A DNA stretch of 64,000 bases, from positions 8,433-72,432 of the forward strand of contig WFXF01000002.1 of NCBI GenBank assembly GCA_015490755.1, given 5' to 3'. The DNA is from Gammaproteobacteria bacterium. Its GTDB lineage: Bacteria > Pseudomonadota > Gammaproteobacteria > JAADGQ01. The position numbers and the translations under genes are program-made. Shown one piece after another: positions 1-64,000 of the stretch (within the stretch, counting starts at the first letter, position 1; each line of letters starts with the position of its first letter). Below the pieces are notes generated by a model. That model was not told the origin of the DNA. It was given only the letters and a program-made list of their open reading frames with translations, and ran no database searches.

Positions 1-558
1 GTGGGTGAAAAAGTACTTATTGCTGGCTTGCTGGCAACCGATCTGCAATTTTATTCGCGGCGTTTGACATTGGATAAAGGGAGTCAGCATGGTGTGTATT
101 CCGGTCAGCCAGTACTGAATGCTCATGGGGTGGTGGGGCAAATTGTTGAGGTGGGACTTTATTCCAGTATTGCAATGCTGATTACAGATTCAAGTCATGC
201 TGTGCCTGTACAAGTACTGCGCAACGGACTGCGCGCACTTGTCGAAGGGCGAGGAGCAAGTAATCGCCTGGCATTACCTTATTTGTCGATGAGTGCAGAT
301 ATTCAGGTAGATGATCTGTTGGTTACTTCCGGGTTGGGGGGGGTGTTTCCTCCTAATTATCCCGTTGCAATTGTCAAGTCAGTTGAACGCAATCCGGGTC
401 AAACTTTTATGACTATCAGCGCAGAACCTCTTGCGTTATTGGATAGTGGGCGTGAAGTGTTATTAATATGGAACACTCAAAATATAGAATCCGATGAAAA
501 AAATACAGCGAGTAGCAAAGATGAGTCGGACTTAACTGAAACAGATCGTGCACAATGA
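1..558 (+). CDS. mreC: rod shape-determining protein MreC, C-terminal part (5' end lies outside the window)
   Basis: Open from base 1. Translation matches the MreC C-terminal domain (GxVGxV... LVTSGLGGVFPxxYPVA). It is followed, with a 4-bp overlap, by mreD. Confidence 0.85.
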   Translation: MGEKVLIAGLLATDLQFYSRRLTLDKGSQHGVYSGQPVLNAHGVVGQIVEVGLYSSIAMLITDSSHAVPVQVLRNGLRALVEGRGASNRLALPYLSMSADIQVDDLLVTSGLGGVFPPNYPVAIVKSVERNPGQTFMTISAEPLALLDSGREVLLIWNTQNIESDEKNTASSKDESDLTETDRAQ

Positions 559-1046
559 AAGTGACGACACCCAATGCCGGCTGGGTGATTGTACTCACCT
601 TTTTTATTGCAATATTGCTAATGATTATGCCTTTACCGGAATGGGGGCAGCCACTTCGGCCTCATTGGGTGGCAATGGTTTTGGTCTATTGGTGTCTGGC
701 TTTGCCATCTCGTATCGGTATTTTGAGCGCCTGGAGCTGTGGTCTGTTGCTGGATGTACTCTCTGGAACTCTTCTGGGCGAACAAGCACTGGCTTTAAGT
801 CTGGTTGCTTATATTACACTGTGGTTACACAAACGAATTCGTGTCAAACCACTTTTGCACCAGGCATTGATACTATTTTTAATATTGCTGCTGGCTCACC
901 ATATTCCATTGTTGTGGATACAGGGTATTAGTGGGCAGTCAATTCAAAGCTGGACATATTGGATAACGCCTTTTAGTAGTGCTCTATTGTGGCCTGTTGT
1001 ATTTTTATTATTGCGATATGTGCGACGTAAATTCAGAGTGACCTGA
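555..1046 (+). CDS. mreD: rod shape-determining protein MreD
   Basis: 163-aa polytopic membrane protein. Its start overlaps the mreC stop (ATGA), as in the mreBCD operon. Confidence 0.82.
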   Translation: MKVTTPNAGWVIVLTFFIAILLMIMPLPEWGQPLRPHWVAMVLVYWCLALPSRIGILSAWSCGLLLDVLSGTLLGEQALALSLVAYITLWLHKRIRVKPLLHQALILFLILLLAHHIPLLWIQGISGQSIQSWTYWITPFSSALLWPVVFLLLRYVRRKFRVT

Positions 1047-1050
1047 TTTT

Positions 1051-2886
1051 ATGCAACGTCGCGATATCAAAGACCATATCAGGGAGAGTCGTAACTTTAG
1101 CCATCGATCTGCCGCGGCCCTGGTGCTTGTCGTAATTTTAGTGTCAGTAATTTTGGGAAGGCTTGTTTATTTGCAGGTTGCGAACTATGAACACTACACC
1201 ACACAAGCACAGAATAATCGGGTAAAAATTATTCCAGTCGCCCCTACCCGCGGTTTGATCTATGATCGCAATGGTGTCATTTTGGCTCAAAACCAAACTT
1301 CATTTACGCTGGAAATAATACCAGAAAAAGTGGATGACCTAGAGGTAATGCTGGCCGAGCTGCGCAGCATTATTTCTGTCAGTGATGCAGATATAGAACG
1401 TTTTTATCGAGATATGAAGCGACAGCGTCGTTTTGACAGCGTACCTTTGCGTTACTGGTTGACAGATGATGAGGTTGCAAAATTTTCAGTTGTACGATAT
1501 CGCTTTTCCGGAGTAACAATTAAAGCACGTTTGGTGCGCCATTATACTTATGGGCAGTTGACCACTCATGTGTTGGGGTATGTTGCACGCATCAATGAAA
1601 AAGAGCAAAAACAGGTTGATGAGTCTAACTATAGTGCAACAAATTATATTGGAAAAACAGGCGTTGAAAAGTATTACGAAACCCAGCTGCATGGCCAGGT
1701 AGGTTATGAAAAAATAGAAGCTAATGTTCAGGGGCGCGTTTTACGTATTTTAGAGCGTACAGTGCCGGTGGCGGGTGATAGCCTGAATTTAACTCTTGAT
1801 ATTGATTTACAGATTGTTGCGAGCCAGGCATTGAATAAGTATCGGGGGGCTGTGGTGGCCATTAAGCCTGAAACGGGCGAAATTTTAGCCTTTGTGAGTA
1901 TGCCGAGCTACGATCCTAACCAGTATACCGTTGGGTTTGGTCATGCGGCATATAAAGCGCTGCTTGAATCACCCGATCGTCCACTTTTTAATCGTGCTTT
2001 ACGTGGCCGCTATCCCCCAGGATCTACTGTCAAACCCTTTGTAGGGTTGGCAGGGTTGCAATTTAAGGAGGCGCGGCAGGAGGTTTATTGCCCCGGCTGG
2101 TTTTCATTAGAGGGGGATGACCACCGTTATCGTGACTGGAAGCAGACCGGTCATGATATGACGTCACTGAAAAAAGCAATTGTAGAGTCATGTGACGTTT
2201 ATTTCTATGATTTGGCGTTACGTTTGGGTATTGACCGGATTTCACCTTTTATGAAGCAGTTTGGCTTTGGTTTACTCACTGAGGTTGATATCAGTGGTGA
2301 ATTAAGCGGTTTGATGCCATCAAGGCAGTGGAAACGAGCCGAACGCTATCGTATATGGTTTCCAGGGGAGACTTTAATCACAGGGATTGGTCAGGGGTTT
2401 ATGTTATCAACACCATTGCAACTAGCTTCATCGACAGCAGCGCTGGCAAATAATGGCATTCAAATGAAGCCGCATATTGTTGCATCCACATCGGTGGCTG
2501 GCAGAATGGCTCCAATTGTCAAGCCGCCCGAATTGTTGCACAAAGTGACTAATCTGAATGAAAGTAATATGAGTTATATTATTTCTGCGATGCGCAGTGT
2601 TGTGCACAGCTCAACAGGGAGTGCCCGAAAAATTTCTCATAACTTAACATACGATATTGCGGGAAAAACGGGAACATCACAGGTTTTCGGTATCAAGCAG
2701 GATGAGGTGTATGTCAAAGAAGAAATTGCAGAAAGATTGCGCGATCATGCGTTGTTTATCGCATTTGCGCCTATCGAACACCCAAAGATTGCGATTGCAG
2801 TCGTGGTCGAAAATGGGGGGAGTGGCGGCGACGTTGCTGCACCGATTGCGAGGCAGGTCATGGATGCTTATCTGAAAAAACAGTGA
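1051..2886 (+). CDS. mrdA: peptidoglycan D,D-transpeptidase, penicillin-binding protein 2
   Basis: 611 aa with an N-terminal TM anchor, a PBP dimerisation domain and a transpeptidase domain with STVK, SCD and KTG(T) motifs. Followed by rodA. Confidence 0.93.
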   Translation: MQRRDIKDHIRESRNFSHRSAAALVLVVILVSVILGRLVYLQVANYEHYTTQAQNNRVKIIPVAPTRGLIYDRNGVILAQNQTSFTLEIIPEKVDDLEVMLAELRSIISVSDADIERFYRDMKRQRRFDSVPLRYWLTDDEVAKFSVVRYRFSGVTIKARLVRHYTYGQLTTHVLGYVARINEKEQKQVDESNYSATNYIGKTGVEKYYETQLHGQVGYEKIEANVQGRVLRILERTVPVAGDSLNLTLDIDLQIVASQALNKYRGAVVAIKPETGEILAFVSMPSYDPNQYTVGFGHAAYKALLESPDRPLFNRALRGRYPPGSTVKPFVGLAGLQFKEARQEVYCPGWFSLEGDDHRYRDWKQTGHDMTSLKKAIVESCDVYFYDLALRLGIDRISPFMKQFGFGLLTEVDISGELSGLMPSRQWKRAERYRIWFPGETLITGIGQGFMLSTPLQLASSTAALANNGIQMKPHIVASTSVAGRMAPIVKPPELLHKVTNLNESNMSYIISAMRSVVHSSTGSARKISHNLTYDIAGKTGTSQVFGIKQDEVYVKEEIAERLRDHALFIAFAPIEHPKIAIAVVVENGGSGGDVAAPIARQVMDAYLKKQ

Positions 2887-2899
2887 TGACAGCATAGTT

Positions 2900-4036
2900 A
2901 TGGCAAATATGAATTATGAATCACACTCATATTGGAGTGGTAGTGCAAGCAAACGCTGGTTTATGACGCGATTGCATCTGGATTGGCCATTGACTGTGGG
3001 GTTGGTTCTTTTGTCAATTGTAGGGTTGTTTATCCTCTATAGCGCAAGCGGTCAGGATATGGCCTCTATCGAGAGGCAGGGGATTCGTCTGGGGCTGGCT
3101 TTTGCCGTGATGATTGCAGTAGCACAGATCAATCCTTATCAAATCCAGCGATGGGCACCGTGGATATTTGGCCTGGGGGTGATTTTGTTAATCGCCGTGC
3201 TGATTTTTGGAGTGATCGGAAAAGGTGCACAGCGCTGGCTGGATTTTGGTTTTTTTCGTTTTCAACCGTCAGAATTAATGAAAATCGCAGTGCCTATGAT
3301 GGTGGCATGGTATGTCGCCGATCGGCCTCTACCGCCTAAGTCAAAAAGAGCGTTTGGTGCCTTGTTATTGATATTAGTGCCTACTTTTTTGATTTCCCGG
3401 CAGCCTGATCTGGGAACATCGTTATTGATTGCTTCTGCAGGGCTCTGGGTGCTTTTTTTATCGGGTATTCGTAAACGTGTGATCGGGGGAGCCATTTTGC
3501 TGGCACTAGCATTTGCCCCTGCTCTCTGGATGACAATGCATGATTATCAGCGTTCTCGAGTCTTGATGTTTCTAAATCCGCAAAATGACCCGCTGGGGGC
3601 GGGTTATCATATTATTCAGTCGAAAATTGCGATTGGTTCGGGGGGGATCTATGGTAAGGGTTGGTTGAATGGCAGTCAGTCGCAATTAGAATTTTTACCT
3701 GAGCGTTCAACCGATTTTATTTTTGCAGTTTTTAGTGAAGAGTTTGGCCTGTTGGGTATTTTTCTTCTGTTGATGCTTTATCTGTTTATCATTGTGCGAG
3801 GGCTATATATCGCGACGCAGGCGCAAACTTCATTTAATCGATTGCTGGCAGGGAGCTTGATTCTCACTTTTTTTGTTTACATCTTTGTCAATATAGGTAT
3901 GGTGACAGGTTTGCTGCCTGTTGTGGGAGTACCTCTACCCTTGGTTAGTTATGGAGGAACATCAATGGTGACCTTGATGGCTGCATTTGGTGTTTTGATG
4001 TCCATTCATACGCATCGGCGTTTACTGGTGCGTTAA
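2900..4036 (+). CDS. mrdB: SEDS-family peptidoglycan glycosyltransferase RodA
   Basis: 378-aa polytopic membrane protein of the FtsW/RodA family. Conserved position after mrdA. Confidence 0.93.
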   Translation: MANMNYESHSYWSGSASKRWFMTRLHLDWPLTVGLVLLSIVGLFILYSASGQDMASIERQGIRLGLAFAVMIAVAQINPYQIQRWAPWIFGLGVILLIAVLIFGVIGKGAQRWLDFGFFRFQPSELMKIAVPMMVAWYVADRPLPPKSKRAFGALLLILVPTFLISRQPDLGTSLLIASAGLWVLFLSGIRKRVIGGAILLALAFAPALWMTMHDYQRSRVLMFLNPQNDPLGAGYHIIQSKIAIGSGGIYGKGWLNGSQSQLEFLPERSTDFIFAVFSEEFGLLGIFLLLMLYLFIIVRGLYIATQAQTSFNRLLAGSLILTFFVYIFVNIGMVTGLLPVVGVPLPLVSYGGTSMVTLMAAFGVLMSIHTHRRLLVR

Positions 4037-4046
4037 CAGTTTAGAA

Positions 4047-5051
4047 ATGAAAATGAAAAAAACAGTTTTAATACTTTTAGTTGTCTCGGCAATCGTGGGT
4101 TCGTCATTACAAGCTGCATCTTTGGAGCAGAGGGATGATGTCAAGGCTTTCATTCAATCTATGGTGGAAAAACATGGCTTTGAATCCACTGAATTGCTTC
4201 AATTGTTTAAACAAGTGGAGCTGCGTGAAGATATTATCGAGTTAATGACCCGACCTGCTGAAGGGAAACCCTGGCATGAATATCGACCCATTTTTGTGAC
4301 TAAAAAACGAATTCAGGGCGGGGTTAAGTTTTGGAATGAAAATAGAGAGATTTTGTTGCGGGCAGAAAAAGAGTATGGTGTGCCGCCCGAAATTATTACT
4401 GCCATTATTGGTGTTGAGACACGTTATGGAGGCTATATTGGCAAGCATCGGGTGATTGATGCATTGACTACGCTCGGTTTTGATTATCCAAAGCGGGCTA
4501 AGTTTTTTAGCAGTGAACTTGAACACTTTCTATTATTGATGCGTGATGAATCCAAAGATCCTTTGATTCCAGTTGGCTCTTATGCCGGGGCAATGGGAAT
4601 ACCTCAATTTATTCCAAGTAGCTATCGTCATTATGCGGTTGATTTTGATGGCGATGGTAAGCGTGATTTGTGGGAAAACCGGGCCGATGTGATTGGCAGT
4701 GTTGCAAGTTATTTTCAACGGCACGGTTGGCAAGCCGGGCAGCCTGTCGTGAGCCAGGTGAAGGTTGAAGGTGATGGTTATATTGCATTGCTGAAAGCGG
4801 GAATTAAACCAAAACATAATTTGAAACACTTTAGGGAGAATGGTGTGATCATCAGTGATAAGTTTTCTGATGAACTGCCTGCTGCACTGCTAAAGTATGA
4901 AACGAAGTCAGAGCCGGAGTATTGGATAGGTCTGCAAAATTTTTATACGATTACACGATATAATCACAGTAAGCGTTACGCTATGGCTGTGTATCAGTTA
5001 GCAATGGCGATTCGCGATGCTCATAAAAATCAAAAACAAGTCAGCAGATAA
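4047..5051 (+). CDS. mltB: lytic murein transglycosylase B
   Basis: Signal peptide, and MltB/Slt35-family conserved stretches (e.g. ...ETRYGGYIGKH...). Confidence 0.85.
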   Translation: MKMKKTVLILLVVSAIVGSSLQAASLEQRDDVKAFIQSMVEKHGFESTELLQLFKQVELREDIIELMTRPAEGKPWHEYRPIFVTKKRIQGGVKFWNENREILLRAEKEYGVPPEIITAIIGVETRYGGYIGKHRVIDALTTLGFDYPKRAKFFSSELEHFLLLMRDESKDPLIPVGSYAGAMGIPQFIPSSYRHYAVDFDGDGKRDLWENRADVIGSVASYFQRHGWQAGQPVVSQVKVEGDGYIALLKAGIKPKHNLKHFRENGVIISDKFSDELPAALLKYETKSEPEYWIGLQNFYTITRYNHSKRYAMAVYQLAMAIRDAHKNQKQVSR

Positions 5052-5052
5052 A

Positions 5053-5853
5053 ATGAAAGATATTGTTGAAATATTTCATCGAAGCCGTGTGTTATGGATA
5101 GGGAGTGTGTTGTTTTTAAGCGCATGCAGCACAGTTGTGACTCAGCAGGATGGGCCGCCGCCGCATAGTGTTGATGTCAGTTCGATTGGTAATGCAAAAC
5201 CAAAATTTGAAGCACGCAGCAGGTATGGAAACCCTGAATCATACGTTGTTGGCAACCGGCGTTATTACACAATGGAGAGTAGTCAAGGGTATGTGGATGA
5301 AGGGGTTGCTTCATGGTACGGCTCTAAATTTCATGGGCGACGTACGTCGAGTGGGGAGATCTATAATATGTACGGTATGACAGCTGCACACAAGAGCCTG
5401 CCATTACCGACCTATGTGGAGGTGACCAATCTGGATAATGGCCAAAAAATAGTTGTAAAGGTGAATGATCGCGGCCCGTTTGTTGATGGCCGTCTGATTG
5501 ATCTTTCGTATGTAGCCGCAGCCAAATTAGGTATCACGCAGCATGGCACAGGGCGAGTCAAGGTTCGTGCTATTGATGTAAAGCAAGGCGCACCTGCTGT
5601 GACGAAAGCAGAAGCAGTTTCATCGCGTGTCTATTTGCAGGTGGGAGCATTTAGTCAGCAGTATAATGCAGAAAAGCTACAAGACTCACTGACAGAGAAA
5701 CGTTTTGCAAACGTACATATCCATGAATCGAATGGCACTGGTAGTTCGCTTTACCGGGTTCGTATTGGGCCGGTTGATGATGAGGCGCTGCTGAAATTAG
5801 CAGCAAAAGTCAGACCTTACATAGGTCATGAACCTCATGTCGTTGTTGATTGA
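5053..5853 (+). CDS. rlpA: septal ring lytic transglycosylase RlpA family lipoprotein with a C-terminal SPOR domain
   Basis: The ORF opens at 5017, but the likely start is the ATG at 5053, because a lipoprotein signal (…LSAC) follows. It has a DPBB domain (GxASWYG… GxxTxSGE) and a C-terminal SPOR domain. Conserved position between mltB and dacA. Confidence 0.85.
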   Translation: MKDIVEIFHRSRVLWIGSVLFLSACSTVVTQQDGPPPHSVDVSSIGNAKPKFEARSRYGNPESYVVGNRRYYTMESSQGYVDEGVASWYGSKFHGRRTSSGEIYNMYGMTAAHKSLPLPTYVEVTNLDNGQKIVVKVNDRGPFVDGRLIDLSYVAAAKLGITQHGTGRVKVRAIDVKQGAPAVTKAEAVSSRVYLQVGAFSQQYNAEKLQDSLTEKRFANVHIHESNGTGSSLYRVRIGPVDDEALLKLAAKVRPYIGHEPHVVVD

Positions 5854-5897
5854 TTCTGTTCGGTATCAAATAAATATTTATAGGCTGAAAATAAAAA

Positions 5898-7055
5898 ATG
5901 AAACAAAAAATATCAATTCTTTATGGCTGCACTTTAGTCGTTTTGTTGAGTATTGTCGTCTGTAATAGTGCCTTTGCGATACCCAAAATAATTCCACAGC
6001 CCCCCAGTGTTGCTGCACGTGGCTATATTGTTCAGGATTTTAATAGTGGTTATGTGATTGCGGAAAAAAATGCAGATACACGACTGGAGCCTGCAAGCCT
6101 GACCAAATTAATGACTGCTCTGGTTGTTTTTGAAAAGCTACGTGAAGGTGAAATTGTTTTGGATGAGCCTGTGATGATCAGTGAAAAAGCATGGCGTATG
6201 CAAGGCTCAAGAATGTTTGTTGAGGTAAATAAACAGGTCTCTATCGAAAAGCTGCTTAAAGGTCTGATTATACAGTCAGGTAATGATGCAAGTGTTGCTT
6301 TGGCGGAGCATGTGGCGGGTAGCGAAGAGGGCTTCGTTACAATGATGAATGGTTACGCCAGTGAATTTGGTATGGAGGGTACCCATTTTATGAATAGTAC
6401 GGGTCTGCCCGATGAGAACCACTATACAACCGCTCGTGATATGGCGAAGTTAACACAGAAGATCATCGAACGCTTTCCTGAATATTATTCATGGTACTCC
6501 ATAAAAGAGTACAGCTATGGCGGTATCAAACAATTCAATCGCAACAAACTGCTGTGGCGCGATAAATCAGTTGATGGCCTTAAAACAGGGCATACAAAAT
6601 CTGCTGGATACTGTCTGATTACATCTGCGAAACGTAATGGTATGCGCTTGATTTCCGTGGTGATTGGTGCAAAAAGTGAAGAAGGTCGTGCGCAAGAGAG
6701 CCAGCGTTTGTTAAATTACAGCTTTCGCTTTTTTGAAACCCGTAAGCTTTACTCAGCTAATGAAGTATTAACTACGACCAAGGTCTGGAAAGGCGAGATA
6801 GAGGAGTTGCAACTCGGTGTAGGTCGTGATTTCTATTTGACGTTTCCACGAGGCCGGTATAAAAATCTGGATGCTTCGATGAGTGTTGATAATCTTGTTT
6901 ATGCTCCTGTGAAGCGCGGTCAAGAACTGGGTTCAGTGAATATTAAACTGAATGACCAAGAGCTGGGTTCACAGCCATTAATTGCATTGAATGGTGTTGA
7001 AGAGGGTGGTTTTTTTCAACGTATGGTTGATGAAGTTTATTTAATGTTTGAGTAA
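5898..7055 (+). CDS. dacA: D-alanyl-D-alanine carboxypeptidase (PBP5/6 family, serine-type)
   Basis: Signal peptide, an SxxK motif (ASLTK), SGN, KTG, and the C-terminal PBP5 domain. Confidence 0.9.
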   Translation: MKQKISILYGCTLVVLLSIVVCNSAFAIPKIIPQPPSVAARGYIVQDFNSGYVIAEKNADTRLEPASLTKLMTALVVFEKLREGEIVLDEPVMISEKAWRMQGSRMFVEVNKQVSIEKLLKGLIIQSGNDASVALAEHVAGSEEGFVTMMNGYASEFGMEGTHFMNSTGLPDENHYTTARDMAKLTQKIIERFPEYYSWYSIKEYSYGGIKQFNRNKLLWRDKSVDGLKTGHTKSAGYCLITSAKRNGMRLISVVIGAKSEEGRAQESQRLLNYSFRFFETRKLYSANEVLTTTKVWKGEIEELQLGVGRDFYLTFPRGRYKNLDASMSVDNLVYAPVKRGQELGSVNIKLNDQELGSQPLIALNGVEEGGFFQRMVDEVYLMFE

Positions 7056-7064
7056 GAGAGCTTT

Positions 7065-7934
7065 TTGATGAGCGCAGAAATTGTCTATCTGAATGGTGAA
7101 TTTTTACCCGCAGAAAAAGCATCTGTCTCGGTATTGGAGCGTGGTTTTATTTTTGGTGATGGTGTTTACGAAGTCATACCTGTGTATGGAGGTCGTTTGT
7201 TTCGCCTGGATGAGCACTTGAAGCGTTTAACCGATAGCCTGAGCTCTGTTCAAATCAAAAACCCATTATCAATATCGCAATGGCGAGACGTGATTATTGA
7301 GCTGGTTGCGCGAAATGGCGGAGGCGACCTATCGATCTATCTTCAGGTTACACGCGGTGTAGCGACACGCGACCATGCTTTTCCTGTTAATGTGCCATCT
7401 ACTCTGTTTTTGATGGCAAATCCATTAAAAGCGATGTCTGATGAAGTTCATAAAAAGGGTGTTGCGGCGGTAACAGCAGAAGATATTCGCTGGAAATATT
7501 GTCATATCAAGAGTATTTCATTGTTGGGTCATGTTATGTTGCGCCAACAGGCACTGGATCAAAATGCATCCGAAGCTATTTTGATTCGCGATGGTCATAT
7601 CACAGAAGGTGCTGCAAGCAATGTTTTTATCGTAAAAAATGGAGAATTGATCACACCTCCTAAAAGCGATTTCCTGTTGCCTGGAATCACACGTGATCTT
7701 GTTTTGGAAATTGCAGCGACGCATCATATTCCATTTAAAGAGGCTAATTTTACGCCGCAAGTGTTAAGTGGTGCTGATGAGGTTTGGCTGACCAGTTCTA
7801 CTAAAGAAATTTTACCCGTAACCTTGCTGAATGGTTTTCCCGTTGGTTGTGGTAAACCGGATATTTTGTGGCAGCGTATGATCGCGTTGTATCAAGAATA
7901 TAAACAAAATATTCGAAAAAATTTGTCGCATTAG
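7065..7934 (+). CDS. class IV (fold type IV) PLP aminotransferase; closest to D-amino-acid / D-alanine aminotransferase
   Basis: 289 aa. The ERGFIFGDGVYEV and EGAASNVF motifs are typical of Dat/BCAT-type class IV enzymes. PabC (aminodeoxychorismate lyase) is an alternative given the adjacent ubiC. Confidence 0.75.
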   Translation: MMSAEIVYLNGEFLPAEKASVSVLERGFIFGDGVYEVIPVYGGRLFRLDEHLKRLTDSLSSVQIKNPLSISQWRDVIIELVARNGGGDLSIYLQVTRGVATRDHAFPVNVPSTLFLMANPLKAMSDEVHKKGVAAVTAEDIRWKYCHIKSISLLGHVMLRQQALDQNASEAILIRDGHITEGAASNVFIVKNGELITPPKSDFLLPGITRDLVLEIAATHHIPFKEANFTPQVLSGADEVWLTSSTKEILPVTLLNGFPVGCGKPDILWQRMIALYQEYKQNIRKNLSH

Positions 7935-7940
7935 TTCATT

Positions 7941-8528
7941 GTGAGCCAGATTCGATGGAGTATCGGTAAACATCATTACGAGCCTGAATGGTTCAAGGTG
8001 AACCGGCAATTGCAATATACCATTCCCCGTGAATTACAGTGCTGGATACTGGACTCAGGTTCATTAACTGAGCGTTTAAAAAGTGCAGCAAAGGGGCAGC
8101 TTCAGGTGCGTGTTATAGATATGTGTCATGAACGTCCGATGTGGAGTGAGCGCCAGGCATTAAATATAGCTGATCAACAAGTAGCTTTGGTACGACATGT
8201 GCTCTTGTCAGGTTGTGGGCAACCATGGGTTTTTGCGAGAACAGTCATTCCCCTTGCATCATTAGGCCGATCCTTGAAACACTTGAAACGCTTGGGAAAC
8301 AGACCTTTAGGGGCTGTATTGTTTTCAGATAAAAATTTATTTCGTAGTGAGCTTGAGGTGACGGCTTGTAGCTCACGGGCAAATTTTTTTAATAAAATAA
8401 ACGTATGTTCGCAGAACTTTTCAGAAACTGAAGCGATTTGGGGGCGGCGTTCCCTGTTTAAATTGAAAGGGCAGCCTTTATTGGTGAGTGAGTTTTTTTT
8501 GCCAGGCATATACGGAGCAATACCCTAA
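7941..8528 (+). CDS. ubiC: chorismate--pyruvate lyase
   Basis: The C-terminal region resembles E. coli UbiC (…GRRSxxxLxGxPLLxxExFLP…). Immediately upstream of ubiA. Confidence 0.7.
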   Translation: MSQIRWSIGKHHYEPEWFKVNRQLQYTIPRELQCWILDSGSLTERLKSAAKGQLQVRVIDMCHERPMWSERQALNIADQQVALVRHVLLSGCGQPWVFARTVIPLASLGRSLKHLKRLGNRPLGAVLFSDKNLFRSELEVTACSSRANFFNKINVCSQNFSETEAIWGRRSLFKLKGQPLLVSEFFLPGIYGAIP

Positions 8529-8619
8529 GTCCGACAGCCTCTTGGCCTGTTAGCTTTTCACAGGCGGTTAGGGTGTTTGTAAGTATACCCATGGAAATTG
8601 TCAGTAACTGGAGCGATTC

Positions 8620-9531
8620 ATGAAAATAGATCTACCCCCTCAATATAGACGATGGGAGTATTGGGAACGACGACTTTACCTTTATGCGCGCCTGATGCGT
8701 CTGGATCGTCCTGTTGGAATATATCTGTTGCTATGGCCAACTTTATGGGCTTTGTGGATTGCCGCAGATGGTGTGCCTGATCCGTTGATTCTGGTTGTAT
8801 TTGTGTTGGGTGTGATTCTAATGCGTTCGGCGGGTTGTGTGATTAATGATTATGCCGACCGCAAAATTGATGGCAAAGTTGAGCGCACTCGAGATCGTGT
8901 TTTGGTGGCGGGTTATTTGCCTGCAAAAGAGGCTTTGGTGCTTTTTGCTGTATTGTGCGCTGTGGCATTTTTGCTCGTACTGCTCATGAATGGTTTAACC
9001 ATAATGCTCTCTTTTGTAGGCGTATTACTTGCCGCGATTTATCCCTTTATGAAGCGTTGGACTTATCTGCCTCAGGTTGTGCTTGGTATGGCATTTGCCT
9101 GGGCGATTCCGATGGCGTTTGCGGCACAAACAGGTGAAATACCTCAGGTGGCATGGTTGCTTTATATTGCGACCGTATTGTGGGCAACCGCTTACGATAC
9201 GATGTATGCGATGGTGGATCGTAAAGATGATCAATTGATCGGTGTTAAGTCTACGGCAATTTTGTTTGGTTCCGCAGATCGATTGATGATCGGAATGCTA
9301 CAGCTTCTGGCTTTGATTGTGATGCTTCTTGTGGGCAATCAACTGGAGCTAGGCGAATTTTATTTTATTGGTATATCGCTTGCCGCTATATTTGCTATAT
9401 ATCAACAGGTGTTAATTTCCAAGCGTCATCCGCGGAACTGTTTTAAGGCATTTCTTAATAATAACTGGTTTGGCGCTGCTATCTTTGGCGGCATTTTGTT
9501 ACATTACGCCGCATCCAGTTATTGTATTTAG
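8620..9531 (+). CDS. ubiA: 4-hydroxybenzoate octaprenyltransferase
   Basis: UbiA prenyltransferase family. It has the NDxxDRxxD motif ([16 protein letters not shown]) and a polytopic membrane topology. Confidence 0.92.
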
Positions 9532-9543
9532 GTATATTAAATT

Positions 9544-10521
9544 ATGTTGGTTTCATCCATTGCGGTTTTATTAGGTTTGATTGTCATGATCTGGGGGGCA
9601 GACCGGTGTGTGACAGGTGCTTCTGCATTAGCACGAAATCTGGGTGTTTCACCACTGGTGATTGGTTTAACAATTATTGGCTTTGGTACTTCGGCTCCTG
9701 AACTTTTAGTGTCTGGTCTGGCGACCTGGGAGGGCAATCCCGGATTGGCGGTGGGTAATGCTATTGGTTCCAATATCGCGAATATTGCGTTGGTCATTGG
9801 TGTGACGGCATTGGTGTCACCGTTAATAGTGAGTTCAAAAACGGTGCGGCGTGAATTCCCTGTTTTACTCGCCGTTGTGTTGTTGGCATTTATTTTAATG
9901 ATGGATGGCGAGCTATCACAAATTGACGGAGTGGTATTAATTGCCGGGCTGGTCGCTATGGTTGCCTGGGTTGTTCATTTGGGGCTTCAGGGTCATGAGT
10001 CCGGGAGTGATCCTGTCGAGCAAGAGTATGACGACGAGATCCCTAAAGATATGTCCATGTCGAAAGCATTAGCGTGGCTGATTGTTGGGTTGATCCTGTT
10101 ATTGGCGAGCTCCAAGGCGTTGGTTTGGGGTGCGGTGAATATTGCTGAGGCATTTGGTGTCAGTGACCTGATTATCGGTTTGACTATTATCGCAATTGGT
10201 ACCAGTCTGCCTGAATTAACCGCATCAGTGATGAGTGTGCTTAAAAAAGAGGATGACCTTGCCATTGGCAATATTATTGGCTCGAATATGATTAATATTC
10301 TGGGTGTATTGGCACTGCCTGGTTTGATTGCAGCGCCGGCCATACTGGATGCAGAAGTGATGAGCCGGGATTTTCCTTTTATGGCCATACTGACCGTTGT
10401 TTTATTGATTATGGCTTTTGGTCGAAAAGGGGCAGGTAAGATTTCACGCCTGGAGGGAGGCGTATTGTTAATCTCTTTTGTTGCTTATATGGTTTATCTC
10501 TATTTGAGCGCTGTTTCTTGA
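9544..10521 (+). CDS. yrbG: CaCA-family sodium:calcium antiporter (YrbG-like)
   Basis: Two internal alpha-repeats (GxSxPE). Conserved position upstream of kdsD. Confidence 0.85.
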   Translation: MLVSSIAVLLGLIVMIWGADRCVTGASALARNLGVSPLVIGLTIIGFGTSAPELLVSGLATWEGNPGLAVGNAIGSNIANIALVIGVTALVSPLIVSSKTVRREFPVLLAVVLLAFILMMDGELSQIDGVVLIAGLVAMVAWVVHLGLQGHESGSDPVEQEYDDEIPKDMSMSKALAWLIVGLILLLASSKALVWGAVNIAEAFGVSDLIIGLTIIAIGTSLPELTASVMSVLKKEDDLAIGNIIGSNMINILGVLALPGLIAAPAILDAEVMSRDFPFMAILTVVLLIMAFGRKGAGKISRLEGGVLLISFVAYMVYLYLSAVS

Positions 10522-11504
10522 TGACTCTCTTTATAGACGAAAAAAAACTTTGTGACTTAGGTAGAGCGGTTGTTGAGGTTGAAGCGGCGGCTGTAGCCGC
10601 ACTGGCAGTACGCATTGACAAGTTTTTTGTCCAGGCCTGTCGCCATATGTTGGCTTGTGAAGGCCGAATTGTTGTTATTGGCATGGGAAAATCGGGTCAT
10701 ATTGGCGGTAAAATTGCGGCAACATTAGCCAGTACCGGAACGCCTGCATTTTTTGTTCACCCAGGTGAAGCCAGTCATGGTGACTTGGGGATGATCACGA
10801 ATAAAGATGTTGTTTTAGCACTGTCAAATTCAGGTGAAACCGATGAAATCCTGACGATTGTACCCCTGATTAAACGGTTGGGTGTTCCACTTATATCAAT
10901 GACTGGAAATTCATCGTCGGCACTGGCAACGTCATCGACGGTGCATATTGATGTGAGTGTTGAAAAAGAGGCATGTCCATTAGGTTTGGCTCCCACATCC
11001 AGTACGACGGCTGTTTTGGTTATGGGTGATGCGCTGGCTGTATCAATGCTGGAGGAGCGGGGATTCACGGCAGAAGATTTTGCATTTTCTCATCCGGGTG
11101 GCCGTTTAGGGCGGCGTTTACTGTTGCATATCCAGGATATTATGCATACGGGTGATCGAATTCCCCAAGTAACAGAAGATGTTTTGCTTGGTGATGCTCT
11201 GGTGGAGATGACCAAAAAAAGTTTAGGTATGACGGTGGTGGTGGATGTTAAGTCCCGGGTCACTGGTGTTTTTACCGATGGCGACTTGCGGCGCGTGATT
11301 GACCATGAGTGGGATGTTCATACTACGCCGATTACTGAGGTCATGACACGGCAGTGTAAAACCGTACAGGCCGATCTATTGGCGGCAGAAGCACTGCAGT
11401 TAATGGAGCAATCTGCAATCAATGCGCTGCCTGTCGTGGATAGTGAGAACCGGCTAGTCGGTGCATTTAATATGCATGATCTTTTAAAAGCAGGAGTCGT
11501 TTGA
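10518..11504 (+). CDS. kdsD: arabinose-5-phosphate isomerase (SIS + tandem CBS)
   Basis: An SIS domain (GMGKSGHIG) plus C-terminal CBS pair. Its start overlaps the yrbG stop. Confidence 0.93.
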   Translation: MMTLFIDEKKLCDLGRAVVEVEAAAVAALAVRIDKFFVQACRHMLACEGRIVVIGMGKSGHIGGKIAATLASTGTPAFFVHPGEASHGDLGMITNKDVVLALSNSGETDEILTIVPLIKRLGVPLISMTGNSSSALATSSTVHIDVSVEKEACPLGLAPTSSTTAVLVMGDALAVSMLEERGFTAEDFAFSHPGGRLGRRLLLHIQDIMHTGDRIPQVTEDVLLGDALVEMTKKSLGMTVVVDVKSRVTGVFTDGDLRRVIDHEWDVHTTPITEVMTRQCKTVQADLLAAEALQLMEQSAINALPVVDSENRLVGAFNMHDLLKAGVV

Positions 11505-12031
11505 TGGACGCTATTTATCAACGTGCGACAAAGATTCGCCTGGTCATTTTTGATGTTGACGGTGTATTAACAGACGGTCGGCTCTACTTTGGCGCTGAAG
11601 GCGATGAGTATAAAACATTTCATGTTCGTGATGGACTCGGTATGAAAATGTTACAGGCGAGCGGTGTAGCCATTGGAGTCATTACGGCACGGCGTTCAAA
11701 AGCAGTGGCTCTGCGTATGGAGGCGCTGGGTGTCGAATATGTCTATCAAGGGCAAGAGAATAAAGTTCCTGCATTTGAGAATTTACTGGAAAAAGCACAA
11801 CTAGAAGCAGCGCAGGTGGCTTATGTCGGTGATGATATTATTGATCTGCCAATTATGCGGCGTGTGGGATTAGCCATTGCCGTGGCTGATGCGCATGAGC
11901 ATGTAAAACAGTACAGTCACTGGCAAACAAGCCGTAACGGTGGCTGTGGTGCAGCACGTGATGCATGTGAATTGATTATGAAAGCACAGGGCACACTAGA
12001 TGCTCAATTTCAGAAATATATTAACGCTTAA
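11501..12031 (+). CDS. kdsC: 3-deoxy-D-manno-octulosonate 8-phosphate phosphatase
   Basis: HAD family (FDVDGVLTDG). Conserved after kdsD. Confidence 0.9.
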   Translation: MMDAIYQRATKIRLVIFDVDGVLTDGRLYFGAEGDEYKTFHVRDGLGMKMLQASGVAIGVITARRSKAVALRMEALGVEYVYQGQENKVPAFENLLEKAQLEAAQVAYVGDDIIDLPIMRRVGLAIAVADAHEHVKQYSHWQTSRNGGCGAARDACELIMKAQGTLDAQFQKYINA

Positions 12032-12569
12032 AAGTGGTACAGGCCGATGGCTGCTTGTGACAGGTCTATTAATTATCGTAGTTTGGGGGTGGAAAAGCCT
12101 ACATCCGACCACATCGGATACTCGGCCAAAAACCAATGAGACTCCCGACTCTTTTTTTTCAAAGTTCAAGTCCGCCAAAATGGATGAAACCGGTCAGATT
12201 CATTATGAACTATCTGCATCTATGTTGTATCACTACTCAGGTGACAAACGAGCAACGCTGGAGCTTCCGATGATCAGATTGTTTGAAAGCGGTGAGCAGG
12301 TTTGGCGGGTTCGTGCGAATGCTGGAACGGTGATTAATGGCGGTGAGAAGTTTGAGCTGCAAGGCGATGTGGAGTTGTTTCGAGAGACAGATGGTTTCTC
12401 TTTAAAAACCGAAACGCTCACTGTTTGGCCAAATCAATCAAAAGCTGAAACAGATAAGCCCGTTATATTGATAAGCACACTTGGTGAGATTAAAGCTGTA
12501 GGTATGCATGCTGATTTTTTAAATGAACGGCTGACACTTTTATCCCAGGTCAGAGGTCGTTATGAATAG
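12000..12569 (+). CDS. lptC: LPS export system protein LptC
   Basis: 189 aa with an N-terminal TM anchor, in the conserved position between kdsC and lptA. The start may lie slightly downstream. Confidence 0.75.
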   Translation: MLNFRNILTLKSGTGRWLLVTGLLIIVVWGWKSLHPTTSDTRPKTNETPDSFFSKFKSAKMDETGQIHYELSASMLYHYSGDKRATLELPMIRLFESGEQVWRVRANAGTVINGGEKFELQGDVELFRETDGFSLKTETLTVWPNQSKAETDKPVILISTLGEIKAVGMHADFLNERLTLLSQVRGRYE

Positions 12570-13083
12570 TTGTATTAAATTAATTTTTATCGGATTGTTG
12601 CTTTTGCCTGTGATGGCATTGGCGCTAGAGGGTGATCGTGAGCAGCCGATCTATATTGAAGCGGATGAATTTGTTGCTGACCGACAAAAAAATATCAGCA
12701 CATATCGTGGCAATGTCTCTTTAAGGCAAGGAAGTGTTGAGTTGTTGGCAGATAGCATTGTTGTGACCGGTGGCCAGGATCTGGAAAAAATTGTCGCAAA
12801 AGGTCAGCCGATACGTTTTAGTCAAATATTAAAAAAAATATCATCAGGGGTGATACAAAAAATCCGCGGCGAAGCCTTGACACTTAAATATTTTGTGGAG
12901 ACGGAGCAACTGATTTTTGAAGGAAAAGCTCACTTGTGGCGTGATTTTGATGAATTTATGGGTGATTATATTGAATATGATATGCGCCTGAATAGAGTAA
13001 ATGCCAAGCGAGTGGAAGGGAGTCAGGAGCGGGTGAAAGTTATTATTCAGCCACGAAAAAAAGAGGTGCAACCTGAGCAATGA
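12562..13083 (+). CDS. lptA: LPS transport periplasmic protein LptA
   Basis: Signal peptide and an OstA-like beta-jellyroll. Lies between lptC and lptB. Confidence 0.85.
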
Positions 13084-13805
13084 GCAGGCTTGAGGCGCAG
13101 CAGCTTGTCAAGCACTACCGCACAAGGAAAGCGGTAAGTGATGTGTCGGTTCGAATCGATGGCGGCGAGGTCGTTGGTTTATTGGGGCCTAATGGTGCAG
13201 GGAAAACAACCAGTTTTTACATGATTGTTGGATTAATCCCTTGTGATGGTGGAAAAATTACACTGGATCATGATGATATTACGGACTTACCCATGCATAT
13301 GCGTGCACGTAAAGGAATTGGTTATCTGCCTCAGGAAGCATCGGTTTTTAGAAAATTAACCGTGGCCGATAATATTATGGCTATCTTGCAATCAATCCCT
13401 GGGTTATCCTCTAAAGAACAGAAGATACAGCAGGAAGAGTTGCTGGAAGAGCTGCATATTACTCATATATACAATCAATTGGGAATGAGTTTGTCGGGTG
13501 GAGAGCGTCGGCGAGTAGAAATTGCTCGTGCATTGGCGACGCGCCCAAAGTTTATTTTATTGGATGAACCTTTTGCTGGAGTTGATCCTATTTCAGTGCT
13601 GGATATCCAGCGTATTATTGGTCATTTGAGAGATAAAGATATCGGGGTGCTTATTACCGACCACAATGTCAGGGAAACATTGGACATCTGTGGGCGTGCC
13701 TATATCATGAATGAAGGCAGAGTGATTGCACAAGGAACACCCGAAGTTATTTTAGGTGACGAACAGGTTCGGCGTGTTTATTTAGGGGATAGCTTTCATT
13801 TATGA
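13080..13805 (+). CDS. lptB: LPS export ABC transporter ATP-binding protein LptB
   Basis: Walker A (GPNGAGKTT), an ABC signature (LSGGERRR) and Walker B. Confidence 0.95.
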
Positions 13806-13867
13806 GTAGGTTACAATGGATGTAGCGCGGACATGAATAATTCAGCAGGATGAGCTTATAATATTCA

Positions 13868-15352
13868 ATGAAACCATCACTTCAACTTCGAATTGGCCAG
13901 CAACTGTCGATGACACCACAGTTGCAGCAGGCAATACGTTTATTGCAGTTATCATCATTAGAGTTACAGACTGAAATTCAAGAGGCGCTAGAGTCTAACC
14001 CTTTGCTCGAAGTGGAAGAAGAGCATCAGGAAAGTGTTTTGCCTTCGGAAATAGAGAGCAAAGCTGCTGACTCTTCTCAAGAGACAGAGCCACTTCTGAG
14101 CGCCTCCCAAGATGCAACCGTTGATTTGCAAGCATCGGATGAAATTCCACAAGAGCTCCCAATGGACAGCCACTGGGAAGACACTTTTGATACAGACCGC
14201 ATCTCTTCGATCAATACAGTGGCTTCAGATGAGTATCCATCAGATCGTCGCCCTGTTGCAGGGCAAACGTTAGCTGATCATCTTTTATGGCATGTTCAGC
14301 TCACGCCTTTTAGCGAAATAGATCAAACCATTGCGATAGCCATTATTGATTCTATTGATGAAAGTGGTTATTTGAATGCATCTCTGGAGGAGATTCAGCA
14401 AGGGCTTTGTCAGCAAGAGTATGAGGTTGAGCTGGATGAAGTTGAAGCGATGCTGCGCGCGATACAAAGTTACGGTCCACCGGGTGTGGCGGCACGCGAT
14501 TTGAAAGAGTGTTTACAATTACAATTAAAATCACTGGATCCTCAGCCTCTATGCTTGGCAGAGGCACAGATTCTGGTGGATACGCATATGAATTTGTTGG
14601 CGAATCGTGATTTTAAACAACTCATGAAACGTATGCGGTTAACTCAGGATGAGTTACAGGATATTGTTGCTTTGATCCAGTCCCTCAATCCTCGTCCTGG
14701 TTATCAAGTTGCTGACAGTCAGCCTGAGTATGTTATTCCTGATGTTTTTGTGAGAAAACACAAAGGAGTCTGGCGTGTTGACTTGAACTCAGAAGGTTTG
14801 CCGCGTTTGCGTGTGAATGCTCAGTATGCAGGCCTGGTTCGACGTGCGGATAATAGTGTTGATAATACATACCTCAAAAATCATCTGCAGGAGGCTCGCT
14901 GGTTTATTAAAAGCATACAGAGCCGTAATGAAACGTTGTTGAAAGTGGCGACGAGTATTGTAGAGCGTCAGCAGGCATTTTTTGAACGAGGTGAGGAAGG
15001 TATGGTACCTTTAGTCTTGCATGATGTAGCTGAAATGGTAGAGATGCACGAGTCAACAATATCGAGAGTGACTACGCAAAAATTTATGCACACACCCAGA
15101 GGGGTTTTTGAGTTAAAATATTTTTTCTCAAGTCATGTGAGTACTGCGAGCGGAGGTGCATGTTCATCCACGGCAATACGCGCTTTAATTAAAAAACTCA
15201 TTGCTAATGAGAATGGAAGCAAGCCACTTAGTGACAGTAAAATTGCCGATTTAATTGAAAAAGAAGGTGTTAATGTGGCGCGCAGAACGGTTGCAAAGTA
15301 CCGTGAAGCAATGGCGATACCTTCATTTAGAGAGCGAAAACAGCTCATTTAA
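13868..15352 (+). CDS. rpoN: RNA polymerase sigma-54 factor
   Basis: A Gln/Leu-rich N-terminus, and the C-terminal RpoN box (ARRTVAKYRE). Confidence 0.95.
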   Translation: MKPSLQLRIGQQLSMTPQLQQAIRLLQLSSLELQTEIQEALESNPLLEVEEEHQESVLPSEIESKAADSSQETEPLLSASQDATVDLQASDEIPQELPMDSHWEDTFDTDRISSINTVASDEYPSDRRPVAGQTLADHLLWHVQLTPFSEIDQTIAIAIIDSIDESGYLNASLEEIQQGLCQQEYEVELDEVEAMLRAIQSYGPPGVAARDLKECLQLQLKSLDPQPLCLAEAQILVDTHMNLLANRDFKQLMKRMRLTQDELQDIVALIQSLNPRPGYQVADSQPEYVIPDVFVRKHKGVWRVDLNSEGLPRLRVNAQYAGLVRRADNSVDNTYLKNHLQEARWFIKSIQSRNETLLKVATSIVERQQAFFERGEEGMVPLVLHDVAEMVEMHESTISRVTTQKFMHTPRGVFELKYFFSSHVSTASGGACSSTAIRALIKKLIANENGSKPLSDSKIADLIEKEGVNVARRTVAKYREAMAIPSFRERKQLI

Positions 15353-15376
15353 TATCCAAACTGGAGATATAACTTA

Positions 15377-15700
15377 ATGCAAATTAATATCAGTGGACAT
15401 CATGTTGAAATTACAGAGGCGTTACGCAACCATGTAGAAGAAAAGTTTGCCCGTTTGAGTCGTCATATGAGTCGTGCAGGTAATGCGAAGGTGATTCTCA
15501 GCGTAGAGAAATCAATTCAAAAAGCAGAAGCAACAATAAAGGTTAATGGTGGTTCTGTTTTTGCTGATGCATCAGGAGACAATATGTATGCCTCTATTGA
15601 TGCATTAACGGGAAAGCTGGATAGACAGCTCATTAAATATAAAGAAAAACAGTCCAGTCATCGTGGATCACAGCAGCTAGAGATTGATGAATCAGAATGA
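15377..15700 (+). CDS. hpf: ribosome hibernation promoting factor
   Basis: 107 aa of the sigma-54 modulation protein / YfiA family, immediately after rpoN. Confidence 0.9.
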   Translation: MQINISGHHVEITEALRNHVEEKFARLSRHMSRAGNAKVILSVEKSIQKAEATIKVNGGSVFADASGDNMYASIDALTGKLDRQLIKYKEKQSSHRGSQQLEIDESE

Positions 15701-16179
15701 TACAGCTGTCAGATTTTATCTCTGCTGATAATGTGGCTTGTGGCATTCGTGCCACAAGTCGTAAGCGGGTGCTGGAAGTGCTCGGAGATGTATTGGCGGA
15801 AAATAGTGAAGAGGTCTCTGCTCCGGCAGTATTTAGTAGTTTGCATACACGAGAGCGTTTAGGGAGCACAGGGATTGGTTATGGAATAGCGATTCCCCAT
15901 GGCCGAATAGAGGGATTGAAAACAGTATTGGGGGCATTTGTTCAGTTAGAGTCAGGCGTTGATTTTGATTCCCCTGATAAACAGAGTGTGGACCTTTTAT
16001 TTGCACTTATAGTTCCTGAAGATTCGACTGAAATCCATTTGAAACTGCTTGCTCAGTTGTCACTCATGTTTAAAGACAAAGCTTTGTGTGATCAGCTGCG
16101 CCTTGCAAAATCACGACAATCCCTGCATGATTTGCTGACCAAATGGCAACCACTTACCAATGACACCACCACCTCTTAA
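15697..16179 (+). CDS. ptsN: PTS-Ntr EIIA(Ntr)
   Basis: A PTS EIIA type-2 fold with a conserved His in the GxAIPHG motif. Confidence 0.9.
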   Translation: MIQLSDFISADNVACGIRATSRKRVLEVLGDVLAENSEEVSAPAVFSSLHTRERLGSTGIGYGIAIPHGRIEGLKTVLGAFVQLESGVDFDSPDKQSVDLLFALIVPEDSTEIHLKLLAQLSLMFKDKALCDQLRLAKSRQSLHDLLTKWQPLTNDTTTS

Positions 16180-17101
16180 TAGCGGCAAACTTTTTAAATT
16201 ATTGCAGGGTAAACTGGATTGGGTTTGGCAAGCTGGGCGTGAAGGAGAGGAGCGTTTGATCCGTTTGGAGGAAAAACCCGGTGTCGCATTAGTGGGACAT
16301 TTGAATTTAATCCATCCAAGCAGGATTCAAGTATTGGGTCATACCGAGCTGCTTTATTTGAAGCGCTTAAAGAAAAACTCCTATCATGATACATTGGCTG
16401 CCCTGTTTTCTGAAAATCCTGCCATGGTGGTCTTTGCGGATAACGAAGTGGTGAGTGAAGATTTCAGGCAATATGCTTCAAGAGAAAAAACCCCGTTAAT
16501 TTCATCGAAAGTTTCCAGTCATACACTAATTGAACGCATTCGCTGTTACCTTTTTAACTGGTTTGCAGCCAAAGTAACATTACATGGTGTTTTTATGGAA
16601 GTGATCGGTATTGGTGTATTACTGACGGGTGATAGTGGTATTGGCAAGAGTGAGGTGGCATTCGAGCTTTTAAATCGAGGGCATCGTTTGATTGCAGATG
16701 ATACAACTGAATTTTCTCGTATTGCATTGGATACTCTGAGTGGTACGTGTCCTCCCGTGCTGCAAGATTTTTTGGAAGTGCGAGGTTTGGGCGTTATCAA
16801 TGTTCGTGAGATGTTTGGTGACAGTGCGATTAAGCAGAGCAAATATTTGCGTTTGATGATTCATTTTAAACAGATGACGGATGAAGATTTAAACCAGATC
16901 GATCGGTTGCGTGGCAGCGGCCAGCAGAACTCTATATTAGATGTTGATATTCCACAAATCACTTTGCCCGTTGCACCCGGTCGTAGTCTGGCTGTTTTGG
17001 TAGAAGGTGCTGTGCGTAATCATATTTTATCGTATCGTGGTTATAATGCTGCGCAGCATTTTATTGAGCGGCAACGGGCTTGTATCGCTGAGGGGCAATA
17101 G
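16160..17101 (+). CDS. hprK: HPr kinase/phosphorylase
   Basis: The P-loop GDSGIGKSEVAFELLNRGHRLIADD matches the HprK catalytic domain. An N-terminal domain is present. It overlaps the ptsN end by 20 bp. Confidence 0.88.
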   Translation: MTPPPLNSGKLFKLLQGKLDWVWQAGREGEERLIRLEEKPGVALVGHLNLIHPSRIQVLGHTELLYLKRLKKNSYHDTLAALFSENPAMVVFADNEVVSEDFRQYASREKTPLISSKVSSHTLIERIRCYLFNWFAAKVTLHGVFMEVIGIGVLLTGDSGIGKSEVAFELLNRGHRLIADDTTEFSRIALDTLSGTCPPVLQDFLEVRGLGVINVREMFGDSAIKQSKYLRLMIHFKQMTDEDLNQIDRLRGSGQQNSILDVDIPQITLPVAPGRSLAVLVEGAVRNHILSYRGYNAAQHFIERQRACIAEGQ

Positions 17102-17992
17102 ATGAAACTGACGATTATAAGTGGTTTATCAGGGTCGGGGAAAAGTATCGTATTGCAGGCCATGGAAGATTTTGGCTATTACTGTATTGATAATTTACCT
17201 CTCGGTTTGCTCTCTGAATTTGCAATGCAGGCACGTATTATATTGCGCCAGGGGGGCGCTTCCTCTGAAGAGGTGAATAAAGCGTTGAGCCATGTGGCTG
17301 TCGGTATTGATGCACGTAATATTGTGGGTGGGTTGCAGCACTTTCCGGAAATTATTGCCGACCTTAAATCAGAAGGGATTGCTTGCGAGGTTGTTTTTTT
17401 GGACGCGGATGATTCTGAGTTGCTGAAACGATTTAGTGAAACGCGCCGAAAGCATCCGTTAACACGTTCAGATGTCTCACTGACGGAAGCCTTACAGATT
17501 GAGCGGAAGCTATTAAAATTCATTTCTGAAGGTGCTGATTTATATATTGATACAACACTCATCAATGTTCATGAGCTACGCACTGTTGTTCAGGAACGCA
17601 TTGTTGGAAGATCCGATGAATCCAGCATGTCATTGCTGTTTTTATCATTTGGTTTTAAGTATGGTGTTCCCGTTGATACTGACTTTATTTTTGATGTACG
17701 CTGCCTGCCTAATCCTCATTGGGAAGCTGCTTTGCGACCCATGACCGGGATGGATCAGCCTGTTGCCTGCTTTTTAAAACAGCAGCCACTAGTGGAGCAG
17801 ATGTTTGACCAGGTGAAAAGCTTTGTTGAATATTGGGCGCCCCATTTTGAAGCGGAGAATCGCAGCTATTTGAATATAGCGATTGGTTGCACAGGAGGTC
17901 GGCATCGTTCTGTTTATCTTGCACAACGAATGACGGAGTATTTTAAGGAGCAAAGAGATCATGTGCTGGTTAGGCACAGGGAGTTATCATGA
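17102..17992 (+). CDS. rapZ: RNase adapter protein RapZ (YhbJ)
   Basis: An N-terminal P-loop (GLSGSGKS) and the conserved C-terminal GCTGGRHRS motif. Confidence 0.92.
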   Translation: MKLTIISGLSGSGKSIVLQAMEDFGYYCIDNLPLGLLSEFAMQARIILRQGGASSEEVNKALSHVAVGIDARNIVGGLQHFPEIIADLKSEGIACEVVFLDADDSELLKRFSETRRKHPLTRSDVSLTEALQIERKLLKFISEGADLYIDTTLINVHELRTVVQERIVGRSDESSMSLLFLSFGFKYGVPVDTDFIFDVRCLPNPHWEAALRPMTGMDQPVACFLKQQPLVEQMFDQVKSFVEYWAPHFEAENRSYLNIAIGCTGGRHRSVYLAQRMTEYFKEQRDHVLVRHRELS

Positions 17993-18393
17993 GTGTGGGA
18001 TTATTAGTGATTGCACACAATCAGGTGGGAGAAGCTCTGCTTGAGGCGGCTTCGGATATTTTTAAATCATCACCGTTGTTAGTAAAAGTTTTACCGGTAT
18101 ATCCACGCAGCAACTTTGATGGATTGGTTAAAAAGTCCAGTCAATACCTGCAAGAGCTGGATACAGGGCATGGTGTATTGGTATTAACGGATCTGTTTGG
18201 TTCTACACCCAGTAATATCGCTAATAAGTTAGTATCGGAAACAATCAATTCAATTGTTATTGCGGGGGTTAACTTACCCATGCTAATTCGTATATTTAAT
18301 TATTCCCACCTTGAATTGAAAGAGCTTGCAATAGCGGCGGATGAAGGTGGCAGTAATGGTATTGTCTCTTTTGATCCTAATGGCGTGCGCTGA
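17989..18393 (+). CDS. PTS EIIA component, mannose/fructose family
   Basis: 134 aa with an EIIA-Man fold, in the position of the betaproteobacterial ptsM/ptsL-like EIIA, after rapZ. Confidence 0.8.
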   Translation: MSVGLLVIAHNQVGEALLEAASDIFKSSPLLVKVLPVYPRSNFDGLVKKSSQYLQELDTGHGVLVLTDLFGSTPSNIANKLVSETINSIVIAGVNLPMLIRIFNYSHLELKELAIAADEGGSNGIVSFDPNGVR

Positions 18394-18666
18394 TTGATGC
18401 AACGAAGAAAAATTACCATTGTAAATAAGTTGGGTCTACATGCACGAGCGGCAGCTTGTTTTGTGAAACTGGCCATTGGCTATAAAAGTCAGGTAAAGCT
18501 GGAGCGAGAGCATCAACAGGTTAATGGTAAAAGTATTATGGGAGTGATGATGCTTGCGGCAAGCCAAGGCACAGAGCTGTTTTTGGTGACAGAAGGTGAA
18601 GATGAGGTCGTTGCAATTGAGGCACTGGCGCAGCTGGTATCAAACCGCTTCGGTGAGCAAGTATGA
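18394..18666 (+). CDS. HPr / NPr phosphocarrier protein
   Basis: 90 aa. The active-site His lies in the GLHARAA motif, as in HPr (His15) and NPr. Confidence 0.88.
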   Translation: MMQRRKITIVNKLGLHARAAACFVKLAIGYKSQVKLEREHQQVNGKSIMGVMMLAASQGTELFLVTEGEDEVVAIEALAQLVSNRFGEQV

Positions 18667-18674
18667 ACATTTTT

Positions 18675-19844
18675 TTAACTTGCATCCGCAAGAGTAATAT
18701 CACTCAGTCTATGGTTGATGTGTTGGATATTAAGGTCAGTGCCCAGTTTAATCTTAATGCGCATTTCATTACTTGAATCGGCATATTGCAGTGCATCGCT
18801 ATATGAAATAATACCCTGTTTGTAAAGTTTATAAACAGACTGGTCAAAGCTTGTCATGCCATGTAGCGATGACTTTTTAATTAACTCTCTGATTTCATTA
18901 AGTTTATCCTGGGAAATTAACTCTGATACCAGGGGGGTGTTAACCATGATTTCCAGCGCAACCTGGCGGCCTTCACCGTTCAATTTAGGGATGAGCCTTT
19001 GTACGATAATGGCATTCAAATTAAGTGAAATATCCATTAAGACCTGTTGTCGCCGCTCTTTGGGAAATAGATTGATCATTCGCTCTAATGCCAGCTCAGC
19101 ATTACTGGCATGGAGTGTGGAAAGGCATAAATGTCCGGTTTCTGCGAATGTCAGGGCATGCTCCATGGTTTCACGGCTACGGATTTCACCAATTAAAATA
19201 ACGTCAGGCGCCTGGCGAAGTGCATTCTTTACAGCGGGCTCATAAGAGTCTGTATCCAGACCAACTTCACGCTGTGTGATAATGCAGCCATCATGCTTGT
19301 GAATAAATTCGATAGGATCTTCTATGCATATAATATGCCCTGAGCTATGCCGATTGCGTGTACCAATCATGGCGGCAAGTGAAGTTGACTTTCCAACACC
19401 GGTTGCGCCCACAAAAAAGATCAACCCCCGTTTTGCCATTGCTAATTTATTGAGCAAGGGTGGTAAGCCTAAGTCACCGATCGTTGGGATTTGAAATTCA
19501 ATTTTGCGAACCACCATTCCGACATGGCCTTGTTGACGGAATACGTTGACCCGGAATCTTTTTTTGTTAAAACAGCTGATTGCAAAATTACATTCATTGG
19601 TTTTTTCAAACTCAATGCGCTGTTTTGGTGTCATGGTCTGGTGGGCAATTGTGCGGGATTGCTGAGGAGTAATAATAGTTTGGTTGATCTGAATAATTTC
19701 ACCGTCAATCTTGAGTGAAGGTGCGATTCCACAGGTGATAAACAGGTCTGAAGCGCGTTGCTCTACCATGAGTTGTAAATAGCTCATGAACAGATGGTTC
19801 GATTTATTTGGCATAGACACGCTATTATCTGCTGGTTTGCTCAT
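18675..19844 (-). CDS. pilU: type IV pilus retraction ATPase, PilU-like (PilT/PilU family)
   Basis: Near-collinear with P. aeruginosa PilU (ASDLFIT…, Walker A GATGVGKST, and a His box). Confidence 0.9.
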   Translation of the reverse strand: MSKPADNSVSMPNKSNHLFMSYLQLMVEQRASDLFITCGIAPSLKIDGEIIQINQTIITPQQSRTIAHQTMTPKQRIEFEKTNECNFAISCFNKKRFRVNVFRQQGHVGMVVRKIEFQIPTIGDLGLPPLLNKLAMAKRGLIFFVGATGVGKSTSLAAMIGTRNRHSSGHIICIEDPIEFIHKHDGCIITQREVGLDTDSYEPAVKNALRQAPDVILIGEIRSRETMEHALTFAETGHLCLSTLHASNAELALERMINLFPKERRQQVLMDISLNLNAIIVQRLIPKLNGEGRQVALEIMVNTPLVSELISQDKLNEIRELIKKSSLHGMTSFDQSVYKLYKQGIISYSDALQYADSSNEMRIKIKLGTDLNIQHINHRLSDITLADAS

Positions 19845-19923
19845 CGTTCTTCCTAAACTTTGTAACTATTATTTATGTAAACGACTATTTTGCATAGGTT
19901 TCTTTTCAAGAGATATTAGCACG

Positions 19924-20085
19924 ATGAACTATCAAACAAGCACATTTATTTTAATATTTTTAATAACAGCTTTTTCATCACCTGTTTTTGCTGTAGATTC
20001 GGGCCGGGATGGCTACAAAATAGTTGGTCAGATGCATCTGGTGGCTTTCTATATCTATCCATATCCAGGTACGTCAACGCATTAA
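19924..20085 (+). CDS. small hypothetical secreted peptide (about 53 aa)
   Basis: An ATG at 19924 opens a predicted signal peptide (FILIFLITAFSSPVFA|VD) inside a longer ORF. There is no recognisable similarity. Confidence 0.25.
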   Translation: MNYQTSTFILIFLITAFSSPVFAVDSGRDGYKIVGQMHLVAFYIYPYPGTSTH

Positions 20086-20173
20086 ATGTGAAATGGATTA
20101 TCATGTAGGCCTTGACTCACACCAAACTCAGTAATACGATTAATATTTATGTGTTACTAGCAAGGTTTTTGAT

Positions 20174-20791
20174 ATGCGTTTCTCTATGATTGTTTGCTTC
20201 TTTTTGTTGTCAGCTGCTCTTTCATCAGCAGTTTATGCGCATAAAGTTAATATGTTTGCTTATCAGGAGGGGGGGCAGGTTTTTGTTGACGGTTATTTTG
20301 CCGATGGCAAAAAAGCACAAAAAAGTGAAGTGGCCGTTTATGATGAACAGGGTCAATTACTACTGAATGGTGAAACAGACAATGAAGGAATGTTTGTTTT
20401 TACGCCAGCTCATGAAGGGGCGCTACGTATTACACTGGACGCGGGTTTGGGGCATAAAGCCGAGTATGAATTAAGTGCTGATGAGTGGGGTGAATCGGCA
20501 GATTTGGCTTCTTCAACCGTGAGTGATACTGTACAGGCGCAAGTGGTGAACTCTTCTGACGCCAAAATAGCGGCTCATTCGGTGCTATTGGGATTAGAGG
20601 ATGAAAAAGCTTTACGGGAAATGATCAAAAAAGCTGTCCATGATGCGAATACACCTTTAATAAGAAGTCTTGAAGAAGCACAACATAAAGCATCATTGAG
20701 TGACATTATCGGAGGTGTTGGTTTTATCTTTGGTATTTTTGGAGTTCTACTCTATTTTAAGGCTCGTAAACAGTCGAAAAATACTGCTTGA
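20174..20791 (+). CDS. hypothetical membrane-anchored periplasmic protein. After the signal peptide the mature protein begins with His (AVYA|HKV). Possibly a DUF4198/NikK-like metal-binding beta-sandwich, which is uncertain.
   Basis: Signal peptide, a roughly 150-aa soluble region, and a single C-terminal TM (IIGGVGFIFGIFGVLLYF) followed by basic residues. Confidence 0.55.
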   Translation: MRFSMIVCFFLLSAALSSAVYAHKVNMFAYQEGGQVFVDGYFADGKKAQKSEVAVYDEQGQLLLNGETDNEGMFVFTPAHEGALRITLDAGLGHKAEYELSADEWGESADLASSTVSDTVQAQVVNSSDAKIAAHSVLLGLEDEKALREMIKKAVHDANTPLIRSLEEAQHKASLSDIIGGVGFIFGIFGVLLYFKARKQSKNTA

Positions 20792-20812
20792 AATGTTGTT
20801 GTTTGATTGGAT

Positions 20813-22615
20813 TTAATTATATTCATGATGATTTAGAACCTCAAGAAATGCATCGCCATAGCGCTCTAGTTTTACGGTGCCGACTCCTGAAACATGGCTG
20901 AGTTGTTCCAGTGTTTGAGGTAAGTGATCAACCATTTCGATCAATGTGGTATCTGGAAAAATAATATACGGGGGAACATTTTGTTTTTCTGCGATCTCTC
21001 TGCGGCATTTGCGCAGCGCATGCCATAGCGCTTCTTGTTTCTGTGTGCTGAAAGTGATTTGCTTGCGACGTGTGGGGCCGCTTTTTATGGGTTTTTTATC
21101 TTGGCGCAAAAGAAGTTGTTGCTGGCCTTTAAGGATAGGGCGGCACTCTTCGGTGAGGCGAAAGGTGCCATATTCAATATCAACATCCAGTAACCCTCTG
21201 GCGACTAACTGTCTTAGCACTGAGCGCCACTGATTAGCATTGAGTTCGCCACCGATGCCATAGGTGGTTAACTTGTGGTGGCCTAACTGTTGAATTCGTC
21301 TGTTCTCTTTGCCCAGTAAAATATCAATAATATAACCTGCGCCAAAGCGTTGCCCAGTACGATATATGCACGAAATCAGTTTTTGTACCGCTATAGAGGC
21401 GTCCCAGGTTTTGACCGGTTCGAGGCAGTTATCGCAGTTACCACACGGTTTTTCAAGTTTATCATCAAAGTAACTGAGCAAGGTTTGGCGGCGACACGAT
21501 GTGATCTCGCAAAGTCCCAGCATGGTATCAAGCTTGTAACGTTCGATACGCTTTTGGCTTTCACCCGCATCGGATGAATCCAGCATTTGGCGCAATGTCA
21601 CAACATTTTGTAATCCATATGACATCCATGCATTAGCGGGCAAGCCATCGCGCCCTGCGCGGCCAGTCTCCTGATAATAGGCTTCGATGCTTTTAGGTAG
21701 ATCAAGGTGAGCGACAAAGCGCACATCAGGTTTGTCGATTCCCATGCCAAAAGCAATGGTTGCAACGATGATAATGTTCTCTTCATTAAGAAAGCGGGTC
21801 TGGTTTTGCTCGCGTACAGTGCCAGGCAGTCTGGCGTGATAGGGTAGGGCATTAAAACCTTTGCTGCTTAACCAGTCGGCAATCGTTTCTACTTTTTTGC
21901 GTGACAGGCAATAGACAATGCCAGAGTCACCTTTATGTTCACGGTGTAGAAATTTTAATAACTGATCGCGTTGGTTTTGGTATTGATTAATACGGTAGGT
22001 AATATTGGGGCGGTCAAAACCACTGACAAAAATCTGTGCCTTTTCCAGCCCCAGCTGGCTGATAATTTCACTGCGCGTGGTTTGGTCAGCGGTCGCAGTC
22101 AGGGCAATGCGTGGTATATCAGGGAATCGTTCATGCAGTATGGTGAGTTTGTGGTATTCGGGCCTGAAATCATGCCCCCATTGTGAAACACAATGCGCCT
22201 CATCAATCGCGAACAGTGCGATGTTGAGGCGAGACATCATGTTCAGCATACGCGGGTTCATTAATCGCTCAGGTGCAATATAGAGCAGATCCAGTTCAGC
22301 ATTAAAAAGCTGTCGCTCAATCGCTTGTGTTTCTTGATAGTCCAGACTGGAATTCAGGAATGCAGCACGCACACCGACCTGTTGCAGCGCATGAACCTGA
22401 TTTTGCATCAATGCAATAAGAGGTGAGATCACAATGCCAACGCCATTTCTGGCAATAGCTGGAATTTGATAACAAAGTGATTTTCCTCCACCCGTTGGCA
22501 TGAGTACCATCACATCGCCCCCCTCAATCAGCTGATTGATGATGGCTTCCTGTGAATCACGAAATTGATCAAAGCCAAAGGTGCTGTGTAGAATCTCCTG
22601 AGCCAGTCTACTCAC
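20813..22615 (-). CDS. recQ: ATP-dependent DNA helicase RecQ
   Basis: A DEAH box (DEAHCVSQWGHDFRPEY), helicase C, RQC and HRDC domains; 600 aa. Confidence 0.95.
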   Translation of the reverse strand: MSRLAQEILHSTFGFDQFRDSQEAIINQLIEGGDVMVLMPTGGGKSLCYQIPAIARNGVGIVISPLIALMQNQVHALQQVGVRAAFLNSSLDYQETQAIERQLFNAELDLLYIAPERLMNPRMLNMMSRLNIALFAIDEAHCVSQWGHDFRPEYHKLTILHERFPDIPRIALTATADQTTRSEIISQLGLEKAQIFVSGFDRPNITYRINQYQNQRDQLLKFLHREHKGDSGIVYCLSRKKVETIADWLSSKGFNALPYHARLPGTVREQNQTRFLNEENIIIVATIAFGMGIDKPDVRFVAHLDLPKSIEAYYQETGRAGRDGLPANAWMSYGLQNVVTLRQMLDSSDAGESQKRIERYKLDTMLGLCEITSCRRQTLLSYFDDKLEKPCGNCDNCLEPVKTWDASIAVQKLISCIYRTGQRFGAGYIIDILLGKENRRIQQLGHHKLTTYGIGGELNANQWRSVLRQLVARGLLDVDIEYGTFRLTEECRPILKGQQQLLLRQDKKPIKSGPTRRKQITFSTQKQEALWHALRKCRREIAEKQNVPPYIIFPDTTLIEMVDHLPQTLEQLSHVSGVGTVKLERYGDAFLEVLNHHEYN

Positions 22616-23421
22616 TGTCGGCGATGATCAAGTGCTGGAAAATTACGGCGAGTGCTGGTCAGTTGATCAAGGTTAATATCAGCAATGACAAAGCCGGATC
22701 CTTGGGGGCGGTGATCGAGTATTGTTCCCCATGGGTCGACGATCATGCTGTGGCCGTGAGTCGCTCGACCATTGACATGAAACCCTCCTTGCGCGGCTGC
22801 AATGACATAACTTAAATTTTCAATCGCACGTGCGCGAACTAATGTTTCCCAGTGTGCTTTGCCGGTCATTGCGGTAAATGCGGCGGGTACGACAAAAAAA
22901 TCGACTCCTTTATTGATTAAAGATCGATAAAGCTCTGGAAAGCGTAAGTCATAACAAACCGTTATACCCATGCAGCCGAAGGGGGTGTCAACGGTTACAA
23001 GTGAGTCTCCCGCTTCTATGGTGGCAGATTCGGTATAACTCTCCTGACTCTCTTCCAGCAAGACATCAAAAAGGTGAAGTTTGTCATAACGGGCGATGCG
23101 CTGACCTTCATTGTTGAAGACAAGGCAGGATGCATATGCTTTATTCGGGTTGTCGCTGACTAAGGGAATCGTGCCACCCACGATCCATATGTCATGCTTG
23201 ATCGCCTGTTGCGTCAAAAAACCTTGAATTTGACCGTCATCTTCATGCTCTCGAATATCAACTTTTTCAGTTTCAATGCGGCCCATCAGCGCAAAATTTT
23301 CAGGGAGCACAATAAGCTTTGCTCCCGATGCGACTGCTTGCCCAATGAGTTTATCTGCTTCAATAAGGTTTGCATTTAAATTGGGCCCTGAAGCCATCTG
23401 GATTGCAGCAATTCGGTTCAT
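22612..23421 (-). CDS. carbon-nitrogen hydrolase family protein (nitrilase / omega-amidase-like)
   Basis: CN-hydrolase fold with its E-K-C triad context. Overlaps recQ by 4 bp. Confidence 0.88.
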   Translation of the reverse strand: MNRIAAIQMASGPNLNANLIEADKLIGQAVASGAKLIVLPENFALMGRIETEKVDIREHEDDGQIQGFLTQQAIKHDIWIVGGTIPLVSDNPNKAYASCLVFNNEGQRIARYDKLHLFDVLLEESQESYTESATIEAGDSLVTVDTPFGCMGITVCYDLRFPELYRSLINKGVDFFVVPAAFTAMTGKAHWETLVRARAIENLSYVIAAAQGGFHVNGRATHGHSMIVDPWGTILDHRPQGSGFVIADINLDQLTSTRRNFPALDHRRQ

Positions 23422-26400
23422 TTATCAGCCTGTTTTTTCTCTGGAATTTTATAGGTTGAAACTTTTTCTACAACAGGCTCATCCCAAGATCCTGTGACGC
23501 GATATTCAGTGCTGGCGATGGTATCCAGCTTGGGTAAAAATACTTTTTGAAAAATAAGTACAGCAGCACCCGCACCCATCCAGCTGGAGCCTGCGGCAAT
23601 TGCACCCGCAACGGGTAGTATGGAGCTGACTTTTGGAGTCACTAATACTTGTTGATTATAGTCCTCATCAGCCAGTCCTATACGGCCAATCATTTTAACC
23701 TCAGCTGCACTGCTTGTCATGACCAGATTTTCAGTAAATGCATCACCCATGTCAATTTTGTAGTCACCTATAATTTTGTCAAACTTAAAGCCTTTGCCGA
23801 AGAGATCTCTAAAGTCCAAAGCGAGTCGTTTTGGCAGAGCTTGCAGGCTTAACAGGCTTACAATGCGTCCAGCACCGGGTTTAATATCAGTCAGTTGGCC
23901 ATCCCTGATATCCATGTTGAGATCACCGCGAAAGCGTGTCAAATCAAAGTCAGTAGGTGAGCCGAGCCAGTTGGCATTGATTTTAACTCCTCCTTTACCA
24001 CCTTTGATCGGCATGACAACGTCAAAAAGCGCGAGTGTTTTGGGCAGTTGATTAATTTTTAGATCAATTTCAAAGGCTGTTTTTTGTTGGTTGTTAATGT
24101 CAAGCCAATCACCTTGCGCTGTAATTTTAGTATGGCTTGAGTCGAGGGTAATTTTCTCAAAATGGAGGCCATTTTTCTGTGATGTCGCGGTGAGGCTTAG
24201 TGTTCCAAAATTGTTACCATTAAAAATAAATTGCTGGCTTGTGATTTGTAACGAAGGTATTTTTTTAGGGTCTGCCGCAGGTGAAGGTGATTGAATTTCA
24301 CGCTCTTTTTGCGATTGAAGTTCAAGGTGTTCAAGATTCATTATGATGGGCAAAGAGATTTGACGCGGCAGAGAGATCATCCCTTTAAGCTGTGTGCTGT
24401 CAATATCGACCTGCCAGGCCTGTTTTGTTCTATTCACAAAAACATTAGCCTGGTCAAAATATTGGCCGAAAGCCTCCATTGAGTTGATCTGTAAATCAAT
24501 ACTGTTAGGTAGGTTGATATCACTTTTTTGCTCCGTTGATTCAGGAAGTACACTTAGCCAGTCACTGATAGAGAGTTTTGGTAAGCTGCCAGCAATACGT
24601 AGTTGTGGTTTGTTAGGGAGTACTGCGAAATCATCACCAAAACGAAGTTCACCGCGTTCCCACACAACTGTTTCCTGAGTCGCATCACGTAAAAATATAC
24701 CATTAATTTTTTCCCCATAACGAAGGGTAACCGGTTCTTTCAGTGCGCCCCCCAGCAGCCCCATTTCCAGAATAAAAGTACGTGGCTCTATTGATTGTTT
24801 TTTGAGTGGGTATGGCAGGGTAATGGCCAGCCCTTTTAGTAAAGACTCGACGTGCAAATTGACATCGGGTGGTTTATTTTTACCCTTTTCCGAGGTTAGT
24901 TGAAGCCGTGCATGCCAGTCTGTTTTCCCCTTTAAAAAGCGATTGTCAGGGAGGTGAATGATTTTTGATAGTCGTGTCGCATCAACGATGCCATCCGCAG
25001 TAAACTGGATAATATTGTTTTTTTGATTATCGTGATGGGTGCGAATGACCAGTTCAGTCTCCATGCCGAGCAATTTGCCCTGAATACCGGGTGAATAAAT
25101 CCCTTGCTCTGAAAAAACAAGCATGCCTTGCAGTTGTTCGAGATCAACAGCACCTTCTGCGAGCAATAGTGTATTGTTATCAAATGTAATTTCACCATTA
25201 ACTTTGTGACCGGTGGGCGCAATCGGCAGGTCGAGTTGCAGATGCAATTGACTTGGACCTGTTGCTTCACTGCTCGTGGCAAAAGTTCCGAACTGTGCTT
25301 TTAGTGGGCTCTCTTTAAGGAACTTCAAGGTATCAGAAAGCGGGCCATCAATATAACCATTGATGGTTATATTTAGTGGATTGTCTTTAAAATCTAAAAT
25401 AAGTGCGTTGACATCACGTAATTGTGAATTGAGTAATTGGCCTGATGTGGCATTGATCTCCATACCTGCGCCCTTGAATACCGCTTCAAGTTGCAGCGCT
25501 TCCAGCCGAGGCCAGTGATCCAGGTAGTCAAGAGTTGCATTTTCAGCATTGAAACGTACCTCAAAGTGACCCTGGTTTTTTCTAAATGGAAACCCTTTGA
25601 GCGGGCCATGAAAAAGAATACTTCCATGAGTGACATGGCCATCAATAATGGAATTGTCCAGCCACGTGACTGCTCCTTCCGGCATAATTCCCACGGGTAA
25701 ATAACGTGATGTTTTCTTGGCATCTCCATCTGAAAAATTTGCAAAAATTTCCAGAAATGGAGGTGAGTGGTCTGAAGGAAACTCAAGCAACATTGAGCCT
25801 CTAGCCGTAATATCGCTATTTTTTAATACAATATCGCTTGATTGAATACGCCAACCGATATCACTTTTTCCCCAATGCAGGCGGCCATTCAATAAATCCA
25901 CAGGCAATTTTTCACGAAACAGCATGCCTGTATCCAGTTTTGCAGTATGGCTGTTGATATCAAGTATGCCTGCCTGTTGATTTAAAGTAATGGAGCCATT
26001 GAGGTTTTTTATGCCGGGAATTGGGTGGCTAAATTGTGTTGTCAGGTTTCTAAACTTTGATTGGAATGAGAATGTTTCAGAGCTCTCTTTGTTTGCTTTT
26101 TGGTACTGTAAATAGGTGTCAGAAAAAGAGCCGGCAGGTTTTAATTTTTTCAGTAGTTTTGTCGTTTTTTGATCCAGCAGGTCACTGTTCAATAATAAAT
26201 CTCGCAAGTCATCAATTTGAATAAATGAGCTTCGTACTGTGTAGTGTTCGGAGGGTTGAGCGCTGTTTTTTTCAATACTAAACTGGCTTGTGGGCCAGGT
26301 ATGTCTGTTTCGTTGGAGAATAAATTGATCAATATCCAATATAAAGCCTTCTTGTTGACGTAACCAGGCAAAATTTCCAGAAAGTCGATCAATTAAAAAT

Positions 26401-27359
26401 GGTCTGTTTTTAGAGGTGCTTTTGCCAGTTTTAACTGAATCGAGCCGAATATGTTGCCCATTGAGCATGCCAGAGGCTGAAGTGATGAGTGATTTTTCCC
26501 AATGACTCCATAGTTTAAGGTTTATTTTCCCTGTGAGTGTGAGCTGTTGTTTGGGTGTTAAAATGTTCAACCACTCTTGCGGGTTGATATTTGTACCTTC
26601 AATGTAGACCTGGCCAGACCACTGTTCAGGTTTTGATAGATCACCTGTGCCATCAAGTGCAAAAGAGAGCTGCTCTCCCAGACTGTTAGGTAGTGAAATT
26701 TTTGCGGTGAGTTGATGGCGGCCATTAATATTGCGGGTTTCAATTTGTGCATCCTGAAAGGTGAGTTGATGATTGCCTGTTATCTGGTCTGTCCAGAGTA
26801 GCTTTTTAACTTCAATATTAATTTGCTCCTGACTGAGTAACCAGCGTAGGGTTTCTATTCCATGTTGGTCGTCTGTCGCTTTTTCAGGTGTGAAATTTAA
26901 CTCTTTAAGCAGTAACTCTCCCTGCTTGTTACGTTGCAAGTCTAATTGATCAATTGACAAGTCAAGTTGATCCAGGGTGATGTTCCAGCGATGCAGTGAT
27001 TCGAGCAGGTCTAAACCGATCAGGGCTTTTTCAAAATTGAGCAGGGTATGTTTTTCAGTGTTGTCTAGCAGTTCGAGTCCATGAAGCTCCAGGCGGGGGC
27101 CAAAGCGATACCAGCGGGCTTTGATTTCAGTGATACGCACAGGTTGTCCCAGTGCGTCACTGACGGCTGCTTCAATGCTCTGACGGTAAGCTCCAATTTC
27201 AGGCAAAACAACACGGGCTATACTGAGGAATACGGCCAGAATGATGATGAAAGCAACAAATGTATGGCGGCTTATGTGAAAACAGTTCCACAGGCAAAGT
27301 TTTATAAAGTGATCTTTGCCAGGCTTTTCATCTTTTTTACGATCTACTGCTTGAGCCAT
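23418..27359 (-). CDS. yhdP: YhdP-family AsmA-like protein (TIGR02099; envelope lipid transport)
   Basis: 1313 aa with an N-terminal TM anchor. Its size and its position next to rng match E. coli yhdP. Confidence 0.85.
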   Translation of the reverse strand: MAQAVDRKKDEKPGKDHFIKLCLWNCFHISRHTFVAFIIILAVFLSIARVVLPEIGAYRQSIEAAVSDALGQPVRITEIKARWYRFGPRLELHGLELLDNTEKHTLLNFEKALIGLDLLESLHRWNITLDQLDLSIDQLDLQRNKQGELLLKELNFTPEKATDDQHGIETLRWLLSQEQINIEVKKLLWTDQITGNHQLTFQDAQIETRNINGRHQLTAKISLPNSLGEQLSFALDGTGDLSKPEQWSGQVYIEGTNINPQEWLNILTPKQQLTLTGKINLKLWSHWEKSLITSASGMLNGQHIRLDSVKTGKSTSKNRPFLIDRLSGNFAWLRQQEGFILDIDQFILQRNRHTWPTSQFSIEKNSAQPSEHYTVRSSFIQIDDLRDLLLNSDLLDQKTTKLLKKLKPAGSFSDTYLQYQKANKESSETFSFQSKFRNLTTQFSHPIPGIKNLNGSITLNQQAGILDINSHTAKLDTGMLFREKLPVDLLNGRLHWGKSDIGWRIQSSDIVLKNSDITARGSMLLEFPSDHSPPFLEIFANFSDGDAKKTSRYLPVGIMPEGAVTWLDNSIIDGHVTHGSILFHGPLKGFPFRKNQGHFEVRFNAENATLDYLDHWPRLEALQLEAVFKGAGMEINATSGQLLNSQLRDVNALILDFKDNPLNITINGYIDGPLSDTLKFLKESPLKAQFGTFATSSEATGPSQLHLQLDLPIAPTGHKVNGEITFDNNTLLLAEGAVDLEQLQGMLVFSEQGIYSPGIQGKLLGMETELVIRTHHDNQKNNIIQFTADGIVDATRLSKIIHLPDNRFLKGKTDWHARLQLTSEKGKNKPPDVNLHVESLLKGLAITLPYPLKKQSIEPRTFILEMGLLGGALKEPVTLRYGEKINGIFLRDATQETVVWERGELRFGDDFAVLPNKPQLRIAGSLPKLSISDWLSVLPESTEQKSDINLPNSIDLQINSMEAFGQYFDQANVFVNRTKQAWQVDIDSTQLKGMISLPRQISLPIIMNLEHLELQSQKEREIQSPSPAADPKKIPSLQITSQQFIFNGNNFGTLSLTATSQKNGLHFEKITLDSSHTKITAQGDWLDINNQQKTAFEIDLKINQLPKTLALFDVVMPIKGGKGGVKINANWLGSPTDFDLTRFRGDLNMDIRDGQLTDIKPGAGRIVSLLSLQALPKRLALDFRDLFGKGFKFDKIIGDYKIDMGDAFTENLVMTSSAAEVKMIGRIGLADEDYNQQVLVTPKVSSILPVAGAIAAGSSWMGAGAAVLIFQKVFLPKLDTIASTEYRVTGSWDEPVVEKVSTYKIPEKKQADK

Positions 27360-27374
27360 TAGTCTCTTAAATAT

Positions 27375-28832
27375 TTACAACAAAATAATATCGAATTGCT
27401 CTTGGGTATAAGTGGCCTCAATTTGGAATTTTACTGGTTTGTTGATGAACTCTTCCAGTTCAGCAACACGGGTAGACTCTTCATCAATTAAGCGGTCAAC
27501 AACCTCAGGACAGGCAAGAACCAGATATTCCCGAGCATCAAATTGGCGGGCTTCACGCATAATTTCACGAAAAATATCATAGCAGGTGGTTTCGGCTGTT
27601 TTTACAGAGCCTCGACCATTACAGGTTGGACATGTCTCGCATAGAATGTGCTCCAGGCTTTCGCGGGTACGTTTGCGGGTCATCTCGACCAGCCCTAGTG
27701 CTGAAACGGTACTGATATTATATTTTGAATGGCTATTCGCCATGTGTCTTTCCAGTGCTTGCAGTACCTGCTGTTTATGTTTTTCGTCAGTCATATCAAT
27801 AAAATCGATGATGATGATACCGCCAAGGTTACGTAATCTGAGTTGTCGAGCAACCGCATGAGTCGCTTCAAGGTTGGTTTTAAAAATGGTTTCGCTGAGG
27901 TTTTTATGTCCGACAAATGCTCCCGTATTCACGTCAATAGTTGTCATGGCTTCTGTCTGGTCTATGACCAGATAACCACCGGACTTGAGTTGAACCTGGC
28001 GCTCAAGCGCTTTCTGGATTTCATCTTCAATGGAGTAGATGTCAAAGATGGGACGTTCACCTGGGTAATGTTGTACACGATCTGCTATTTCAGGTAGGAA
28101 AGTTTGGGCAAAATGAGCTGCACGCTGATGTGTTTCCCGTGAATCGATACGTATTCGATCAATATCCTGGTTGACCATGTCACGCATGGTGCGCATGGCG
28201 AGTGGAAAACCTTCGTAGACCATCATTCCGACTGTTGCATTTTGAATGCGCTCTTGTACTTTTTTCCATAATCGATTCAGGAAGTCCATATCAGCCAACA
28301 GATCTTTTGTATCGGATCCTTCAGCCGCTGTACGTACTATATAGCCATGTCTATTTTCTGTGGCTGCACTCTGAATAATTTTTTTAAGGCGTAATCGCTC
28401 CTTTTCATTCTCGATTTGGTGTGAGATGCCAATGTCTGTTGTATTGGGAATCAGTACAAGGTAGCGAGATGGAATAGATATGTGTGTGGTTAAACGTGCG
28501 CCTTTTGTTCCCAATGGGTCTTTGATGACCTGTACCAGTAACTCTTGACCGTCATGGAGCAGTGAGCGAATCTGTTTCTCATTATGTTCACTATCATTGC
28601 CAGGTAAAGTTCGTATATCAGACGCATGAAGAAAAGCAGAGCGTTCCAGGCCTATATCAATAAAAGCGGCCTGCATACCGGGTAAAATCCGGCACACTTT
28701 ACCGTGGTAAATATTGCTCACCAGGCCACGTTTGCTGCTACGCTCGATATGTACTTCCTGAAGCACACCATTTTCGACGATTGCGACTCGTGTCTCACTG
28801 GGGGTGACGTTAATTAATATCTCTTCACTCAT
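27375..28832 (-). CDS. rng: ribonuclease G
   Basis: An S1 domain plus the RNase E/G catalytic domain; 485 aa. Confidence 0.93.
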   Translation of the reverse strand: MSEEILINVTPSETRVAIVENGVLQEVHIERSSKRGLVSNIYHGKVCRILPGMQAAFIDIGLERSAFLHASDIRTLPGNDSEHNEKQIRSLLHDGQELLVQVIKDPLGTKGARLTTHISIPSRYLVLIPNTTDIGISHQIENEKERLRLKKIIQSAATENRHGYIVRTAAEGSDTKDLLADMDFLNRLWKKVQERIQNATVGMMVYEGFPLAMRTMRDMVNQDIDRIRIDSRETHQRAAHFAQTFLPEIADRVQHYPGERPIFDIYSIEDEIQKALERQVQLKSGGYLVIDQTEAMTTIDVNTGAFVGHKNLSETIFKTNLEATHAVARQLRLRNLGGIIIIDFIDMTDEKHKQQVLQALERHMANSHSKYNISTVSALGLVEMTRKRTRESLEHILCETCPTCNGRGSVKTAETTCYDIFREIMREARQFDAREYLVLACPEVVDRLIDEESTRVAELEEFINKPVKFQIEATYTQEQFDIILL

Positions 28833-28878
28833 GTTTTATATATCGGCCGCTATTGCACCTGCCTTGTTGAAAAATATT

Positions 28879-29349
28879 TTAGGCACGATGGTAGGGGTGG
28901 TTGGCCAGGATGCTCCAGGCACGGTAAATCTGTTCGGCAAGTAGTATGCGTACCAGCGGATGAGGCAGCGTGAGTGGTGAAAGTGACCAGGATTGCCGGG
29001 CACGGTTCAGGCAGGATGGGTCGAGCCCTTCTGGGCCACCAACAAGGAGTGCGATATTGCGCCCATCTTGCATCCATTGACTCATTTGAGATGAAAGCTT
29101 TTCTGTACTCCAGCTCTGGCCTTTAACATCCAGTGCAATGGTCAGGCAATCTTTGGGAAGTACAGCGAGCATACGTTCACCTTCTTGCTGCAAAATACGT
29201 TTAATATCGCTATTTTTACCACGCTTGCCAGCAGGAATTTCGTGGAGATTCAGTCTGCACTCGTGGGGGAGGCGTTTGGCGAACTCAGAGTAACCGTCAT
29301 TGACCCATCGAGGCATTTTTTGGCCGATTGCAACAAGGTGGATCTGCAT
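28879..29349 (-). CDS. rlmH: 23S rRNA (pseudouridine1915-N3)-methyltransferase RlmH
   Basis: 156-aa SPOUT methyltransferase; MQIHLVAIG… is the typical RlmH N-terminus. Confidence 0.92.
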   Translation of the reverse strand: MQIHLVAIGQKMPRWVNDGYSEFAKRLPHECRLNLHEIPAGKRGKNSDIKRILQQEGERMLAVLPKDCLTIALDVKGQSWSTEKLSSQMSQWMQDGRNIALLVGGPEGLDPSCLNRARQSWSLSPLTLPHPLVRILLAEQIYRAWSILANHPYHRA

Positions 29350-29352
29350 GAG

Positions 29353-29694
29353 CTAACTTGCTACTTCAGCATCGGTATTCCAAAGCTTTTCCAGTTGATA
29401 AAACTCGCGCATATCAGGTGTCATGATATGAATAACAACATCAGCGAGATCAACTAATATCCAGTTTCCGGGGTGCTGCCCTTCAACACCGATCGGCGTA
29501 CAGCCGTTTTCCTTGCTTTTTACGATAACACTATTGGCCAGCGCTTTGACCTGGCGGTCAGAGCTACCCGTGGCAATGATCATAAAGTCAGTGACACTGC
29601 TCATGCCGCGTACGTCGAATACTTGAATATTGATACCTTTTAAATCTTCCAGGGCTTCGAGAGAAATATTTTTTAATTGCTCAGGGCTGATCAT
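29353..29694 (-). CDS. rsfS: ribosomal silencing factor RsfS
   Basis: 113 aa of the Iojap/YbeB family, directly upstream of rlmH. Confidence 0.92.
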   Translation of the reverse strand: MISPEQLKNISLEALEDLKGINIQVFDVRGMSSVTDFMIIATGSSDRQVKALANSVIVKSKENGCTPIGVEGQHPGNWILVDLADVVIHIMTPDMREFYQLEKLWNTDAEVAS

Positions 29695-29740
29695 TACATT
29701 ACTTCTTGCATTTGATAGTCGCGCGAGTATAACAGATGTG

Positions 29741-29914
29741 CTACTTGTTTTGGGTCACGAGCGCACTACTTTCCAAAGCAGCAGACAAGTTTTGGGCCAT
29801 TTTTAGTTGCAGTCGTGCAGTTGACATGCTGTTGATGGTCAATAAAGAGAGCACCAGAAGCAACACAATGCTGACTATGAGCATACCGCCCAGCTGTTTT
29901 TCCCTATGTTTCAT
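29741..29914 (-). pseudogene. 58-codon remnant encoding only the N-terminal (PilX_N-like) segment of a type IV minor pilin
   Basis: The minus-strand translation is MKHREKQLGGMLIVSIVLLLVLSLLTINSMSTARLQLKMAQN…. This is a prepilin-like hydrophobic N-terminus followed by the PilX-type (S/T)xxLxxxMAxN motif. It is not in the ORF track because it is under 60 aa, and no globular domain follows. Confidence 0.45.
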
Positions 29915-29918
29915 TACA

Positions 29919-30923
29919 TTATTTTACCTGATCCGTTTGCTTGATTTTCTTCAAATATATAATCGATGCTCTTCGGTTCTCATCATCTGGATAGACACGA
30001 CCGGAGGTGAGGCAAGTAAAAATATGTTTGAAAACTTCGCCGGGAGTGCCTTTTTTGGTTCCAGAGCGAAAATAGGAGTGGCCTTTGGGGCGGTCATATG
30101 CACTATTAACATCATCGCAATCAACTCGATATACATTTCTTGGTGTTTTCTCTATATCTTCCGGGCCGGTATGACCTAACCTGCGAGATGCAATTTTATT
30201 TTTAAGGTTTGAAACTTTGCTTGCTCGAAGTGCCAGGTCATCCGATGCGTGATAAACAATAACATTACGTGAAGTATGGCAGATTAATTCTCCAGGCTCA
30301 CCTTTGTGAAGTGTTTCATTGACTACATCAGCAGCGACCATGAAGGTGTTTCTAAAAATCAGGGGCAACCCTTTGGGCAGGTCATATTTGCCCCAGACGG
30401 ATAATGTTTCTCGTAGAACACGGTTCCCCATAGAGTGAGCTAATAAGTTGACTCTTTTCAGGCAGGGTTCATCCTGAGGGTTATATTTTTCAGAATTACG
30501 CCATGCTATGAATTTTTCTAATACTCTTGCAAAAGAGAAGGCACTTTGGTCAGCAGCTTTTTGATCATCCCAATAATCCTTGATAATTCCTAAATCGTTG
30601 TCGCATGGCCAAACGATGGGGATGACTAGAATTTCACCCTTTTTAGTTTTTTCACAAAGGTTTTGAAATTCATTAACGGCAGAAAACACATCTTCAGGAA
30701 GGTTGGAAAACCCATGGATGTATATAAGAATCTGGCGACATTCCGACCCTTTTAGCCGACTTAAAAACTCAATACTGCCAATCTCTTTGTACTCTTTTTC
30801 AGATAAACGTTCACAGAAAAATACTGAATTGCTTGCTGCATTATTATTTAGGTCAAAATCAAAATTTCGTCCAACCCGGGTTCGAATGCTCTGTTTTGGG
30901 AATCGGTTTGTAATAAAAATCAT
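29919..30923 (-). CDS. alpha/beta-hydrolase fold protein (putative esterase/lipase, DUF900-like). It is an orphan and AT-rich.
   Basis: 334 aa with the nucleophile elbow AHSMG (GxSxG-type), IYIHGF upstream, and candidate Asp/His downstream. It sits where nadD would normally precede rsfS. Confidence 0.7.
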   Translation of the reverse strand: MIFITNRFPKQSIRTRVGRNFDFDLNNNAASNSVFFCERLSEKEYKEIGSIEFLSRLKGSECRQILIYIHGFSNLPEDVFSAVNEFQNLCEKTKKGEILVIPIVWPCDNDLGIIKDYWDDQKAADQSAFSFARVLEKFIAWRNSEKYNPQDEPCLKRVNLLAHSMGNRVLRETLSVWGKYDLPKGLPLIFRNTFMVAADVVNETLHKGEPGELICHTSRNVIVYHASDDLALRASKVSNLKNKIASRRLGHTGPEDIEKTPRNVYRVDCDDVNSAYDRPKGHSYFRSGTKKGTPGEVFKHIFTCLTSGRVYPDDENRRASIIYLKKIKQTDQVK

Positions 30924-30953
30924 TTTAATTTCTCTCCTTATAAAAATTAAGCT
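30824..30953. repeat. copy 1 of a 130-bp direct duplication (the first 33 codons of the hydrolase gene plus 30 bp upstream)
   Basis: Near-identical, with a single 1-nt indel, to 32124-32253. Confidence 0.9.
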
Positions 30954-31020
30954 CTGAACTTTGAACCGAAGTAAAAGAGCAAGTCAGAGTGTAGAAGTTA
31001 TTTCGTGAACGTTCCTAAGT

Positions 31021-31110
31021 GCCGTGTTAAGTGGTTTTGCTTTTCACTATAAGGATATCAGTTTGAAAAACGGTTTTGGTGACCCTAATAATCTGCATAT
31101 GTTTCTTTGA
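31021..31110 (+). pseudogene. fragment paralogous to the C-terminal part of the 185-aa membrane protein at 32905-33462
   Basis: About 80% nucleotide identity to 33247-33336. It translates to AVLSGFAFHYKDISLKNGFGDPNNLHMFL*, against AVLSGFAFHYEDINLAGGFGDPDNLHMLLG in the intact gene. Confidence 0.4.
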
Positions 31111-31120
31111 GTTTTGGATG

Positions 31121-31148
31121 TTGATTGTAATAAATCTAATGTTATAAT
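31121..31148 (+). promoter_or_regulatory. candidate sigma-70 promoter of the TA operon
   Basis: TTGATT, then a 16-nt spacer, then TATAAT, ending 38 nt upstream of the antitoxin ATG. An AAGAGG RBS lies at 31175-31180. Confidence 0.4.
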
Positions 31149-31186
31149 GTGTATCTAATGTATGCACAGAAAAAAGAGGTTATCTT

Positions 31187-31450
31187 ATGAGCAAAACCGC
31201 ATCTATCAATATGCGTGTTGAGCCTAGCCAGCACGAACTTTTAACAAAGGCATCAAGAATTCTACATAAAGATAGAAGTGCCTTTATTTTAGATATTGCC
31301 TGTCGAGAAGCAAAAAATGTACTGCTGGATCAACGTTTGTTTTTATTAGAAAGTGAGGCTTTTGAAAAGTTTGAGCAGGCTTTAAATACTCCACTGGCTG
31401 AAAACAGTAGACTAGAGCAACTTATGGCTGAGCCGTCACCGTGGGATTAA
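31187..31450 (+). CDS. DUF1778-family antitoxin of the TacA/AtaR/KacA type (RHH fold)
   Basis: 87 aa. INMRVEPSQHELLTKAS…SAFILD…A…VL… matches the DUF1778 consensus. It overlaps the toxin gene by 10 bp. Confidence 0.88.
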   Translation: MSKTASINMRVEPSQHELLTKASRILHKDRSAFILDIACREAKNVLLDQRLFLLESEAFEKFEQALNTPLAENSRLEQLMAEPSPWD

Positions 31451-31938
31451 TAAAAAAACCTGAATTACTTGATAGCAAACATAATGTTTTAGGCTTTAAC
31501 TGTGGTAATGAAACCTTAAATGATTGGTTAAAAAAGAAGGCTTTAAAAAATCAAAGGCAGGGAGCAAGTAAAGCCTTTGTTATTTGTGATGACATACAGG
31601 TTGTTGGTTACTACGCTTTGGCAACAGGCAGTGTGGAAAGAATAAATGCACCCAAGTCTTTAGCACGAAATATGCCGAACCCTATACCTGTTATTGTTCT
31701 TGGCAGGTTGGCGATTGACCAGCAGTTTCATGGTAAAAAACTTGGTTCAGCACTACTTAAAGATGCCATAAAACGTACTATTTATATATCTGAAAATGTA
31801 GGTGTAAAGGCTTTACTGGTGCATGCAATTTCAGAAGAAGCTAAAAGATTTTACCTTCACCACAATTTTATTGAATCACCTATAGAATCAATGACGTTAT
31901 TATTATCAATGAATAATAAGAAAAGACTTATAATCTAG
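31441..31938 (+). CDS. GNAT-family toxin (aminoacyl-tRNA-acetylating, TacT/AtaT/KacT-like)
   Basis: 165 aa with an acetyl-CoA binding segment (…QQFHGKKLGSALLKDAIKR…) and the conserved pairing with an upstream DUF1778 antitoxin. Confidence 0.86.
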   Translation: MGLIKKPELLDSKHNVLGFNCGNETLNDWLKKKALKNQRQGASKAFVICDDIQVVGYYALATGSVERINAPKSLARNMPNPIPVIVLGRLAIDQQFHGKKLGSALLKDAIKRTIYISENVGVKALLVHAISEEAKRFYLHHNFIESPIESMTLLLSMNNKKRLII

Positions 31939-32100
31939 GAGCCTGTCCGAGAATGAAAAGTCTACTGCGGAAAATCCATTTCGGCCATATTTGGTGTAAA
32001 TTTTCGTTAAATAGAACAACTATTCGCCTCAAATTTACACCAAATCTGCCATCAAAATGGCTTTCCCTCGCTACGACTTCCATTCTCGGACAGGCTCCTA
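31938..32100. repeat. 163-bp palindromic MITE-like element with 17-bp terminal inverted repeats (GAGCCTGTCCGAGAATG … CATTCTCGGACAGGCTC)
   Basis: Left and right TIRs, and internal inverted segments (ATTTGGTGTAAATTT / AAATTTACACCAAAT), are directly visible. It starts at the toxin stop codon. A second partial copy lies at 51147-51254. Confidence 0.7.
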
Positions 32101-32123
32101 GTCATGGTACTTTACCAATGAAC

Positions 32124-32253
32124 TGAATTGCTTTGCCGCATTATTATTTAGGTCAAAATCAAAATTGCGTCCAACTCGGGTTCGAATGCTCTGTTTTGGG
32201 AATCGGTTTGTAATAAAAATCATTTTAATTTCTCTCCTTATAAAAATTAAGCT
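32124..32253. repeat. copy 2 of the 130-bp direct duplication. It carries a truncated hydrolase start (46-codon relic ORF on the minus strand).
   Basis: Matches 30824-30953. Confidence 0.9.
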
Positions 32254-32307
32254 TCTTTTAAGCTTACATGGTTATGCTGTCACTCTTGGGTCTATAGAAA
32301 TAGAGTA

Positions 32308-32892
32308 ATGGTTATGAGTGAAAGTAGCACAAAACAAATTAAAGTATGGGATGGCCTTGTGCGCGGTTTTCACTGGCTGATGCTGCTCTCTTTTGTGGGC
32401 GCTTATATTACTAGCCAGTCAGGAATGCAGCAAACTCATATTTTGATTGGCTACTTCATCTGTTTATTACTGATTATTCGTACTGTGTGGGGCTTTATCG
32501 GAAGCAAACATGCGCGCTTCTCTGATTTTGTTGCTTTACCTTCACATGTATGGGCTTATCTGCAAGCCAGCTTTAGAAACAGTCCCCCTCATTATTTTGG
32601 TCATAATCCAGCTGGTGGCTGGATGGTGTTGGCTTTGATGGGGGCGCTTTTGTTGATGTCTGTGAGTGGAGTGATTCTTGTCTCTGTAATCGAATTTGAA
32701 GGGCCACTACTGAATTTATTGTCTGGTATGAGTGATCAGTGGGCCTATCGCTATGAAGAGCTGCATGAAGTGGCACTTAACATCTTGTGGTTGTTGATCG
32801 CAGGGCATTTAGTGGGTGTGGTCGTTGCATCAATTCAACATAAAGAAAATCTGCTACGTGCCATGGTCAGTGGGTATAAAATTATAAAATAG
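32308..32892 (+). CDS. cytochrome b561 family protein (CybB/YceJ-like, PF01292)
   Basis: 194 aa with four TM helices and conserved His (…FHWLMLL…, …GHLVGVV…) in the Ni/Fe-hydrogenase b-type cytochrome fold. Confidence 0.85.
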   Translation: MVMSESSTKQIKVWDGLVRGFHWLMLLSFVGAYITSQSGMQQTHILIGYFICLLLIIRTVWGFIGSKHARFSDFVALPSHVWAYLQASFRNSPPHYFGHNPAGGWMVLALMGALLLMSVSGVILVSVIEFEGPLLNLLSGMSDQWAYRYEELHEVALNILWLLIAGHLVGVVVASIQHKENLLRAMVSGYKIIK

Positions 32893-32904
32893 ATATGAGG
32901 GAAA

Positions 32905-33462
32905 ATGATGAAAAAGTATTTAGCGATCTGCTGCATATTATTTAGCTGGAATTGCTCTGCTCAAGCTCAGGAATACATGCCAGAACACTTTTTGGATTTG
33001 TCTGTTAAGCCGCAACCGTATACATCCTATATTCAATTAGCCCAGCTTGATACGGCAAATTTAAATGCTACCCATGAAGGCCATAATGAAGAGAAGAAAC
33101 CCCTGTTTAAATCCAGGCCTGTGACTTTGAATAAAGTGCATAAATATCTTGGTTACGCTTCAATGGTAAGTGCTGTATTGACAGGGTTGTCACCCAAAAC
33201 AGCCGGGGGTCCTCATGAGCTTTTTGGTACAGCCGCAGCCGCTTTTGGTGCGGCAGCTGTGTTAAGCGGTTTTGCTTTTCATTATGAAGATATCAATTTG
33301 GCGGGTGGTTTTGGCGACCCGGATAACTTGCATATGCTTCTTGGCATTTTAGGAACCGCAGGTTATGCCGTTGCTGTGAGTAGTGGTGAAGATGGTGGGC
33401 ATGGTGGTCCTGGTACTCTTGGTGCGCTCAGCATGGCTATGGCTATTAAATTAACCTGGTAG
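32905..33462 (+). CDS. hypothetical protein: signal peptide, a roughly 70-aa periplasmic segment, then Gly/Ala-rich TM helices flanked by His residues
   Basis: 185 aa with no recognisable family. Tightly coupled (a 12-bp gap) between the b561 gene and the c-type cytochromes. Confidence 0.6.
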   Translation: MMKKYLAICCILFSWNCSAQAQEYMPEHFLDLSVKPQPYTSYIQLAQLDTANLNATHEGHNEEKKPLFKSRPVTLNKVHKYLGYASMVSAVLTGLSPKTAGGPHELFGTAAAAFGAAAVLSGFAFHYEDINLAGGFGDPDNLHMLLGILGTAGYAVAVSSGEDGGHGGPGTLGALSMAMAIKLTW

Positions 33463-33472
33463 GAGCTTAAGA

Positions 33473-33865
33473 ATGAATAAAATATTAATTTTTGTGGTTG
33501 CAATACTCTTCTCATCAATTGCATTGGCGACAACCCCCATTGATCAACGTATGGCTGATTATAACCCTGATGGTAATCTGATATTTGATGCTAAACGTGG
33601 TGAAGATTTATGGAATCAGAAGCGTATGGTTGATGGCAAACAGCGTGATTGTAACGCTTGCCACGGTAAAGATCTCACACAGCCGGGTGAGCATGTAAAA
33701 AGTGGCAAAGTGATTAAGCCTATGGCCTATTCAGTCAATAAGGAGCGTTTCACTAAACTGAAAAAGGTCAAAAAGTGGTTCAAACGTAATTGTAAATGGA
33801 CTTATGGACGCGAGTGCACCACTCAAGAGAAAGGTGATTTGCTTAAATACTTATCTCAATTTTAA
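33473..33865 (+). CDS. monoheme c-type cytochrome (single CxxCH; SHP/DUF1924-like)
   Basis: A signal peptide and one CNACH haem-binding motif; 130 aa. Confidence 0.75.
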   Translation: MNKILIFVVAILFSSIALATTPIDQRMADYNPDGNLIFDAKRGEDLWNQKRMVDGKQRDCNACHGKDLTQPGEHVKSGKVIKPMAYSVNKERFTKLKKVKKWFKRNCKWTYGRECTTQEKGDLLKYLSQF

Positions 33866-33881
33866 ACAGGGCTGAAATATT

Positions 33882-34448
33882 ATGACTAAAAGACTAACAA
33901 TATTATCTATAGTGACTCTCTTGGGGCTGGGAATCAATACGTCGGTCTTTGCAGATGGTGAAAGTTTTTTTGATTGGTTGTTGACTACGGATTCGCGTAA
34001 CGAAATCAAACCCATGCAGAATGAGTTATATAATGAGGAGTGCAGCGACTGTCACTTTCCTTATCAGGCGGGCCTATTACCGGAAGCCTCTTGGAAAAAG
34101 CTGCTTGACCCTAAAGCACTGGAAGACCATTTTGGTGATAATGCTGAATTAGATGATGAAACAAGGAGTGCAATATTGGATGCTTTGATTGCGGATTCGG
34201 CCGATAAATCACGATATAAGCGTTCCAAAAAAATTATGTCATCACTGGGCGAAAATGAAGTGCCCATGCGTATTATTGATATTCCTTATATTAAGCGTAA
34301 GCATCATGAAATTTCTGATAAACTCATCACTGGAAATGACAAGGTGAAATCATTAAGTTTTTGCGATGCATGTCATCAAAAAGCAGATGAGGGAATCTAT
34401 GATGATGACAGCGTGGTAATTCCTGGGCATGGTAACTGGACGTGGTAA
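33882..34448 (+). CDS. diheme cytochrome c (DHC family)
   Basis: A signal peptide and two CxxCH motifs (CSDCHF and CDACHQ) about 105 aa apart, as in DHC. Confidence 0.8.
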   Translation: MTKRLTILSIVTLLGLGINTSVFADGESFFDWLLTTDSRNEIKPMQNELYNEECSDCHFPYQAGLLPEASWKKLLDPKALEDHFGDNAELDDETRSAILDALIADSADKSRYKRSKKIMSSLGENEVPMRIIDIPYIKRKHHEISDKLITGNDKVKSLSFCDACHQKADEGIYDDDSVVIPGHGNWTW

Positions 34449-34468
34449 TAACCGTGGAAAATTGAATC

Positions 34469-35131
34469 ATGCGTATACTTCTGGTTGAAGACGATCCGCA
34501 GTTGGGCGATGGCATTCGTACCGGTCTGCAACAGGTCAGTTATGCTGTAGATTGGTTACGTGATGGCTTGGGCGCTTTGCATAGTCTGGAAGTCGAAAAC
34601 TTTGATATGGTGATACTCGATCTGGGTTTGCCACGTATGGATGGTCTCAGTGTACTGGAGAAAATTCGTGCTTCCGGCAACGATGTACCCATATTGATTT
34701 TAACAGCGAGAGACACTGTTGCAGATCGTGTCAAAGGGCTTGACAGCGGTGCCGATGATTATTTGGCAAAACCATTTGATCTGGATGAGTTGTGCGCTCG
34801 AATAAGGGCATTGAGTCGTCGTCACAGTGGCCGGGCATCCTCATTAATCAAGTACCGTGATATCGTTTTGGATCCAATGGCTCACAGCCTCAATAAAAAC
34901 GGTGAAGAGATAAATCTATCAACCCGAGAATTTAAAATTCTACAAATTCTGTTTGAAAATATCGGTCGTGTCTTGTCCAGAGAGCGCATTGAAGAAAGCT
35001 TGTTCGGCTGGGATGATTCACTTGAAAGTAATGCCACCGAAGTTCATATTCATCATCTGCGCAAAAAATTGGGCAAAGATCTTATTGTGACTATTCGCGG
35101 TGTTGGTTACATGATCGCTAAAGAGAGTTGA
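34469..35131 (+). CDS. OmpR/PhoB-family DNA-binding response regulator
   Basis: A receiver domain (DD…D…K) plus a winged-helix trans_reg_C domain. Confidence 0.93.
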   Translation: MRILLVEDDPQLGDGIRTGLQQVSYAVDWLRDGLGALHSLEVENFDMVILDLGLPRMDGLSVLEKIRASGNDVPILILTARDTVADRVKGLDSGADDYLAKPFDLDELCARIRALSRRHSGRASSLIKYRDIVLDPMAHSLNKNGEEINLSTREFKILQILFENIGRVLSRERIEESLFGWDDSLESNATEVHIHHLRKKLGKDLIVTIRGVGYMIAKES

Positions 35132-36483
35132 TGAAACCCCGTTCAATCCGTCAAAACTTATTATTATTGGTATTGGGGGCAGTATTCATCTCTTGGGCAG
35201 TAGTTGCTCTGTTTGTCTATAAAAGTGCTAAACATGAAACTGAAGAGGTTTATGATGCACATCTGGTTCAAAGTGCCAAGTTGTTAGCCTCATTAATCAG
35301 GTATGAGCAGGAAAAGAGTCATCAGCTACAGGTTGAGATGGATGACTTTCTACCCATAGCACATAAATACGAATCTAAAATATCTTTTATTGTTTATTAT
35401 GGTGATGGAAAGGTAATGGTTCGTTCAGCATCGGCTCCAATACTGCCGGAGATTGAATCTTTCAATAATTTCAAACAGATCGAAGTTGATGGCGTCATTT
35501 GGTATACCTATAACCTTCGTGACCCCAAGACAAACTTACTTATTCAAACCGCTCAACGTTATGATGTCCGCCAGGAACTGATTAACTATATTAGTAGTAG
35601 CGTATTAGGTGTAATGCTGCTTTCTCTGCCGTTTATCGCAATTTTGATCTGGATTACTATTGGTCGAGGCCTGCGCCCATTGGTTCTGCTGGCAGATTCT
35701 ATATCGGGCCGATCAGTACAGCAGTTGGAGCCGATTACACTCGAAAGAGTGCCTACTGAAGCACAGCCTATTGTTTATGCTTTGAACTCTCTTTTTAATC
35801 GCTTGTCGCAAGCTTTTGAAAAAGAGCGACGCTTTACTGCGGATGCGGCTCATGAGTTGCGTACACCATTGTCAGGTATAAAAACCCAGGCACAGGTGGC
35901 TCTGCGATCAACAGAAAACAAGCAGCGACAGCAAGCGATAGTGCAAGTGATTACGGGCGTTGAACGTACAACCAAGCTGGTCAATCAGCTGTTAATTCTT
36001 GCCAGAGTTGATGCTGAGCAACATATCGTTAAAACTGAGCTGAACCTGAAACAGCTATGCGCGACCGTGATTAGCGAACAGATTGTTTCAGCTCTGAGTA
36101 AAAATATAGATATCAGTCTGGAAGGTGAGTCACTTGTAACCATAAATGGTAATGAAGAGTTGATACATATTTTGATTGCGAATGTAATCAATAATGCAAT
36201 ACGTTATACGCCCAGCGAAGGGCGTATTATTGTCAGTGTAACAAGTGATGCGCAGGGTATAGTGTTTGAGGTGAAAGATTCCGGTTTTGGTATATCTAAA
36301 TCATTGCAGACAGAAGTTTTTAATCGTTTTAAACGTGGTGAGCATTCAGATATTTCTGGTAGCGGATTGGGGTTATCAATAGTGTTGCGAATCTCCGAGC
36401 TACACCGTGCAAGAATTCAGCTGGGTGAAGGTTTGGATAATGCAGGGCTTAGTGTCAAAATCACTTTTGAACAAACTGCGTAA
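35128..36483 (+). CDS. sensor histidine kinase (two TM, HAMP, HisKA, HATPase_c)
   Basis: H-box AHELRTPL and G1/G2 boxes (GSGLGLSIV). Overlaps the regulator gene by 4 bp. Confidence 0.92.
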   Translation: MMKPRSIRQNLLLLVLGAVFISWAVVALFVYKSAKHETEEVYDAHLVQSAKLLASLIRYEQEKSHQLQVEMDDFLPIAHKYESKISFIVYYGDGKVMVRSASAPILPEIESFNNFKQIEVDGVIWYTYNLRDPKTNLLIQTAQRYDVRQELINYISSSVLGVMLLSLPFIAILIWITIGRGLRPLVLLADSISGRSVQQLEPITLERVPTEAQPIVYALNSLFNRLSQAFEKERRFTADAAHELRTPLSGIKTQAQVALRSTENKQRQQAIVQVITGVERTTKLVNQLLILARVDAEQHIVKTELNLKQLCATVISEQIVSALSKNIDISLEGESLVTINGNEELIHILIANVINNAIRYTPSEGRIIVSVTSDAQGIVFEVKDSGFGISKSLQTEVFNRFKRGEHSDISGSGLGLSIVLRISELHRARIQLGEGLDNAGLSVKITFEQTA

Positions 36484-36500
36484 GGAACGTTCACTTCACC

Positions 36501-36932
36501 TTATATCTTTACGTAATGGATTCGCCCTTGTTCCGTTAATTGAATATTCAACCTCTCTGAGCGATGCCAATTCGCTAATTTTTTTGGGCTGACCTTAAAG
36601 TAGTGTGCTAATTCATTTTGGTGAATAATGCTCTGCCGTTTTTTTCGATTGGCATGGCGGTTATGTAACAGGATATTGTATTTGATCCACAACCAAAAAC
36701 TCACAATTATTGTAGTGATGAGTGACAAAAGGGCTATAAATATTTCAATATTGATCCCTCGTTCATCAATACTTATGGCTGACAGGTCAATACCCGCAAA
36801 TGTGAGTAGCGGTTTAAGTGCGGGTAGTAGCAAATAGATCCACAGCATCCATAATACGAGCGTTATCGAGCTTAGTGTAATCCTTTGTGGTATGCCTTGG
36901 AGATGGGGGTTTTGGATGATTAACGTGTTCAT
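36501..36932 (-). CDS. pgaD: poly-beta-1,6-N-acetyl-D-glucosamine biosynthesis protein PgaD
   Basis: 143 aa with two TM helices, directly after pgaC (1-bp overlap). Confidence 0.8.
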   Translation of the reverse strand: MNTLIIQNPHLQGIPQRITLSSITLVLWMLWIYLLLPALKPLLTFAGIDLSAISIDERGINIEIFIALLSLITTIIVSFWLWIKYNILLHNRHANRKKRQSIIHQNELAHYFKVSPKKLANWHRSERLNIQLTEQGRIHYVKI

Positions 36933-38194
36933 TAGCGTATTCCTCTGTCAGGGCTGACCCAGGTGGCTCGTGAGCTGCGCTGGGTTAATAGTGTTTTGGG
37001 AAGTGCTACAGTCATGGTTAACAGATTGATTAACCAGTAGACCAGGGGGTACCAGATCATCCAGTAATAAAGTCTGCCCAGGCTTTTTTCATAGCGACCA
37101 TCAATATAGAAGCTCACAGCAAACTGAATGAGGCAGGTCAAACCGAGTAGAAGGCCTGCAGAACTTGGTATGAAGGAAAATGCCGTCATACCTTCTGGAT
37201 GTGGAATGAATGGCATCAGTGCCCATAGTATGATTAGGGATATGACCCCATAGGTCCACAAAATGCTGATGAAATATTCAGTCAATAATAACCACAAGCG
37301 TCGTTGGCGCAGACGTATGACTTGTGGCAGATAGCGAATAAAGACTTCGACACCTCCTTGTGCCCAGCGAAGGCGCTGTTGCCATAGACCCTTGAGTGTT
37401 TCCGGCATTAAAATCCAGCATAAAGCGTTTGGCTCGAAACGGATGTCCCACCCTTTTAATTGCAGCTTCCAGGTTATATCTATGTCTTCAGTAATTGCAT
37501 CTACGCTCCAATAATCAGCATCTTGCAAAGCAGATTTTCGAAATCCGGCAATGACACCAGAAATAGAGAACAGACGGCCATAGACACGTTGAGCACGCTT
37601 TATAAGGCCAACAATGGAAGAGAATTCACCGACTTGTATTTTGCCAAGAAGGGTAGAGCGAGTGCGTACACGAGGGTTGCCGGTTACAGCACCGACGCGA
37701 GGGCTGCTAAGGAAATGCCGCATGATCCAGCCGGTGGCATTGCTATCAAGCAGGGCATCACCATCAATACAGACGAGGAATTCATTAGATGACACCATCG
37801 CACCCATACGTAGAGCCATGGCTTTACCCTGGTTTTCTTCCAGGTGTACGACGCGTAAGCGGGAGTACTTTTTATTCAGTTTATCCAGTAATTCACCAGT
37901 GTTATCAGTACTTCCATCATTGATAGCAATAATGTCAAAATAAGGGTAGTTTTGTCTGTTCAGTGCCGCGATGGTTTCACTTAAATTATCACCTTCGTTA
38001 TGACAAGGAACAAGTATGCTGACGTGAGGATAGGCTGGCAGACTGTTCAGTATGCTCCCACCGTTAGGCTGGTTTCGTTCCCACTTGATGTAGTATATGA
38101 TGCCGCCGATCATCCAGACATAGGCCATCAGCAATGGATAGTAATAGGCAAAGCTGAGCGTTGAACTTAGGTAGAGAGGGAGCCAGTTTTCCAT
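36932..38194 (-). CDS. pgaC: poly-beta-1,6-N-acetyl-D-glucosamine synthase (GT2)
   Basis: A GT2 catalytic domain (D, DxD, QxxRW = QQRLRWAQG) flanked by TM helices. Confidence 0.93.
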   Translation of the reverse strand: MENWLPLYLSSTLSFAYYYPLLMAYVWMIGGIIYYIKWERNQPNGGSILNSLPAYPHVSILVPCHNEGDNLSETIAALNRQNYPYFDIIAINDGSTDNTGELLDKLNKKYSRLRVVHLEENQGKAMALRMGAMVSSNEFLVCIDGDALLDSNATGWIMRHFLSSPRVGAVTGNPRVRTRSTLLGKIQVGEFSSIVGLIKRAQRVYGRLFSISGVIAGFRKSALQDADYWSVDAITEDIDITWKLQLKGWDIRFEPNALCWILMPETLKGLWQQRLRWAQGGVEVFIRYLPQVIRLRQRRLWLLLTEYFISILWTYGVISLIILWALMPFIPHPEGMTAFSFIPSSAGLLLGLTCLIQFAVSFYIDGRYEKSLGRLYYWMIWYPLVYWLINLLTMTVALPKTLLTQRSSRATWVSPDRGIR

Positions 38195-38196
38195 GG

Positions 38197-39639
38197 TTAT
38201 TTCCTCTTGTTAAGTTCTGGTATTGACAATGACGCGTGTATATTGCGTACAGTTTTGAGTGTCGGACGATACAGGCGGGCACGTTCGGCCAGAGCATCGG
38301 CCCATTGATTCAAGCTCTCATGGTTGCTTTGGTCGGAATCATAATGAAAAGCCAGGCCATCAATATGGGTGTATTTGGTGAGGTCTTCGTAGATATCACC
38401 GACAAGTTGCAAGGCTTGCTGGCTGTTTTTCGATACGAGTTGATTCAATGGAAAATCATAGGCCATGAGAGGCAATGAAGCGTAGACCTTTACTCCAGTG
38501 CGAGTTCGTAGTTGCCAGGCCACACGGCTGAATAGATCGGCCTGCATCGGAAGGTGGCGATTGGGAAAATAGAGTGCATCAGCATTGCCGTCTTTATTGG
38601 TATCGGTATAAGCTGATAGATAGACGGTATTGGCTTTAATTGCCTTAACACGATCTAGCAGAAATCCCAGATTCTTTTCTTGTTGTTTAGGGTTTGGGTC
38701 GTAAATATCATCGAGACTCAGATAGACTGAACGTACGGGTTCAATATCGGGTTTGTAGTGGTTGTTGATTTGCCATACAAAATCAGCCAGTGTGATGCCG
38801 TGGCCAATCAATAGGCGGTTTAAACTGCCAAGGTTTTTAATATCTATTGGGCCATCTTCAAGGCTCATTGTGATGGGCATACCAACTTCATTGGCAATGT
38901 TGTTGGTAATGCGATTATAAGCGCCGTAAGGCCACACCATGACTCGTGGTTTATGACCTGTTTTACGAGCAATAAGGTCAGAGTTTCGTTGCAGATCGTT
39001 GCGAATACGTTGTTTGTATTGCTCGTCACTTTCGTAGCTATTTGTATCGGCGTTATAATGTCGGCTGACAGCTGCTGGCCGACTGTTTTTTTGTGGGTTT
39101 GCGATGATGCCATGATGCAGGTTATAGCTATGTGAAGCTATTTCCACGTATCCAGAGTTTGCCATCTCGCGTATCTGATCCCAATTTAGAAAATATTTAC
39201 GTGCTATGAGATCGCTGCCATACATCACTTGTCTGCTCGCAGGTACTTCTATCCATTTTCCAACGACTGCGATCACGGCTTGATAGTCAAATATGCGCAA
39301 CAATGGATAGACCTGTTCATACATTCCACGATAGGCATCATCAAAAGTGAGTAGAACGGCCTTATCTGGTAGAGCGCGCTTTCCCTTCTGTGCATCCAGC
39401 AAATCATCAATTCCTACGGATTCATAACCGTGCTCTTTGAGCCAGGAAAACTGCTTGGCCAATTCAGATGTTGTTATTGCCATGGCTGTGAAATTTTTAT
39501 CATGATTAAGCGAATGGCTTGTTTCGTGGTACGAAAGTACGATTAAATCTGCTTTGACAGGTGCAGTGATCATCACTATTAGTAATGACACCATGCCCCA
39601 TAGGTAATGCTCTGTTTTTTTTATTTTTTTCATGGTCAA
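38197..39639 (-). CDS. pgaB: poly-beta-1,6-N-acetyl-D-glucosamine N-deacetylase PgaB (shorter than E. coli PgaB)
   Basis: A signal peptide, an N-terminal CE4 deacetylase domain (TFDD…) and a C-terminal GH-like domain; 480 aa. Confidence 0.85.
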   Translation of the reverse strand: MTMKKIKKTEHYLWGMVSLLIVMITAPVKADLIVLSYHETSHSLNHDKNFTAMAITTSELAKQFSWLKEHGYESVGIDDLLDAQKGKRALPDKAVLLTFDDAYRGMYEQVYPLLRIFDYQAVIAVVGKWIEVPASRQVMYGSDLIARKYFLNWDQIREMANSGYVEIASHSYNLHHGIIANPQKNSRPAAVSRHYNADTNSYESDEQYKQRIRNDLQRNSDLIARKTGHKPRVMVWPYGAYNRITNNIANEVGMPITMSLEDGPIDIKNLGSLNRLLIGHGITLADFVWQINNHYKPDIEPVRSVYLSLDDIYDPNPKQQEKNLGFLLDRVKAIKANTVYLSAYTDTNKDGNADALYFPNRHLPMQADLFSRVAWQLRTRTGVKVYASLPLMAYDFPLNQLVSKNSQQALQLVGDIYEDLTKYTHIDGLAFHYDSDQSNHESLNQWADALAERARLYRPTLKTVRNIHASLSIPELNKRK

Positions 39640-41720
39640 AACCTAACGTAAAAGTTCATAAATCCACGAGTGAAGTACTCCTTGATACCATCGTAGACGG
39701 GGCGAGAGCGTTTGATTCCATAACTTAAACTCAGTTGTTGACTGAAACTCCAGTGGTGCTCATATCCCAGCATCCACGTGGATTCTTTATTAAAGTTTTT
39801 CTGATTGCTTGATCCCATATTGATTAAAAGACGTTGACGCATCGACTTTTCATAATAGCGATAAGTCAACCATTCATTGTTAAACTCCAGTTCGATAGAG
39901 CTTTGTGTGGCGGGATTGAAGTAAATGGCGTTATTGATTGTGTTGGTTTGGCTATAGAGGTTGAGCTCTCCTTCCAGTTTGTAGTGCAGACCCTGGAATA
40001 GGCGTTGGCGGCCAAAAGCGAAAAAGGTATTTCGTTTGTTGCCATCATCAAAGCCCATATGTTGCAATGAAATGCCTAAACTGCGACTTTCGTGAAAACG
40101 ATACTCTGTGCTTGCTGTTAGTGACCAGGCTTCAATGTTATCCAGGTCGGCGCGTAAGGGGGTTTGCTCACTGAAGCTTTTCATGGAAAGGCTTCCATAC
40201 CAATGATCCGTAGGTATCCAGTCACCTTGCAGTGATATGCCTGGAGAGCCATCACCACCACTGATGTTGCCGCGAAGCATAATATCCTGTTGTTGATAAT
40301 GCAGCCCGATAGCTAAACGGCTACGGTTGACTTTTTGTCCAGAAAAATCAGCCTGGCTTTGGGAAATATAAGCAAAAGGGCGTAACCCAAGGCTCCATGG
40401 CTGATCATAATAATAGGCGATAAATCCTAGGTCTTTGTTGCCTTTATCAATATTAGTGCCACTACTGGAGCCGCCATTGACTTCCAGCCATATCTCGCGC
40501 ATTTTTTGAATCTTTGATTCGCGTACCAAGTTTTGTATAGAAGGGTCATCGCCATACAGCGTTTGCAGTGGAGCCAGTGCCATATCAGCTCCAGCGAAAT
40601 CACCACGAGCAGTGAGCACACTGACAATACCCTTAAGAGCTCCCAGGTTTCCTGAATTTTGAGCCAGTACGGAACGGTACTCTTTTAACGCCAATCGTGG
40701 CCAGCCTCGCCATAAATATATATTGGCAAGATTGTTTCTTATGTCTACGTTAGTCGGGGATTGTTTCAATAATCTCTTGAGACCATACTCCGCGGCATCT
40801 AACTTTCCAACATAGGCGCGTGCAATGCTAGCAGTATTCTGAGCGTATAATTTATCAATATTAAGCTGTCGCTCTTTACTGCCAGGAGGCCATATCCACT
40901 GTGGTAGCGACGCTGCAAAAGCATCAATATGGGTGAGTGATTTTTTATAGCGACCAGACTCTAAATAAGCATAGTATAGAGAGTATTGGGCATCTAAATT
41001 TTCGGAGTAATTTTTAAGGGATTGTTCCAGTAAGGTGGTTGCACGTTCTGGTTGGCGTAACATGAGGTAAGCATCACCAACGATTGCTTGCACGTAGGGT
41101 GGGAAAGTTTTTACACTCAATTGCTCGTAGAGTGCAATGGCTTTGTGCATATAGCGCCGATTGTGATAGGCGGCTATAAGGTCGAAACGGTTACGCAGAG
41201 CCGCAGAAGATGCTTTGTCAGTTATTTTTACATACTGCTCTTGCAGTCGCTTAATGGCGGAATCGGTGTTTTGATAGCGTTTGCTGGGGTCAATTGTGGC
41301 CAATCGTCCCCAACGTATCTCCTCTGCCGCTTGATCTCCCACCATTTTCTGCCACTCGTCAGGGCTAAAAAGATCACGATTGTCATGCGCCAGGCGTAGT
41401 GCCTGGTGAGGGGCTCCCAAGTGTAGTAAAGCTAAAATCCGGCCACGTTTAGCGCCGCGATGGCTGGGTTGTATTGTGAGTAGTCGATCATAAATAGCAA
41501 TGGCGGCGGCATAATTGTGGTTGGTTTCTTTTTCATGGGCTTGTGTCTCCAGTAGTTCCACAGAGCCCAGAGGCGGTTTGGCTTCTGTTGTTTCCGAGTA
41601 CATAACTACGCAGAGAAACAATGCAGCAATAGATCGCAATAACAAAGAAGAAGGTTGTGGGCTGTAGTTTAATTGTCCACATGTTCTGGTATTTTTTATT
41701 TTAATTATATTCATCATCAT
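39636..41720 (-). CDS. pgaA: PGA export outer-membrane porin PgaA (TPR + beta-barrel)
   Basis: 694 aa with N-terminal TPR repeats and a C-terminal porin domain ending in an aromatic residue (…YVRF). First gene of the pga operon. Confidence 0.85.
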   Translation of the reverse strand: MMMNIIKIKNTRTCGQLNYSPQPSSLLLRSIAALFLCVVMYSETTEAKPPLGSVELLETQAHEKETNHNYAAAIAIYDRLLTIQPSHRGAKRGRILALLHLGAPHQALRLAHDNRDLFSPDEWQKMVGDQAAEEIRWGRLATIDPSKRYQNTDSAIKRLQEQYVKITDKASSAALRNRFDLIAAYHNRRYMHKAIALYEQLSVKTFPPYVQAIVGDAYLMLRQPERATTLLEQSLKNYSENLDAQYSLYYAYLESGRYKKSLTHIDAFAASLPQWIWPPGSKERQLNIDKLYAQNTASIARAYVGKLDAAEYGLKRLLKQSPTNVDIRNNLANIYLWRGWPRLALKEYRSVLAQNSGNLGALKGIVSVLTARGDFAGADMALAPLQTLYGDDPSIQNLVRESKIQKMREIWLEVNGGSSSGTNIDKGNKDLGFIAYYYDQPWSLGLRPFAYISQSQADFSGQKVNRSRLAIGLHYQQQDIMLRGNISGGDGSPGISLQGDWIPTDHWYGSLSMKSFSEQTPLRADLDNIEAWSLTASTEYRFHESRSLGISLQHMGFDDGNKRNTFFAFGRQRLFQGLHYKLEGELNLYSQTNTINNAIYFNPATQSSIELEFNNEWLTYRYYEKSMRQRLLINMGSSNQKNFNKESTWMLGYEHHWSFSQQLSLSYGIKRSRPVYDGIKEYFTRGFMNFYVRF

Positions 41721-41828
41721 CTTTTTTTATTTTTAATGATGATGCTAGATTAGCTATATAAGCTTAAATAAACCTTAATAAAAACAGTTGATTGGTTTTT
41801 GTCTATTTTATTAGTCTATTTATGAAGA

Positions 41829-42623
41829 TCAGTTTTTGATTGATGCCGCTTTGCCACGAAGCAGTGATGGTTGATTGATACTTCTTAATTTACTCAAAGC
41901 TTCTTTTTGGTTAACAACATCTTTCATTGCTTTTTTAAAAAAAGAGCGAAGTGAGCCTTTCAGGTGAGCATTGACCTCTGATATGGGAATCTGCTTCAAA
42001 ACACAGAATATTGCTAGAGCATAGGTAACTTCTGTTTCATCCAGAAAGCCGTCGCGATCCATTGCAGGGGAGCGGCAACGGCCACAACCTCCTCCACGAT
42101 AGGGGTGGGCTGTATTGGCCATCATCAATCCAAACCCCATGTAGGCGCTGACTACTTCCATGATATGAGGCCATTGCTCTTCATCACAGGGGGGACGCTC
42201 TTGAGCCTGACACCCCAAATGATGAGCAATAGCATGAGCATAATTGGCGATCATTGCTTGTGGGTTGCCCACTTGCTGGGGTTCATAAAGTAGTGGCAAT
42301 TTTAGTTCTGAGGGGCTTTCGAGAACTTGCTGTATATTGGGTTCAGCAGTGGGATCAGAGTGATAGTAATGTTGATTGATAAGACGCGTTGGCCAATGAT
42401 TCACTCCCGCATAGCTTTTAACTCGATCCAAAATGAGTGCCGCCATGCTATCGACGCTATTTTCTCGGCCAGGAAAATGTTGGTCAGAGGGGGTTACCAG
42501 TATCGACTCTTTGTAAAAAGTATCTGTGCCAAAATTTTTCAGCGACCAGGCGAATGCACTAAAGAGCCATTTGATAACTTCTTCTTCAAGTAGTGGTTGT
42601 TTTTTGAATAGACTGAATACCAT
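41829..42623 (-). CDS. hypothetical protein, His/Cys-rich (HAIAHHLGC… CGRCRSP)
   Basis: 264-aa ORF with no recognisable family, lying immediately downstream of pilW. Confidence 0.55.
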   Translation of the reverse strand: MVFSLFKKQPLLEEEVIKWLFSAFAWSLKNFGTDTFYKESILVTPSDQHFPGRENSVDSMAALILDRVKSYAGVNHWPTRLINQHYYHSDPTAEPNIQQVLESPSELKLPLLYEPQQVGNPQAMIANYAHAIAHHLGCQAQERPPCDEEQWPHIMEVVSAYMGFGLMMANTAHPYRGGGCGRCRSPAMDRDGFLDETEVTYALAIFCVLKQIPISEVNAHLKGSLRSFFKKAMKDVVNQKEALSKLRSINQPSLLRGKAASIKN

Positions 42624-42691
42624 TTTGTGTCACTCTAAATTGACTTCTGTATGTTGAGTATAACGAGAGCTTGCCCATGCTGAAAGTTGCT

Positions 42692-43246
42692 TTAACTGGG
42701 GTTAGGCAGTTTGATTGTTGTGGTGAAGAGCTTTTGTTGCATGATGAGCGTAATACGTACACTGATGATGTTACTTGTCGTGGGTGTGTCTGTGTAGCGA
42801 TTGACCGAGCCATTGCTGCCTTCACCGAACAAAAACTGTATTTCATCAATGCCGTTGACCAGAGGTTGGGGGTAGCCACCATTGCCATTACACATGAGGG
42901 TATTGTCTTTTAAATAGTATTGGTTGATAACAGGTTGCTCGGTATTTTTGAGCTGATTGTTATTACAATCACGAGGTGCGTTGTAGGAAATCTCAAGGCG
43001 TTCATCACCTGTTTCTTCGTTAAGAGTGACGGTGTTGGCTAAGCGAAGATTATTGCTGATAAACACGATAGCAAGGCGGCTATTTTCAAGTAGGCGTGCC
43101 ATATTTTCATGGTAGAGATAGCTCTGTTTTGTTGTAATAAATATTTGCCATAAACCAGCGGAAATGGTGCTGGTAAGTGCTGTGGCGATTACCAGCTCTA
43201 TGAGTGTGAGTCCTGTTTGCTTTCTGGAAAAATAATTTTTTACCAT
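42692..43246 (-). CDS. pilW: type IV pilus minor pilin PilW-like
   Basis: A prepilin N-terminal methylation motif (GLTLIELVIA) and PilW-type …NSRLAIVFISNNLRLAN. Confidence 0.75.
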   Translation of the reverse strand: MVKNYFSRKQTGLTLIELVIATALTSTISAGLWQIFITTKQSYLYHENMARLLENSRLAIVFISNNLRLANTVTLNEETGDERLEISYNAPRDCNNNQLKNTEQPVINQYYLKDNTLMCNGNGGYPQPLVNGIDEIQFLFGEGSNGSVNRYTDTPTTSNIISVRITLIMQQKLFTTTIKLPNPS

Positions 43247-43695
43247 TACAGGTCAAACTCCAGCTGAACAGAGTGACTGTTTTGTGGATCAGCTTTGTTG
43301 AGCCAGTTGATTTTAATGCTAAAACTGTTCGCCGTACTCTTTGTGATGGTTCCTGTGCCTTCAGGCAGCAGTGATTTTATATTTTGTTGCCATTCATAAA
43401 TATCGTATTGTGCAATTTCTTCTGGAAAGCAGCTTCTAAGGTGGCAGTCAGGTTTGCTTGAAACGTTGCTTATATTTTTGTAACTGTATGCGGTGTTAGA
43501 TTTCATGCGTTCAGCCATGTCATGTGCTTGAAGGGTTGCCTGGGTGAGCAGATAAGCTTGGTGACTGGTTTGAAGGCTTTTAATTTGTAGGTTGGCGAGC
43601 GCCAGCAATCCTGTTGAAAGCACCAAAAGGGCAATAAGCACTTCGATCAAGGAAAACGCACGTAATCCTCGCCTGTCTGTTTTTAACTGACTCAT
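43246..43695 (-). CDS. pilV: type IV pilus minor pilin PilV
   Basis: The motif RAFSLIEVLIALLVLSTGLLALANLQ is typical of PilV. Confidence 0.8.
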   Translation of the reverse strand: MSQLKTDRRGLRAFSLIEVLIALLVLSTGLLALANLQIKSLQTSHQAYLLTQATLQAHDMAERMKSNTAYSYKNISNVSSKPDCHLRSCFPEEIAQYDIYEWQQNIKSLLPEGTGTITKSTANSFSIKINWLNKADPQNSHSVQLEFDL

Positions 43696-43771
43696 CGTAT
43701 CTCATCCTTGAGATTGCAACGGTGAATGTATTTAGTTTGTGATCGCGCGGCATCCTGCGCCGCTACAGTTT

Positions 43772-44647
43772 TTATTTTTGGGTAGGCTCCCAAGAATTAA
43801 TATGAACTCTTTTTTGAACCATATAAGTTTTTGTCGGTGTATTCATTAGTAATGGATTTTTTTGTTTTACAAGCTCTGATACGGCGACTAGCTCGATCCC
43901 CTGGCTTTTGAGGCGAGGCAACTCTTTTTTTAACATATTAATAGTTTCAGGAAAGGGGTGACCAATTGCAAGTGCATAGCCTCTTTTCCTGGCGAGTTTG
44001 AGTAGTTTTCTATATTGTTGACGGATCTTGTTCGGGTTGACCCATGTGTCCAGAAAAATATCCCGTTGCAAGCTGGGGATCTGGGTTTCTTGTGCAACTT
44101 TATGTGCGGCAGAACGGCTGGCTGTACGGCTGTCGATAAAAAATAGATTACCTTGCTGATAAACCGCATTCATAACCCATTGCATGTGCCCTGGATGGCG
44201 GGTGAGAAGGCTGCCCATATGGTTGTTAATTCCTATTGCATGAGGAATGGATTGTAGGTTTGCACGCACAGTCTGCATAACTTCGGCTTCTGTCATATTA
44301 AGGTGTAAGCCGCCGTTACCCAGCTTGTTGCCATCAAGCGACTCCATGGGCTGATGCAGTAAAACTTCTTTTCCTTGCAGGAATGCTTTTGCTGCGAGCT
44401 TTTTGGCATGAGGCGTGTCAGGCAGAAATGCGTAGGCAACAGGCCCTGGCAAGTCAATCGCTCGTGAGTCACGCTTTAAGGTATAGCCCAGATCATCAAT
44501 AATAATGGCAATTTGTGGTAGTGTTGCCTGTTTGTTGACGGGCTGCGCGGACAGTAGTGTTGGGGAAAGTAGTAAAACAGCCCAAATTAATCTAATGCAG
44601 AGTCGCGTCCGTGCCTTACATGTGATTGCTTGCTTGTGTTGTATCAA
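43772..44647 (-). CDS. yibQ: divergent polysaccharide deacetylase family protein (YibQ-like)
   Basis: PF04748-like (IAIIIDDLGY…, …INNHMGS…). Downstream of ctpA, as with envC/yibQ in enterics. Confidence 0.88.
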   Translation of the reverse strand: MIQHKQAITCKARTRLCIRLIWAVLLLSPTLLSAQPVNKQATLPQIAIIIDDLGYTLKRDSRAIDLPGPVAYAFLPDTPHAKKLAAKAFLQGKEVLLHQPMESLDGNKLGNGGLHLNMTEAEVMQTVRANLQSIPHAIGINNHMGSLLTRHPGHMQWVMNAVYQQGNLFFIDSRTASRSAAHKVAQETQIPSLQRDIFLDTWVNPNKIRQQYRKLLKLARKRGYALAIGHPFPETINMLKKELPRLKSQGIELVAVSELVKQKNPLLMNTPTKTYMVQKRVHINSWEPTQK

Positions 44648-44652
44648 AGAGA

Positions 44653-45945
44653 TTAAATATCCTTTTGCAAAATGTAGAGTCCTTTCAGGAGGTTAAGTGC
44701 TTCATATAATGGGTAGTCATCATATGAAGAAGCGGAACCTTCTTGCTTGTTATCGGATTTGTCTATAGTTTCTTCATGTTCCAGATGACCTTTTAAATCT
44801 GCTTCAAAAACAGGTCTGTTTTCTGGTGAACTATCTTTAGCCAGTGTGAACTTTTCTAATAATACATCAGGTTCAATACCTTCTGCTTGAATTGAGCGGC
44901 CGGACGGTGTGTAGTAGCGTGCAGTGGTTAGCTTCAAGGCTGTACCGTTATTAATAGGCTGGATCGTTTGTACCGACCCTTTGCCAAAGGTTTTACTTCC
45001 CATAATTACCGCACGTTGATGATCTTGCAGTGCACCAGCAACAATTTCAGAGGCTGAAGCAGAGCCACCATTGACTAATACCACCATAGGGCGACCTTTA
45101 AGTATATCAGTGGGGGTGGTATTAAAGCGCATATCTGAATCGGCAACACGCCCTTCGGTATATACGATCAGCCCCTTTTTTAGAAATGCATCAGAGACTG
45201 CAACAGCAGCACTGAGCACACCGCCAGGATTATCACGTAGATCAAGTACTAATCCTTTTAGCTCCCCCTCTGACTTGTTACGGAGACGGCTGATATGACG
45301 CAGCAAACGTTCAGCCGTGCGACTTTGGAACTGGGTGATTCTGATATAGCCAAAGTGATCGTCGAGCATTCGGCTTTTAACACTTTTAACTTCAATAATA
45401 GCTCGTGTTATGGTGACATCAAAAGGCTGCTCTTCACTGTCGCGTACGATGGTAAGTGTGATTGTGCTGCCGGGTTCTCCTCTCATAAGCTTTATGGCTT
45501 CATTTAATGATAGGTCTTTGGTCGGTTTGTCATCAATGCGTATAATCAGGTCGCCGCTTTGAATTCCAGCACGTTTGGCGGGCGTGTCATCAATTGGTGC
45601 GATGACTTTGATGAGGTTGTTTTCTGTGCTAATTTCAATGCCCAGCCCTCCAAACTCGCCAGAAGTGCCAGCCTGCAACGCTTTGTATTCATCTTTATCA
45701 AGATAGGCTGAGTGTGGATCAAGACCTGCTAACATGCCGCGAATAGCATCTTCCAGTAACTTGCTGTCTTCTACGGGTTCAACATAATCATTTTTAATTC
45801 TATGCAATACTTGTGTGAAAGTTCGAAGTTCATCAAGAGGCAGTTTATCTGTTTCAACAGGATTTTCTGGTGTTGATTGAGCCCAGCCGGGTGATAAGTT
45901 TAAGCAGAGTATTAATAGCAGAAGGTAATTTTTGTAACACTTCAT
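44653..45945 (-). CDS. ctpA: carboxy-terminal processing protease (S41, with PDZ)
   Basis: A signal peptide, a PDZ domain, and a Ser/Lys dyad region (GGSASASEI… KTFGKGS). Confidence 0.92.
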   Translation of the reverse strand: MKCYKNYLLLLILCLNLSPGWAQSTPENPVETDKLPLDELRTFTQVLHRIKNDYVEPVEDSKLLEDAIRGMLAGLDPHSAYLDKDEYKALQAGTSGEFGGLGIEISTENNLIKVIAPIDDTPAKRAGIQSGDLIIRIDDKPTKDLSLNEAIKLMRGEPGSTITLTIVRDSEEQPFDVTITRAIIEVKSVKSRMLDDHFGYIRITQFQSRTAERLLRHISRLRNKSEGELKGLVLDLRDNPGGVLSAAVAVSDAFLKKGLIVYTEGRVADSDMRFNTTPTDILKGRPMVVLVNGGSASASEIVAGALQDHQRAVIMGSKTFGKGSVQTIQPINNGTALKLTTARYYTPSGRSIQAEGIEPDVLLEKFTLAKDSSPENRPVFEADLKGHLEHEETIDKSDNKQEGSASSYDDYPLYEALNLLKGLYILQKDI

Positions 45946-46205
45946 GATTGGTCTGGTTTTTTTTGATTGGAGTTCAGGGGTTCAAGGTGTTTGCTATCAC
46001 TAATTTTTCCCTCTTTTTCCAGCTGAAGAATTTCAGCATTGTGCAGCTCCTGGCTGATACCTGTTTTAGTATTTTGAACAAAGCGACGAGCTTTATTCAT
46101 CCAGCGGACCGACTTGCGTACTAATGAAGGGAACTCATCGGGGCCGACGATAAGCAGTGCGATAATGCCAATCAATGCAATTTCCCAAAAACCGATATCA
46201 AACAT
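45942..46205 (-). CDS. twin-arginine translocase TatA/TatB-family protein (TatB-like N-terminus MFDIGF)
   Basis: 87 aa: one TM, then an amphipathic helix, then an acidic tail. It follows hisE, and no tatC is adjacent. Confidence 0.7.
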   Translation of the reverse strand: MFDIGFWEIALIGIIALLIVGPDEFPSLVRKSVRWMNKARRFVQNTKTGISQELHNAEILQLEKEGKISDSKHLEPLNSNQKKPDQS

Positions 46206-46211
46206 GATTCT

Positions 46212-46529
46212 CTACTTTTTTCTCGCAGCTCTTTCTGCAATGCCTGAAGTACCAAAACGGCGCTCCAGTTCGCTCAGTATATGGTCGGGTGTCAGGTCAA
46301 AGTGGCTTAACATCACCATGGAATGAAACCATAGATCGGCTGTTTCATAAATGATCTGCTGTTTGTCACCATTCTTTGCGGCGATAACGGTTTCAGCAGC
46401 CTCTTCACCCACCTTTTTTAATATGGTGTCCAGCCCTTTTTTATGTAAGCTGGCGACATAGGATGATTCCGGGTCAGCGTCACGGCGCTCTTTGAGTATT
46501 CGGGCAAGATGGTTAAGAGTATCAGGCAT
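46212..46529 (-). CDS. hisE: phosphoribosyl-ATP pyrophosphatase
   Basis: 105-aa MazG-like HisE (…EEAAE…ETADLW…). Confidence 0.9.
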
Positions 46530-46594
46530 GATTATTAATATACTTTAAACAATGACATTGCAGACTACGTCATTCTTTAAAACAGCGCAAGCGA

Positions 46595-47194
46595 CTACTC
46601 CTTTTCTGCCAGAGAGAGATACATTTGATGGAGTTGTTGTACTTTGTTGTTGAGTTCAGCGCGACTCTTGTCATTAACAATAATATCATCGGCAGCTTTG
46701 ATGCGGGATGAACGATCTATTTGTGTTGCAATAATGGCATCAATCTCTTTTTTTGATAAACCACTTCGAGCCTGGACTCTTTTGTATTGTATGTTCGGCA
46801 GCACATCAATGACTAAAACTCTATCGACCAAATCTGTTTGTCTGGTTTCTAACAATAGTGGGATTTCAAGAATGCAGTAGGGTGTTTTTAATTGCGAAAT
46901 GCCATGTTGCATGGACTTTCTTATTAATGGATGCAAAATAGACTCTAGGGTCTCTTTTTTTTCTGGGTTTTGAAATATTATTTGTCGCATTTTATTGCGA
47001 TCAAGCTCTTTCGCCGGATTTAATACACCAATCCCGAAAGTATCAGTAATCTGTTTTAGCGCAGGTTTTCCAGGTTCGACAAGCTCTCTTGCAATCTGAT
47101 CTGCATCAATAACGGGGGCACCCAGCTTTTTGAAAAGAGCTGAGACGGTACTTTTTCCACTGCCGATTCCGCCAGTTAAACCTACAATGAACAT
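46595..47194 (-). CDS. coaE: dephospho-CoA kinase
   Basis: A P-loop (GLTGGIGSGKST); 199 aa. Conserved downstream of pilD. Confidence 0.92.
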   Translation of the reverse strand: MFIVGLTGGIGSGKSTVSALFKKLGAPVIDADQIARELVEPGKPALKQITDTFGIGVLNPAKELDRNKMRQIIFQNPEKKETLESILHPLIRKSMQHGISQLKTPYCILEIPLLLETRQTDLVDRVLVIDVLPNIQYKRVQARSGLSKKEIDAIIATQIDRSSRIKAADDIIVNDKSRAELNNKVQQLHQMYLSLAEKE

Positions 47195-47197
47195 CGT

Positions 47198-48088
47198 TTA
47201 AGCCAAGCCACTCCAGTGCATATAAATCTCAGTAATATCATTGCCCCAGAGCAGGCAGATCCAGCCCGCTGCAGCGAGATAAGGGCCAAATGGAATGGGT
47301 TTGCTTTTGTCGTGGTTTTTAAAAACGATCAACAGAACTCCAACAATGGCGCCGACTAATGATGACAATAAAATAATGATGGGCAACGCTTGCCAGCCCA
47401 TCCAGGCACCTAACAAAGCGAGTAATTTAAAATCACCATATCCCATGCCTTCTTTGCCAGTGAGTAATTTAAAAGCCCAATAAACAGACCATAAAATAAG
47501 GTAGCCTGAAATTGCACCAATAATGGCATCAACAGGTTGGGTGAATATGCCAAAGAGCGCCAGCAATAAACCGATCCAGACAAAGGGAAGAGTCAGGTTG
47601 TCAGGCAGAAGATAGTGGTCAAAATCAATCATGGTCAAACATATTAGAGCCCAGGTGAGCAAGAGTGCCGCGGCTGTTTGCCAGGTGAAACCAAAGTGCC
47701 ATGCAACAATAATTGAGAGCAGTGCAGTGATACCTTCAATAATGGGGTATCGGCAAGAGATATGAATGCCACATTTTGAGCATCGGCCACGCAGCAGCAG
47801 GTAGCTGATAATGGGGATATTCTCCCATGCCTTGATTGTATGGCCGCAAGATGGGCAGGTGGATCGTGGTATTGCAAGGTTGAAGGTGTCTGCTGTTTTT
47901 TTTGCAGGCTCGGTTCTCTGTTCATCTGTTTTAGTCAAGGCATCACATTGTGAGCGCCACTCCCTTTCCAGCATCACAGGCAGGCGATAAATCACCACAT
48001 TAAGAAAACTTCCGATAACTAAACCAAAAAGTCCCGTTACCATGATGAAGAGTAACGGTGACTCTTGCAGGTAAATGATTAAATGCAT
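47198..48088 (-). CDS. pilD: prepilin peptidase / N-methyltransferase (A24)
   Basis: An N-terminal tetra-Cys zinc motif (CPSCGH…CSKCG), catalytic Asp residues, and a polytopic topology. Confidence 0.92.
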   Translation of the reverse strand: MHLIIYLQESPLLFIMVTGLFGLVIGSFLNVVIYRLPVMLEREWRSQCDALTKTDEQRTEPAKKTADTFNLAIPRSTCPSCGHTIKAWENIPIISYLLLRGRCSKCGIHISCRYPIIEGITALLSIIVAWHFGFTWQTAAALLLTWALICLTMIDFDHYLLPDNLTLPFVWIGLLLALFGIFTQPVDAIIGAISGYLILWSVYWAFKLLTGKEGMGYGDFKLLALLGAWMGWQALPIIILLSSLVGAIVGVLLIVFKNHDKSKPIPFGPYLAAAGWICLLWGNDITEIYMHWSGLA

Positions 48089-48096
48089 TGTTTTTG

Positions 48097-49317
48097 TTAA
48101 ACCACTTCGCCCATTTTGAAAATAGGCAGGTACATGGCAACGACCAGGCCACCGATGACTACACCAAGAAAGGCCATAATGATCGGTTCCAGCAGGCTGC
48201 TTAGCCCATCAACAGCATCGTCAACCTCTTCTTCGTAAAAGCTGGCCACTTTACCCAGCATGGAATCCAGTGCTCCAGACTCTTCACCGATGGCTACCAT
48301 CTGTACAACCATATTGGGAAATAATCCACTTTGACGCATGGATTGATTCAGTGTTGTGCCCGTAGCAACTTCATCACGCATACGCAGTATTGAGTTTGTG
48401 TAGATAATATTACCTGCCGTACCGGCAACAGTGCCCATTGCTTCAACCAGCGGTACACCCGCTGCGAACATGGTTGAAAGCGTGCGTGCGTAACGTGCAA
48501 TGATCGCTTTTGTAATAATGTCACCGATGATCGGCGCTTTAAGAATCATCTGATCCATCACTCTGGCAACGCTATGGGAGCGTTTTTGAGCTTGAACCAA
48601 TGCAATAATAACAAGGGCAATTGAGCCAAATATAGCCCACCACCACTCTTGCAAGCCACGGGATAAAGTGACGACAAACTTTGTCATGGCGGGAAGTTCA
48701 CCACCAAAGTTAGTGAACATCGCTTCGAATTGAGGCACAACAAAAAGTAGTAATATTGCGGTTACAATAAAAGCAACCACCATAATAGCGATTGGGTAAA
48801 ACATCGCTTTTTTGATTTTTCCCTTAATGGCTTCTACTTTTTCTTTATAAAGTGCAATTTTATTTAATAGTGTTTCTAAAATACCGGCTTGTTCACCAGC
48901 GTGGACGAGATTGCAATATAGAGTATCAAAGTACTTTGGATGTTTGCGTAGCGCATCGGCCAGTGAGTTTCCCCCCTCGACATCGGCTTTTATAGCCATA
49001 ATCAGTTCTTGCATGCTTGGGTTTTCATGGCCACGACCAATAATTTCAAATGACTGCACTAAAGGTACACCTGAGCTCATCATGGTTGCCATTTGCCGAC
49101 TAAAAATAGCAATATCTTTAGCGGTGATTTTTTTCTTTGATGAACCGAATAGGGGGGCGGATTTTTTCTTGATTTTAATGGGGGTTATGCCCTGTCGTCG
49201 CAACGTAGCTTTGACCAGCGCAACACTTGTACTCTCCATTTCACCTTTGATACGGGACTTTTTTTTGTCGACCCCTTCCCAGATAAATATACTTTCCTTG
49301 GTTTCTTTTTTTGCCAT
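48097..49317 (-). CDS. pilC: type IV pilus inner-membrane platform protein PilC
   Basis: Two GspF/T2SSF repeats; 406 aa. Confidence 0.93.
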   Translation of the reverse strand: MAKKETKESIFIWEGVDKKKSRIKGEMESTSVALVKATLRRQGITPIKIKKKSAPLFGSSKKKITAKDIAIFSRQMATMMSSGVPLVQSFEIIGRGHENPSMQELIMAIKADVEGGNSLADALRKHPKYFDTLYCNLVHAGEQAGILETLLNKIALYKEKVEAIKGKIKKAMFYPIAIMVVAFIVTAILLLFVVPQFEAMFTNFGGELPAMTKFVVTLSRGLQEWWWAIFGSIALVIIALVQAQKRSHSVARVMDQMILKAPIIGDIITKAIIARYARTLSTMFAAGVPLVEAMGTVAGTAGNIIYTNSILRMRDEVATGTTLNQSMRQSGLFPNMVVQMVAIGEESGALDSMLGKVASFYEEEVDDAVDGLSSLLEPIIMAFLGVVIGGLVVAMYLPIFKMGEVV

Positions 49318-49319
49318 GA

Positions 49320-51038
49320 TTAACTCGTAATTACTCGGTTGATTTCATCCAGGGTTGTTAAACCTTGAAGCACTTTTTTAAGTCCGGACATTCTTAAATC
49401 GGCCACTCCCTCTTTTTTCGATAGTTCGGCGAGTTGCAGGGCGTTGCCACCTTCCATGATGAGTTTGCTCATTGTTTCTGAAACAGGCATGACCTGATAA
49501 ATTCCAACCCGCCCTTTATAGCCTTGGTGGCATTGATCACAACCCACGGCCCCATATATCGCTAACTCCTCTAGTGTACCCTCTTCGAAGCCTTCTTTTA
49601 AGAGTGCTTTTTTTGGAATATCAACCACTTGTTTGCAGTGAGGGCACAATCGCCTGGCCAGACGTTGAGCGATAATAAGAGAAACGGATGAAGCCACATT
49701 AAATGGGGCTACACCCATATTAAGTAAACGAGTGAGTGTTTGCGGTGCATCGTTGGTATGCAAGGTTGAGAGCACCATATGGCCGGTCTGTGCAGCTTTA
49801 ATAGCGATTTCCGCTGTTTCAAGGTCACGAATCTCACCCACCATAATAATGTCAGGATCTTGTCTTAAAAAAGATTTGAGGGCAGCTGAAAAGGTGAGTC
49901 CTACTTTGGGTCTTACATTGACCTGATTGATGCCGGGCAAATTGATTTCGGCAGGGTCTTCAGCCGTTGAAATGTTACGCTCTTCTGTATTAAGGATATT
50001 CAATCCTGTGTAGAGTGAAACTGTTTTACCGCTTCCCGTAGGGCCAGTGACCAGGATCATTCCGCTCGGTTTTTTCAGTGCATTGAGGTAGAGCGTTTTT
50101 TGGTCTTCTTCATAGCCCAGGGCATCAATACCTAGTTGAGCGCTACTGGGGTCAAGAATACGCATGACAATTTTTTCGCCAAACAGTGTCGGGCACGTGC
50201 TGACACGAAAATCGATGGCTCGATGTTTTGATAGAACCATACGCATTCTTCCATCTTGTGGAACACGCCGCTCTGAAACATCCAGCTGTGACATGACCTT
50301 GATGCGTGCGGCTATTTTTAGTGTCAGGCTGACAGGGGGGGCAGCGGCTTCAATGAGAATGCCATCGACCCTGTAACGAATTCGATAGAACTTTTCAAAG
50401 GGCTCAAAGTGCAGGTCGGAAGCATTTTTGTTGATCGCATCAAGCAAGATTTTATTGACAAAACGAACAATGGGAGTGTCATTGATCTCATTTTCACTTA
50501 AATCTTCATCGGACTCTTCATGGCTACTTGAGATGTCCAGGTCATCAAGCTCTTCATCATCAAGCCCGGCCATGGAGGTATCCATTGCCTCCAGCGTTTT
50601 TTGTATGGTTGTTCGTAGCTTGTCCTCTTCAACCAGTATGGCTTGAATATGGGCATCGGCGTGGAACTTTATTTCATCCAGGGCACCCAGGTTAAGAGGG
50701 TCAGAGACCGCTACAAACAGACGGTTTCCACGCTTGTATAACGGTAATAGATTGTGCTTGCGTATGAGCGTCTCTGACACCAGTTCGATGGGAGCCATCT
50801 CCATATCCATCGCTTCCAGGTCAAAGAACGGGATGCCAAACTCTCTGGAAGCCGCTGATGCAATTGTAAGGCTGTTAACTATTTTGTTTTCTACCAAATA
50901 GCTGATGAGTGGCAGTGTTGCTTCATCTGCTTTTTGTTGATGTTCAAGCGCACTTTCATGATCAAACACACCATCCATAACAAGGCAGCGGGATAAGCCG
51001 GTGAGTTGATCCGTTGTTGTGCTTTTTGTTTCGTCCAT
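49320..51038 (-). CDS. pilB: type IV pilus assembly ATPase PilB
   Basis: An N-terminal GSPII-like domain, Walker A (GPTGSGKT) and a tetra-Cys motif (CPHC…CDQC). Confidence 0.95.
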   Translation of the reverse strand: MDETKSTTTDQLTGLSRCLVMDGVFDHESALEHQQKADEATLPLISYLVENKIVNSLTIASAASREFGIPFFDLEAMDMEMAPIELVSETLIRKHNLLPLYKRGNRLFVAVSDPLNLGALDEIKFHADAHIQAILVEEDKLRTTIQKTLEAMDTSMAGLDDEELDDLDISSSHEESDEDLSENEINDTPIVRFVNKILLDAINKNASDLHFEPFEKFYRIRYRVDGILIEAAAPPVSLTLKIAARIKVMSQLDVSERRVPQDGRMRMVLSKHRAIDFRVSTCPTLFGEKIVMRILDPSSAQLGIDALGYEEDQKTLYLNALKKPSGMILVTGPTGSGKTVSLYTGLNILNTEERNISTAEDPAEINLPGINQVNVRPKVGLTFSAALKSFLRQDPDIIMVGEIRDLETAEIAIKAAQTGHMVLSTLHTNDAPQTLTRLLNMGVAPFNVASSVSLIIAQRLARRLCPHCKQVVDIPKKALLKEGFEEGTLEELAIYGAVGCDQCHQGYKGRVGIYQVMPVSETMSKLIMEGGNALQLAELSKKEGVADLRMSGLKKVLQGLTTLDEINRVITS

Positions 51039-51146
51039 TATGAAAGATGAGCTTTATAGAGTTTCTCACTTTTATCGGCTTATAGGGTGTTTGTTTTAAG
51101 ATGAAGGTATTTGATTGCCTGGTTTGTAGCGTGTAATCAAGGACAG

Positions 51147-51254
51147 TTTTTCGGTATTTTGAGGCGAATAGTTGTTCTATTTAACGAAAATTTACACCAA
51201 ATCTGCCTCAAAATGGCTTTCCCTCGCTACGACTTCCATTCTCGGACAGCCTCC
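51147..51254. repeat. second, partial copy of the MITE-like element (right half and TIR)
   Basis: …TTTACACCAAATCTGCC[T]CAAAATGGCTTTCCCTCGCTACGACTTCCATTCTCGGACAG[C]CTCC is almost identical to 32048-32100. The centre is inverted relative to copy 1. Confidence 0.65.
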
Positions 51255-51342
51255 TGGCGGGCGAAGCTCGGCAGGCAGTGTAAACGTCATCATAATCATA
51301 AAATAATCGGCAGGGACCTGTTTCTGAGACCGCCGCTCAACT

Positions 51343-52650
51343 TTATTTATGACACAGCTCTTCAATTTCGGCGACAGTTTTTGGTGCCGCTTGTGTAAGG
51401 ACTTCATTTCCATCATTCGTTACTAATATATTGTCTTCAATACGAATGCCGATATTCCACCACTTTTTTGCAACGTCTTTGTTGTTGGCTGCGATATAAA
51501 GCCCTGGTTCAATTGTTAAAACCATACCGGGCTCAAAAACTCGCCAATTTTTATCTCGCTTGTAATCACCGGCATCATGCACATCCATACCGAGCCAGTG
51601 GCCGGTACGATGCATGTAAAAAGGTTTGTAGGCCTTCTGCTTTATGAGTTCACGCGGCGCTCCTTTTAATAGACCCAGCTTAATGAGCCCTTTGGTGAGT
51701 TCCCGTATAGCGGCAGTATGTGGGGCATTCCAATGGTTTCCTGGCTTGACCTTTTTGATTGCAGCCAATTGCGCTTTGAGAACAACTTCATAAAGGGCAC
51801 GTTGTTCAGCATTAAAGCGGCCATTAATGGGGAAAGTGCGTGTTATATCTGCGGCGTAAAAGTCATACTCTACGCCAGCATCTATCAATAAAAGCTCTCC
51901 GTCATTTAGAGGCATACTGTTTTCTGTGTAGTGCAAAATACATGCGTTTTTACCTCCGGCGACAATGGAGGGGTAGGCTGCATCACGACAGCCCATGCGG
52001 TTAAATTCGTGTGTGATTTCAGCTTCGATCTCATACTCCATCATGCCGGGCTGACAACATTGCATGGCGCGCCGATGGGCGCTGGCTGAAATATCTGCGG
52101 CGGTACGCATGGCTTTAATTTCTGCGCGGCTTTTAAAGAGGCGCATTTCATGCAGTAAGGGTTCAATGCCAATGAAGTCGGTGGGAGCGCTGATACCTTG
52201 ACGTGCCATTGCGCGTACCTGTTTAACCCAGCCCATAAGCCTTTGGTCGAAATCCTGATTCTCTCCCAATGTGCAATAAATCTGTTGGCGATCTTTAAGG
52301 AGTTCAGGGAGGTGTTTGTCTATCTCCTTGATCGACAGTGCTTCATCGGCACCCCATTGATTTCGAGCACCTTCCAAACCCGCACGTTTACCGTTCCAGA
52401 TCTCTTTTTCTTTATCTCGTTCACGACAAAATAGAACAAATTGCCCCTGTTTACGCCCTGGAATGAGAGCAAGAATGGCTTCAGGTTCGGCAAAGCCGGT
52501 GAGGTAAGCAAAATTGCTGTTTGGGCGAAAAGGGTAATCAACATCACTGTTACGCTGTTGCTCTGGTGAGGTAGGCAAAATAGCAATATTGCCCACGCCG
52601 ATTTTTTTCATGAGCCGTTTCCGGCGCTGGAAAAACTCTTTTTTATCCAT
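51343..52650 (-). CDS. pepP: Xaa-Pro aminopeptidase
   Basis: An M24B fold with an N-terminal AMP_N domain and metal ligands (D, D, H, E, E). Confidence 0.93.
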   Translation of the reverse strand: MDKKEFFQRRKRLMKKIGVGNIAILPTSPEQQRNSDVDYPFRPNSNFAYLTGFAEPEAILALIPGRKQGQFVLFCRERDKEKEIWNGKRAGLEGARNQWGADEALSIKEIDKHLPELLKDRQQIYCTLGENQDFDQRLMGWVKQVRAMARQGISAPTDFIGIEPLLHEMRLFKSRAEIKAMRTAADISASAHRRAMQCCQPGMMEYEIEAEITHEFNRMGCRDAAYPSIVAGGKNACILHYTENSMPLNDGELLLIDAGVEYDFYAADITRTFPINGRFNAEQRALYEVVLKAQLAAIKKVKPGNHWNAPHTAAIRELTKGLIKLGLLKGAPRELIKQKAYKPFYMHRTGHWLGMDVHDAGDYKRDKNWRVFEPGMVLTIEPGLYIAANNKDVAKKWWNIGIRIEDNILVTNDGNEVLTQAAPKTVAEIEELCHK

Positions 52651-52656
52651 AATGGC

Positions 52657-53232
52657 TTAATGCATTTGTGGTGGTTTTTTGAAAGGTTGCAACTCTTCAT
52701 TGAGTAGCATCACAACCGTGCGTACATACTCTACGATTTCACTATAGGCGCTTTCATCTTCATCACTGCTATTTGCTGCATGGTGCAGTGCTTGCGATAT
52801 ATCAACAAGATCTTGAATTGCCTCGGCAACGTCGTGTTGTAGCTGGTTGAGTGGTTTGTTAATGCCTGTGCCGAGACCATAAAGGCAACCGCGACACCAG
52901 CTGGCGAGCATTTCAGTGCGAAAATTCAGCGAGGTGTCATCTTTAGGCAAGAGGGGGTAAAAGGTGCATTGGGTGTCGTTGAGTTGCTGGAATGTTACTT
53001 CATGTAGCTCTTTGAGTCTCTTTTGTGTTTCAGCAGAGAGACTGTTTTCATGCTGGCTGCTTTCACTGTCCCATAGCTGATTGATCCAGAGCAGATCACT
53101 AAAGTGGCCTTTGCTGCAAAGCAGACCGCATAAAACACCATGACATTCAGATGCGTCTATAATAATTTCCTGTTCATTCAATAGCTTATCGATTGAGTCG
53201 AAGTCAATAATCGTATGGTCTGCTTGTGTCAA
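52657..53232 (-). CDS. ygfB: UPF0149 family protein YgfB
   Basis: 191 aa, in the conserved position downstream of pepP. Confidence 0.85.
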   Translation of the reverse strand: MTQADHTIIDFDSIDKLLNEQEIIIDASECHGVLCGLLCSKGHFSDLLWINQLWDSESSQHENSLSAETQKRLKELHEVTFQQLNDTQCTFYPLLPKDDTSLNFRTEMLASWCRGCLYGLGTGINKPLNQLQHDVAEAIQDLVDISQALHHAANSSDEDESAYSEIVEYVRTVVMLLNEELQPFKKPPQMH

Positions 53233-53311
53233 TGGAGTCTGCCCTCAAACTTTGAAAAGGGGTATGCTATCATTCTATCTGCTTGGGGGCACTATAATCG
53301 GGTTTGAACGA

Positions 53312-53542
53312 ATGTTTGAAGAAAAAACAGATGATAGAATCGTGGCTGTTGCAAAACTGGAAAACAGTGTTAATGAGCTGTTGCTGGTTTGTCGGCAGCT
53401 TACGGAACAGAATAATGCACTTAAGAAAAAGCAGGCTGAATGGTCTGGGGAGCGTTCACGTCTTTTAGAAAAAAACGAGAAGGTACGCTCACGTTTGGAG
53501 TTGATGGTTTCACGCCTTAAGATGATGGAGGCTGAGTCATGA
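53312..53542 (+). CDS. coiled-coil protein (ZapB-like / TIGR02449 family), conserved upstream of zapA
   Basis: The ORF opens at 53252. The likely start is the ATG at 53312 (MFEEKTDDRIVAV…). It is an all-helical, heptad-rich 76-aa product, and its stop overlaps the zapA start. Confidence 0.6.
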   Translation: MFEEKTDDRIVAVAKLENSVNELLLVCRQLTEQNNALKKKQAEWSGERSRLLEKNEKVRSRLELMVSRLKMMEAES

Positions 53543-53862
53543 GTCAATATGATGAACCAGAGCCGGTTTCCATTAACATTTTTGGCAAAGAGTATCAGGT
53601 CGCTTGTGAAAAAGAGGATCAGCCTGCGCTTGTTGCCGCATCAACTCTTCTGGATAGCAGAATGCGGGAAATTCGCAGTGCAGGAAAGATATTAGGTACA
53701 GAGCGTGTGGCAGTGATGGCAGCACTCAATATTGCGCATGAATTAATAGAAAGTCAGCAAAACAAGCATCAAAACAGTGATGTAGCTTTTGATAAAATAA
53801 AAGCGTTGCAGGAGCAGGTAGAGGCTGCGCTTGCATTGAACAATAATCAACAAAAAAATTAA
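53539..53862 (+). CDS. zapA: cell division protein ZapA
   Basis: 107-aa ZapA fold (…INIFGKEYQVAC…). Followed by a 6S RNA candidate and ygfA, as in enterics and pseudomonads. Confidence 0.85.
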   Translation: MSQYDEPEPVSINIFGKEYQVACEKEDQPALVAASTLLDSRMREIRSAGKILGTERVAVMAALNIAHELIESQQNKHQNSDVAFDKIKALQEQVEAALALNNNQQKN

Positions 53863-53919
53863 GCTGTCAAAGCGAATGGTTCTGGGTTAAACTAAAAACC
53901 AAGGCATATTCTGCAACGT

Positions 53920-54100
53920 TTGCCAGCTTGTCTGAGATGGTCTTGGGCCTAATTATATCTCTCCGGGAACGCGTCCCCGATGCTGTTGTGCATGCCCGTT
54001 TTACGGGTCGCCTGATGCATCATATGTGTGCCCACTTGAACCCTTGGTTCAAGACTGATGACAGCAGCGGCGCTTGTGGATATGCCGCTCTTTTTGGTTC
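53920..54100 (+). ncRNA. ssrS: 6S RNA (SsrS); ends are approximate
   Basis: Lies between zapA and ygfA. It contains UCUGAGAUG near the 5' end, and ACAUGUGUGCCCACUUGAACCCUUGGUUCAAGACUGAUGACAGCAGCGGCGC resembling the E. coli 6S 3' half (…CACCUUGAACCAAGGGUUCAAGGGUUACAGCCUGCGGCGGC…). A hairpin (AGCGGC…GCCGCU, 54066-54089) is followed by TTTTT. Confidence 0.6.
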
Positions 54101-54120
54101 TTGATCGTTTCTAAGGGTGA

Positions 54121-54732
54121 ATGTCCCATTCAAAAAAGCAGTTACGCCGGCAGATACGCGATGCTCGTCGTGCATTGAGTGACTCTGATCGTTGTGAGGC
54201 AGCCGCTCGTGCTGCTCAATTACTGTTGAAAAGCAGGTTATTTCAGCGTTCACGTCATATTGCACTCTATCTGCCCAGTGATGGTGAGTTAGATTCTACA
54301 CCACTGTTACATGCTATCTGGCGCTCAAATAAACTGAGCTATTTGCCCATGGTACAGCCACCTTACTCTGGCCGCCTCCGATTTGCTTCTTACAATGCTA
54401 AAAGCCGTATGGTAAATAACAGGTATGGTATTCCTGAGCCCTCTGTTTCTGCTTGCACTATTGTGCCAGCCTGGGCTTTGGATCTGGTTCTGTTGCCTTT
54501 GGTTGCCTTTGATGAAAAGGGGTATCGATTAGGTATGGGCGGTGGTTATTATGATCGCACTTTCAATTTTTTATCTTATCGTCAATATTGGCGAAAGCCC
54601 TGTTTGATCGGGTTGGCTTATGACTTTCAAAAAATTGAGGCTGTACCGCGTGAACCCTGGGATATTCCATTGTCTGGAATTGTGACAGAAAACAGGTTGT
54701 ATCCGTCAGAATTACTTGCCAATGGTGCTTAA
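54121..54732 (+). CDS. ygfA: 5-formyltetrahydrofolate cyclo-ligase
   Basis: 203-aa MTHFS family (…GMGGGYYDR…). Downstream of 6S RNA as in E. coli. Confidence 0.88.
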   Translation: MSHSKKQLRRQIRDARRALSDSDRCEAAARAAQLLLKSRLFQRSRHIALYLPSDGELDSTPLLHAIWRSNKLSYLPMVQPPYSGRLRFASYNAKSRMVNNRYGIPEPSVSACTIVPAWALDLVLLPLVAFDEKGYRLGMGGGYYDRTFNFLSYRQYWRKPCLIGLAYDFQKIEAVPREPWDIPLSGIVTENRLYPSELLANGA

Positions 54733-55596
54733 TAGTTGATCAATCATCTGCTCTGCTTGTGGTAGGTAGCCTGAGCCAAATAAGTTTAGGTGGTTCAGAA
54801 TGTGATAAAGGTTATAAACTATTTTGCGGGTATGGTAGTCATCATTGAGTGGGCAGGCTTTGTTATAGGCTTTATAAAATCGGGGTGAAAAACCACCAAA
54901 AAGCTCTGTCATGGCCAGATCTGTTTCAGGGTCGCCATAATAGACGGCCGGGTCAAAAATAACAGGTTGACCCTGCTCATCAAACCCATAATTTCCTGAC
55001 CATAAATCGCCATGCAAAATAGTCGGTGATGGTGTGTAGTTGTCAAAAAACTGCTCAATGTGAATAAGTAACAGCTCACCTCGGTTTTGTAAATTTCCTT
55101 TGTAACCATGTCTGGCTGCCAGTTCCAGCTGATAGCCCAGACGGTTTTTTTGCCAAAACTGACACCACGTTGCCTGCTGGCTGTTTATTTGTGGGGTGGA
55201 GCCAATGGTGTTGTTTTGAAGCCAGCCATAATAAGGTGCTTTTGTGTTATGCAGTGCTGCCAGTTGTTGTCCAAGAAGCTCAGGATCTCCATGTTGGTTG
55301 AAATGAATGTATTCAAGCACTAAAAAGGCATGTTTGTCCGCCTGACCACAGCAGATGGGGCGTGGAGCACGAATTGTTTGGCTGTTGATGATTTCGTTCA
55401 GACCGTTCATTTCCGCTCTGAACATGGATAACTTTGATGCACAATTCAATTTGACAAAGTATTTTTGGCTCAATTTACTCTCTAGGAGATAAGAGGTGTT
55501 GATGCAGCCACCCTTGATGGGGCTTTGCTGGTGAGAGATAAATGTTTGCTCTGTTGCCGTAGAAATTTCTTTTGCAATGATTTGCCATAGAGGCAT
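54712..55596 (-). CDS. fructosamine/ketosamine-3-kinase family protein
   Basis: 294-aa kinase-like fold of the YniA type (…HGDLWSGN…). Confidence 0.85.
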   Translation of the reverse strand: MPLWQIIAKEISTATEQTFISHQQSPIKGGCINTSYLLESKLSQKYFVKLNCASKLSMFRAEMNGLNEIINSQTIRAPRPICCGQADKHAFLVLEYIHFNQHGDPELLGQQLAALHNTKAPYYGWLQNNTIGSTPQINSQQATWCQFWQKNRLGYQLELAARHGYKGNLQNRGELLLIHIEQFFDNYTPSPTILHGDLWSGNYGFDEQGQPVIFDPAVYYGDPETDLAMTELFGGFSPRFYKAYNKACPLNDDYHTRKIVYNLYHILNHLNLFGSGYLPQAEQMIDQLLSTIGK

Positions 55597-55679
55597 TATT
55601 TTTTCCTGAAAGCATAATCGGGTATGAACAGATTCTATCGTACCCGATTATGTATACAAGTTTGGGAACGTGCTTTTAG

Positions 55680-56831
55680 TTATGCTTCGACTGTATGGCG
55701 TTCATTGATAATAACATCCGCTTTTTGCTGGATCGCGTTTAACAGTGCATCAAATGAGTCAGAAAAAGATTTAACACCTTCATTCTCTAGATGATCTGTG
55801 ATCATATCCAGGTCGATATCCAGAGCTTTTAGTGCATCAACATTGCTCTTGGCGAGATCCAGATCGGTCTCTAGTGTAGCCTGGGGGTTTCCATGGTCTT
55901 TATATGCCTCAAATGTTGCAGGTGGAATTGTGTTGACAGTATTGGCACCGATTAGTGTATCGACATACAGTACGTCACTATACGTTGGGTTTTTGGTTCC
56001 AGTGCTTGCCCAAAGCAGACGTTGCATCTGGCCACCACACTCCAGTAGATCTTTACAGCGCCGACTGCTGGAGATTTTTTTGAAGTGTTGGTAAGAGAGT
56101 TTGGCATTGCTGATTGCAATTTTACCTTTGAGTGATTGCAATTGGTTTTTTGTATGGCTATCAGCTGTTTCCATTTTTTGATCCAGCTGTTTGTCAACCA
56201 TTGCATCAACACGACTGATAAAGAAGCTGGCGACAGAGCTAATATTATCAATGGGTTGGCCACGGCGTAAGCGCGCTTCAAGGCCTAACAGATAAGCCTC
56301 AAGAACTTCCTGGTAGCGCTTGTTGGAAAATAGCAGCGTTGCATTGATGCTGACTCCTTCCGCAGTCAAAGTTTCAATTGCACTCAAACCTTCCCAGGTT
56401 GCGGGAACTTTGATCATTAAATTAGGGCGATTGACTCGTTTAACCAGTTGTAGTGCTTCTGAAACAGTCTGGTCTGCGTTATAGGCCAGATCTGGAGATA
56501 CTTCCAGGCTGACCATGCCATCAATACCATGGCTCTTGTTGTAAATTGGGTGTAATAAATCAGCTGCTTTTTGAATATCAGTGATTGCGAGAGAGAAAAA
56601 CAGATCTCGACTGTTTTGTTCTGGATACTCTTCCAGGAGCTGTTTTATTTGATCATCGTAATTGTGACTGTTGCTGATTGCATTTTGGAAGATTGTTGGG
56701 TTGGAGGTAATGCCTCTTACGCCGTCTTCTTGAATCATGCGCTCTAATTCACCTGATGTAAGCATTTTACGATGAATGTTGTCATACCATGGGCTTTGTC
56801 CAAAATCATGTAAACGGCGCAGTGGGTTCAT
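55680..56831 (-). CDS. tal: transaldolase (long, roughly 380-aa type)
   Basis: An N-terminal …SPWYDNI… and TSNPTIFQ; the active-site Lys lies in the TIM barrel. Confidence 0.9.
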   Translation of the reverse strand: MNPLRRLHDFGQSPWYDNIHRKMLTSGELERMIQEDGVRGITSNPTIFQNAISNSHNYDDQIKQLLEEYPEQNSRDLFFSLAITDIQKAADLLHPIYNKSHGIDGMVSLEVSPDLAYNADQTVSEALQLVKRVNRPNLMIKVPATWEGLSAIETLTAEGVSINATLLFSNKRYQEVLEAYLLGLEARLRRGQPIDNISSVASFFISRVDAMVDKQLDQKMETADSHTKNQLQSLKGKIAISNAKLSYQHFKKISSSRRCKDLLECGGQMQRLLWASTGTKNPTYSDVLYVDTLIGANTVNTIPPATFEAYKDHGNPQATLETDLDLAKSNVDALKALDIDLDMITDHLENEGVKSFSDSFDALLNAIQQKADVIINERHTVEA

Positions 56832-57036
56832 ATTAGTTATCTCCTGATGTCACATTTTTAATATTGGTATTATTTGTTAAATAAGGCTATTATTAGAGTC
56901 AGTACTAGCCATACTTATAAGTTGTCGGCACTCTGGCATAAATTCGATAGGCTCAATTGAAATTTTGTTGTGTCTGTAGTGCATCGGGAAATAGAGCAAG
57001 GATAAAATGTGCAGAGCTAATCTTTGGGGGAAATAA

Positions 57037-57516
57037 ATGATGAAAAGAGGTTTTACGTCATCACGTATTGCTCTGTTTATCGTCGGAATGTTTATTTCGC
57101 TTTATAGTTATGCGGATGAAAATAAAAATAAACTGCTTTTTCAACACGAATCAAAACAGATCATTTGTAAAACGCCTGAAGAGGTAAAGCGCCTCTGTGC
57201 CGAATCACTTCAGCTACGCCGCTTAACGCCTCTTAAAGCGCCAGAAAAGTTGCTATTTCCGGACTATTCGTCAAACTTGCAAAATCCGTTGTCGCTGGTT
57301 CATAAGCATGCAGGAAGCCCTGTCTTTCGTTTAAATATGCAAGATGAACGCCCCGTTATTGGTATGGGTTTGATTAATCAAGAGATCTTAAGAATCAGTT
57401 TCTTGCTGGGAACGGATCTGGATATTGAGCAGGCGACTGCTGAAGAGTTGATGCAATCGTTGACTGAATTCGAATTGAAGCCAAATATTGGTGTGGGTTT
57501 TGAGAGTTATTGGTAG
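57037..57516 (+). CDS. hypothetical secreted protein
   Basis: 159 aa with an N-terminal signal peptide (IALFIVGMFISLYSYA) and no recognisable family. Confidence 0.5.
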   Translation: MMKRGFTSSRIALFIVGMFISLYSYADENKNKLLFQHESKQIICKTPEEVKRLCAESLQLRRLTPLKAPEKLLFPDYSSNLQNPLSLVHKHAGSPVFRLNMQDERPVIGMGLINQEILRISFLLGTDLDIEQATAEELMQSLTEFELKPNIGVGFESYW

Positions 57517-57580
57517 CGCTCTAACCAATACTTGATTAATTTTGTGAACTTTTAAAAATAGTGCGTGTCTTTAATAACAG

Positions 57581-57628
57581 AGTATGCACAGATACTCTCC
57601 CGCTTTTACCTCTCCCTCCAAAGCGGGA
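57581..57628. terminator. two adjacent hairpins between convergent genes (candidate bidirectional terminator)
   Basis: AGAGTAT-gcacag-ATACTCT (57581-57600) and CCCGCTTT-N13-AAAGCGGG (57599-57628), between the 57037-57516 gene and engB. Confidence 0.45.
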
Positions 57629-57645
57629 AATTTGAAACTTCCCGG

Positions 57646-58281
57646 TTATCTCCCAGTAGCCGGGGTTTCTTTTGTCTCAGATATATCCATCCATTCATTT
57701 AACTTGCTATAGGCATCTTCAATCCCTGTTTTTTTTAGCGATGAAAAAAGTTGTACGGAAACAGAAATTTCGCGTGTCTGTTGCTTTAAATTTTTTTTTG
57801 CCTGGCTAAGTGTTGCCCGGGCTTCATTTTTACTGAGTTTATCTGTTTTTGTCAGTAATATATGTGCAGGCATTTTGGCATATTCACACCAGTCAAGCAT
57901 CTGCATGTCGAAGGGTGTGAATGGACGACGTGAATCCATAATAACAATCAGCCCCTTCAGAGCCTGGCGGTCATTCAGGTACGATGAAATCAGTTGCTGC
58001 CAGTGCTGTTTTACTCGGTCGGGTACTTTGGCAAATCCGTAACCAGGCAAATCAACCAGTCTGTGCTCTGAATCTATTTCAAAAAAGTTGATCAGCTGGG
58101 TTCTTCCCGGTGTTTTACTGATTCGTGCAAGGCCACGCCGGTAAGTTAGCGTATTAATGGCGCTGGATTTGCCAACATTGGAGCGCCCGGCAAAAGCGAC
58201 CTCTCTTCCCGTATCAACGGGTAATTGGGAGGATTTGTTGGCGCTGGTTGTATATTGAGCTTGATTGTAGAAAGCACGCAT
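57646..58281 (-). CDS. engB: ribosome biogenesis GTP-binding protein YihA/EngB
   Basis: A G1 motif (GRSNVGKSSAIN) and G4 (TKTD). Confidence 0.92.
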   Translation of the reverse strand: MRAFYNQAQYTTSANKSSQLPVDTGREVAFAGRSNVGKSSAINTLTYRRGLARISKTPGRTQLINFFEIDSEHRLVDLPGYGFAKVPDRVKQHWQQLISSYLNDRQALKGLIVIMDSRRPFTPFDMQMLDWCEYAKMPAHILLTKTDKLSKNEARATLSQAKKNLKQQTREISVSVQLFSSLKKTGIEDAYSKLNEWMDISETKETPATGR

Positions 58282-58383
58282 AGATAAAAAAACCGTTACT
58301 TGCAGGTTGCAAGATAGTAAATAGCCGCCATAATAGGCGGTTTTCTATATGTTCTCCACTAAATTTAATAGATACTGAGTCTG

Positions 58384-60150
58384 ATGAAACAACTAATAAA
58401 AAACCTGCTTTGTGATGCTGTTTTTCAACTGCAACAGGAAGGCGTGCTGCCAAAAGATTTGAAGCTGGATATTCGGGTTGAACGTGGACGCAATAAAGAG
58501 CTGGGTGATTTTGCCTGCAATCTTGCTCTGGTATTATCTAAATCAGCACGTTGTAAACCGCGTGATTTGGCAGAAAAGCTGGTGCAGGCATTGCCTGAGT
58601 CAGCTTCAATATCCAGGATTGAGGTTGCTGGCCCGGGATTCATTAATTTTTTTATGGCACCAGCAGCATTCCAGAAAGTTATTTTAGCTGTGCATGAAGC
58701 CGGTGAAGCTTATGGGCGCAGCACGATTGGCCGAGGGCGTAGAGTTCAGGTTGAGTTTGTTTCTGCCAATCCGACCGGGCCATTGCATGTCGGTCACGGT
58801 CGAGGTGCAGCATACGGTGCCACAGTCGCAGATTTGCTGGTGGCTGCCGGTTTTGAAGTGCATCGTGAATATTATGTGAATGATGCGGGTCGCCAGATGA
58901 ATATTTTGGCGACCAGTGTCTGGTTGCGTTATCTGGAGCTTTGTGGCGAAGAAATTATATTTCCAGTCAGTGGCTATCGTGGTGAATATATACGCGACAT
59001 TGGAGCGGCATTGAAAAATAGTCATGGAAATACATTTTTGCATGCAGCTCAAACAGTGATGGCTGATTTGCCTGAAGATGCAATCGAAGAGGGTCGCGGC
59101 GATAAAGAGGCGCATATTGATGGCCTGATTCAGCGAGCGAGACAGCTATTAGGTGAGCAGGGTTATCGCACAGTATTTAATGCGGGGCTGGAATCTATTC
59201 TGGGCGATATCCGTAAAGATCTTGAAGAGTTTGGTGTTGTTTACGAGGAGTGGTTTTCCGAGCGCTCTCTGGTTGAAAGTGGTTTGGTTGAAAAAACAAT
59301 TGAGCGACTCAAAGGCTGCGGTCATCTTTATGAAAAAGAGGGCGCGTGGTGGTTTAAATCAACCGATTTTGGCGATGAAAAAGATCGTGTTGTGGTGCGG
59401 GATAATGGTGAAACCACCTATTTTGCATCTGATGTCGCCTATCATCTGGATAAAGCAGAGCGTGGTTATGAAAAGGTGATTGATGTTTGGGGGGCTGATC
59501 ATCATGGTTATGTTCCGCGTGTTAAGGCAGCCCTTGCAGCGATGGGTAAACAGCCTGATCTGCTGGATGTTTTACTGGTTCAATTTGCTAACCTTTATCG
59601 CGATGGTAAAAAAGTACAGATGTCGACTCGCAGTGGTTCATTTGTCACGTTGCGTGAATTGCGTGAAGAGGTGGGTAAAGATGCCGCACGTTTTTTCTAT
59701 GTGATGCGCAAATGCGAGCAGCATATGGATTTTGATCTGGAGTTAGCCAAATCACAGTCGAATGAAAATCCGGTTTATTACGTGCAATATGCACATGCAC
59801 GTATTTGCAGTGTGATGCGGCAATTAAAGGAGCGAGAGCTGAGTTGGAACAGAGAGCAAGGTGAAGCTCATCTGTCGTTGCTGACTGAAGCTCATGAGCA
59901 AGCATTAATGGCCAGTCTTGCGCGTTATCCTGAGCTGCTCGAAACAGCGGCATTAAATCATGAGCCGCATCAGGTTGTTTATTACTTGCGCGATCTGGCG
60001 ACCGAGTTTCATACTTACTATAATGCTCATCAGTTTATTGTTGATGATGAAAAGTTACGAAATGCACGTTTTTCACTCATACTAGCGGTAGGTCATGTAT
60101 TGAAAAACGCTTTATTATTGTTAGGCGTTTCTGCACCGGAAAGTATGTAA
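58384..60150 (+). CDS. argS: arginine--tRNA ligase
   Basis: Class I HIGH (PTGPLHVGH) and KMSK-like (MSTRSG) motifs; 588 aa. Confidence 0.96.
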
Positions 60151-60152
60151 CT

Positions 60153-60767
60153 GTGGCTACAAAAAATAAAAAAAACCAGCGTGTTTATGATCGTAGGCGC
60201 TCAGATAAAAAAGCGGCCGAGAGAAGAGCAGATCAGAAAAAAAGAACGCCGGGCTGGGTCTGGCTTTTGGTGGGTCTTATTCCTGGGCTTGGTGTGGCAC
60301 TTTTAGTTTATTTAATGAAAGACGAGTCTGAAGTAACACTGCATGAAACAAAAGTGACAATATCTTCCGCATTACAGCAAGAGGAGCCTGTTGCGCCTTT
60401 GCCTCCGCAACCTGAAGCGCGTTATGACTTTTATAAGTCATTGCAAGATATGAAAATTTTTATCCCTGATGAAGAAGAGATCGTAACCAATAAAAGATCA
60501 AACTCTGAAATCAAAGAAATAAAACAGCCGGGTGCTTATATTTTTCAGGTTGCTTCATTTAAAGAGTATAAAATGGCTGATGCATTGAAAGCAAAACTGG
60601 CTATACTGGGTATCAAGTCGGGTATACAGACCGTTACTATTGAAAATGGATCTACCTGGCATCGTGTTCGCATTGGCCCTATTCATGAATTGCCACGCTT
60701 GCATGAGGTTAAATTACAGCTTCAGCAAAATGATATTGAATTTATTTTGCTGAAATTAAAGGGGTAA
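60153..60767 (+). CDS. SPOR domain-containing protein (FtsN-like: basic N-terminus, TM, Pro/Gln-rich linker, C-terminal SPOR)
   Basis: The C-terminal SPOR fold is …YIFQVASFKEYKMADALKAKLAILGI…WHRVRIGP…. Confidence 0.8.
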   Translation: MATKNKKNQRVYDRRRSDKKAAERRADQKKRTPGWVWLLVGLIPGLGVALLVYLMKDESEVTLHETKVTISSALQQEEPVAPLPPQPEARYDFYKSLQDMKIFIPDEEEIVTNKRSNSEIKEIKQPGAYIFQVASFKEYKMADALKAKLAILGIKSGIQTVTIENGSTWHRVRIGPIHELPRLHEVKLQLQQNDIEFILLKLKG

Positions 60768-60777
60768 GAAAGGCGTT

Positions 60778-63700
60778 ATGGGTACTAATTCTTATTTGAT
60801 TGGTATTGATGTCGGTTCGACGACGGTCAAGTGTGTGGTTGTTGAGCCTGAAAGTTTTTCTATTGTATGGCGTTGCTATGATCGGCACGAAGGGCTGCAA
60901 GGGCCAAAACTTCTTGAATCACTAGAGCGCATGGAGTCAGAAAATCCCTTTCTTAAAGAAGGCCAGCATCTGGCCTATATTACAGGCTCTGGTGGCACAG
61001 CCGTTGCCGGGCATGTGGGCGCAAGGTTTATTCAAGAGGTGAATGCTGTCACGCTTGCCGTTGAACGTTTACATCCTGATGTCAACAGTGTCGTCGAACT
61101 GGGAGGGCAGGATGCAAAAATTATCATATTTCAGCCCGGCGCCAATGCTGAGGAGCGGCGAGTTGTCACCTCAATGAATGATAAGTGTGCTTCAGGTACG
61201 GGCGCAACTATTGATAAGTGTCTGTTGAAAGTGGGTCTCAGCTCTGGGCAAGCCACCCAAATTCCCTTTTTACCCGAAAAACTACACCATGTGGCCGCAA
61301 AGTGTGGGGTGTTTGCAGAAACCGATGTTGTCAACCTGGTGAAGTCGGGTGTGCCATCTGAAGAGATTGTCAATTCATTGGCTGATGCCATTGTGATGCA
61401 AAATCTTACGGTGTTGACACGAGGTAATACGCTGCTGAGTAACGTATTGTTGCTGGGCGGCCCTAATACCTACTTACCCTTTTTGCAGGCTTGTTGGCGC
61501 AAGCGAATTATAGATACATGGAACGAGCGTGGTTATGCCGTTCCAGACATTCCGCCTGAAGAGCTGATTAAAGTACCTGATGATGCACAATATTATGCCG
61601 CATTCGGCGCGGTCGTATTTGGTGCGCAGGAGCAGGCTGAAGGGGCTGACTATTGTGGTGTTGAACGGCTTCGCACTCATTTGAGTGGAGAGGGCCAGCG
61701 TGCATCCTCTCACCACACAGGTCCGGGTTTATGGAAAACAGAAGAAGATCTGGATGAGTTCAAGAAAACCTATGTAAAACCTGCATTTAAAGCTCAGCAG
61801 TTTAATAGGGAAGAGACTGTTCGTGTTTTTGTGGGAATTGATGGTGGTTCAACCACCACTAAAGCTGTGTTGCTTGATGAACAAGGCGAGGTGATTACAA
61901 AAGAGTATCTGCTCTCCACAGGCAACCCCATTAATGATAGCAATATCATTTTCAAAAAACTGAAAGAGTATATCTCGCAGCAATCTGCTCCTATTGAAAT
62001 TGCAGGTTGTGGTGTGACGGGCTACGCTGGTGATGTACTTGAAAAAGCATTAGGCTGTGATGCCAATATTGTTGAAACGATTGCACATATGCAAAGTGCC
62101 AAGCGTTTCTGTGGTGATGATATTGACGTGGTTTGTGATGTCGGTGGTCAGGATATTAAAGTCCTTTTCTTGCAGCATGGTGACATAAAAAGCTTCCGCC
62201 TCTCAAATCAGTGCTCAGCGGGCAATGGTATGCTTTTGCAAGCAATGGCACAGCAGTTTGGTGTCAAAGTCGAACAGTTTGCGGATGTTGCATTTGAAGC
62301 AAAAAGTTCGCCCAATTTTAGTTATGGCTGTGCGGTTTTTCTCGATAGTGATCGTGTCAATTTTCAGAAAGAGGGTTATTCCCGAGAAGAGCTGTTTGCA
62401 GGTCTGGCTCGTGTATTGCCCAAAAATATATGGCAATACGTTGTTCAAATTCCACGCCTTGCCGAACTGGGACGTAAGTTTGTTCTGCAGGGCGGCACCC
62501 AATATAACCTGGCGGCGGTTAAAGCGCAGGTTGATTATATTAAAGCGCGTGTGCCCAATGCTGAAGTGATTGTACACCCCTATTGCGGTGAAGGCGGTGC
62601 GATTGGTGCGGCACTTGAGGCCATCAGGGTTGTAAAACTTCAAGGAAAATCTTCATTTATCGGGCTTGATGCCGCGCTCAATGTACAATTTACGACACGC
62701 ACGGATGAGGAGACGCGTTGCAACTTTTGCACCAATAGTTGCTCGCGTACCTTTATTGATATCGAACTACCTGCTTTGCCTCCTGTCAGGCATATTGCCG
62801 GGTTTGCCTGTGAAAAGGGCGAGGTCGAGTCTAAACAGGAGGTAGTTGTACAAGAGAAACAGAGGCGAAAGCTTAAAGCGAATTATCCTAATATGGTGGA
62901 TGAAGAGTCGAAGCTGGTTTTTCGTCATGTCTACAAAGCCACCTTGCTTCCTGATACTTCAACACAGATCGAAACCACTCAACCTGAAAAGCGTTGGTTT
63001 ACTATTCACCATAAAAAAGTAAAACGTAATTTTCAGCGCAGCTCAGAGGCTGCTATGCAGCGCCGTCAACAAATTAGAGTTGGAATACCGCGTGCGCTGA
63101 ATATCTATACGATTGCACCTTTTATGCGGACGTACCTTGAGGCTTTGGGCATTACTTCGCACAATATTGTATTTTCTGATGAAACATCGGAAGAGTTGTG
63201 GCGTGATGGAGGAAAGTATGGATCAATCGATCCCTGCTTTCCTGCCAAGGTCTCACAAGCCCATATCTATAATTTGCTGTACAAGAAACAGACAAGCCGT
63301 AAATCACTTGACTATGTCTGGTTTCCGAGTGTGATTCAGCTCTCTAACTTTTGCACAAATGTTATTGGAAATACGACTTGCCCCATCGTGGCCGGTACGC
63401 CTAATGTTGTTAAGGCATCGTTTACAAAGGAAAAAAACCTGTTTGATCAGTGTGGTGTAGACTATGTTGATAGTGCGCTTGATTTTAATCACTTCTCTCT
63501 ACTCAAACGACAACTTTTTGATACATGGGCTTCACACCTTGATATCACAGAAGATGAGAGTGACTGGGCATGTGAACAGGGTCAAAAAGCGATGTTGCAT
63601 ATTGACGCAAAAGTGCAAAGCCGTGGTATGGAGTTGCTCAAATCCATGGAAGATAACAGTCGTGTCGGTTTGTTAATGCTGGGGCGACCTTATCATAATG

Positions 63701-64000
63701 ACCCCGGAATTAATCATGAAGTATTAAGTGATTTTCAGGCGCTGGGTTATCCGGTGCTCTCCATCCGCTCGATTCCTAAAGATCCAGCTTATCTTGATCA
63801 ATTTTTTGGTAAGGAGATTAGATCAGGAAAAATCGAAGATGCTTTTGATACTCGTGATGTCTGGCCTGAAAGTTACTCTGTGAATAGTGCTCAGAAAGTA
63901 TGGGCTGCAAAATTTGCTGCGCGCCACCCCAATATTGCTGTTGTTGATTTTTCAAGTTTTAAGTGTGGTCACGATGCACCGACGTATGGTTTGGTTAACC
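60778..64000 (+). CDS. large CoA-substrate-specific enzyme activase-like protein: two BadF/BadG/BcrA/BcrD (ASKHA) ATPase domains fused to a Cys-rich region and a DUF2229 / 2-hydroxyglutaryl-CoA dehydratase D-like domain. 5' partial; it runs off the window.
   Basis: The frame is open from the ATG at 60778 to the window end (1074+ codons), and was absent from the ORF track because it has no stop. Two ASKHA phosphate-1 motifs (IGIDVGSTTVKCVVV and VGIDGGSTTTKAVLLD) and a CNFCTNSC Cys cluster are visible. Confidence 0.8.
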   Translation, partial: MGTNSYLIGIDVGSTTVKCVVVEPESFSIVWRCYDRHEGLQGPKLLESLERMESENPFLKEGQHLAYITGSGGTAVAGHVGARFIQEVNAVTLAVERLHPDVNSVVELGGQDAKIIIFQPGANAEERRVVTSMNDKCASGTGATIDKCLLKVGLSSGQATQIPFLPEKLHHVAAKCGVFAETDVVNLVKSGVPSEEIVNSLADAIVMQNLTVLTRGNTLLSNVLLLGGPNTYLPFLQACWRKRIIDTWNERGYAVPDIPPEELIKVPDDAQYYAAFGAVVFGAQEQAEGADYCGVERLRTHLSGEGQRASSHHTGPGLWKTEEDLDEFKKTYVKPAFKAQQFNREETVRVFVGIDGGSTTTKAVLLDEQGEVITKEYLLSTGNPINDSNIIFKKLKEYISQQSAPIEIAGCGVTGYAGDVLEKALGCDANIVETIAHMQSAKRFCGDDIDVVCDVGGQDIKVLFLQHGDIKSFRLSNQCSAGNGMLLQAMAQQFGVKVEQFADVAFEAKSSPNFSYGCAVFLDSDRVNFQKEGYSREELFAGLARVLPKNIWQYVVQIPRLAELGRKFVLQGGTQYNLAAVKAQVDYIKARVPNAEVIVHPYCGEGGAIGAALEAIRVVKLQGKSSFIGLDAALNVQFTTRTDEETRCNFCTNSCSRTFIDIELPALPPVRHIAGFACEKGEVESKQEVVVQEKQRRKLKANYPNMVDEESKLVFRHVYKATLLPDTSTQIETTQPEKRWFTIHHKKVKRNFQRSSEAAMQRRQQIRVGIPRALNIYTIAPFMRTYLEALGITSHNIVFSDETSEELWRDGGKYGSIDPCFPAKVSQAHIYNLLYKKQTSRKSLDYVWFPSVIQLSNFCTNVIGNTTCPIVAGTPNVVKASFTKEKNLFDQCGVDYVDSALDFNHFSLLKRQLFDTWASHLDITEDESDWACEQGQKAMLHIDAKVQSRGMELLKSMEDNSRVGLLMLGRPYHNDPGINHEVLSDFQALGYPVLSIRSIPKDPAYLDQFFGKEIRSGKIEDAFDTRDVWPESYSVNSAQKVWAAKFAARHPNIAVVDFSSFKCGHDAPTYGLVN

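Follow-up and report, generated by a model that had tools for sequence, protein, structure and literature searches.

The six co-directional genes at positions 32308-36483 of the window (the whole 64,000-nucleotide stretch of DNA analysed) are best explained as an SHP/irc-type periplasmic electron-transfer operon, ircD-ircC-ircB-ircA, joined to its own PmrAB/QseBC-like two-component system. We assign a probability of roughly 0.7 to this reading, under which the operon is a periplasmic cytochrome cluster of a known kind that carries a regulator of its own. The second gene, originally predicted to encode an unknown membrane protein, is identified by coordinate match as ircC (the Slit_1322 family), part of an Fe(II)-responsive cluster, ircABCD, of iron-oxidizing bacteria. 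Control by the regulator probably extends to the adjacent pgaABCD biofilm operon. The following features are discussed.

32246..32262, + strand: predicted PmrA/QseB-type response regulator box, ATTAAG-N5-TTTAAG, 45 nt 5' of the cytochrome b start codon
32308..32892, + strand: membrane cytochrome b (IrcD; CytB of the SHP operon), PF01292
32905..33462, + strand: IrcC homologue (ORF185), 185 aa, assigned by family membership and coordinate match to published IrcC
33473..33865, + strand: SHP-type monohaem cytochrome c (IrcB; DUF1924), 130 aa, PF09086
33882..34448, + strand: periplasmic dihaem cytochrome c (IrcA; DHC) of the IrcC-associated lineage, 188 aa, PF09626
34469..35131, + strand: OmpR-family response regulator, PmrA/BasR/QseB-like, Response_reg and Trans_reg_C
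35128..36483, + strand: sensor histidine kinase, QseC/PmrB-like (Meyer's 'SK2' type), 2CSK_N, HisKA and HATPase_c
36501..41720, - strand: pgaABCD operon, predicted to be co-regulated, outside the redox module; Pfam PgaD, GT2, Polysacc_deac_1 with GHL13, PgaA_barrel
41763..41779, - strand: second predicted copy of the box, 42 nt 5' of the pgaA start codon, on the pga coding strand

Organization of the operon

All six genes lie on the + strand and every open reading frame agreed with its predicted coordinates. The intergenic gaps are 12, 10, 16 and 20 bp, and the regulator and kinase genes overlap by 4 bp if the kinase begins at a TTG codon or by 1 bp if it begins at the ATG one codon on; gene calls in relatives use the 1-bp overlap. 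The tight coupling originally described, with gaps of 10-20 bp and a 4-bp overlap (TTG start), is thus confirmed. Together the six genes resemble a single translationally coupled unit, within which the regulator/kinase pair is, judging by sequence, translationally coupled to the DHC gene. A consensus promoter and terminator scan was uninformative on the operon, returning 9 promoter-like sites against 13.2 expected. The six-gene order is identical in four related loci (L005, L006, L007 and L067).

The module had been placed at the edge of an accessory patch, which is correct only in part. In the near-identical strain L067 it adjoins conserved genes (DUF900-RsfS-RlmH-RNase G); the window differs from L067 by a 1.3-kb toxin-antitoxin insertion upstream. 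On the other side, 17 bp separate the stop codons of the operon and of the convergent pga operon, whose original identification is borne out by the PgaD, GT2, deacetylase with GHL13 and PgaA_barrel matches.

The cytochromes

The three Pfam families originally proposed for the cytochromes (PF01292, DUF1924 and PF09626) all gave matches. The cytochrome b matches PF01292 over profile positions 1-179 of 179 (2.3e-24, 86.6 bits, cut-off 30.1), the monohaem protein matches PF09086 (DUF1924; 1.7e-37, 128.1 bits, cut-off 22.5) and the dihaem protein matches PF09626 (2.7e-32, 112.7 bits, cut-off 22.2). DHC is also similar to the structures 3u99 (3.8e-27) and 2fw5 (6.4e-24), and carries two CXXCH motifs, CSDCH at 54 and CDACH at 161. 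SHP has a single such motif, CNACH at 60, and aligns with PDB 1dw0 over residues 25-128 (E=2.6e-18); in this alignment the CXXCH is conserved, as are the distal W-x3-N-C residues and the disulfide pair C-x7-C. With these Pfam and PDB (1dw0, 3u99, 2fw5) matches, the proposed resemblance of the trio to the SHP-DHC-cytochrome b cluster is upheld. Where the segment KKWFKRNCKWTYGREC of the window SHP is aligned to EKWLGRNCNSVIGRDC of the Rb. sphaeroides protein, distal N88/W84 and the C89-C97 disulfide are present. The roles of these residues in SHP, namely the Asn distal ligand, its partner Trp and the C89-C97 disulfide, are those given by Meyer 2010 (PMC2909971).

IrcC and its linkage to DHC

ORF185 has no match in Pfam, NCBIfam or the PDB, and is unrelated to PF01292 (hhalign probability 0.6%). 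It was identified through genomic position: nine scaffolds in Table S2 of PMC12442390 coincide with loci found here, and the published irc span on each comprises exactly DHC, SHP, an ORF185 homologue and CytB. Because these coordinates match, ORF185 can be equated with IrcC/Slit_1322. The protein originally presented as an additional uncharacterised membrane protein had therefore already been published under that name; its function does remain uncharacterised. Slit_1322 is proteome-detected and Fe(II)-induced. One paper predicts it to be extracellular, against the membrane reading adopted here.

The protein comprises a signal peptide, a disordered linker and a membrane bundle of four helices, each with a conserved His at its start. 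An AF2 model places the helices at residues 75-95, 103-129, 139-159 and 166-184; they are uncharged, contain conserved Gly and are only moderately hydrophobic (KD peaks 1.0-1.4). The original description as His-rich is overstated, as ORF185 has 8 His in 185 residues (4.3%, versus 4.6% in the cytochrome b), although five of these are conserved: H79 (100%), H104 (99%), H126 (90%), H143 (100%) and H166 (99%). The four-helix nature of IrcC and the conservation of His79, His104, His143 and His166 (99-100%) are new here.

The four-helix model and the His pairs are consistent with a haem-binding membrane b-type cytochrome. Homology to any known cytochrome b is absent, and the spacing of the His is atypical. 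A cofactor, either haem b or a metal, would probably be bound by H79/H143(/H126) at one end of the bundle and by H104/H166 at the other. The conserved His lie at helix ends and are 22 residues apart on helix 2. In dihaem cytochromes b the typical spacing is 13-14 residues, and the longer spacing makes a classical transmembrane dihaem wire in IrcC uncertain.

The association of IrcC with DHC was analysed in 66 loci chosen solely by IrcC similarity, 42 of them with full flanks. A DHC gene follows IrcC in all 66, sometimes in the absence of cytochrome b or SHP; among the full-flank loci, CytB is absent from 10/42 and SHP from 4/42. The window DHC shares 52-62% identity with IrcC-linked DHCs, compared with 33% with the DHCs of SHP>DHC>CytB operons. 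On these identities the IrcC-linked DHCs are a separate lineage of their own, which is newly recognized here.

The two-component system and its predicted targets

The highest-scoring NCBIfam models for the response regulator are QseB (243.9 bits, cut-off 345) and PmrA (234.6 bits), both below their equivalog cut-offs. The best for the kinase is QseC, matched over residues 7-446 of 451 (6.4e-77) at 259.1 bits against a cut-off of 475. As both proteins fall below these cut-offs, they are considered relatives rather than orthologues of PmrAB/QseBC. QseB/QseC proper is ruled out by these scores and by the sequence QRYDVRQE at the position of the EYRDD motif. The kinase has an H-box (HELRTP) at 242 and a complete periplasmic 2CSK_N domain, a sensor domain that, among the linked kinases compared, is common only to L005-L007. 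A regular-expression search of the window kinase and all linked kinases found neither of the motifs sought for the SK1/Orf1 type, and the window has no ORF between the DHC and regulator genes; on these two grounds an SK1/Orf1-type SHP operon in the sense of Meyer was rejected.

The regulator aligns without gaps to K. pneumoniae PmrA (4s04) over residues 1-218 (5.2e-47). Of the DNA-contact positions, N188, H193, H195 and R198 are kept, with the substitutions K153R and T187S. The regulator and predicted box together show the features of a PmrA-type pair: R153, S187, N188, H193 and H195 in the protein, and a hexamer direct repeat with a 5-bp spacer in the DNA. The box also agrees with the sites published for PmrA (CTTAAG-N5-xTTAAT) and QseB (CTTAA-N6-CTTAA). 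ATTAAG-N5-TTTAAG occurs exactly twice in the 64 kb, where about 0.013 matches are expected, and 0/300 simulations reach two. Across approximately 600 kb of loci, exact matches occur only in orthologous irc and pga promoters. In L006, L007 and L067 the orthologous operons are preceded by the box at the same position. L006, whose pga and cytochrome operons run divergently, also has an equivalent box 46 nt ahead of pgaA; adjacency of pga together with the shared box is seen in two genomes only, the window and L006. The shared predicted box supports the link between module and biofilm operon suggested in the original prediction.

Proposed mechanism and alternatives

We infer the direction of electron flow, the cofactor of IrcC, the signal of the kinase and the binding of the regulator to its box, each as part of the following mechanism. 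The PF01292 cytochrome b and IrcC, both in the inner membrane, would link the quinone pool to periplasmic DHC, with IrcC serving its own DHC lineage as a dedicated partner in the membrane. Electrons would be exchanged between DHC and SHP, whose open distal haem site could take a small ligand (O2 or NO). The kinase would detect a periplasmic signal, for which iron is one candidate, and the phosphorylated regulator would act on ATTAAG-N5-TTTAAG to activate the operon that encodes it and also, in this lineage, pgaABCD.

It is conceivable, if unlikely, that the operon instead serves iron oxidation or electron uptake, passing electrons from Fe(II) or minerals through SHP/DHC to IrcC and cytochrome b, and thence to quinone or an oxidase, with the kinase sensing iron. 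Slit_1321-1324 (ircABCD) are upregulated with Fe(II) and track iron-oxidizing ability, as published for Sideroxydans only, and the IrcC homologues come mainly from Gallionellaceae, Zetaproteobacteria and Nitrospirae MAGs. In addition, relatives of the kinase (QseC/PmrB) respond to iron, the orthologous kinases all share an HExxE sequence directly past TM1, and the closest relatives come from hydrothermal vent samples. However, no outer-membrane iron oxidase such as Cyc2 or MtoAB was noticed near the module, the literature calls the quinone-reduction idea highly speculative, the window SHP retains the distal residues with which Rb. sphaeroides SHP binds O2/NO, and the iron/catecholamine motif EYRDD of QseC is not conserved.

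Those same distal residues (N, W and the disulfide) favour detoxification of NO or O2, as do the NO dioxygenase activity and O2 binding reported for SHP. SHP would then be a quinol-driven NO dioxygenase or oxygenase to which DHC gives two electrons, while IrcC would be a cofactor-less anchor or assembly factor, in line with a fold search that returned generic four-helix bundles only. This explanation is rather doubtful: the IrcC family has only ~30-45% overall identity, yet 4-5 His and several Gly are 90-100% conserved, which is hard to square with a mere anchor, and IrcC-DHC pairs occur without SHP.

Finally, the original suggestion of a gas or redox sensor that includes the cytochromes, with SHP/DHC providing the kinase input (O2/NO binding or periplasmic redox state) and the six genes forming one signalling unit, could draw on the tight co-directional arrangement, on the known binding of O2, NO and amines by SHP and on the sensor link discussed by Meyer et al. 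for the SK1/Orf1 type (PMC2909971), but it is improbable and was not supported, given that 27/42 full-flank loci show no two-component gene within 3-6 kb of the IrcC/SHP/DHC core, that the sensor domains of kinases linked to it in other lineages are unrelated, that the window kinase has a complete periplasmic domain of its own and that a predicted regulator box precedes the operon, as expected of a regulated target. The core without two-component genes and the unrelated sensor domains are better explained by a regulated effector module, as in the electron-transfer operon proposed here, than by an obligate sensor complex.

Comparison with known systems

SHP operons of 3-6 genes are found in Rhodobacter sphaeroides, Shewanella, Burkholderia and others; most species have a sensor kinase/response regulator pair, one kinase type (SK2) is QseC-like, and electrons are modelled to pass from quinol to CytB, DHC and SHP (Meyer, Kyndt & Cusanovich 2010, PMC2909971). 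As in-operon pairs were already reported there, the two-component configuration is not novel, contrary to the original prediction. The window operon has the same three cytochrome families, with the SHP haem site, distal N and W and disulfide kept, and belongs to the SK2 class by its QseC-related kinase and OmpR-type regulator. It differs in the presence of ircC between the genes for cytochrome b and SHP, where Meyer et al. describe no such gene, and in having neither the Orf1/SK1 type nor a CytB/mDHC chimera. Leptothrix cholodnii, an example of SK2, is without ircC.

The closer counterpart is the ircABCD cluster (Slit_1321-1324) of Sideroxydans and other Gallionellaceae (Zhou 2022 PMC8788666; Hoover 2023 PMC10734462; Hoover 2025 PMC12442390). 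The window operon belongs with it by its four families in the order D-C-B-A (cytochrome b, IrcC, monohaem c, dihaem c) and by a DHC of the IrcC-linked lineage. In contrast to that cluster, it has two-component genes fused on and no Hsp33 gene, and its IrcC is ~30-40% identical to those of Gallionellaceae. The host is gammaproteobacterial and not a known iron oxidizer, the nearest record being labelled Crenotrichaceae, Methylococcales; the published table gives IrcC-containing clusters only for Gallionellaceae and Mariprofundaceae (PMC12442390).

IrcC itself resembles four-helix cytochromes b (PF01292 FdnI/CybB; eukaryotic cytochrome b561) in its four largely uncharged helices, in the conserved His that different helices contribute at either end, with conserved Gly nearby, and in the adjacent genes for periplasmic c-type cytochromes. 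It differs in lacking a sequence relationship to them, in its much shorter core of ~110 residues and in the location of its His at helix ends.

The two-component system is similar to PmrAB (BasRS)/QseBC over the full length of both proteins and keeps PmrA base-contact residues (with K153R and T187S), although its scores are below the equivalog cut-offs and its sensor domain is distantly related and without EYRDD. Like QseB at ygiW-qseBC, it has a predicted xTTAAG-N5-xTTAAG box near the promoter of its own operon. QseBC has been linked to biofilm in several species. Whereas the known systems control LPS-modification or flagellar regulons, the predicted targets in the window are the cytochromes and pga.

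Organization of the operon

The six genes are co-directional and tightly packed, with intergenic gaps of 12, 10, 16 and 20 bp followed by an overlap of the two regulatory genes (4 bp with a TTG start, 1 bp with an ATG one codon later). Their coordinates and domain matches are as follows.

Genes of the operon
32308-32892, +: cytochrome b (ircD); full-length Pfam match to PF01292 (2.3e-24)
32905-33462, +: ORF185 (ircC); no match in Pfam or NCBIfam
33473-33865, +: SHP-type monohaem cytochrome c (ircB); DUF1924 (Pfam, 1.7e-37)
33882-34448, +: dihaem cytochrome c, DHC (ircA); PF09626 (Pfam, 2.7e-32)
34469-35131, +: response regulator; Response_reg and Trans_reg_C (Pfam)
35128-36483, +: sensor kinase; 2CSK_N, HisKA and HATPase_c (Pfam)

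The identities of the c-type cytochromes are supported by solved structures. The SHP matches that of Rhodobacter sphaeroides (1dw0, 2.6e-18), with its haem motif, distal residues (W-x3-N-C) and disulfide pair (C-x7-C) all retained. The DHC contains two CXXCH motifs and matches the structures 3u99 and 2fw5, which are DHCs from Shewanella and Rb. sphaeroides. A complete pgaABCD lies downstream, convergent and 17 bp away. The original prediction of cytochrome, unknown and two-component genes running in one direction beside a convergent pgaABCD is thus borne out by the reading frames and the Pfam and PDB matches, although its description of ORF185 as His-rich was overstated (4.3% His). Among the relative loci fetched from other genomes, the same six-gene order occurs in four close relatives (L005, L006, L007, L067). 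A scan for consensus promoters and terminators showed no enrichment and was uninformative, and Rfam returned only chance-level matches in the region.

ORF185 is a homologue of IrcC

The extra membrane protein, initially regarded as uncharacterized, belongs to a published cluster. In Sideroxydans lithotrophicus ES-1, Slit_1321-Slit_1324 encode a cytochrome b, a ‘hypothetical extracellular protein’, a monohaem cytochrome c and a dihaem cytochrome c; the cluster is highly expressed and Fe(II)-responsive, it occurs in 50 Gallionellaceae genomes, and the Slit_1322 protein has been seen in proteomes. The genes are now called ircABCD, and their product IrcC is given as ‘a hypothetical protein’ located in the inner membrane (PMC8788666, PMC10734462, PMC12442390). 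A 2026 preprint describes the ES-1 monohaem protein as SHP-like. These papers tie IrcC to no fold or cofactor.

The correspondence was established through coordinates. Table S2 of PMC12442390 gives the scaffold positions of irc clusters, and nine of its scaffolds are loci of this analysis. Each of the nine published spans, with one match each to ircA, ircB, ircC and ircD, coincides exactly with the DHC, SHP, ORF185 homologue and cytochrome b identified here. ORF185 is therefore an IrcC homologue, and the first four genes of the operon are ircD-C-B-A. In the same table, IrcC-containing clusters are confined to Gallionellaceae and Mariprofundaceae.

The family is small: a word-indexed search returned 19 clusters, and a profile search returned about 260 at 50% identity (among 1.84 billion representatives). 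All members found are annotated as hypothetical and have no Pfam domain. A homologue search from a member in a Sideroxydans metagenome-assembled genome likewise gave 582 proteins, all unnamed hypotheticals and none labelled ES-1. A genome scan with two IrcC peptide patterns, which undercounts the family, found 62 loci (L005-L066), all in metagenome-assembled genomes, with taxa including Gammaproteobacteria, many Gallionellaceae, Zetaproteobacteria and Nitrospirae; the best match (99%) was ‘Crenotrichaceae bacterium HyVt-476’. The ircC-bearing isolates ES-1, CL21 and ES-2 were not recovered, presumably due to sequence deviation from the two patterns. An exact look-up of the window IrcC protein returned no record, and the Hsp33 gene found downstream in ES-1 was not present there in the loci tested.

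Predicted structure of IrcC and its probable pairing with DHC

An AlphaFold2 model built on a 16-sequence alignment predicts a signal peptide and a disordered segment (residues 20-66) followed by a four-helix bundle (75-95, 103-129, 139-159 and 166-184; core pLDDT about 80-90). Each helix has one to three charged residues, all close to its ends. Across 155 diverse members, H79 and H143 are conserved in 100%, H104 and H166 in 99% and H126 in 90%, such that one invariant His stands at the start of each helix. G83, G122, G150, G173, D140, M177 and the C-terminal W185 are also conserved. In an up-down bundle, one end would carry H79, H126 and H143, and the opposite end H104 and H166. We infer that IrcC may carry a cofactor on its His pairs, with haem b the leading candidate and a metal site the alternative. 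The protein is not a diverged PF01292 cytochrome b (hhalign probability 0.6%), and searches of Pfam, NCBIfam and PDB sequences gave no relatives. H104 and H126 are 22 residues apart on helix 2; the His spacing of classical dihaem cytochromes b is shorter.

In the genomes, ircC is closely associated with DHC. All 66 loci, a sample selected solely through IrcC, have a DHC gene just downstream of ircC, either directly or past the SHP gene. Forty-two loci have 3 kb or more on each side; of these, the PF01292 gene is missing in 10 and SHP in four. The IrcC-linked DHCs form one lineage (52-62% identity), separate from the DHCs that sit between SHP and cytochrome b in the same genomes, to which they are 33% identical. 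We infer that IrcC and its DHC function as a pair.

Two other arrangements were observed. Four loci (L009, L015, L040, L041) have stand-alone IrcC-DHC pairs among unrelated neighbours, and neither SHP nor a PF01292 cytochrome b is encoded within 3-6 kb. L040 also has a Fur-family regulator gene about 1.7 kb upstream. Nine Gallionellaceae loci (L028, L034, L037, L038, L042, L044, L052, L055, L062) have a five-gene SHP-DHC-CytB-IrcC-DHC layout, in which the two DHC paralogues are only 29-38% identical within a locus. This layout suggests two parallel membrane/DHC pairs, cytochrome b with one DHC and IrcC with the other, that serve one SHP.

The two-component system

SHP operons are units of three to six genes that encode SHP, a membrane cytochrome b and either one or two DHCs (Meyer, Kyndt & Cusanovich 2010, PMC2909971). 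In most species the unit also includes a sensor kinase with its response regulator, and these pairs fall into three types: SK1, accompanied by a periplasmic Orf1; SK2, related to QseC; and SK3 (PMC2909971). The attachment of a two-component system, which had been taken as undescribed, is therefore not new. The window operon falls in the SK2 class: the best model for its kinase is QseC, at full length (259 bits against an NCBIfam equivalog cut-off of 475), and SK1 motifs are absent from the kinase. The best NCBIfam matches of the regulator, QseB and PmrA, are also below the equivalog cut-off.

It had been proposed that the cytochromes are part of a redox or gas sensor. Only 15 of the 42 loci with full flanks have a two-component gene nearby, and the kinases of other loci do not have the sensor domain of the window kinase, so that a common sensor domain for irc-linked kinases can be rejected. 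This points to the cytochromes as a regulated effector that lies outside the sensor.

Directly after the first transmembrane helix, the window kinase has an HExxE motif (residues 36-40; 35233-35247) that is invariant in three orthologous kinases and that we take to resemble the iron-binding ExxE motif that comes first in PmrB. The window kinase does not conserve the EYRDD motif of QseC. Proteins related to QseC and PmrB are iron-responsive. In L006, a relative with an 83% identical IrcC, the kinase gene is followed by a CusS/CusR-like pair and an outer-membrane efflux protein.

A predicted regulator box shared with pga

Just two exact copies of a candidate regulator box are present in the 64-kb window.

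Predicted boxes
32246-32262, +: ATTAAG-N5-TTTAAG, irc copy; 45 nt before the cytochrome b start codon
41779-41763, -: pga copy; 42 nt upstream of the start codon of pgaA, on the coding strand of pga

About 0.013 copies are expected, and two were reached in none of 300 Markov simulations. The orthologous cytochrome operons in L006, L007 and L067 keep the box in their upstream regions, as does pgaA in L006; the sequence just 3' of it is alike among the five promoters. There were no further exact matches in about 600 kb of fetched loci. The box fits both the published PmrA box (CTTAAG-N5-xTTAAT) and the QseB site (CTTAA-N6-CTTAA), which flanks the -35 element of ygiW-qseBC. In addition, the regulator aligns without gaps to Klebsiella pneumoniae PmrA, with N188, H193, H195 and R198 kept and conservative changes at K153R and T187S. 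From the box copies, their conservation, the motif fit and the PmrA-like regulator, we predict that the regulator autoregulates its operon and co-regulates pgaABCD.

Proximity to pga is not a general trait of IrcC loci, being limited to the window, L005 and L006. In L006, pgaABC flanks the opposite side of the module: it lies upstream of the cytochrome operon and is transcribed away from it. The L006 stretches concerned, together with the Cus-like and efflux genes, are 288-5128 and 9647-12555. The module and pga have remained adjacent despite a rearrangement.

The region upstream of the operon (30833-32253) contains a 1300-bp insertion between 121-nt direct repeats of 98% identity (30833-30953 and 32133-32253), which encodes two proteins.

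Genes in the insertion
31187-31450: TacA-like antitoxin
31441-31938: GNAT toxin

The cassette sits just upstream of the promoter region, which is intact. The near-identical strain L067 has no insertion, and its DUF900 and cytochrome b genes are just 91 bp apart. The insertion carries at its right end a nested palindrome about 167 bp long (31935-32101; 47-nt outer and 29-nt inner arms, 79% complementary) with no match in Rfam. An 18-nt arm sequence recurs in one further copy at 51237-51254 with one mismatch, and the element may be a small repeated MITE/REP-like one.

Relationship to known systems

The module belongs to the SHP/irc operon family. Its two apparently unusual features, the two-component attachment and the extra protein, have already been published separately, and the module is a recombination of known parts. 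Its analysis joins two literatures unconnected for these genes, on SHP operons (purple bacteria, Shewanella) and on the irc or ‘iron-responsive cluster’. The irc cluster has been proposed as a marker of microbial iron oxidation, and it is also present, with its own regulator, in a hydrothermal gammaproteobacterium.

The broadest reading remains tentative, with a probability of roughly one in four. IrcC would found an unrecognized family of small four-helix inner-membrane redox proteins, with haem b or a metal on H79/H143 and H104/H166. With its own DHC lineage, it would make up a minimal, self-sufficient membrane-to-periplasm electron module able to take the place of the PF01292 cytochrome b, and would be the missing inner-membrane irc link in neutrophilic iron oxidizers; here the module would also be wired to PGA biofilm synthesis through a PmrA-like box. 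Two predictions are testable: the IrcC cofactor and DHC pairing, and irc-pga co-regulation. If IrcC is a redox protein, it would fill the inner-membrane step of the irc pathway; if the regulator binds the shared box, it may couple periplasmic electron transfer to PGA biofilm production.

Unlike the window operon, the clusters of Shewanella, Thiothrix, Rhodoferax and Leptothrix have no ircC. To our knowledge, the combination found here is undescribed: an IrcC cluster whose operon includes a PmrAB/QseBC-like system and which lies beside pga and shares a box with it, in a hydrothermal gammaproteobacterium that is Methylococcales-like.

Follow-up and report, generated by a model that had tools for sequence, protein, structure and literature searches.

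The closest described relatives of the locus analysed here are the sphaeroides-haem-protein (SHP) operons and the irc cluster of iron-oxidising bacteria. In Rhodobacter, SHP is reduced by the dihaem cytochrome c DHC, and the function of the module formed by SHP, DHC and a cytochrome b has been an open question since the discovery of SHP. The SHP operons described by Meyer et al. in 2010 comprise three to six genes, among them those for a cytochrome b (sometimes fused to a membrane DHC), SHP and a soluble DHC, usually alongside a response regulator and sensor kinase (PMC2909971). Sideroxydans and other Gallionellaceae carry the irc cluster (ircABCD), at present put forward as a marker for active microbial iron oxidation. 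The cluster encodes the cytochrome b IrcD, the DUF1924 protein IrcB, the DHC IrcA and IrcC, which is still listed as hypothetical. In the literature, the IrcC family appears as the hypothetical protein Slit_1322/IrcC of an Fe(II)-responsive cluster (PMC8788666, PMC10734462, PMC12442390), predicted to be located in the inner membrane (PMC12442390). Slit_1322 has been seen in the proteome and is induced by Fe(II) along with its cytochrome neighbours (PMC11429942, PMC8788666), and Fe(II) induction of the irc cluster is known for Sideroxydans ES-1 and CL21 only (PMC8788666, PMC12442390).

The window, the whole stretch of 64,000 nucleotides of gammaproteobacterial DNA that was analysed, contains an SHP operon in the order cytochrome b, gene X, DUF1924/SHP, DHC, response regulator and kinase:

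32308..32892, forward strand: cytochrome b561 (Ni_hydr_CYTB), first gene of the operon (PF01292, E 2.3e-24)
32905..33462, forward strand: gene X (IrcC/Slit_1322-like), an open reading frame of 185 aa plus stop codon with homologues and no Pfam or NCBIfam family
33473..33865, forward strand: DUF1924, SHP-like monohaem cytochrome c (PF09086, E 1.7e-37)
33882..34448, forward strand: dihaem cytochrome c, DHC (PF09626, E 2.7e-32)
34469..36483, forward strand: OmpR-type response regulator (34469-35131; PF00072/PF00486) and sensor kinase (35128-36483; HisKA/HATPase_c)

The cytochrome b, the SHP-like DUF1924 protein, DHC and the adjacent two-component regulator all match the published SHP operon, whereas the published descriptions lack an X-type gene, which lies in the window between the cytochrome b and SHP genes (PMC2909971). 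The 'Orf1' of published SHP operons differs from X in being a sensor accessory in the periplasm that goes with another class of kinase (PMC2909971). In the irc cluster, IrcC occupies the same slot as X, between cytochrome b (IrcD) and DUF1924 (IrcB)/DHC (IrcA), and like X has no annotated domain. On sequence comparison, X belongs to the uncharacterised family known as IrcC/Slit_1322 in iron-oxidising bacteria. A tblastn search with a profile of X relatives retrieves proteins of Gallionella, Sideroxydans and Sideroxyarcus at E 1e-10 to 1e-21, and six loci (L053, L073-77) have the published gene order, cyt b-X-DUF1924-DHC(-Hsp33). The published order of Slit_1321-1325 matches the Gallionellaceae arrangement cyt b-X-DUF1924-DHC-Hsp33 (PMC8788666, PMC10734462), and the link to Slit_1322 is one of homology to Gallionellaceae proteins in the Slit_1322 position, not to the ES-1 sequence itself. 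The Gallionellaceae branch shares only 30-45% identity with the X of the window and carries a loop insert with a conserved G-C-x3-C pair in loop 1, which the X of the window lacks. The latter belongs to a gammaproteobacterial, Crenotrichaceae-like SHP operon that brings a response regulator and a kinase of its own, whereas the irc version adjoins Hsp33.

The X family is not tiny, with 252 representatives at 50% identity, and the co-occurrence with DHC and b561 that the original prediction raised is seen across genomes. DHC lies downstream of X in all 62 species-level loci, while SHP is present in 53 of them and a cytochrome b in 42, so the tightest partner of X is DHC, not cytochrome b561. Where a locus has two DHC genes, the one adjacent to X is the closer to the DHC of the window in 13 of 13 cases (44-59% versus 27-42%). 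Cytochrome b is absent from 8 of the 39 X loci having at least 4 kb on both sides, and the X-DHC pair stands alone at three loci; X and DHC can therefore be the whole local module. The proposed translational coupling of X to cytochrome b561 survives as close operon linkage but not as an overlap, since 12 nt separate the cytochrome b561 stop codon (32890-32892) from the ATG of X, with a GAGG Shine-Dalgarno sequence between them. Orthologous cytochrome b561 and X genes overlap by 1-4 nt.

The open reading frame at 32905-33462 is a real gene. As first described, its product is unclassified, with no match in NCBIfam, none in Pfam (the sole sub-cutoff hit being PF12912 at E 0.075) and no record in an exact-sequence lookup. 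A DoxX/NnrS-type match, named beforehand as a ground for abandoning the reading of X, does not appear for X or for any of 104 family members, with hits as weak as E 1 counted, and the reading therefore stands on this point. The c-type haem-attachment motif CXXCH occurs in 0 of 287 family proteins, and no fusion ("Rosetta stone") partner was found among the same 287. The parts of the protein, with helices taken from the AlphaFold model and alignment, are as follows:

32905..32967, forward strand: residues 1-21, putative Sec-type signal peptide (cleaved between MMKKYLAICCILFSWNCSAQA and QE), judged from sequence; homologues keep the n, h and c regions and the A-x-A end
32968..33102, forward strand: residues 22-66, variable disordered linker (pLDDT <50; poor conservation, many indels)
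33127..33189, forward strand: helix 1, residues 75-95, motif N-K-x-H79-K-Y-L-G83, H79 codon at 33139-33141
33211..33291, forward strand: helix 2, residues 103-129, H104 codon at 33214-33216
33292..33318, forward strand: acidic loop 2 with a short helix (I-N-L-A-G-G-F-G-D), then a D-P-D-N cap, from charge and alignment
33319..33381, forward strand: helix 3, residues 139-159, motif D-P-D-N-L-H143-M-L-L-G, H143 codon at 33331-33333
33403..33456, forward strand: helix 4, residues 167-184, preceded by G-G-H166, H166 codon at 33400-33402

Both N-terminal elements of the original prediction, a signal peptide and a low-complexity periplasmic stretch, are borne out. The N-terminus consists of MMKK, a hydrophobic core of 13 residues and AQA before QE, a makeup typical of a Sec signal peptide; its A/V-x-A end is kept in homologues, and residues 2-20 are helical in the AF2 model. 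The stretch that follows corresponds to a poorly conserved, disordered linker, with pLDDT <50 over residues 21-66. The possibility that X is a lipoprotein was ruled out by the absence of a conserved lipobox Cys.

The AlphaFold check called for at the outset yields a confident four-helix bundle for the X domain (pLDDT 93.7, pTM 0.86), with helices spanning residues 75-95, 103-129, 139-159 and 167-184. Of the "three or four" Gly-zipper-like helices first proposed, the Gly/Ala-rich character holds and the lower count does not, since the model shows four. In an alignment of 155 sequences, H79 and H143 are present in all 155 and H104 and H166 in 154, so that four nearly invariant histidines, one at each helix start, are placed where haem or metal ligation is possible, as had been suggested. 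Each of them lies in the first turn of its own helix and is followed by H-x3-G/A, and within each helix the conserved residues line a single face, spaced i, +4, +7, +11 and +14 from the His. Other nearly invariant positions are G83 (153/155), G122, A157, G173 and M177 (152/155), and D140 and P139 are kept in 144 and 124 sequences, respectively. One face of helix 2 forms a small-residue stripe (108, A111, G115, A118, G122), helix 4 holds G170, G173 and M177, and the protein ends in K-L-T-W185. A fifth histidine, H126, is less conserved (139/155, with Tyr instead in 14/155).

The mean content of K+R and D+E over the 155 sequences is 0.00 and 0.00 for helix 1 and 0.01 and 0.12 for helix 4. A soluble periplasmic bundle of the cytochrome b562/SmbP type was rejected because the helices are nearly without charged residues. 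An outer-membrane beta-barrel, an idea prompted by the C-terminal K-L-T-W, was ruled out by the i+3/i+4 periodicity and by the AF2 helices (pLDDT 93.7). Every loop of X is net acidic, with loop 2 at -3.45 across the family, and the positive-inside rule therefore yields no topology. Comparison of hairpin 1 with hairpin 2 by hhalign gives a probability of 73% (E 3e-5), with H79 paired to H143 and H104 to H166, and the score of 24.4 compares with 8.6 ± 2.5 for column-shuffled controls, none of which (0/100) reaches 24.4; the domain thus shows signs of a putative internal two-hairpin repeat.

The four invariant histidines suggest a very small two-haem membrane cytochrome b. Their layout resembles that of eukaryotic cytochrome b561 (PF03188; 4o6y, 5zle), whose four-helix core likewise has a haem-ligating His where each of four successive helices begins. 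There, each haem is held by helices i and i+2, one haem at either face of the membrane. An H-x-x-L-G motif is common to b561 (SLHSWLG, PWHVFLG) and X (HKYLG, HMLLG), the other X motifs being HELFG and HGGPG. Eukaryotic b561 differs in having six helices and no signal peptide, as against the signal peptide and four helices of X. The prokaryotic b561/Ni_hydr_CYTB family (PF01292), encoded in the same operon, is also a four-helix membrane protein, and both could carry two transmembrane haems. In that family, as exemplified by FdnI, the haem ligands are spread unevenly, with two on one helix, in contrast to the one His per helix of X.

At the sequence level, no haem family is significantly linked to X. 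The X of the window has no match, even a weak one, to the haem families in Pfam. Among 104 family members, in keeping with the haem reading, sub-threshold Pfam matches recur to DUF4079 (28), DUF420 (19), Cytochrom_B561 (16) and Ni_hydr_CYTB (12); these families (DUF4079, DUF420, PF03188 and PF01292) presumably form one Pfam dihaem-cytochrome clan. No family member reaches the 31.4- and 30.5-bit cutoffs of DUF4079 (PF13301) and DUF420 (PF04238), all matches being at E 0.002 or weaker, and for PF03188, to which the X of the window has no match, the best of the 16 matching members lies at E 0.0015, below the 23-bit cutoff. Ten family proteins run in both directions gave nine such weak matches as forward sequences and one as reversed sequences; one reversed control sequence matched Ni_hydr_CYTB at E 0.054, and weak matches can therefore stem from composition alone. 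Alignment of X by hhalign with three eukaryotic b561 sequences, including a human one, gave probabilities of 5% and 1%, with local alignments that set the His of X on the ligand His of b561. With 45 co-encoded Ni_hydr_CYTB cytochrome b sequences the probability was 0.7%, indicating no relation. A PDB sequence search with two X-family profiles gave chance-level matches only (1kv9, E 0.54; 5hy0, E 0.31), and the papers searched gave no link between DUF4079 and b561. Homology between X and b561 is thus not demonstrable at the level of sequence.

Foldseek with the X model returned generic four-helix bundles, none at E <=1e-3. The best matches were to cytochrome oxidase subunit III (E ~0.1, TM-score 0.63-0.71 on the query, identity 12-16%), whose C-terminal part is also a membrane four-helix bundle in a respiratory complex but is free of cofactors and has no comparable His pattern. 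This resemblance raises the alternative that X, like oxidase subunit III or b6f subunit IV, is a membrane subunit that binds no cofactor but tethers or orients DHC (and SHP) and stabilises a complex with cytochrome b, its histidines serving structure or contacts with lipid or partners. Such a role would agree with the Gly/Ala stripes, which are classic tight-packing motifs of transmembrane helices, with the strict DHC linkage and with the periplasmic face being the best conserved (D-P-D-N, K77/K80, K182 and the terminal W185), as expected for a docking site. It is nevertheless rather unlikely, as four symmetric, 99-100% invariant histidines in an H-x3-G/A setting are hard to explain by packing alone, and X-DHC pairs with no cytochrome b within 4-6 kb would leave DHC without a locally encoded membrane redox partner.

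The same residues could instead bind or conduct a metal ion (Fe, Cu or Zn). X would then be linked to the cytochromes as a sensor, ferroxidase-like entry site or small transporter, with sites at H79/H143/H126/D129/D140 at the periplasmic end, at H104/H166 opposite and at M177 in the middle of the bundle. The helices, however, offer no polar ligands, acidic ones included, along which a divalent cation could pass, H126 gives way to Tyr in 14 of 155 sequences, and matches to metal-protein folds are generic. Many hosts, including the gammaproteobacterial lineage of the window, are not known iron oxidisers, and their SHP operon is of the usual kind, complete with a two-component system. A metal site is therefore improbable, even though the homologous irc cluster responds to Fe(II) (PMC8788666, PMC12442390), one end gathers three His and conserved Asp, and the core has an invariant Met177; a reversed-sequence control that matched the Ctr copper-transporter family is noise, but indicates a Ctr-like composition. 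More doubtful still is a haem-handling or maturation helper dedicated to DHC, in which, as in CcmF/CcsA, haem would be held for a time by histidines lying at the membrane surface and would not form a stable redox centre. The positions of the His at helix ends near the membrane surface and the constant presence of a co-encoded c-type cytochrome would suit such a helper, but X lacks a WWD motif and does not resemble the Ccm/Ccs families, most published DHC/SHP operons mature without such a gene (PMC2909971), and Slit_1322 expression is comparable to that of structural cytochromes (PMC11429942).

The reading preferred here, put forward tentatively but with a substantial chance of being correct, is that X is a minimal transmembrane bis-His dihaem cytochrome b with a layout like the b561 core, wiring the membrane to periplasmic DHC. 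We infer its membrane topology, haem binding and direction of electron flow along the following lines. X would be the small inner-membrane subunit of an SHP/irc-type electron-transfer module and, after removal of the signal peptide, would consist of a disordered periplasmic linker followed by a four-helix transmembrane bundle. H79 of helix 1 and H143 of helix 3 would lie on diagonal helices at the periplasmic end, H104 of helix 2 and H166 of helix 4 would do so at the opposite end, and each diagonal pair would ligate one haem b in bis-His fashion. Through X, electrons would be exchanged between periplasmic DHC and the membrane side, meaning the quinone pool, the co-encoded cytochrome b561 or both. 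By extension, and slightly more tentatively, the IrcC/Slit_1322 family may represent an unrecognised class of minimal transmembrane cytochrome b, with ~120 residues, four helices, a duplicated hairpin, one His per helix and two haems b, which would be the obligatory membrane partner of DHC in SHP/irc modules and, at the many loci without a conventional cytochrome b, the sole connection of these periplasmic cytochromes to the membrane. A haem-b protein paired with DHC would add a redox centre between the periplasmic cytochromes and the quinone pool, would explain working X-DHC pairs without a conventional cytochrome b, and would be one of the smallest natural dihaem transmembrane wires.

Several structural features sit less easily with haem binding or with the proposed topology. 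The histidines lie at the extreme ends of short apolar helices (13-20 residues), which speaks against haem, and by estimate would thus separate the irons by ~24 Å, towards the upper end of the range for electron transfer. Tight helix packing with no room for haem is another way to read the Gly/Ala stripes. The G-C-x3-C pair of the Gallionellaceae branch looks extracytoplasmic, whereas loop 1 is cytoplasmic in the proposed topology.

Far less important is a fragment (X') upstream of the operon, a scrap of a foreign X gene carried by a toxin-antitoxin cassette. The features of this region are:

30822..30953, unstranded: left copy of a ~131-bp direct repeat, with the 5' end of a DUF900 gene and 30 nt upstream (repeat families D1, D3)
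30954..32120, unstranded: insertion of ~1.17 kb relative to the syntenic locus L001, toxin-antitoxin and MITE-like; same arrangement in L078
31021..31115, forward strand: truncated fragment of a diverged X-type gene, codons 118-149, with D140N and a stop codon, from nucleotide and HMM matches
32121..32253, unstranded: right repeat copy, sharing 98% identity with the left one and running on into the native cytochrome b upstream region

The insertion opens with 67 nt of unknown origin, followed by the X' fragment, a TacA-like antitoxin (31187-31450), a GNAT TacT-like toxin (31441-31938) and an inverted-repeat element (31935-32101), and is absent from its syntenic relative. The fragment, a sharply bounded piece of ~33 codons, aligns with 33256-33350 at 78% over 95 nt without gaps. 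It is truly homologous to X, as originally proposed: chance similarity was ruled out by blastn within the window (E 4.9e-16) and by the match of its translation, AVLSGFAFHYKDISLKNGFGDPNNLHMFL followed by a stop codon, to the X-family HMM (E 4e-14). No further similarity to X, cytochrome b, SHP or DHC was found around it.

The claim that this fragment records a past duplication of X, and possibly of the whole module, is not supported. Its orientation is that of X, 2.2 kb upstream, and on its flanks a stretch from the operon's upstream region is present in duplicate, as might be expected had X or the cyt b-X-SHP-DHC module been duplicated locally in tandem and one copy decayed. Such an origin is nonetheless very unlikely, and the duplication is unsupported because the fragment is only 78% identical to the resident X, as against 98% between the flanking repeats, within an insertion that bears a toxin-antitoxin pair and a repeated, MITE-like inverted-repeat element and is missing in L001; other remnants of the module are also absent. 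What looks like a second copy is no duplicated module but a short scrap of foreign gene within a toxin-antitoxin insertion. The fragment is at least as close to the X genes of other lineages (83.7% to L012, 81.8% to L001), and its codon differences comprise 7 synonymous and 7 non-synonymous changes; since half are synonymous, it diverged under selection, as a working gene elsewhere.

The open reading frame of the original prediction is present and encodes a protein of 185 residues (X), which lies within the following operon.

32308-32892: cytochrome b561 of the Ni_hydr_CYTB type (cyt b), upstream of X
32905-33462 (+): X, 185 residues
33473-33865: DUF1924-type monohaem cytochrome c, like the sphaeroides haem protein (SHP), downstream of X
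33882-34448: dihaem cytochrome c (DHC), downstream of X

The spacer between the cyt b stop codon and X is 12 nt and contains a GAGG ribosome-binding site. X begins with what looks like a Sec signal peptide, and the stretch of residues 21-66 is poorly conserved and disordered in the structure model; searches of Pfam and NCBIfam with X found no family. Together with a regulator, the cyt b, SHP and DHC genes correspond to the SHP operon described by Meyer et al., for which an electron flow from quinol via cyt b and DHC to SHP was proposed (PMC2909971). SHP binds O2 and NO (PMC2909971; also reviewed in bioRxiv 10.64898/2026.01.22.701106).

In searches with an HMM for each of the four genes, built from the collected loci, DHC is found downstream of X, directly or past SHP, in all 62 species loci, whereas cyt b is present in only 42 (SHP in 53); X and DHC thus form an obligatory pair, with cyt b a frequent companion that is not required. 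Besides the window's order cyt b-X-SHP-DHC, the loci show SHP-(DHC)-cyt b-X-DHC, SHP-X-DHC and X-DHC. Cyt b is missing from eight of the 39 loci that have at least 4 kb of sequence on either side, and three of the 39 hold just an X-DHC pair (L014, L043 and L055, with X at about 6000-6400 in each and neither SHP nor cyt b in the surrounding 4-6 kb); the genes surrounding the L014 pair are unrelated (FadL-like, Tim44-like, DsbA-like). In the 13 loci with two DHC genes (L008, L015, L018, L031, L034, L039, L042, L044, L046, L052, L056, L058 and L070), the copy adjacent to X is always the nearer relative of the window's DHC (44-59% identity, compared with 27-42% and shorter matches for the cyt b-adjacent copy), which suggests that the two classes are separate, partner-specific paralogues. 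At L008, a 373-residue product (4133-5254, minus strand) encoded divergently from X-SHP-DHC bears both Ni_hydr_CYTB and DHC domains, matching the 'CytB/mDHC chimera' described for Rhodobacter, and X thus co-exists with the fused form as well.

A word-indexed search recovers only 19 relatives of X, and an exhaustive profile search yields 252 representatives at 50% identity, all of 100-250 residues with a conserved C-terminal domain of about 120 residues. The 62 loci, from a scan of GTDB species genomes, all lie in metagenome-assembled genomes (MAGs) of Gammaproteobacteria, Gallionellaceae (Gallionella, Sideroxydans, Sideroxyarcus), Zetaproteobacteria and Nitrospirae/Nitrospirales, and a gammaproteobacterial Crenotrichaceae MAG carries an X domain 100% identical to that of the window. 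A Sideroxydans member recruits 582 more proteins, none with a Pfam domain and with "hypothetical protein" as every source name shown; neither CXXCH motifs nor fused domains are present among 287 family proteins. A cluster of Sideroxydans lithotrophicus ES-1 that is highly expressed and responds to Fe(II) includes the dihaem cytochrome Slit_1324 and the Hsp33 Slit_1325 (PMC8788666, PMC10734462); it was later named ircABCD, with IrcC a hypothetical protein of predicted inner membrane location (PMC12442390), and Slit_1322 has been seen in proteomes (PMC11429942). As Gallionellaceae-type X homologues occupy the same five-gene order including Hsp33 (L073-L077 and L053), homology and conserved position through these homologues place X in the IrcC/Slit_1322 family. 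X is a new member of a family that is flagged in the literature but uncharacterised; this copy comes from a gammaproteobacterial SHP operon, and the family is widespread in iron oxidisers.

The AlphaFold2 model of the X domain (104-sequence input alignment; pLDDT 93.7, pTM 0.86) is an up-down four-helix bundle with helices at 75-95, 103-129, 139-159 and 167-184; loop 2 contains a further, short helix. Across an alignment of 155 sequences, H79, G83, H104, G122, D140, H143, A157, H166, G173, M177 and the C-terminal W185 are near-invariant and H126 is 90% conserved. Members of the family always end in K-[LIM]-T-W. Each helix carries one invariant His in its first turn, followed at +4 by a small residue (G83, A/G108, G/A147, G170) and by more at +7, +11, +14 and +18, all on one helical face. 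Charged residues are essentially absent from the helices in all 155 sequences, which speaks for a bundle embedded in the membrane rather than a soluble one. Aligned with hhalign, the two hairpins match with 73% probability, pairing H79 with H143 and H104 with H166; the score of 24.4 is reached by none of 100 column-shuffled controls, and the reversed control scores 18.3. The Gallionellaceae branch (e.g., P0242, residues 101-116, and P0177) has a loop 1 insert with a conserved G-C-E-x-N-C...P-P-R, and GCx(2-4)C is present in 90 of the 287 family proteins.

The haem or metal ligation originally suggested for X is plausible and now sharper, with four invariant His residues, one per helix, in a protein paired with DHC. 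Cleavage of the signal peptide would put the start of helix 1 at the periplasmic face, so that H79 on helix 1 and H143 on helix 3, which are diagonal to each other, would lie at the periplasmic end of the bundle, and H104 on helix 2 and H166 on helix 4 at the opposite end. The ligands of eukaryotic cytochrome b561 are laid out in the same way in its four-helix core, and its motifs SLHSWLG and PWHVFLG, read from solved structures, resemble HKYLG and HMLLG of X. This predicted layout and the similar motifs lead to the proposal, tentative and somewhat short of an even chance, that X may bind two bis-His haems b and relay electrons between the membrane side and periplasmic DHC; the prediction is directly testable. 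The support is circumstantial. Sub-threshold Pfam matches recurring in the family (DUF4079, DUF420, Cytochrom_B561, Ni_hydr_CYTB) are nine times as frequent as in reversed controls, local hhalign with b561 superposes the His residues at a score that is not significant, and the fold matches are compatible with two haems yet generic. Against the dihaem reading, no test of X for membership of a known haem family gave a positive result, and the best Foldseek match is COX3, which holds no cofactor. The His residues are also very close to the helix ends, and every loop is acidic. The loop 1 Cys pair of the Gallionellaceae branch, which looks extracytoplasmic, falls in a loop that the proposed dihaem topology places in the cytoplasm. 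As for alternatives, that X is a docking subunit without a cofactor is unlikely, though worth weighing; a metal site is rather improbable, and a haem-handling helper more doubtful still.

The X-like fragment upstream of the operon lies within an insertion between the DUF900 hydrolase gene (29919-30923) and the cyt b operon, with the following features.

30822-30953 and 32121-32253: flanking direct repeats, about 131 bp, 98% identical
30954-32120: insertion, about 1.17 kb
31021-31115: X-like fragment
31187-31938: TacA/TacT-like toxin-antitoxin pair
31935-32101: inverted-repeat element, 167 nt, with 47-nt arms (CTAGGAGCCTGTCCGAGAATG...)
32098-32223 (-): pseudo-ORF of 41 codons, from the duplicated DUF900 5' end
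51158-51255: second, partial copy of the inverted-repeat element

The fragment is homologous to X codons 118-149 (78% identity over 95 nt, ungapped; blastn E 4.9e-16, family HMM E 4e-14), with similarity that ends sharply on both sides, and carries D140N and a stop codon. Compared with the resident X, the X genes from other lineages are somewhat closer to it (83.7% and 81.8%), and synonymous changes make up half of its codon differences; both point to a piece of an X gene that had diverged. A past duplication of X or of the module, as had been read from this fragment, finds no support, since the fragment is nearer to foreign X genes and sits within the toxin-antitoxin insertion; most likely it was brought in with that cassette. 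The flanking repeats, which duplicate the DUF900 gene 5' end and its upstream region, are much longer than target-site duplications usually are, and integration of a circular intermediate through one crossover within these 131 bp of homology is a speculative route of entry. The first 30 residues of the pseudo-ORF are identical to the real DUF900 product. The insert is common to the window and another MAG (L078), and the syntenic relative L001 has no insert and a DUF900-cyt b distance of 92 nt. The inverted-repeat element looks like a MITE, its second copy being about 19 kb away and 97% identical over 69 nt. Related MAG contigs break at or near this element, with L078 ending soon after the toxin-antitoxin pair and L011 starting just upstream of X.

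Follow-up and report, generated by a model that had tools for sequence, protein, structure and literature searches.

The only characterised four-module relatives of the protein described here, PlsA/PlsR (2021) and Ger (2022), define an 'anaerobic' route to bacterial ether lipids. Both possess the BBD architecture, that is, two PF01869 domains plus PF09989, and are reported to convert sn-1 esters into vinyl or alkyl ethers. PlsA/PlsR is described as split into two genes in C. perfringens (CPE1194/CPE1195), whereas Enterococcus, Lactococcus and Listeria have it as one fused gene; the validated Gers (T. maritima Tmari_0479; D. alkenivorans SHJ90043) are each one fused polypeptide, in whose tail HGD-D/DUF2229 fragments have been reported. 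Ger activity has been observed only under anaerobic conditions and, equally, BCR/HAD enzymes are typically oxygen-labile. In other described systems the components are arranged differently. The HadBC and HgdAB dehydratases have a separate activator (HadI and HgdC, respectively), a homodimer in which each chain is a single ATPase domain. Class I benzoyl-CoA reductases such as BzdNOPQ and MbdONPQ consist of four separate subunits, with a heterodimeric ATPase pair bridged by one cluster, a pseudo-symmetric core of two subunits and a six-Cys [8Fe-9S] cluster in BzdN, while DCCP is a homodimer with a motif of six to seven Cys per chain.

Within 64,000 nucleotides of DNA from a gammaproteobacterium (GCA_015490755.1, WFXF01000002.1:8433-72432; hereafter the window), translation of the last 3' frame yields 1074 codons without a stop, and the BBD architecture is present in this single polypeptide (Table 1). 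Pfam detects BcrAD_BadFG twice (PF01869, E=1.5e-69, the best stretch covering aa 352-615), followed by DUF2229 (PF09989, E=4.3e-44, aa 767-998), and NCBIfam assigns TIGR00241, acyl-CoA dehydratase activase. The initial annotation had described a giant protein of over 1074 aa that continues past the window end; the frame is indeed open and cut there, but only about 62 residues are to be added, because the full-length orthologues P0001 (98% identical) and L002:10001-13411 (93% identical) comprise 1136 aa. No frameshift or early stop just past the window is seen, the orthologues ending 62 aa later. Transmembrane segments were found neither in this protein nor in the Listeria Pls enzyme.

As noted initially, the gene lies downstream of argS and a SPOR/FtsN-like gene, with intergenic gaps of 2 nt between these two and 10 nt before the gene under study. 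The three genes are probably on one transcript, and their order is repeated in the orthologous locus L002 but not kept in distant genomes, the linkage being local to these two loci; argS and the SPOR gene are without functional link to the enzyme. A promoter and terminator scan at the locus gave chance level only. The surroundings had also been called an aerobic-looking core context; the 64-kb window contains no decisive marker of an aerobic or anaerobic lifestyle, and the association with aerobes comes from the genomes of relatives.

Table 1. Coordinates of the large-subunit gene, its modules and the upstream genes in the window.
Feature	Position (nt)	Strand	Residues	Basis and remarks
argS	58384-60150	+		Pfam, NCBIfam; upstream, co-directional
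SPOR/FtsN-like gene	60153-60767	+		Pfam, NCBIfam; stop codon 60765-60767
Shine-Dalgarno-like AAAGG	60769..60773	+		4 nt upstream of the ATG at 60778; read from sequence
Large-subunit gene (Act1-Act2-4Cys-Red1)	60778..64000	+	first 1074 of ~1136 codons	Open frame; cut by window end
Act1, first BcrAD_BadFG/HgdC-type ASKHA ATPase	60793..61647	+	6-290	Pfam, NCBIfam; ligands C137, C176
Act2, second ASKHA ATPase	61819..62637	+	348-620	Ligands C479, C518
4-Cys linker, C648-x2-C651-x3-C655...C678	62713..62820	+	646-681	Cys conservation
Insertion, part of clade A only	62941..63051	+	722-758	Alignment gaps, AF2 model
Red1, DUF2229 catalytic-core module	63064..64000	+	763 to ~1120	PF09989; cut at aa 1074 by window end

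The two tandem BadF/BadG/BcrA/BcrD-type ATPase domains recognised in the initial annotation carry the motifs quoted there, GIDVGSTTVK at aa 9-18 in Act1 and GIDGGSTTTK at aa 353-362 in Act2. Together with ELGGQD in Act1 and DVGGQD in Act2, the nucleotide-binding motifs are intact, and alignment of Act1 to HgdC (1hux) and MbdQ (9gai) shows the GIDVGST, GGQD, NDKCA and CxVFAE motifs to be kept. Equally, both Cys of HgdC that ligate the bridging [4Fe-4S] cluster (in NDKCA and CxVFAE) are retained in both domains, as C137/C176 and C479/C518, which no family member lacks and almost all of the superfamily shares. Judged from these residues, both ATPase domains look competent. With the PF01869 fold, two cluster Cys per domain and nucleotide motifs, the protein classifies by sequence as an archerase, for which ATP-coupled electron transfer is predicted. 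That the gene is a degenerate pseudo-enzyme or in decay, for which nothing but its truncation at the window end could speak, is hardly conceivable and is effectively refuted: the 1074-codon frame is intact, the protein is highly conserved across phyla, its catalytic and cluster residues are all invariant, neither ATPase domain has lost its ASKHA motifs, and the GC content of 0.44-0.45 is inside the range of the window.

Between Act2 and the DUF2229 region, the Cys-rich segment CNFCTNSC pointed out earlier is found at aa 648-655. The four linker Cys to which it contributes are invariant in 34 family members, kept in 67 of 69 further full-length sequences of the superfamily when these are aligned to the family reference of the window, and also present in the Listeria Pls enzyme. 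This conservation suggests that the linker might be the site of an extra [4Fe-4S] relay cluster. The subsequent insertion at aa 722-758, for which at least 80% of clade B and 63% of clade A show a gap (the two clades are delineated below), folds as a beta-hairpin in the AF2 model with strands at E730-739 and E742-751; its net charge ranges from -2 to +7 across the 34 family members and is positive in 30 of them. The DUF2229/HgdB-like character ascribed to the C-terminal region is borne out by the PF09989 match and by the relationship of this module, Red1, to the partner protein Red2 described next. Red1 exhibits a three-Cys site (C820, C868, C1063). Superfamily-wide, 11 Cys are kept, all of them found in Listeria Pls too; C148 and C453 are additional invariant Cys specific to clade A.

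In all nine related loci, among them L002, a protein of 475-590 aa without Pfam match, termed Red2, is encoded directly 3' of the large-subunit gene; the loci belong to Gammaproteobacteria, Verrucomicrobiota, Paenibacillus, Alicyclobacillus and Myxococcota. In the 93%-identical locus L002, the gene for this 475-aa protein starts 9 nt downstream of the large-subunit gene, in agreement with the partner dehydratase-like gene that the initial annotation had proposed to look for; as the position of the partner gene falls outside the window, we infer Red2 of the source genome from this locus. Red2 is 52-58% identical between distant loci. A Pfam scan gave nothing even at E<=10, and sequence and profile searches against the PDB equally gave no match; only the fold search succeeded. 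With the AF2 model (pLDDT 78), six Foldseek matches at E<=0.001 were obtained, all to DCCP or BzdNO chains. The top matches were the DCCP chains 7yyl and 6eno (E=1e-5 to 1e-4) with a TM of only 0.38-0.44, followed by more BzdNO, MbdON and HadBC chains at a probability of 0.9-1.0. The modelled Red2 fold matches only the core subunits of DCCP, benzoyl-CoA reductase and 2-hydroxyacyl-CoA dehydratase.

Profile-profile comparison matched Red1 to Red2 across 334 columns with a probability of 94.6% (E=7e-8), and all three Cys motifs coincide in this alignment, C96/C139/C416 constituting the three-Cys site of Red2. The hhalign comparison required diverse superfamily profiles, as the shallow family alignments yielded a non-significant E=0.12. 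By this profile match, the two modules are paralogues; support for the Red1 fold is indirect, because matches to the ATPase domains swamped the structure searches. The pattern of 2+1 Cys in each core module corresponds to the catalytic [4Fe-4S]-OH2 site of BzdO (C95/C128/C380). PF06050 (HGD-D), proposed earlier as a domain to search for, was not detected by Pfam in the large subunit or in Red2. This domain, the 'H' of the BBDH and BBDHDDH architectures, is not discriminating here, because under current Pfam Listeria Pls and the fused clade B representatives are equally without it.

Gene fusions extend this picture. Over its whole length, Red2 can be aligned with the C-terminal module both of fused homologues and of Listeria Pls, and Rosetta-stone fusions occur in both orders, Act-Act-Red1-Red2 in P0242, with a tail 50% identical to the Red2 partner, and Red2-Act-Act-Red1 in P0251 (E=3e-96). 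As Red2 adjoins or is fused to the large subunit, possesses a core-type fold and is a paralogue of the DUF2229 module, the pair is taken as one four-module enzyme. We consider it likely that the gene in the window encodes the large subunit of such a two-gene, self-activating member of the BCR/HAD superfamily. The best sequence matches, HgdC, HadI and the BCR ATPase subunits, and the NCBI labels 'CoA activase' and 'acyl-CoA dehydratase activase-related protein' for its relatives might alternatively suggest a stand-alone giant archerase that serves a 2-hydroxyacyl-CoA dehydratase or benzoyl-CoA reductase whose genes lie elsewhere. This is highly improbable, and we reject it: a core-type module resides inside the protein, a second one is invariably found next to it or joined by fusion, PF06050 is absent, and neither HgdAB, BcrBC, CoA-transferase nor aromatic-degradation genes are found near the gene at any locus examined. 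The activator role assigned initially is thus retained in so far as the ATPase/activase domains are present, but the protein is not merely an activase, since it carries half of the catalytic core and pairs with the other half.

Compared with the described systems, the four-module pair resembles PlsA/PlsR most in its layout, with the module order Act1-Act2-(4-Cys)-Red1 plus Red2 and the two-gene split described for C. perfringens; as judged from the related loci, the second reductase/dehydratase-like module, corresponding to PlsR, is adjacent. The conserved Cys set of PlsA/PlsR and Ger (four bridging, four linker, three Red1 and three Red2) is likewise found. With Ger, the BBD core architecture is common, whereas Red2 is here a separate gene without Pfam match. 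In comparison with Listeria Pls, the DUF2229 score is 151 instead of 286 bits, and the family of the window has extra insertions, extra invariant Cys and hosts that include aerobes. With HadBC/HadI and HgdAB/HgdC the pair shares the ATPase fold, the cluster ligands, the HadB/HadC fold of Red2 and the three-Cys open-iron sites; in contrast to these systems, its two ATPase domains are fused together and to Red1, and a PF06050 match, a CoA-transferase and a fermentation gene context are absent. The bridged ATPase pair of BzdNOPQ and MbdONPQ is analogous to Act1-Act2 and the pseudo-symmetric core is another likeness, yet the [8Fe-9S] cluster of BzdN is unsupported in our protein, which equally is without an aromatic-degradation gene context and a PF06050 core subunit.

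Structurally, Red2 comes closest to DCCP, and the ATPase domains match DCCP-R. Together with the six conserved Cys of Red2 in clade A, these matches could be read as a DCCP-like double-cubane reductase of small molecules (acetylene, azide, hydrazine-type) fused to its own reductase. On the other hand, only three Cys per module are universal superfamily-wide, and these follow the 2+1 pattern of BzdO and HadB and not the 3+3 pattern over two alpha/beta domains of the six/seven-Cys [8Fe-9S] motif; furthermore, two diverged paralogues make up the core as a heterodimer, in contrast to the DCCP homodimer. With the low TM scores, a double-cubane enzyme is very unlikely and has been dismissed.

In a midpoint-rooted NJ tree, the protein is placed in a separate deep clade (A) and does not group with the literature-anchored Listeria Pls, which falls into clade B. 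The Listeria enzyme is the sole anchor of this tree. Listeria Pls is 55-58% identical to P0338 and P0323 of clade B, while the large subunit of the window aligns with it colinearly end-to-end at 28.7% identity (E=3e-121) and Red2 at 26% (E=2e-32), Red2 being at most 24% identical to clade B tails. A search with the Listeria enzyme as query gave no Enterococcus or Clostridium PlsA among the matches listed, which were dominated by Paenibacillus. The clade A family is about 60% identical across phyla and 64-72% within the ATPase domains. The pair has been found across Gammaproteobacteria, Bacillota, Myxococcota and Verrucomicrobiota, and the clade also takes in proteins of Aquificota and Desulfurobacteriaceae. 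Since some Paenibacillaceae species harbour the Listeria-type fused clade B enzyme and others the split clade A pair, the two clades behave as separate lineages. No characterised member of clade A was identified, Listeria Pls being the only literature anchor placed. The initial description of such fused giants as largely uncharacterised is thus outdated for the superfamily, because PlsA/PlsR and Ger share the architecture, but appears to be true of clade A.

The mechanism class of the pair is well supported by the domain composition, the conserved residues, the related folds and the pairing and fusion of the genes; which clusters are bound, how the electron travels and what chemistry ensues are extrapolated. 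Act1 and Act2 would fold into an intramolecular pseudo-dimer that clamps one [4Fe-4S] cluster via C137/C176 and C479/C518. Upon reduction of this cluster by ferredoxin or flavodoxin, ATP binding and hydrolysis would power a change of conformation by which an electron of very low potential is passed, probably via a cluster on the linker Cys C648/C651/C655/C678, into the pseudo-symmetric core of Red1 (C820/C868/C1063) and Red2 (C96/C139/C416). Each core module might hold a three-Cys [4Fe-4S] cluster whose open iron, comparable to that of HadB and BzdO, could bind the substrate carbonyl, with a ketyl-type radical leading to reduction and/or dehydration. Altogether, the heterodimer would be expected to hold four [4Fe-4S] clusters, about 16 Fe.

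By analogy with PlsA/PlsR and Ger, the single likeliest substrate might be a membrane glycerolipid acyl ester, to be converted into a vinyl-ether or alkyl-ether lipid, an assignment put forward tentatively. The sole characterised Act-Act-4Cys-Red1-Red2 enzymes act on glycerolipid esters, and all 11 cluster Cys as well as the overall colinearity are retained. Equally, clade A includes Aquificota, and Aquificae are known producers of alkyl-ether lipids. It is on the other hand conceivable, if somewhat doubtful, that clade A constitutes a distinct paralogue with the same machinery that reduces or dehydrates, in ATP-driven one-electron chemistry, another carbonyl compound, for instance a thioester of CoA or ACP or else a small metabolite. 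The deep split, in which the Pls anchor is about 28% identical, the pronounced divergence of Red2 with its clade-specific invariant Cys (C224, C245), the clade-specific insertions and the occurrence of the two clades as separate lineages within Paenibacillaceae agree with such a divergent function, and authors in the field state that PlsA or Ger function is not assignable from sequence alone. Gene context bears on both readings: the pair is surrounded by housekeeping genes that are not conserved between loci, with no conserved third gene in five distant genomes. No lipid-metabolism gene is a conserved neighbour in the distant loci examined, where equally no conserved CoA-transferase, CoA-ligase or other pathway gene points to a soluble substrate. 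A literature search for plasmalogens or ether lipids in Alicyclobacillus, Paenibacillus, Aneurinibacillus and Brevibacillus found no reports and was uninformative.

Enzymes of the BCR/HAD type are textbook examples of oxygen-sensitive catalysts of strict anaerobes. Alicyclobacillus and Aneurinibacillus, hosts of clade A, are known as aerobes. With due reserve, clade A might represent ATP-driven Fe-S radical enzymes of low potential that are compatible with oxygen and function in bacteria that respire, even in strict aerobes; they could produce ether or vinyl-ether lipids by the 'anaerobic' route or catalyse another reductive or dehydrative reaction on a different substrate. A part in oxygen tolerance or redox gating may fall to C148 and C453, the partner residues C224/C245 and the insertions.

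The preservation of clade A as a constant gene pair at this level of identity across phyla, aerobes included, implies a strongly selected function. Screens for 'Ger/PlsA homologs' that predict environmental producers of ether lipids or brGDGTs would currently count clade A ('Ger homolog, architecture BBD'), while Red2, being without a Pfam domain, lets half of the enzyme escape domain-based screens. If clade A performs another reaction, predictions of ether-lipid and brGDGT production would be inflated; if it makes ether lipids, the oxygen boundary of the pathway would need to be redrawn.

The initial annotation had described the reading frame at the end of the window as a giant fused double-ATPase activase-like protein downstream of argS and a SPOR gene, a domain reading that proved good. 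The frame is open over its 1074 codons and contains all of the quoted motifs (GIDVGSTTVK, GIDGGSTTTK and CNFCTNSC); Pfam recognizes two BcrAD_BadFG ATPase stretches (PF01869, E=1.5e-69; Act1 and Act2) and DUF2229 at aa 767-998 (PF09989, E=4.3e-44; the Red1 module), and NCBIfam the acyl-CoA dehydratase activase domain TIGR00241. The genes argS and SPOR/FtsN-like lie upstream, the successive intervals being 2 and 10 nt, and the ATG has an AAAGG motif ahead of it. Although the gene is indeed cut by the window end, it is not an open-ended giant: 1136 aa is the length both of P0001, a 98%-identical homologue, and of the orthologue in L002, a locus of a gammaproteobacterial MAG with 93% identity, so that only about 62 residues are missing.

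In L002, a 475-aa ORF, the partner or Red2 (13421-14848; P0121), begins 9 nt past the big gene's stop codon. Searches against Pfam, NCBIfam and PDB sequences gave no match for the partner, even when a profile was used or the threshold relaxed to E<=10; it is nonetheless conserved as strongly as the big protein, with 52-61% identity over the same phyla. By tblastn, it was found immediately 3' of the big gene in all nine fetched loci (gammaproteobacterial MAGs, a Verrucomicrobiota MAG, Paenibacillus thiaminolyticus, Alicyclobacillus dauci and a Myxococcota MAG), which share no other conserved neighbour, the contexts being unrelated housekeeping genes. That Red1 and Red2 function together is confirmed by gene fusions, with a Red2 module joined C-terminally in P0242 (1579 aa; module 50% identical to the partner) and N-terminally in P0251 (1623 aa; module 36% identical, E=3e-96). 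These fusions are independent, of opposite order and both located in clade A, the clade of the window's family.

With an AlphaFold2 model of the partner (pLDDT 78, pTM 0.81), Foldseek retrieved only six matches at E<=0.001, all chains of the double-cubane cluster protein (DCCP) or BzdNO, followed by chains of BzdNO, the benzoyl-CoA reductase core MbdON and the 2-hydroxyisocaproyl-CoA dehydratase core HadBC at probabilities of 0.9-1.0. Aligned with diverse superfamily profiles, Red1 (aa 764-1116) and Red2 (aa 45-469) match over 334 columns (probability 94.6%, E=7e-8) with three cysteine motifs in register (C820=C96, C868=C136/C139, C1063=C416). They are therefore paralogous halves of one core with pseudo-symmetry, an arrangement also seen in HadBC and BzdNO. 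Eleven cysteines (four bridging, four linker and three Red1 residues) are kept in 67 of 69 other full-length superfamily sequences aligned to the window-family reference, and three more are universal in Red2. The catalytic [4Fe-4S]-OH2 site in the BzdNO structure consists of three cysteines (C95/C128/C380), of which the N-terminal alpha/beta domain supplies two and the C-terminal one the third, while a double-cubane requires six in a 3+3 pattern. The 2+1 pattern present in both Red1 (820/868/1063) and Red2 (96/139/416) rules against a DCCP-like double-cubane core and indicates a HAD/BzdO-like one. The invariant CxxCxxxC...C linker is a plausible site for a fourth cluster, which would serve as a relay. 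It is well supported, and in our judgement quite probable, that big gene and partner encode a self-contained ATP-driven low-potential electron-injection enzyme, in which the Act1-Act2 pseudo-dimer would pass electrons to the two-cluster Red1/Red2 core, which would perform ketyl-radical-type chemistry on a carbonyl substrate.

When 1.84 billion representatives were searched exhaustively for homologues, 1234 proteins reached E<=1e-30. Among them, about one representative (P0241, 55%) stands for the window's own family. Below it, identity falls off gradually through mostly unfused proteins (1036-1141 aa, 35-50% identity), and these are followed by a large population of fused proteins (1385-1550 aa, 27-33% identity) from Lachnospiraceae and other anaerobic Firmicutes, whose C-terminal module aligns end to end with the partner (E=5e-26 and 3e-33). 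A midpoint-rooted neighbour-joining tree resolves two clades, the mostly unfused clade A, including the window's family, and the mostly fused clade B. Clade A also contains Desulfurobacteriaceae and Aquificota proteins, and alkyl-ether lipids are known from Aquificae. With the Listeria enzyme as query, the clade B fused form is found at approximately 60% identity in many Paenibacillus species. This form (P0453-P0553) is present in species including P. odorifer, P. macerans and P. durus, while the split clade A pair (P0095-P0119) is present in other Paenibacillaceae, among them P. thiaminolyticus, P. apiarius, Aneurinibacillus and Brevibacillus, so that the clades behave as separate lineages inside one bacterial family.

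[quoted passage not shown] As literature-anchored reference served the fused Pls of Listeria monocytogenes (1475 aa), an orthologue that appears active under anaerobiosis (Goldfine review), taken from a chromosome fragment filed among plasmid records. Several such 'plasmid' records, NZ_LR134399.1 (L010) among them, are whole or partial chromosomes; they include L. monocytogenes at 2.9 Mb and its 394-kb 'plasmid 2' as well as Fusobacterium vincentii (2.1 Mb) and Acetoanaerobium noterae (2.6 Mb). Listeria Pls shares 55-58% identity with P0338 and P0323, which represent clade B, but only 28.7% with the window's protein, with which it is nevertheless colinear (E=3e-121) and shares all 11 cysteines; its tail matches the partner at 26% identity (E=2e-32). 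Transmembrane segments were found in neither the big protein, the partner nor the Listeria enzyme. Compared with clade B, the window's family shows weaker DUF2229 scores, insertions at aa 248-260, 722-758 (predicted as a mostly basic beta-hairpin) and 1004-1021, and four extra invariant cysteines, two of them in the ATPase domains (C148, C453) and two in Red2 (C224, C245), which are replaced in nearly all clade B proteins. In the partner model, C224 and C245 lie on neighbouring helices of the central helical region and could represent a disulfide, a redox switch or an extra metal site.

Because of the architecture-level homology, a glycerolipid ester is the best single guess for the substrate, if a tentative one. 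A different substrate, likewise a possibility, has comparable weight in view of how deeply the clades split, how far Red2 has diverged, the absence of lipid genes from the context and the occurrence in aerobes. With respect to lifestyle, the window's housekeeping genes (PBP2, YhdP, RNase G, pilBCD, pgaABC, rpoN) and its cytochrome b561/dihaem cytochrome c cluster include no decisive oxygen marker; a relative's locus has COX1 and an oxygen-dependent coproporphyrinogen oxidase close by. Named hosts of relatives include Alicyclobacillus and Aneurinibacillus, both aerobic genera. A Lactococcus PlsA is reported to be functional in E. coli under aerobic culture (2025 study), a precedent for oxygen tolerance in the superfamily.

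Elsewhere in the window (see table), 6S RNA and the cyclo-ligase gene form the classic ssrS-ygfA arrangement, the cytochrome-to-kinase cluster may be a redox-sensing or electron-transfer module and the Pga-like genes form a poly-N-acetylglucosamine export locus. The GC minimum (0.377 at 30001-32000 versus ~0.44 elsewhere) is located around the DUF900 hydrolase and GNAT acetyltransferase genes (29919-31938), which could be a small acquired segment.

Features of the window with coordinates and strand
Feature	Position	Strand	Remark
DUF900 alpha/beta hydrolase	29919-30923	-	low-GC region
GNAT acetyltransferase	31441-31938	+	low-GC region
Cytochrome b561	32308-32892	+	
185-aa ORF	32905-33462	+	no Pfam match
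DUF1924	33473-33865	+	
Dihaem cytochrome c	33882-34448	+	
OmpR-type response regulator	34469-35131	+	
Histidine kinase	35128-36483	+	
PgaC-like glycosyltransferase, PgaB-like deacetylase, PgaA-like beta-barrel porin	36932-41720	-	
6S RNA	53905-54086	+	Rfam RF00013, 76 bits, E=3e-13
5-formyltetrahydrofolate cyclo-ligase	54121-54732		directly downstream of 6S RNA
159-aa ORF	57037-57516	+	no Pfam/NCBIfam match; between transaldolase gene and yihA/engB; syntenic counterpart in L002 163 aa (6255-6746)
Big gene, partial	60778-64000	+	runs off window end

The big gene brings no new mechanism or fold. The description that suits it best is that of the large subunit of a split four-module enzyme resembling PlsA/PlsR, which belongs to an uncharacterised sister clade that is highly conserved and aerobe-compatible. 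It is a well-defined and testable target, relevant both to where the 'anaerobic' chemistry of ether lipids takes place and to how far homology screens for Ger/PlsA can be relied upon.
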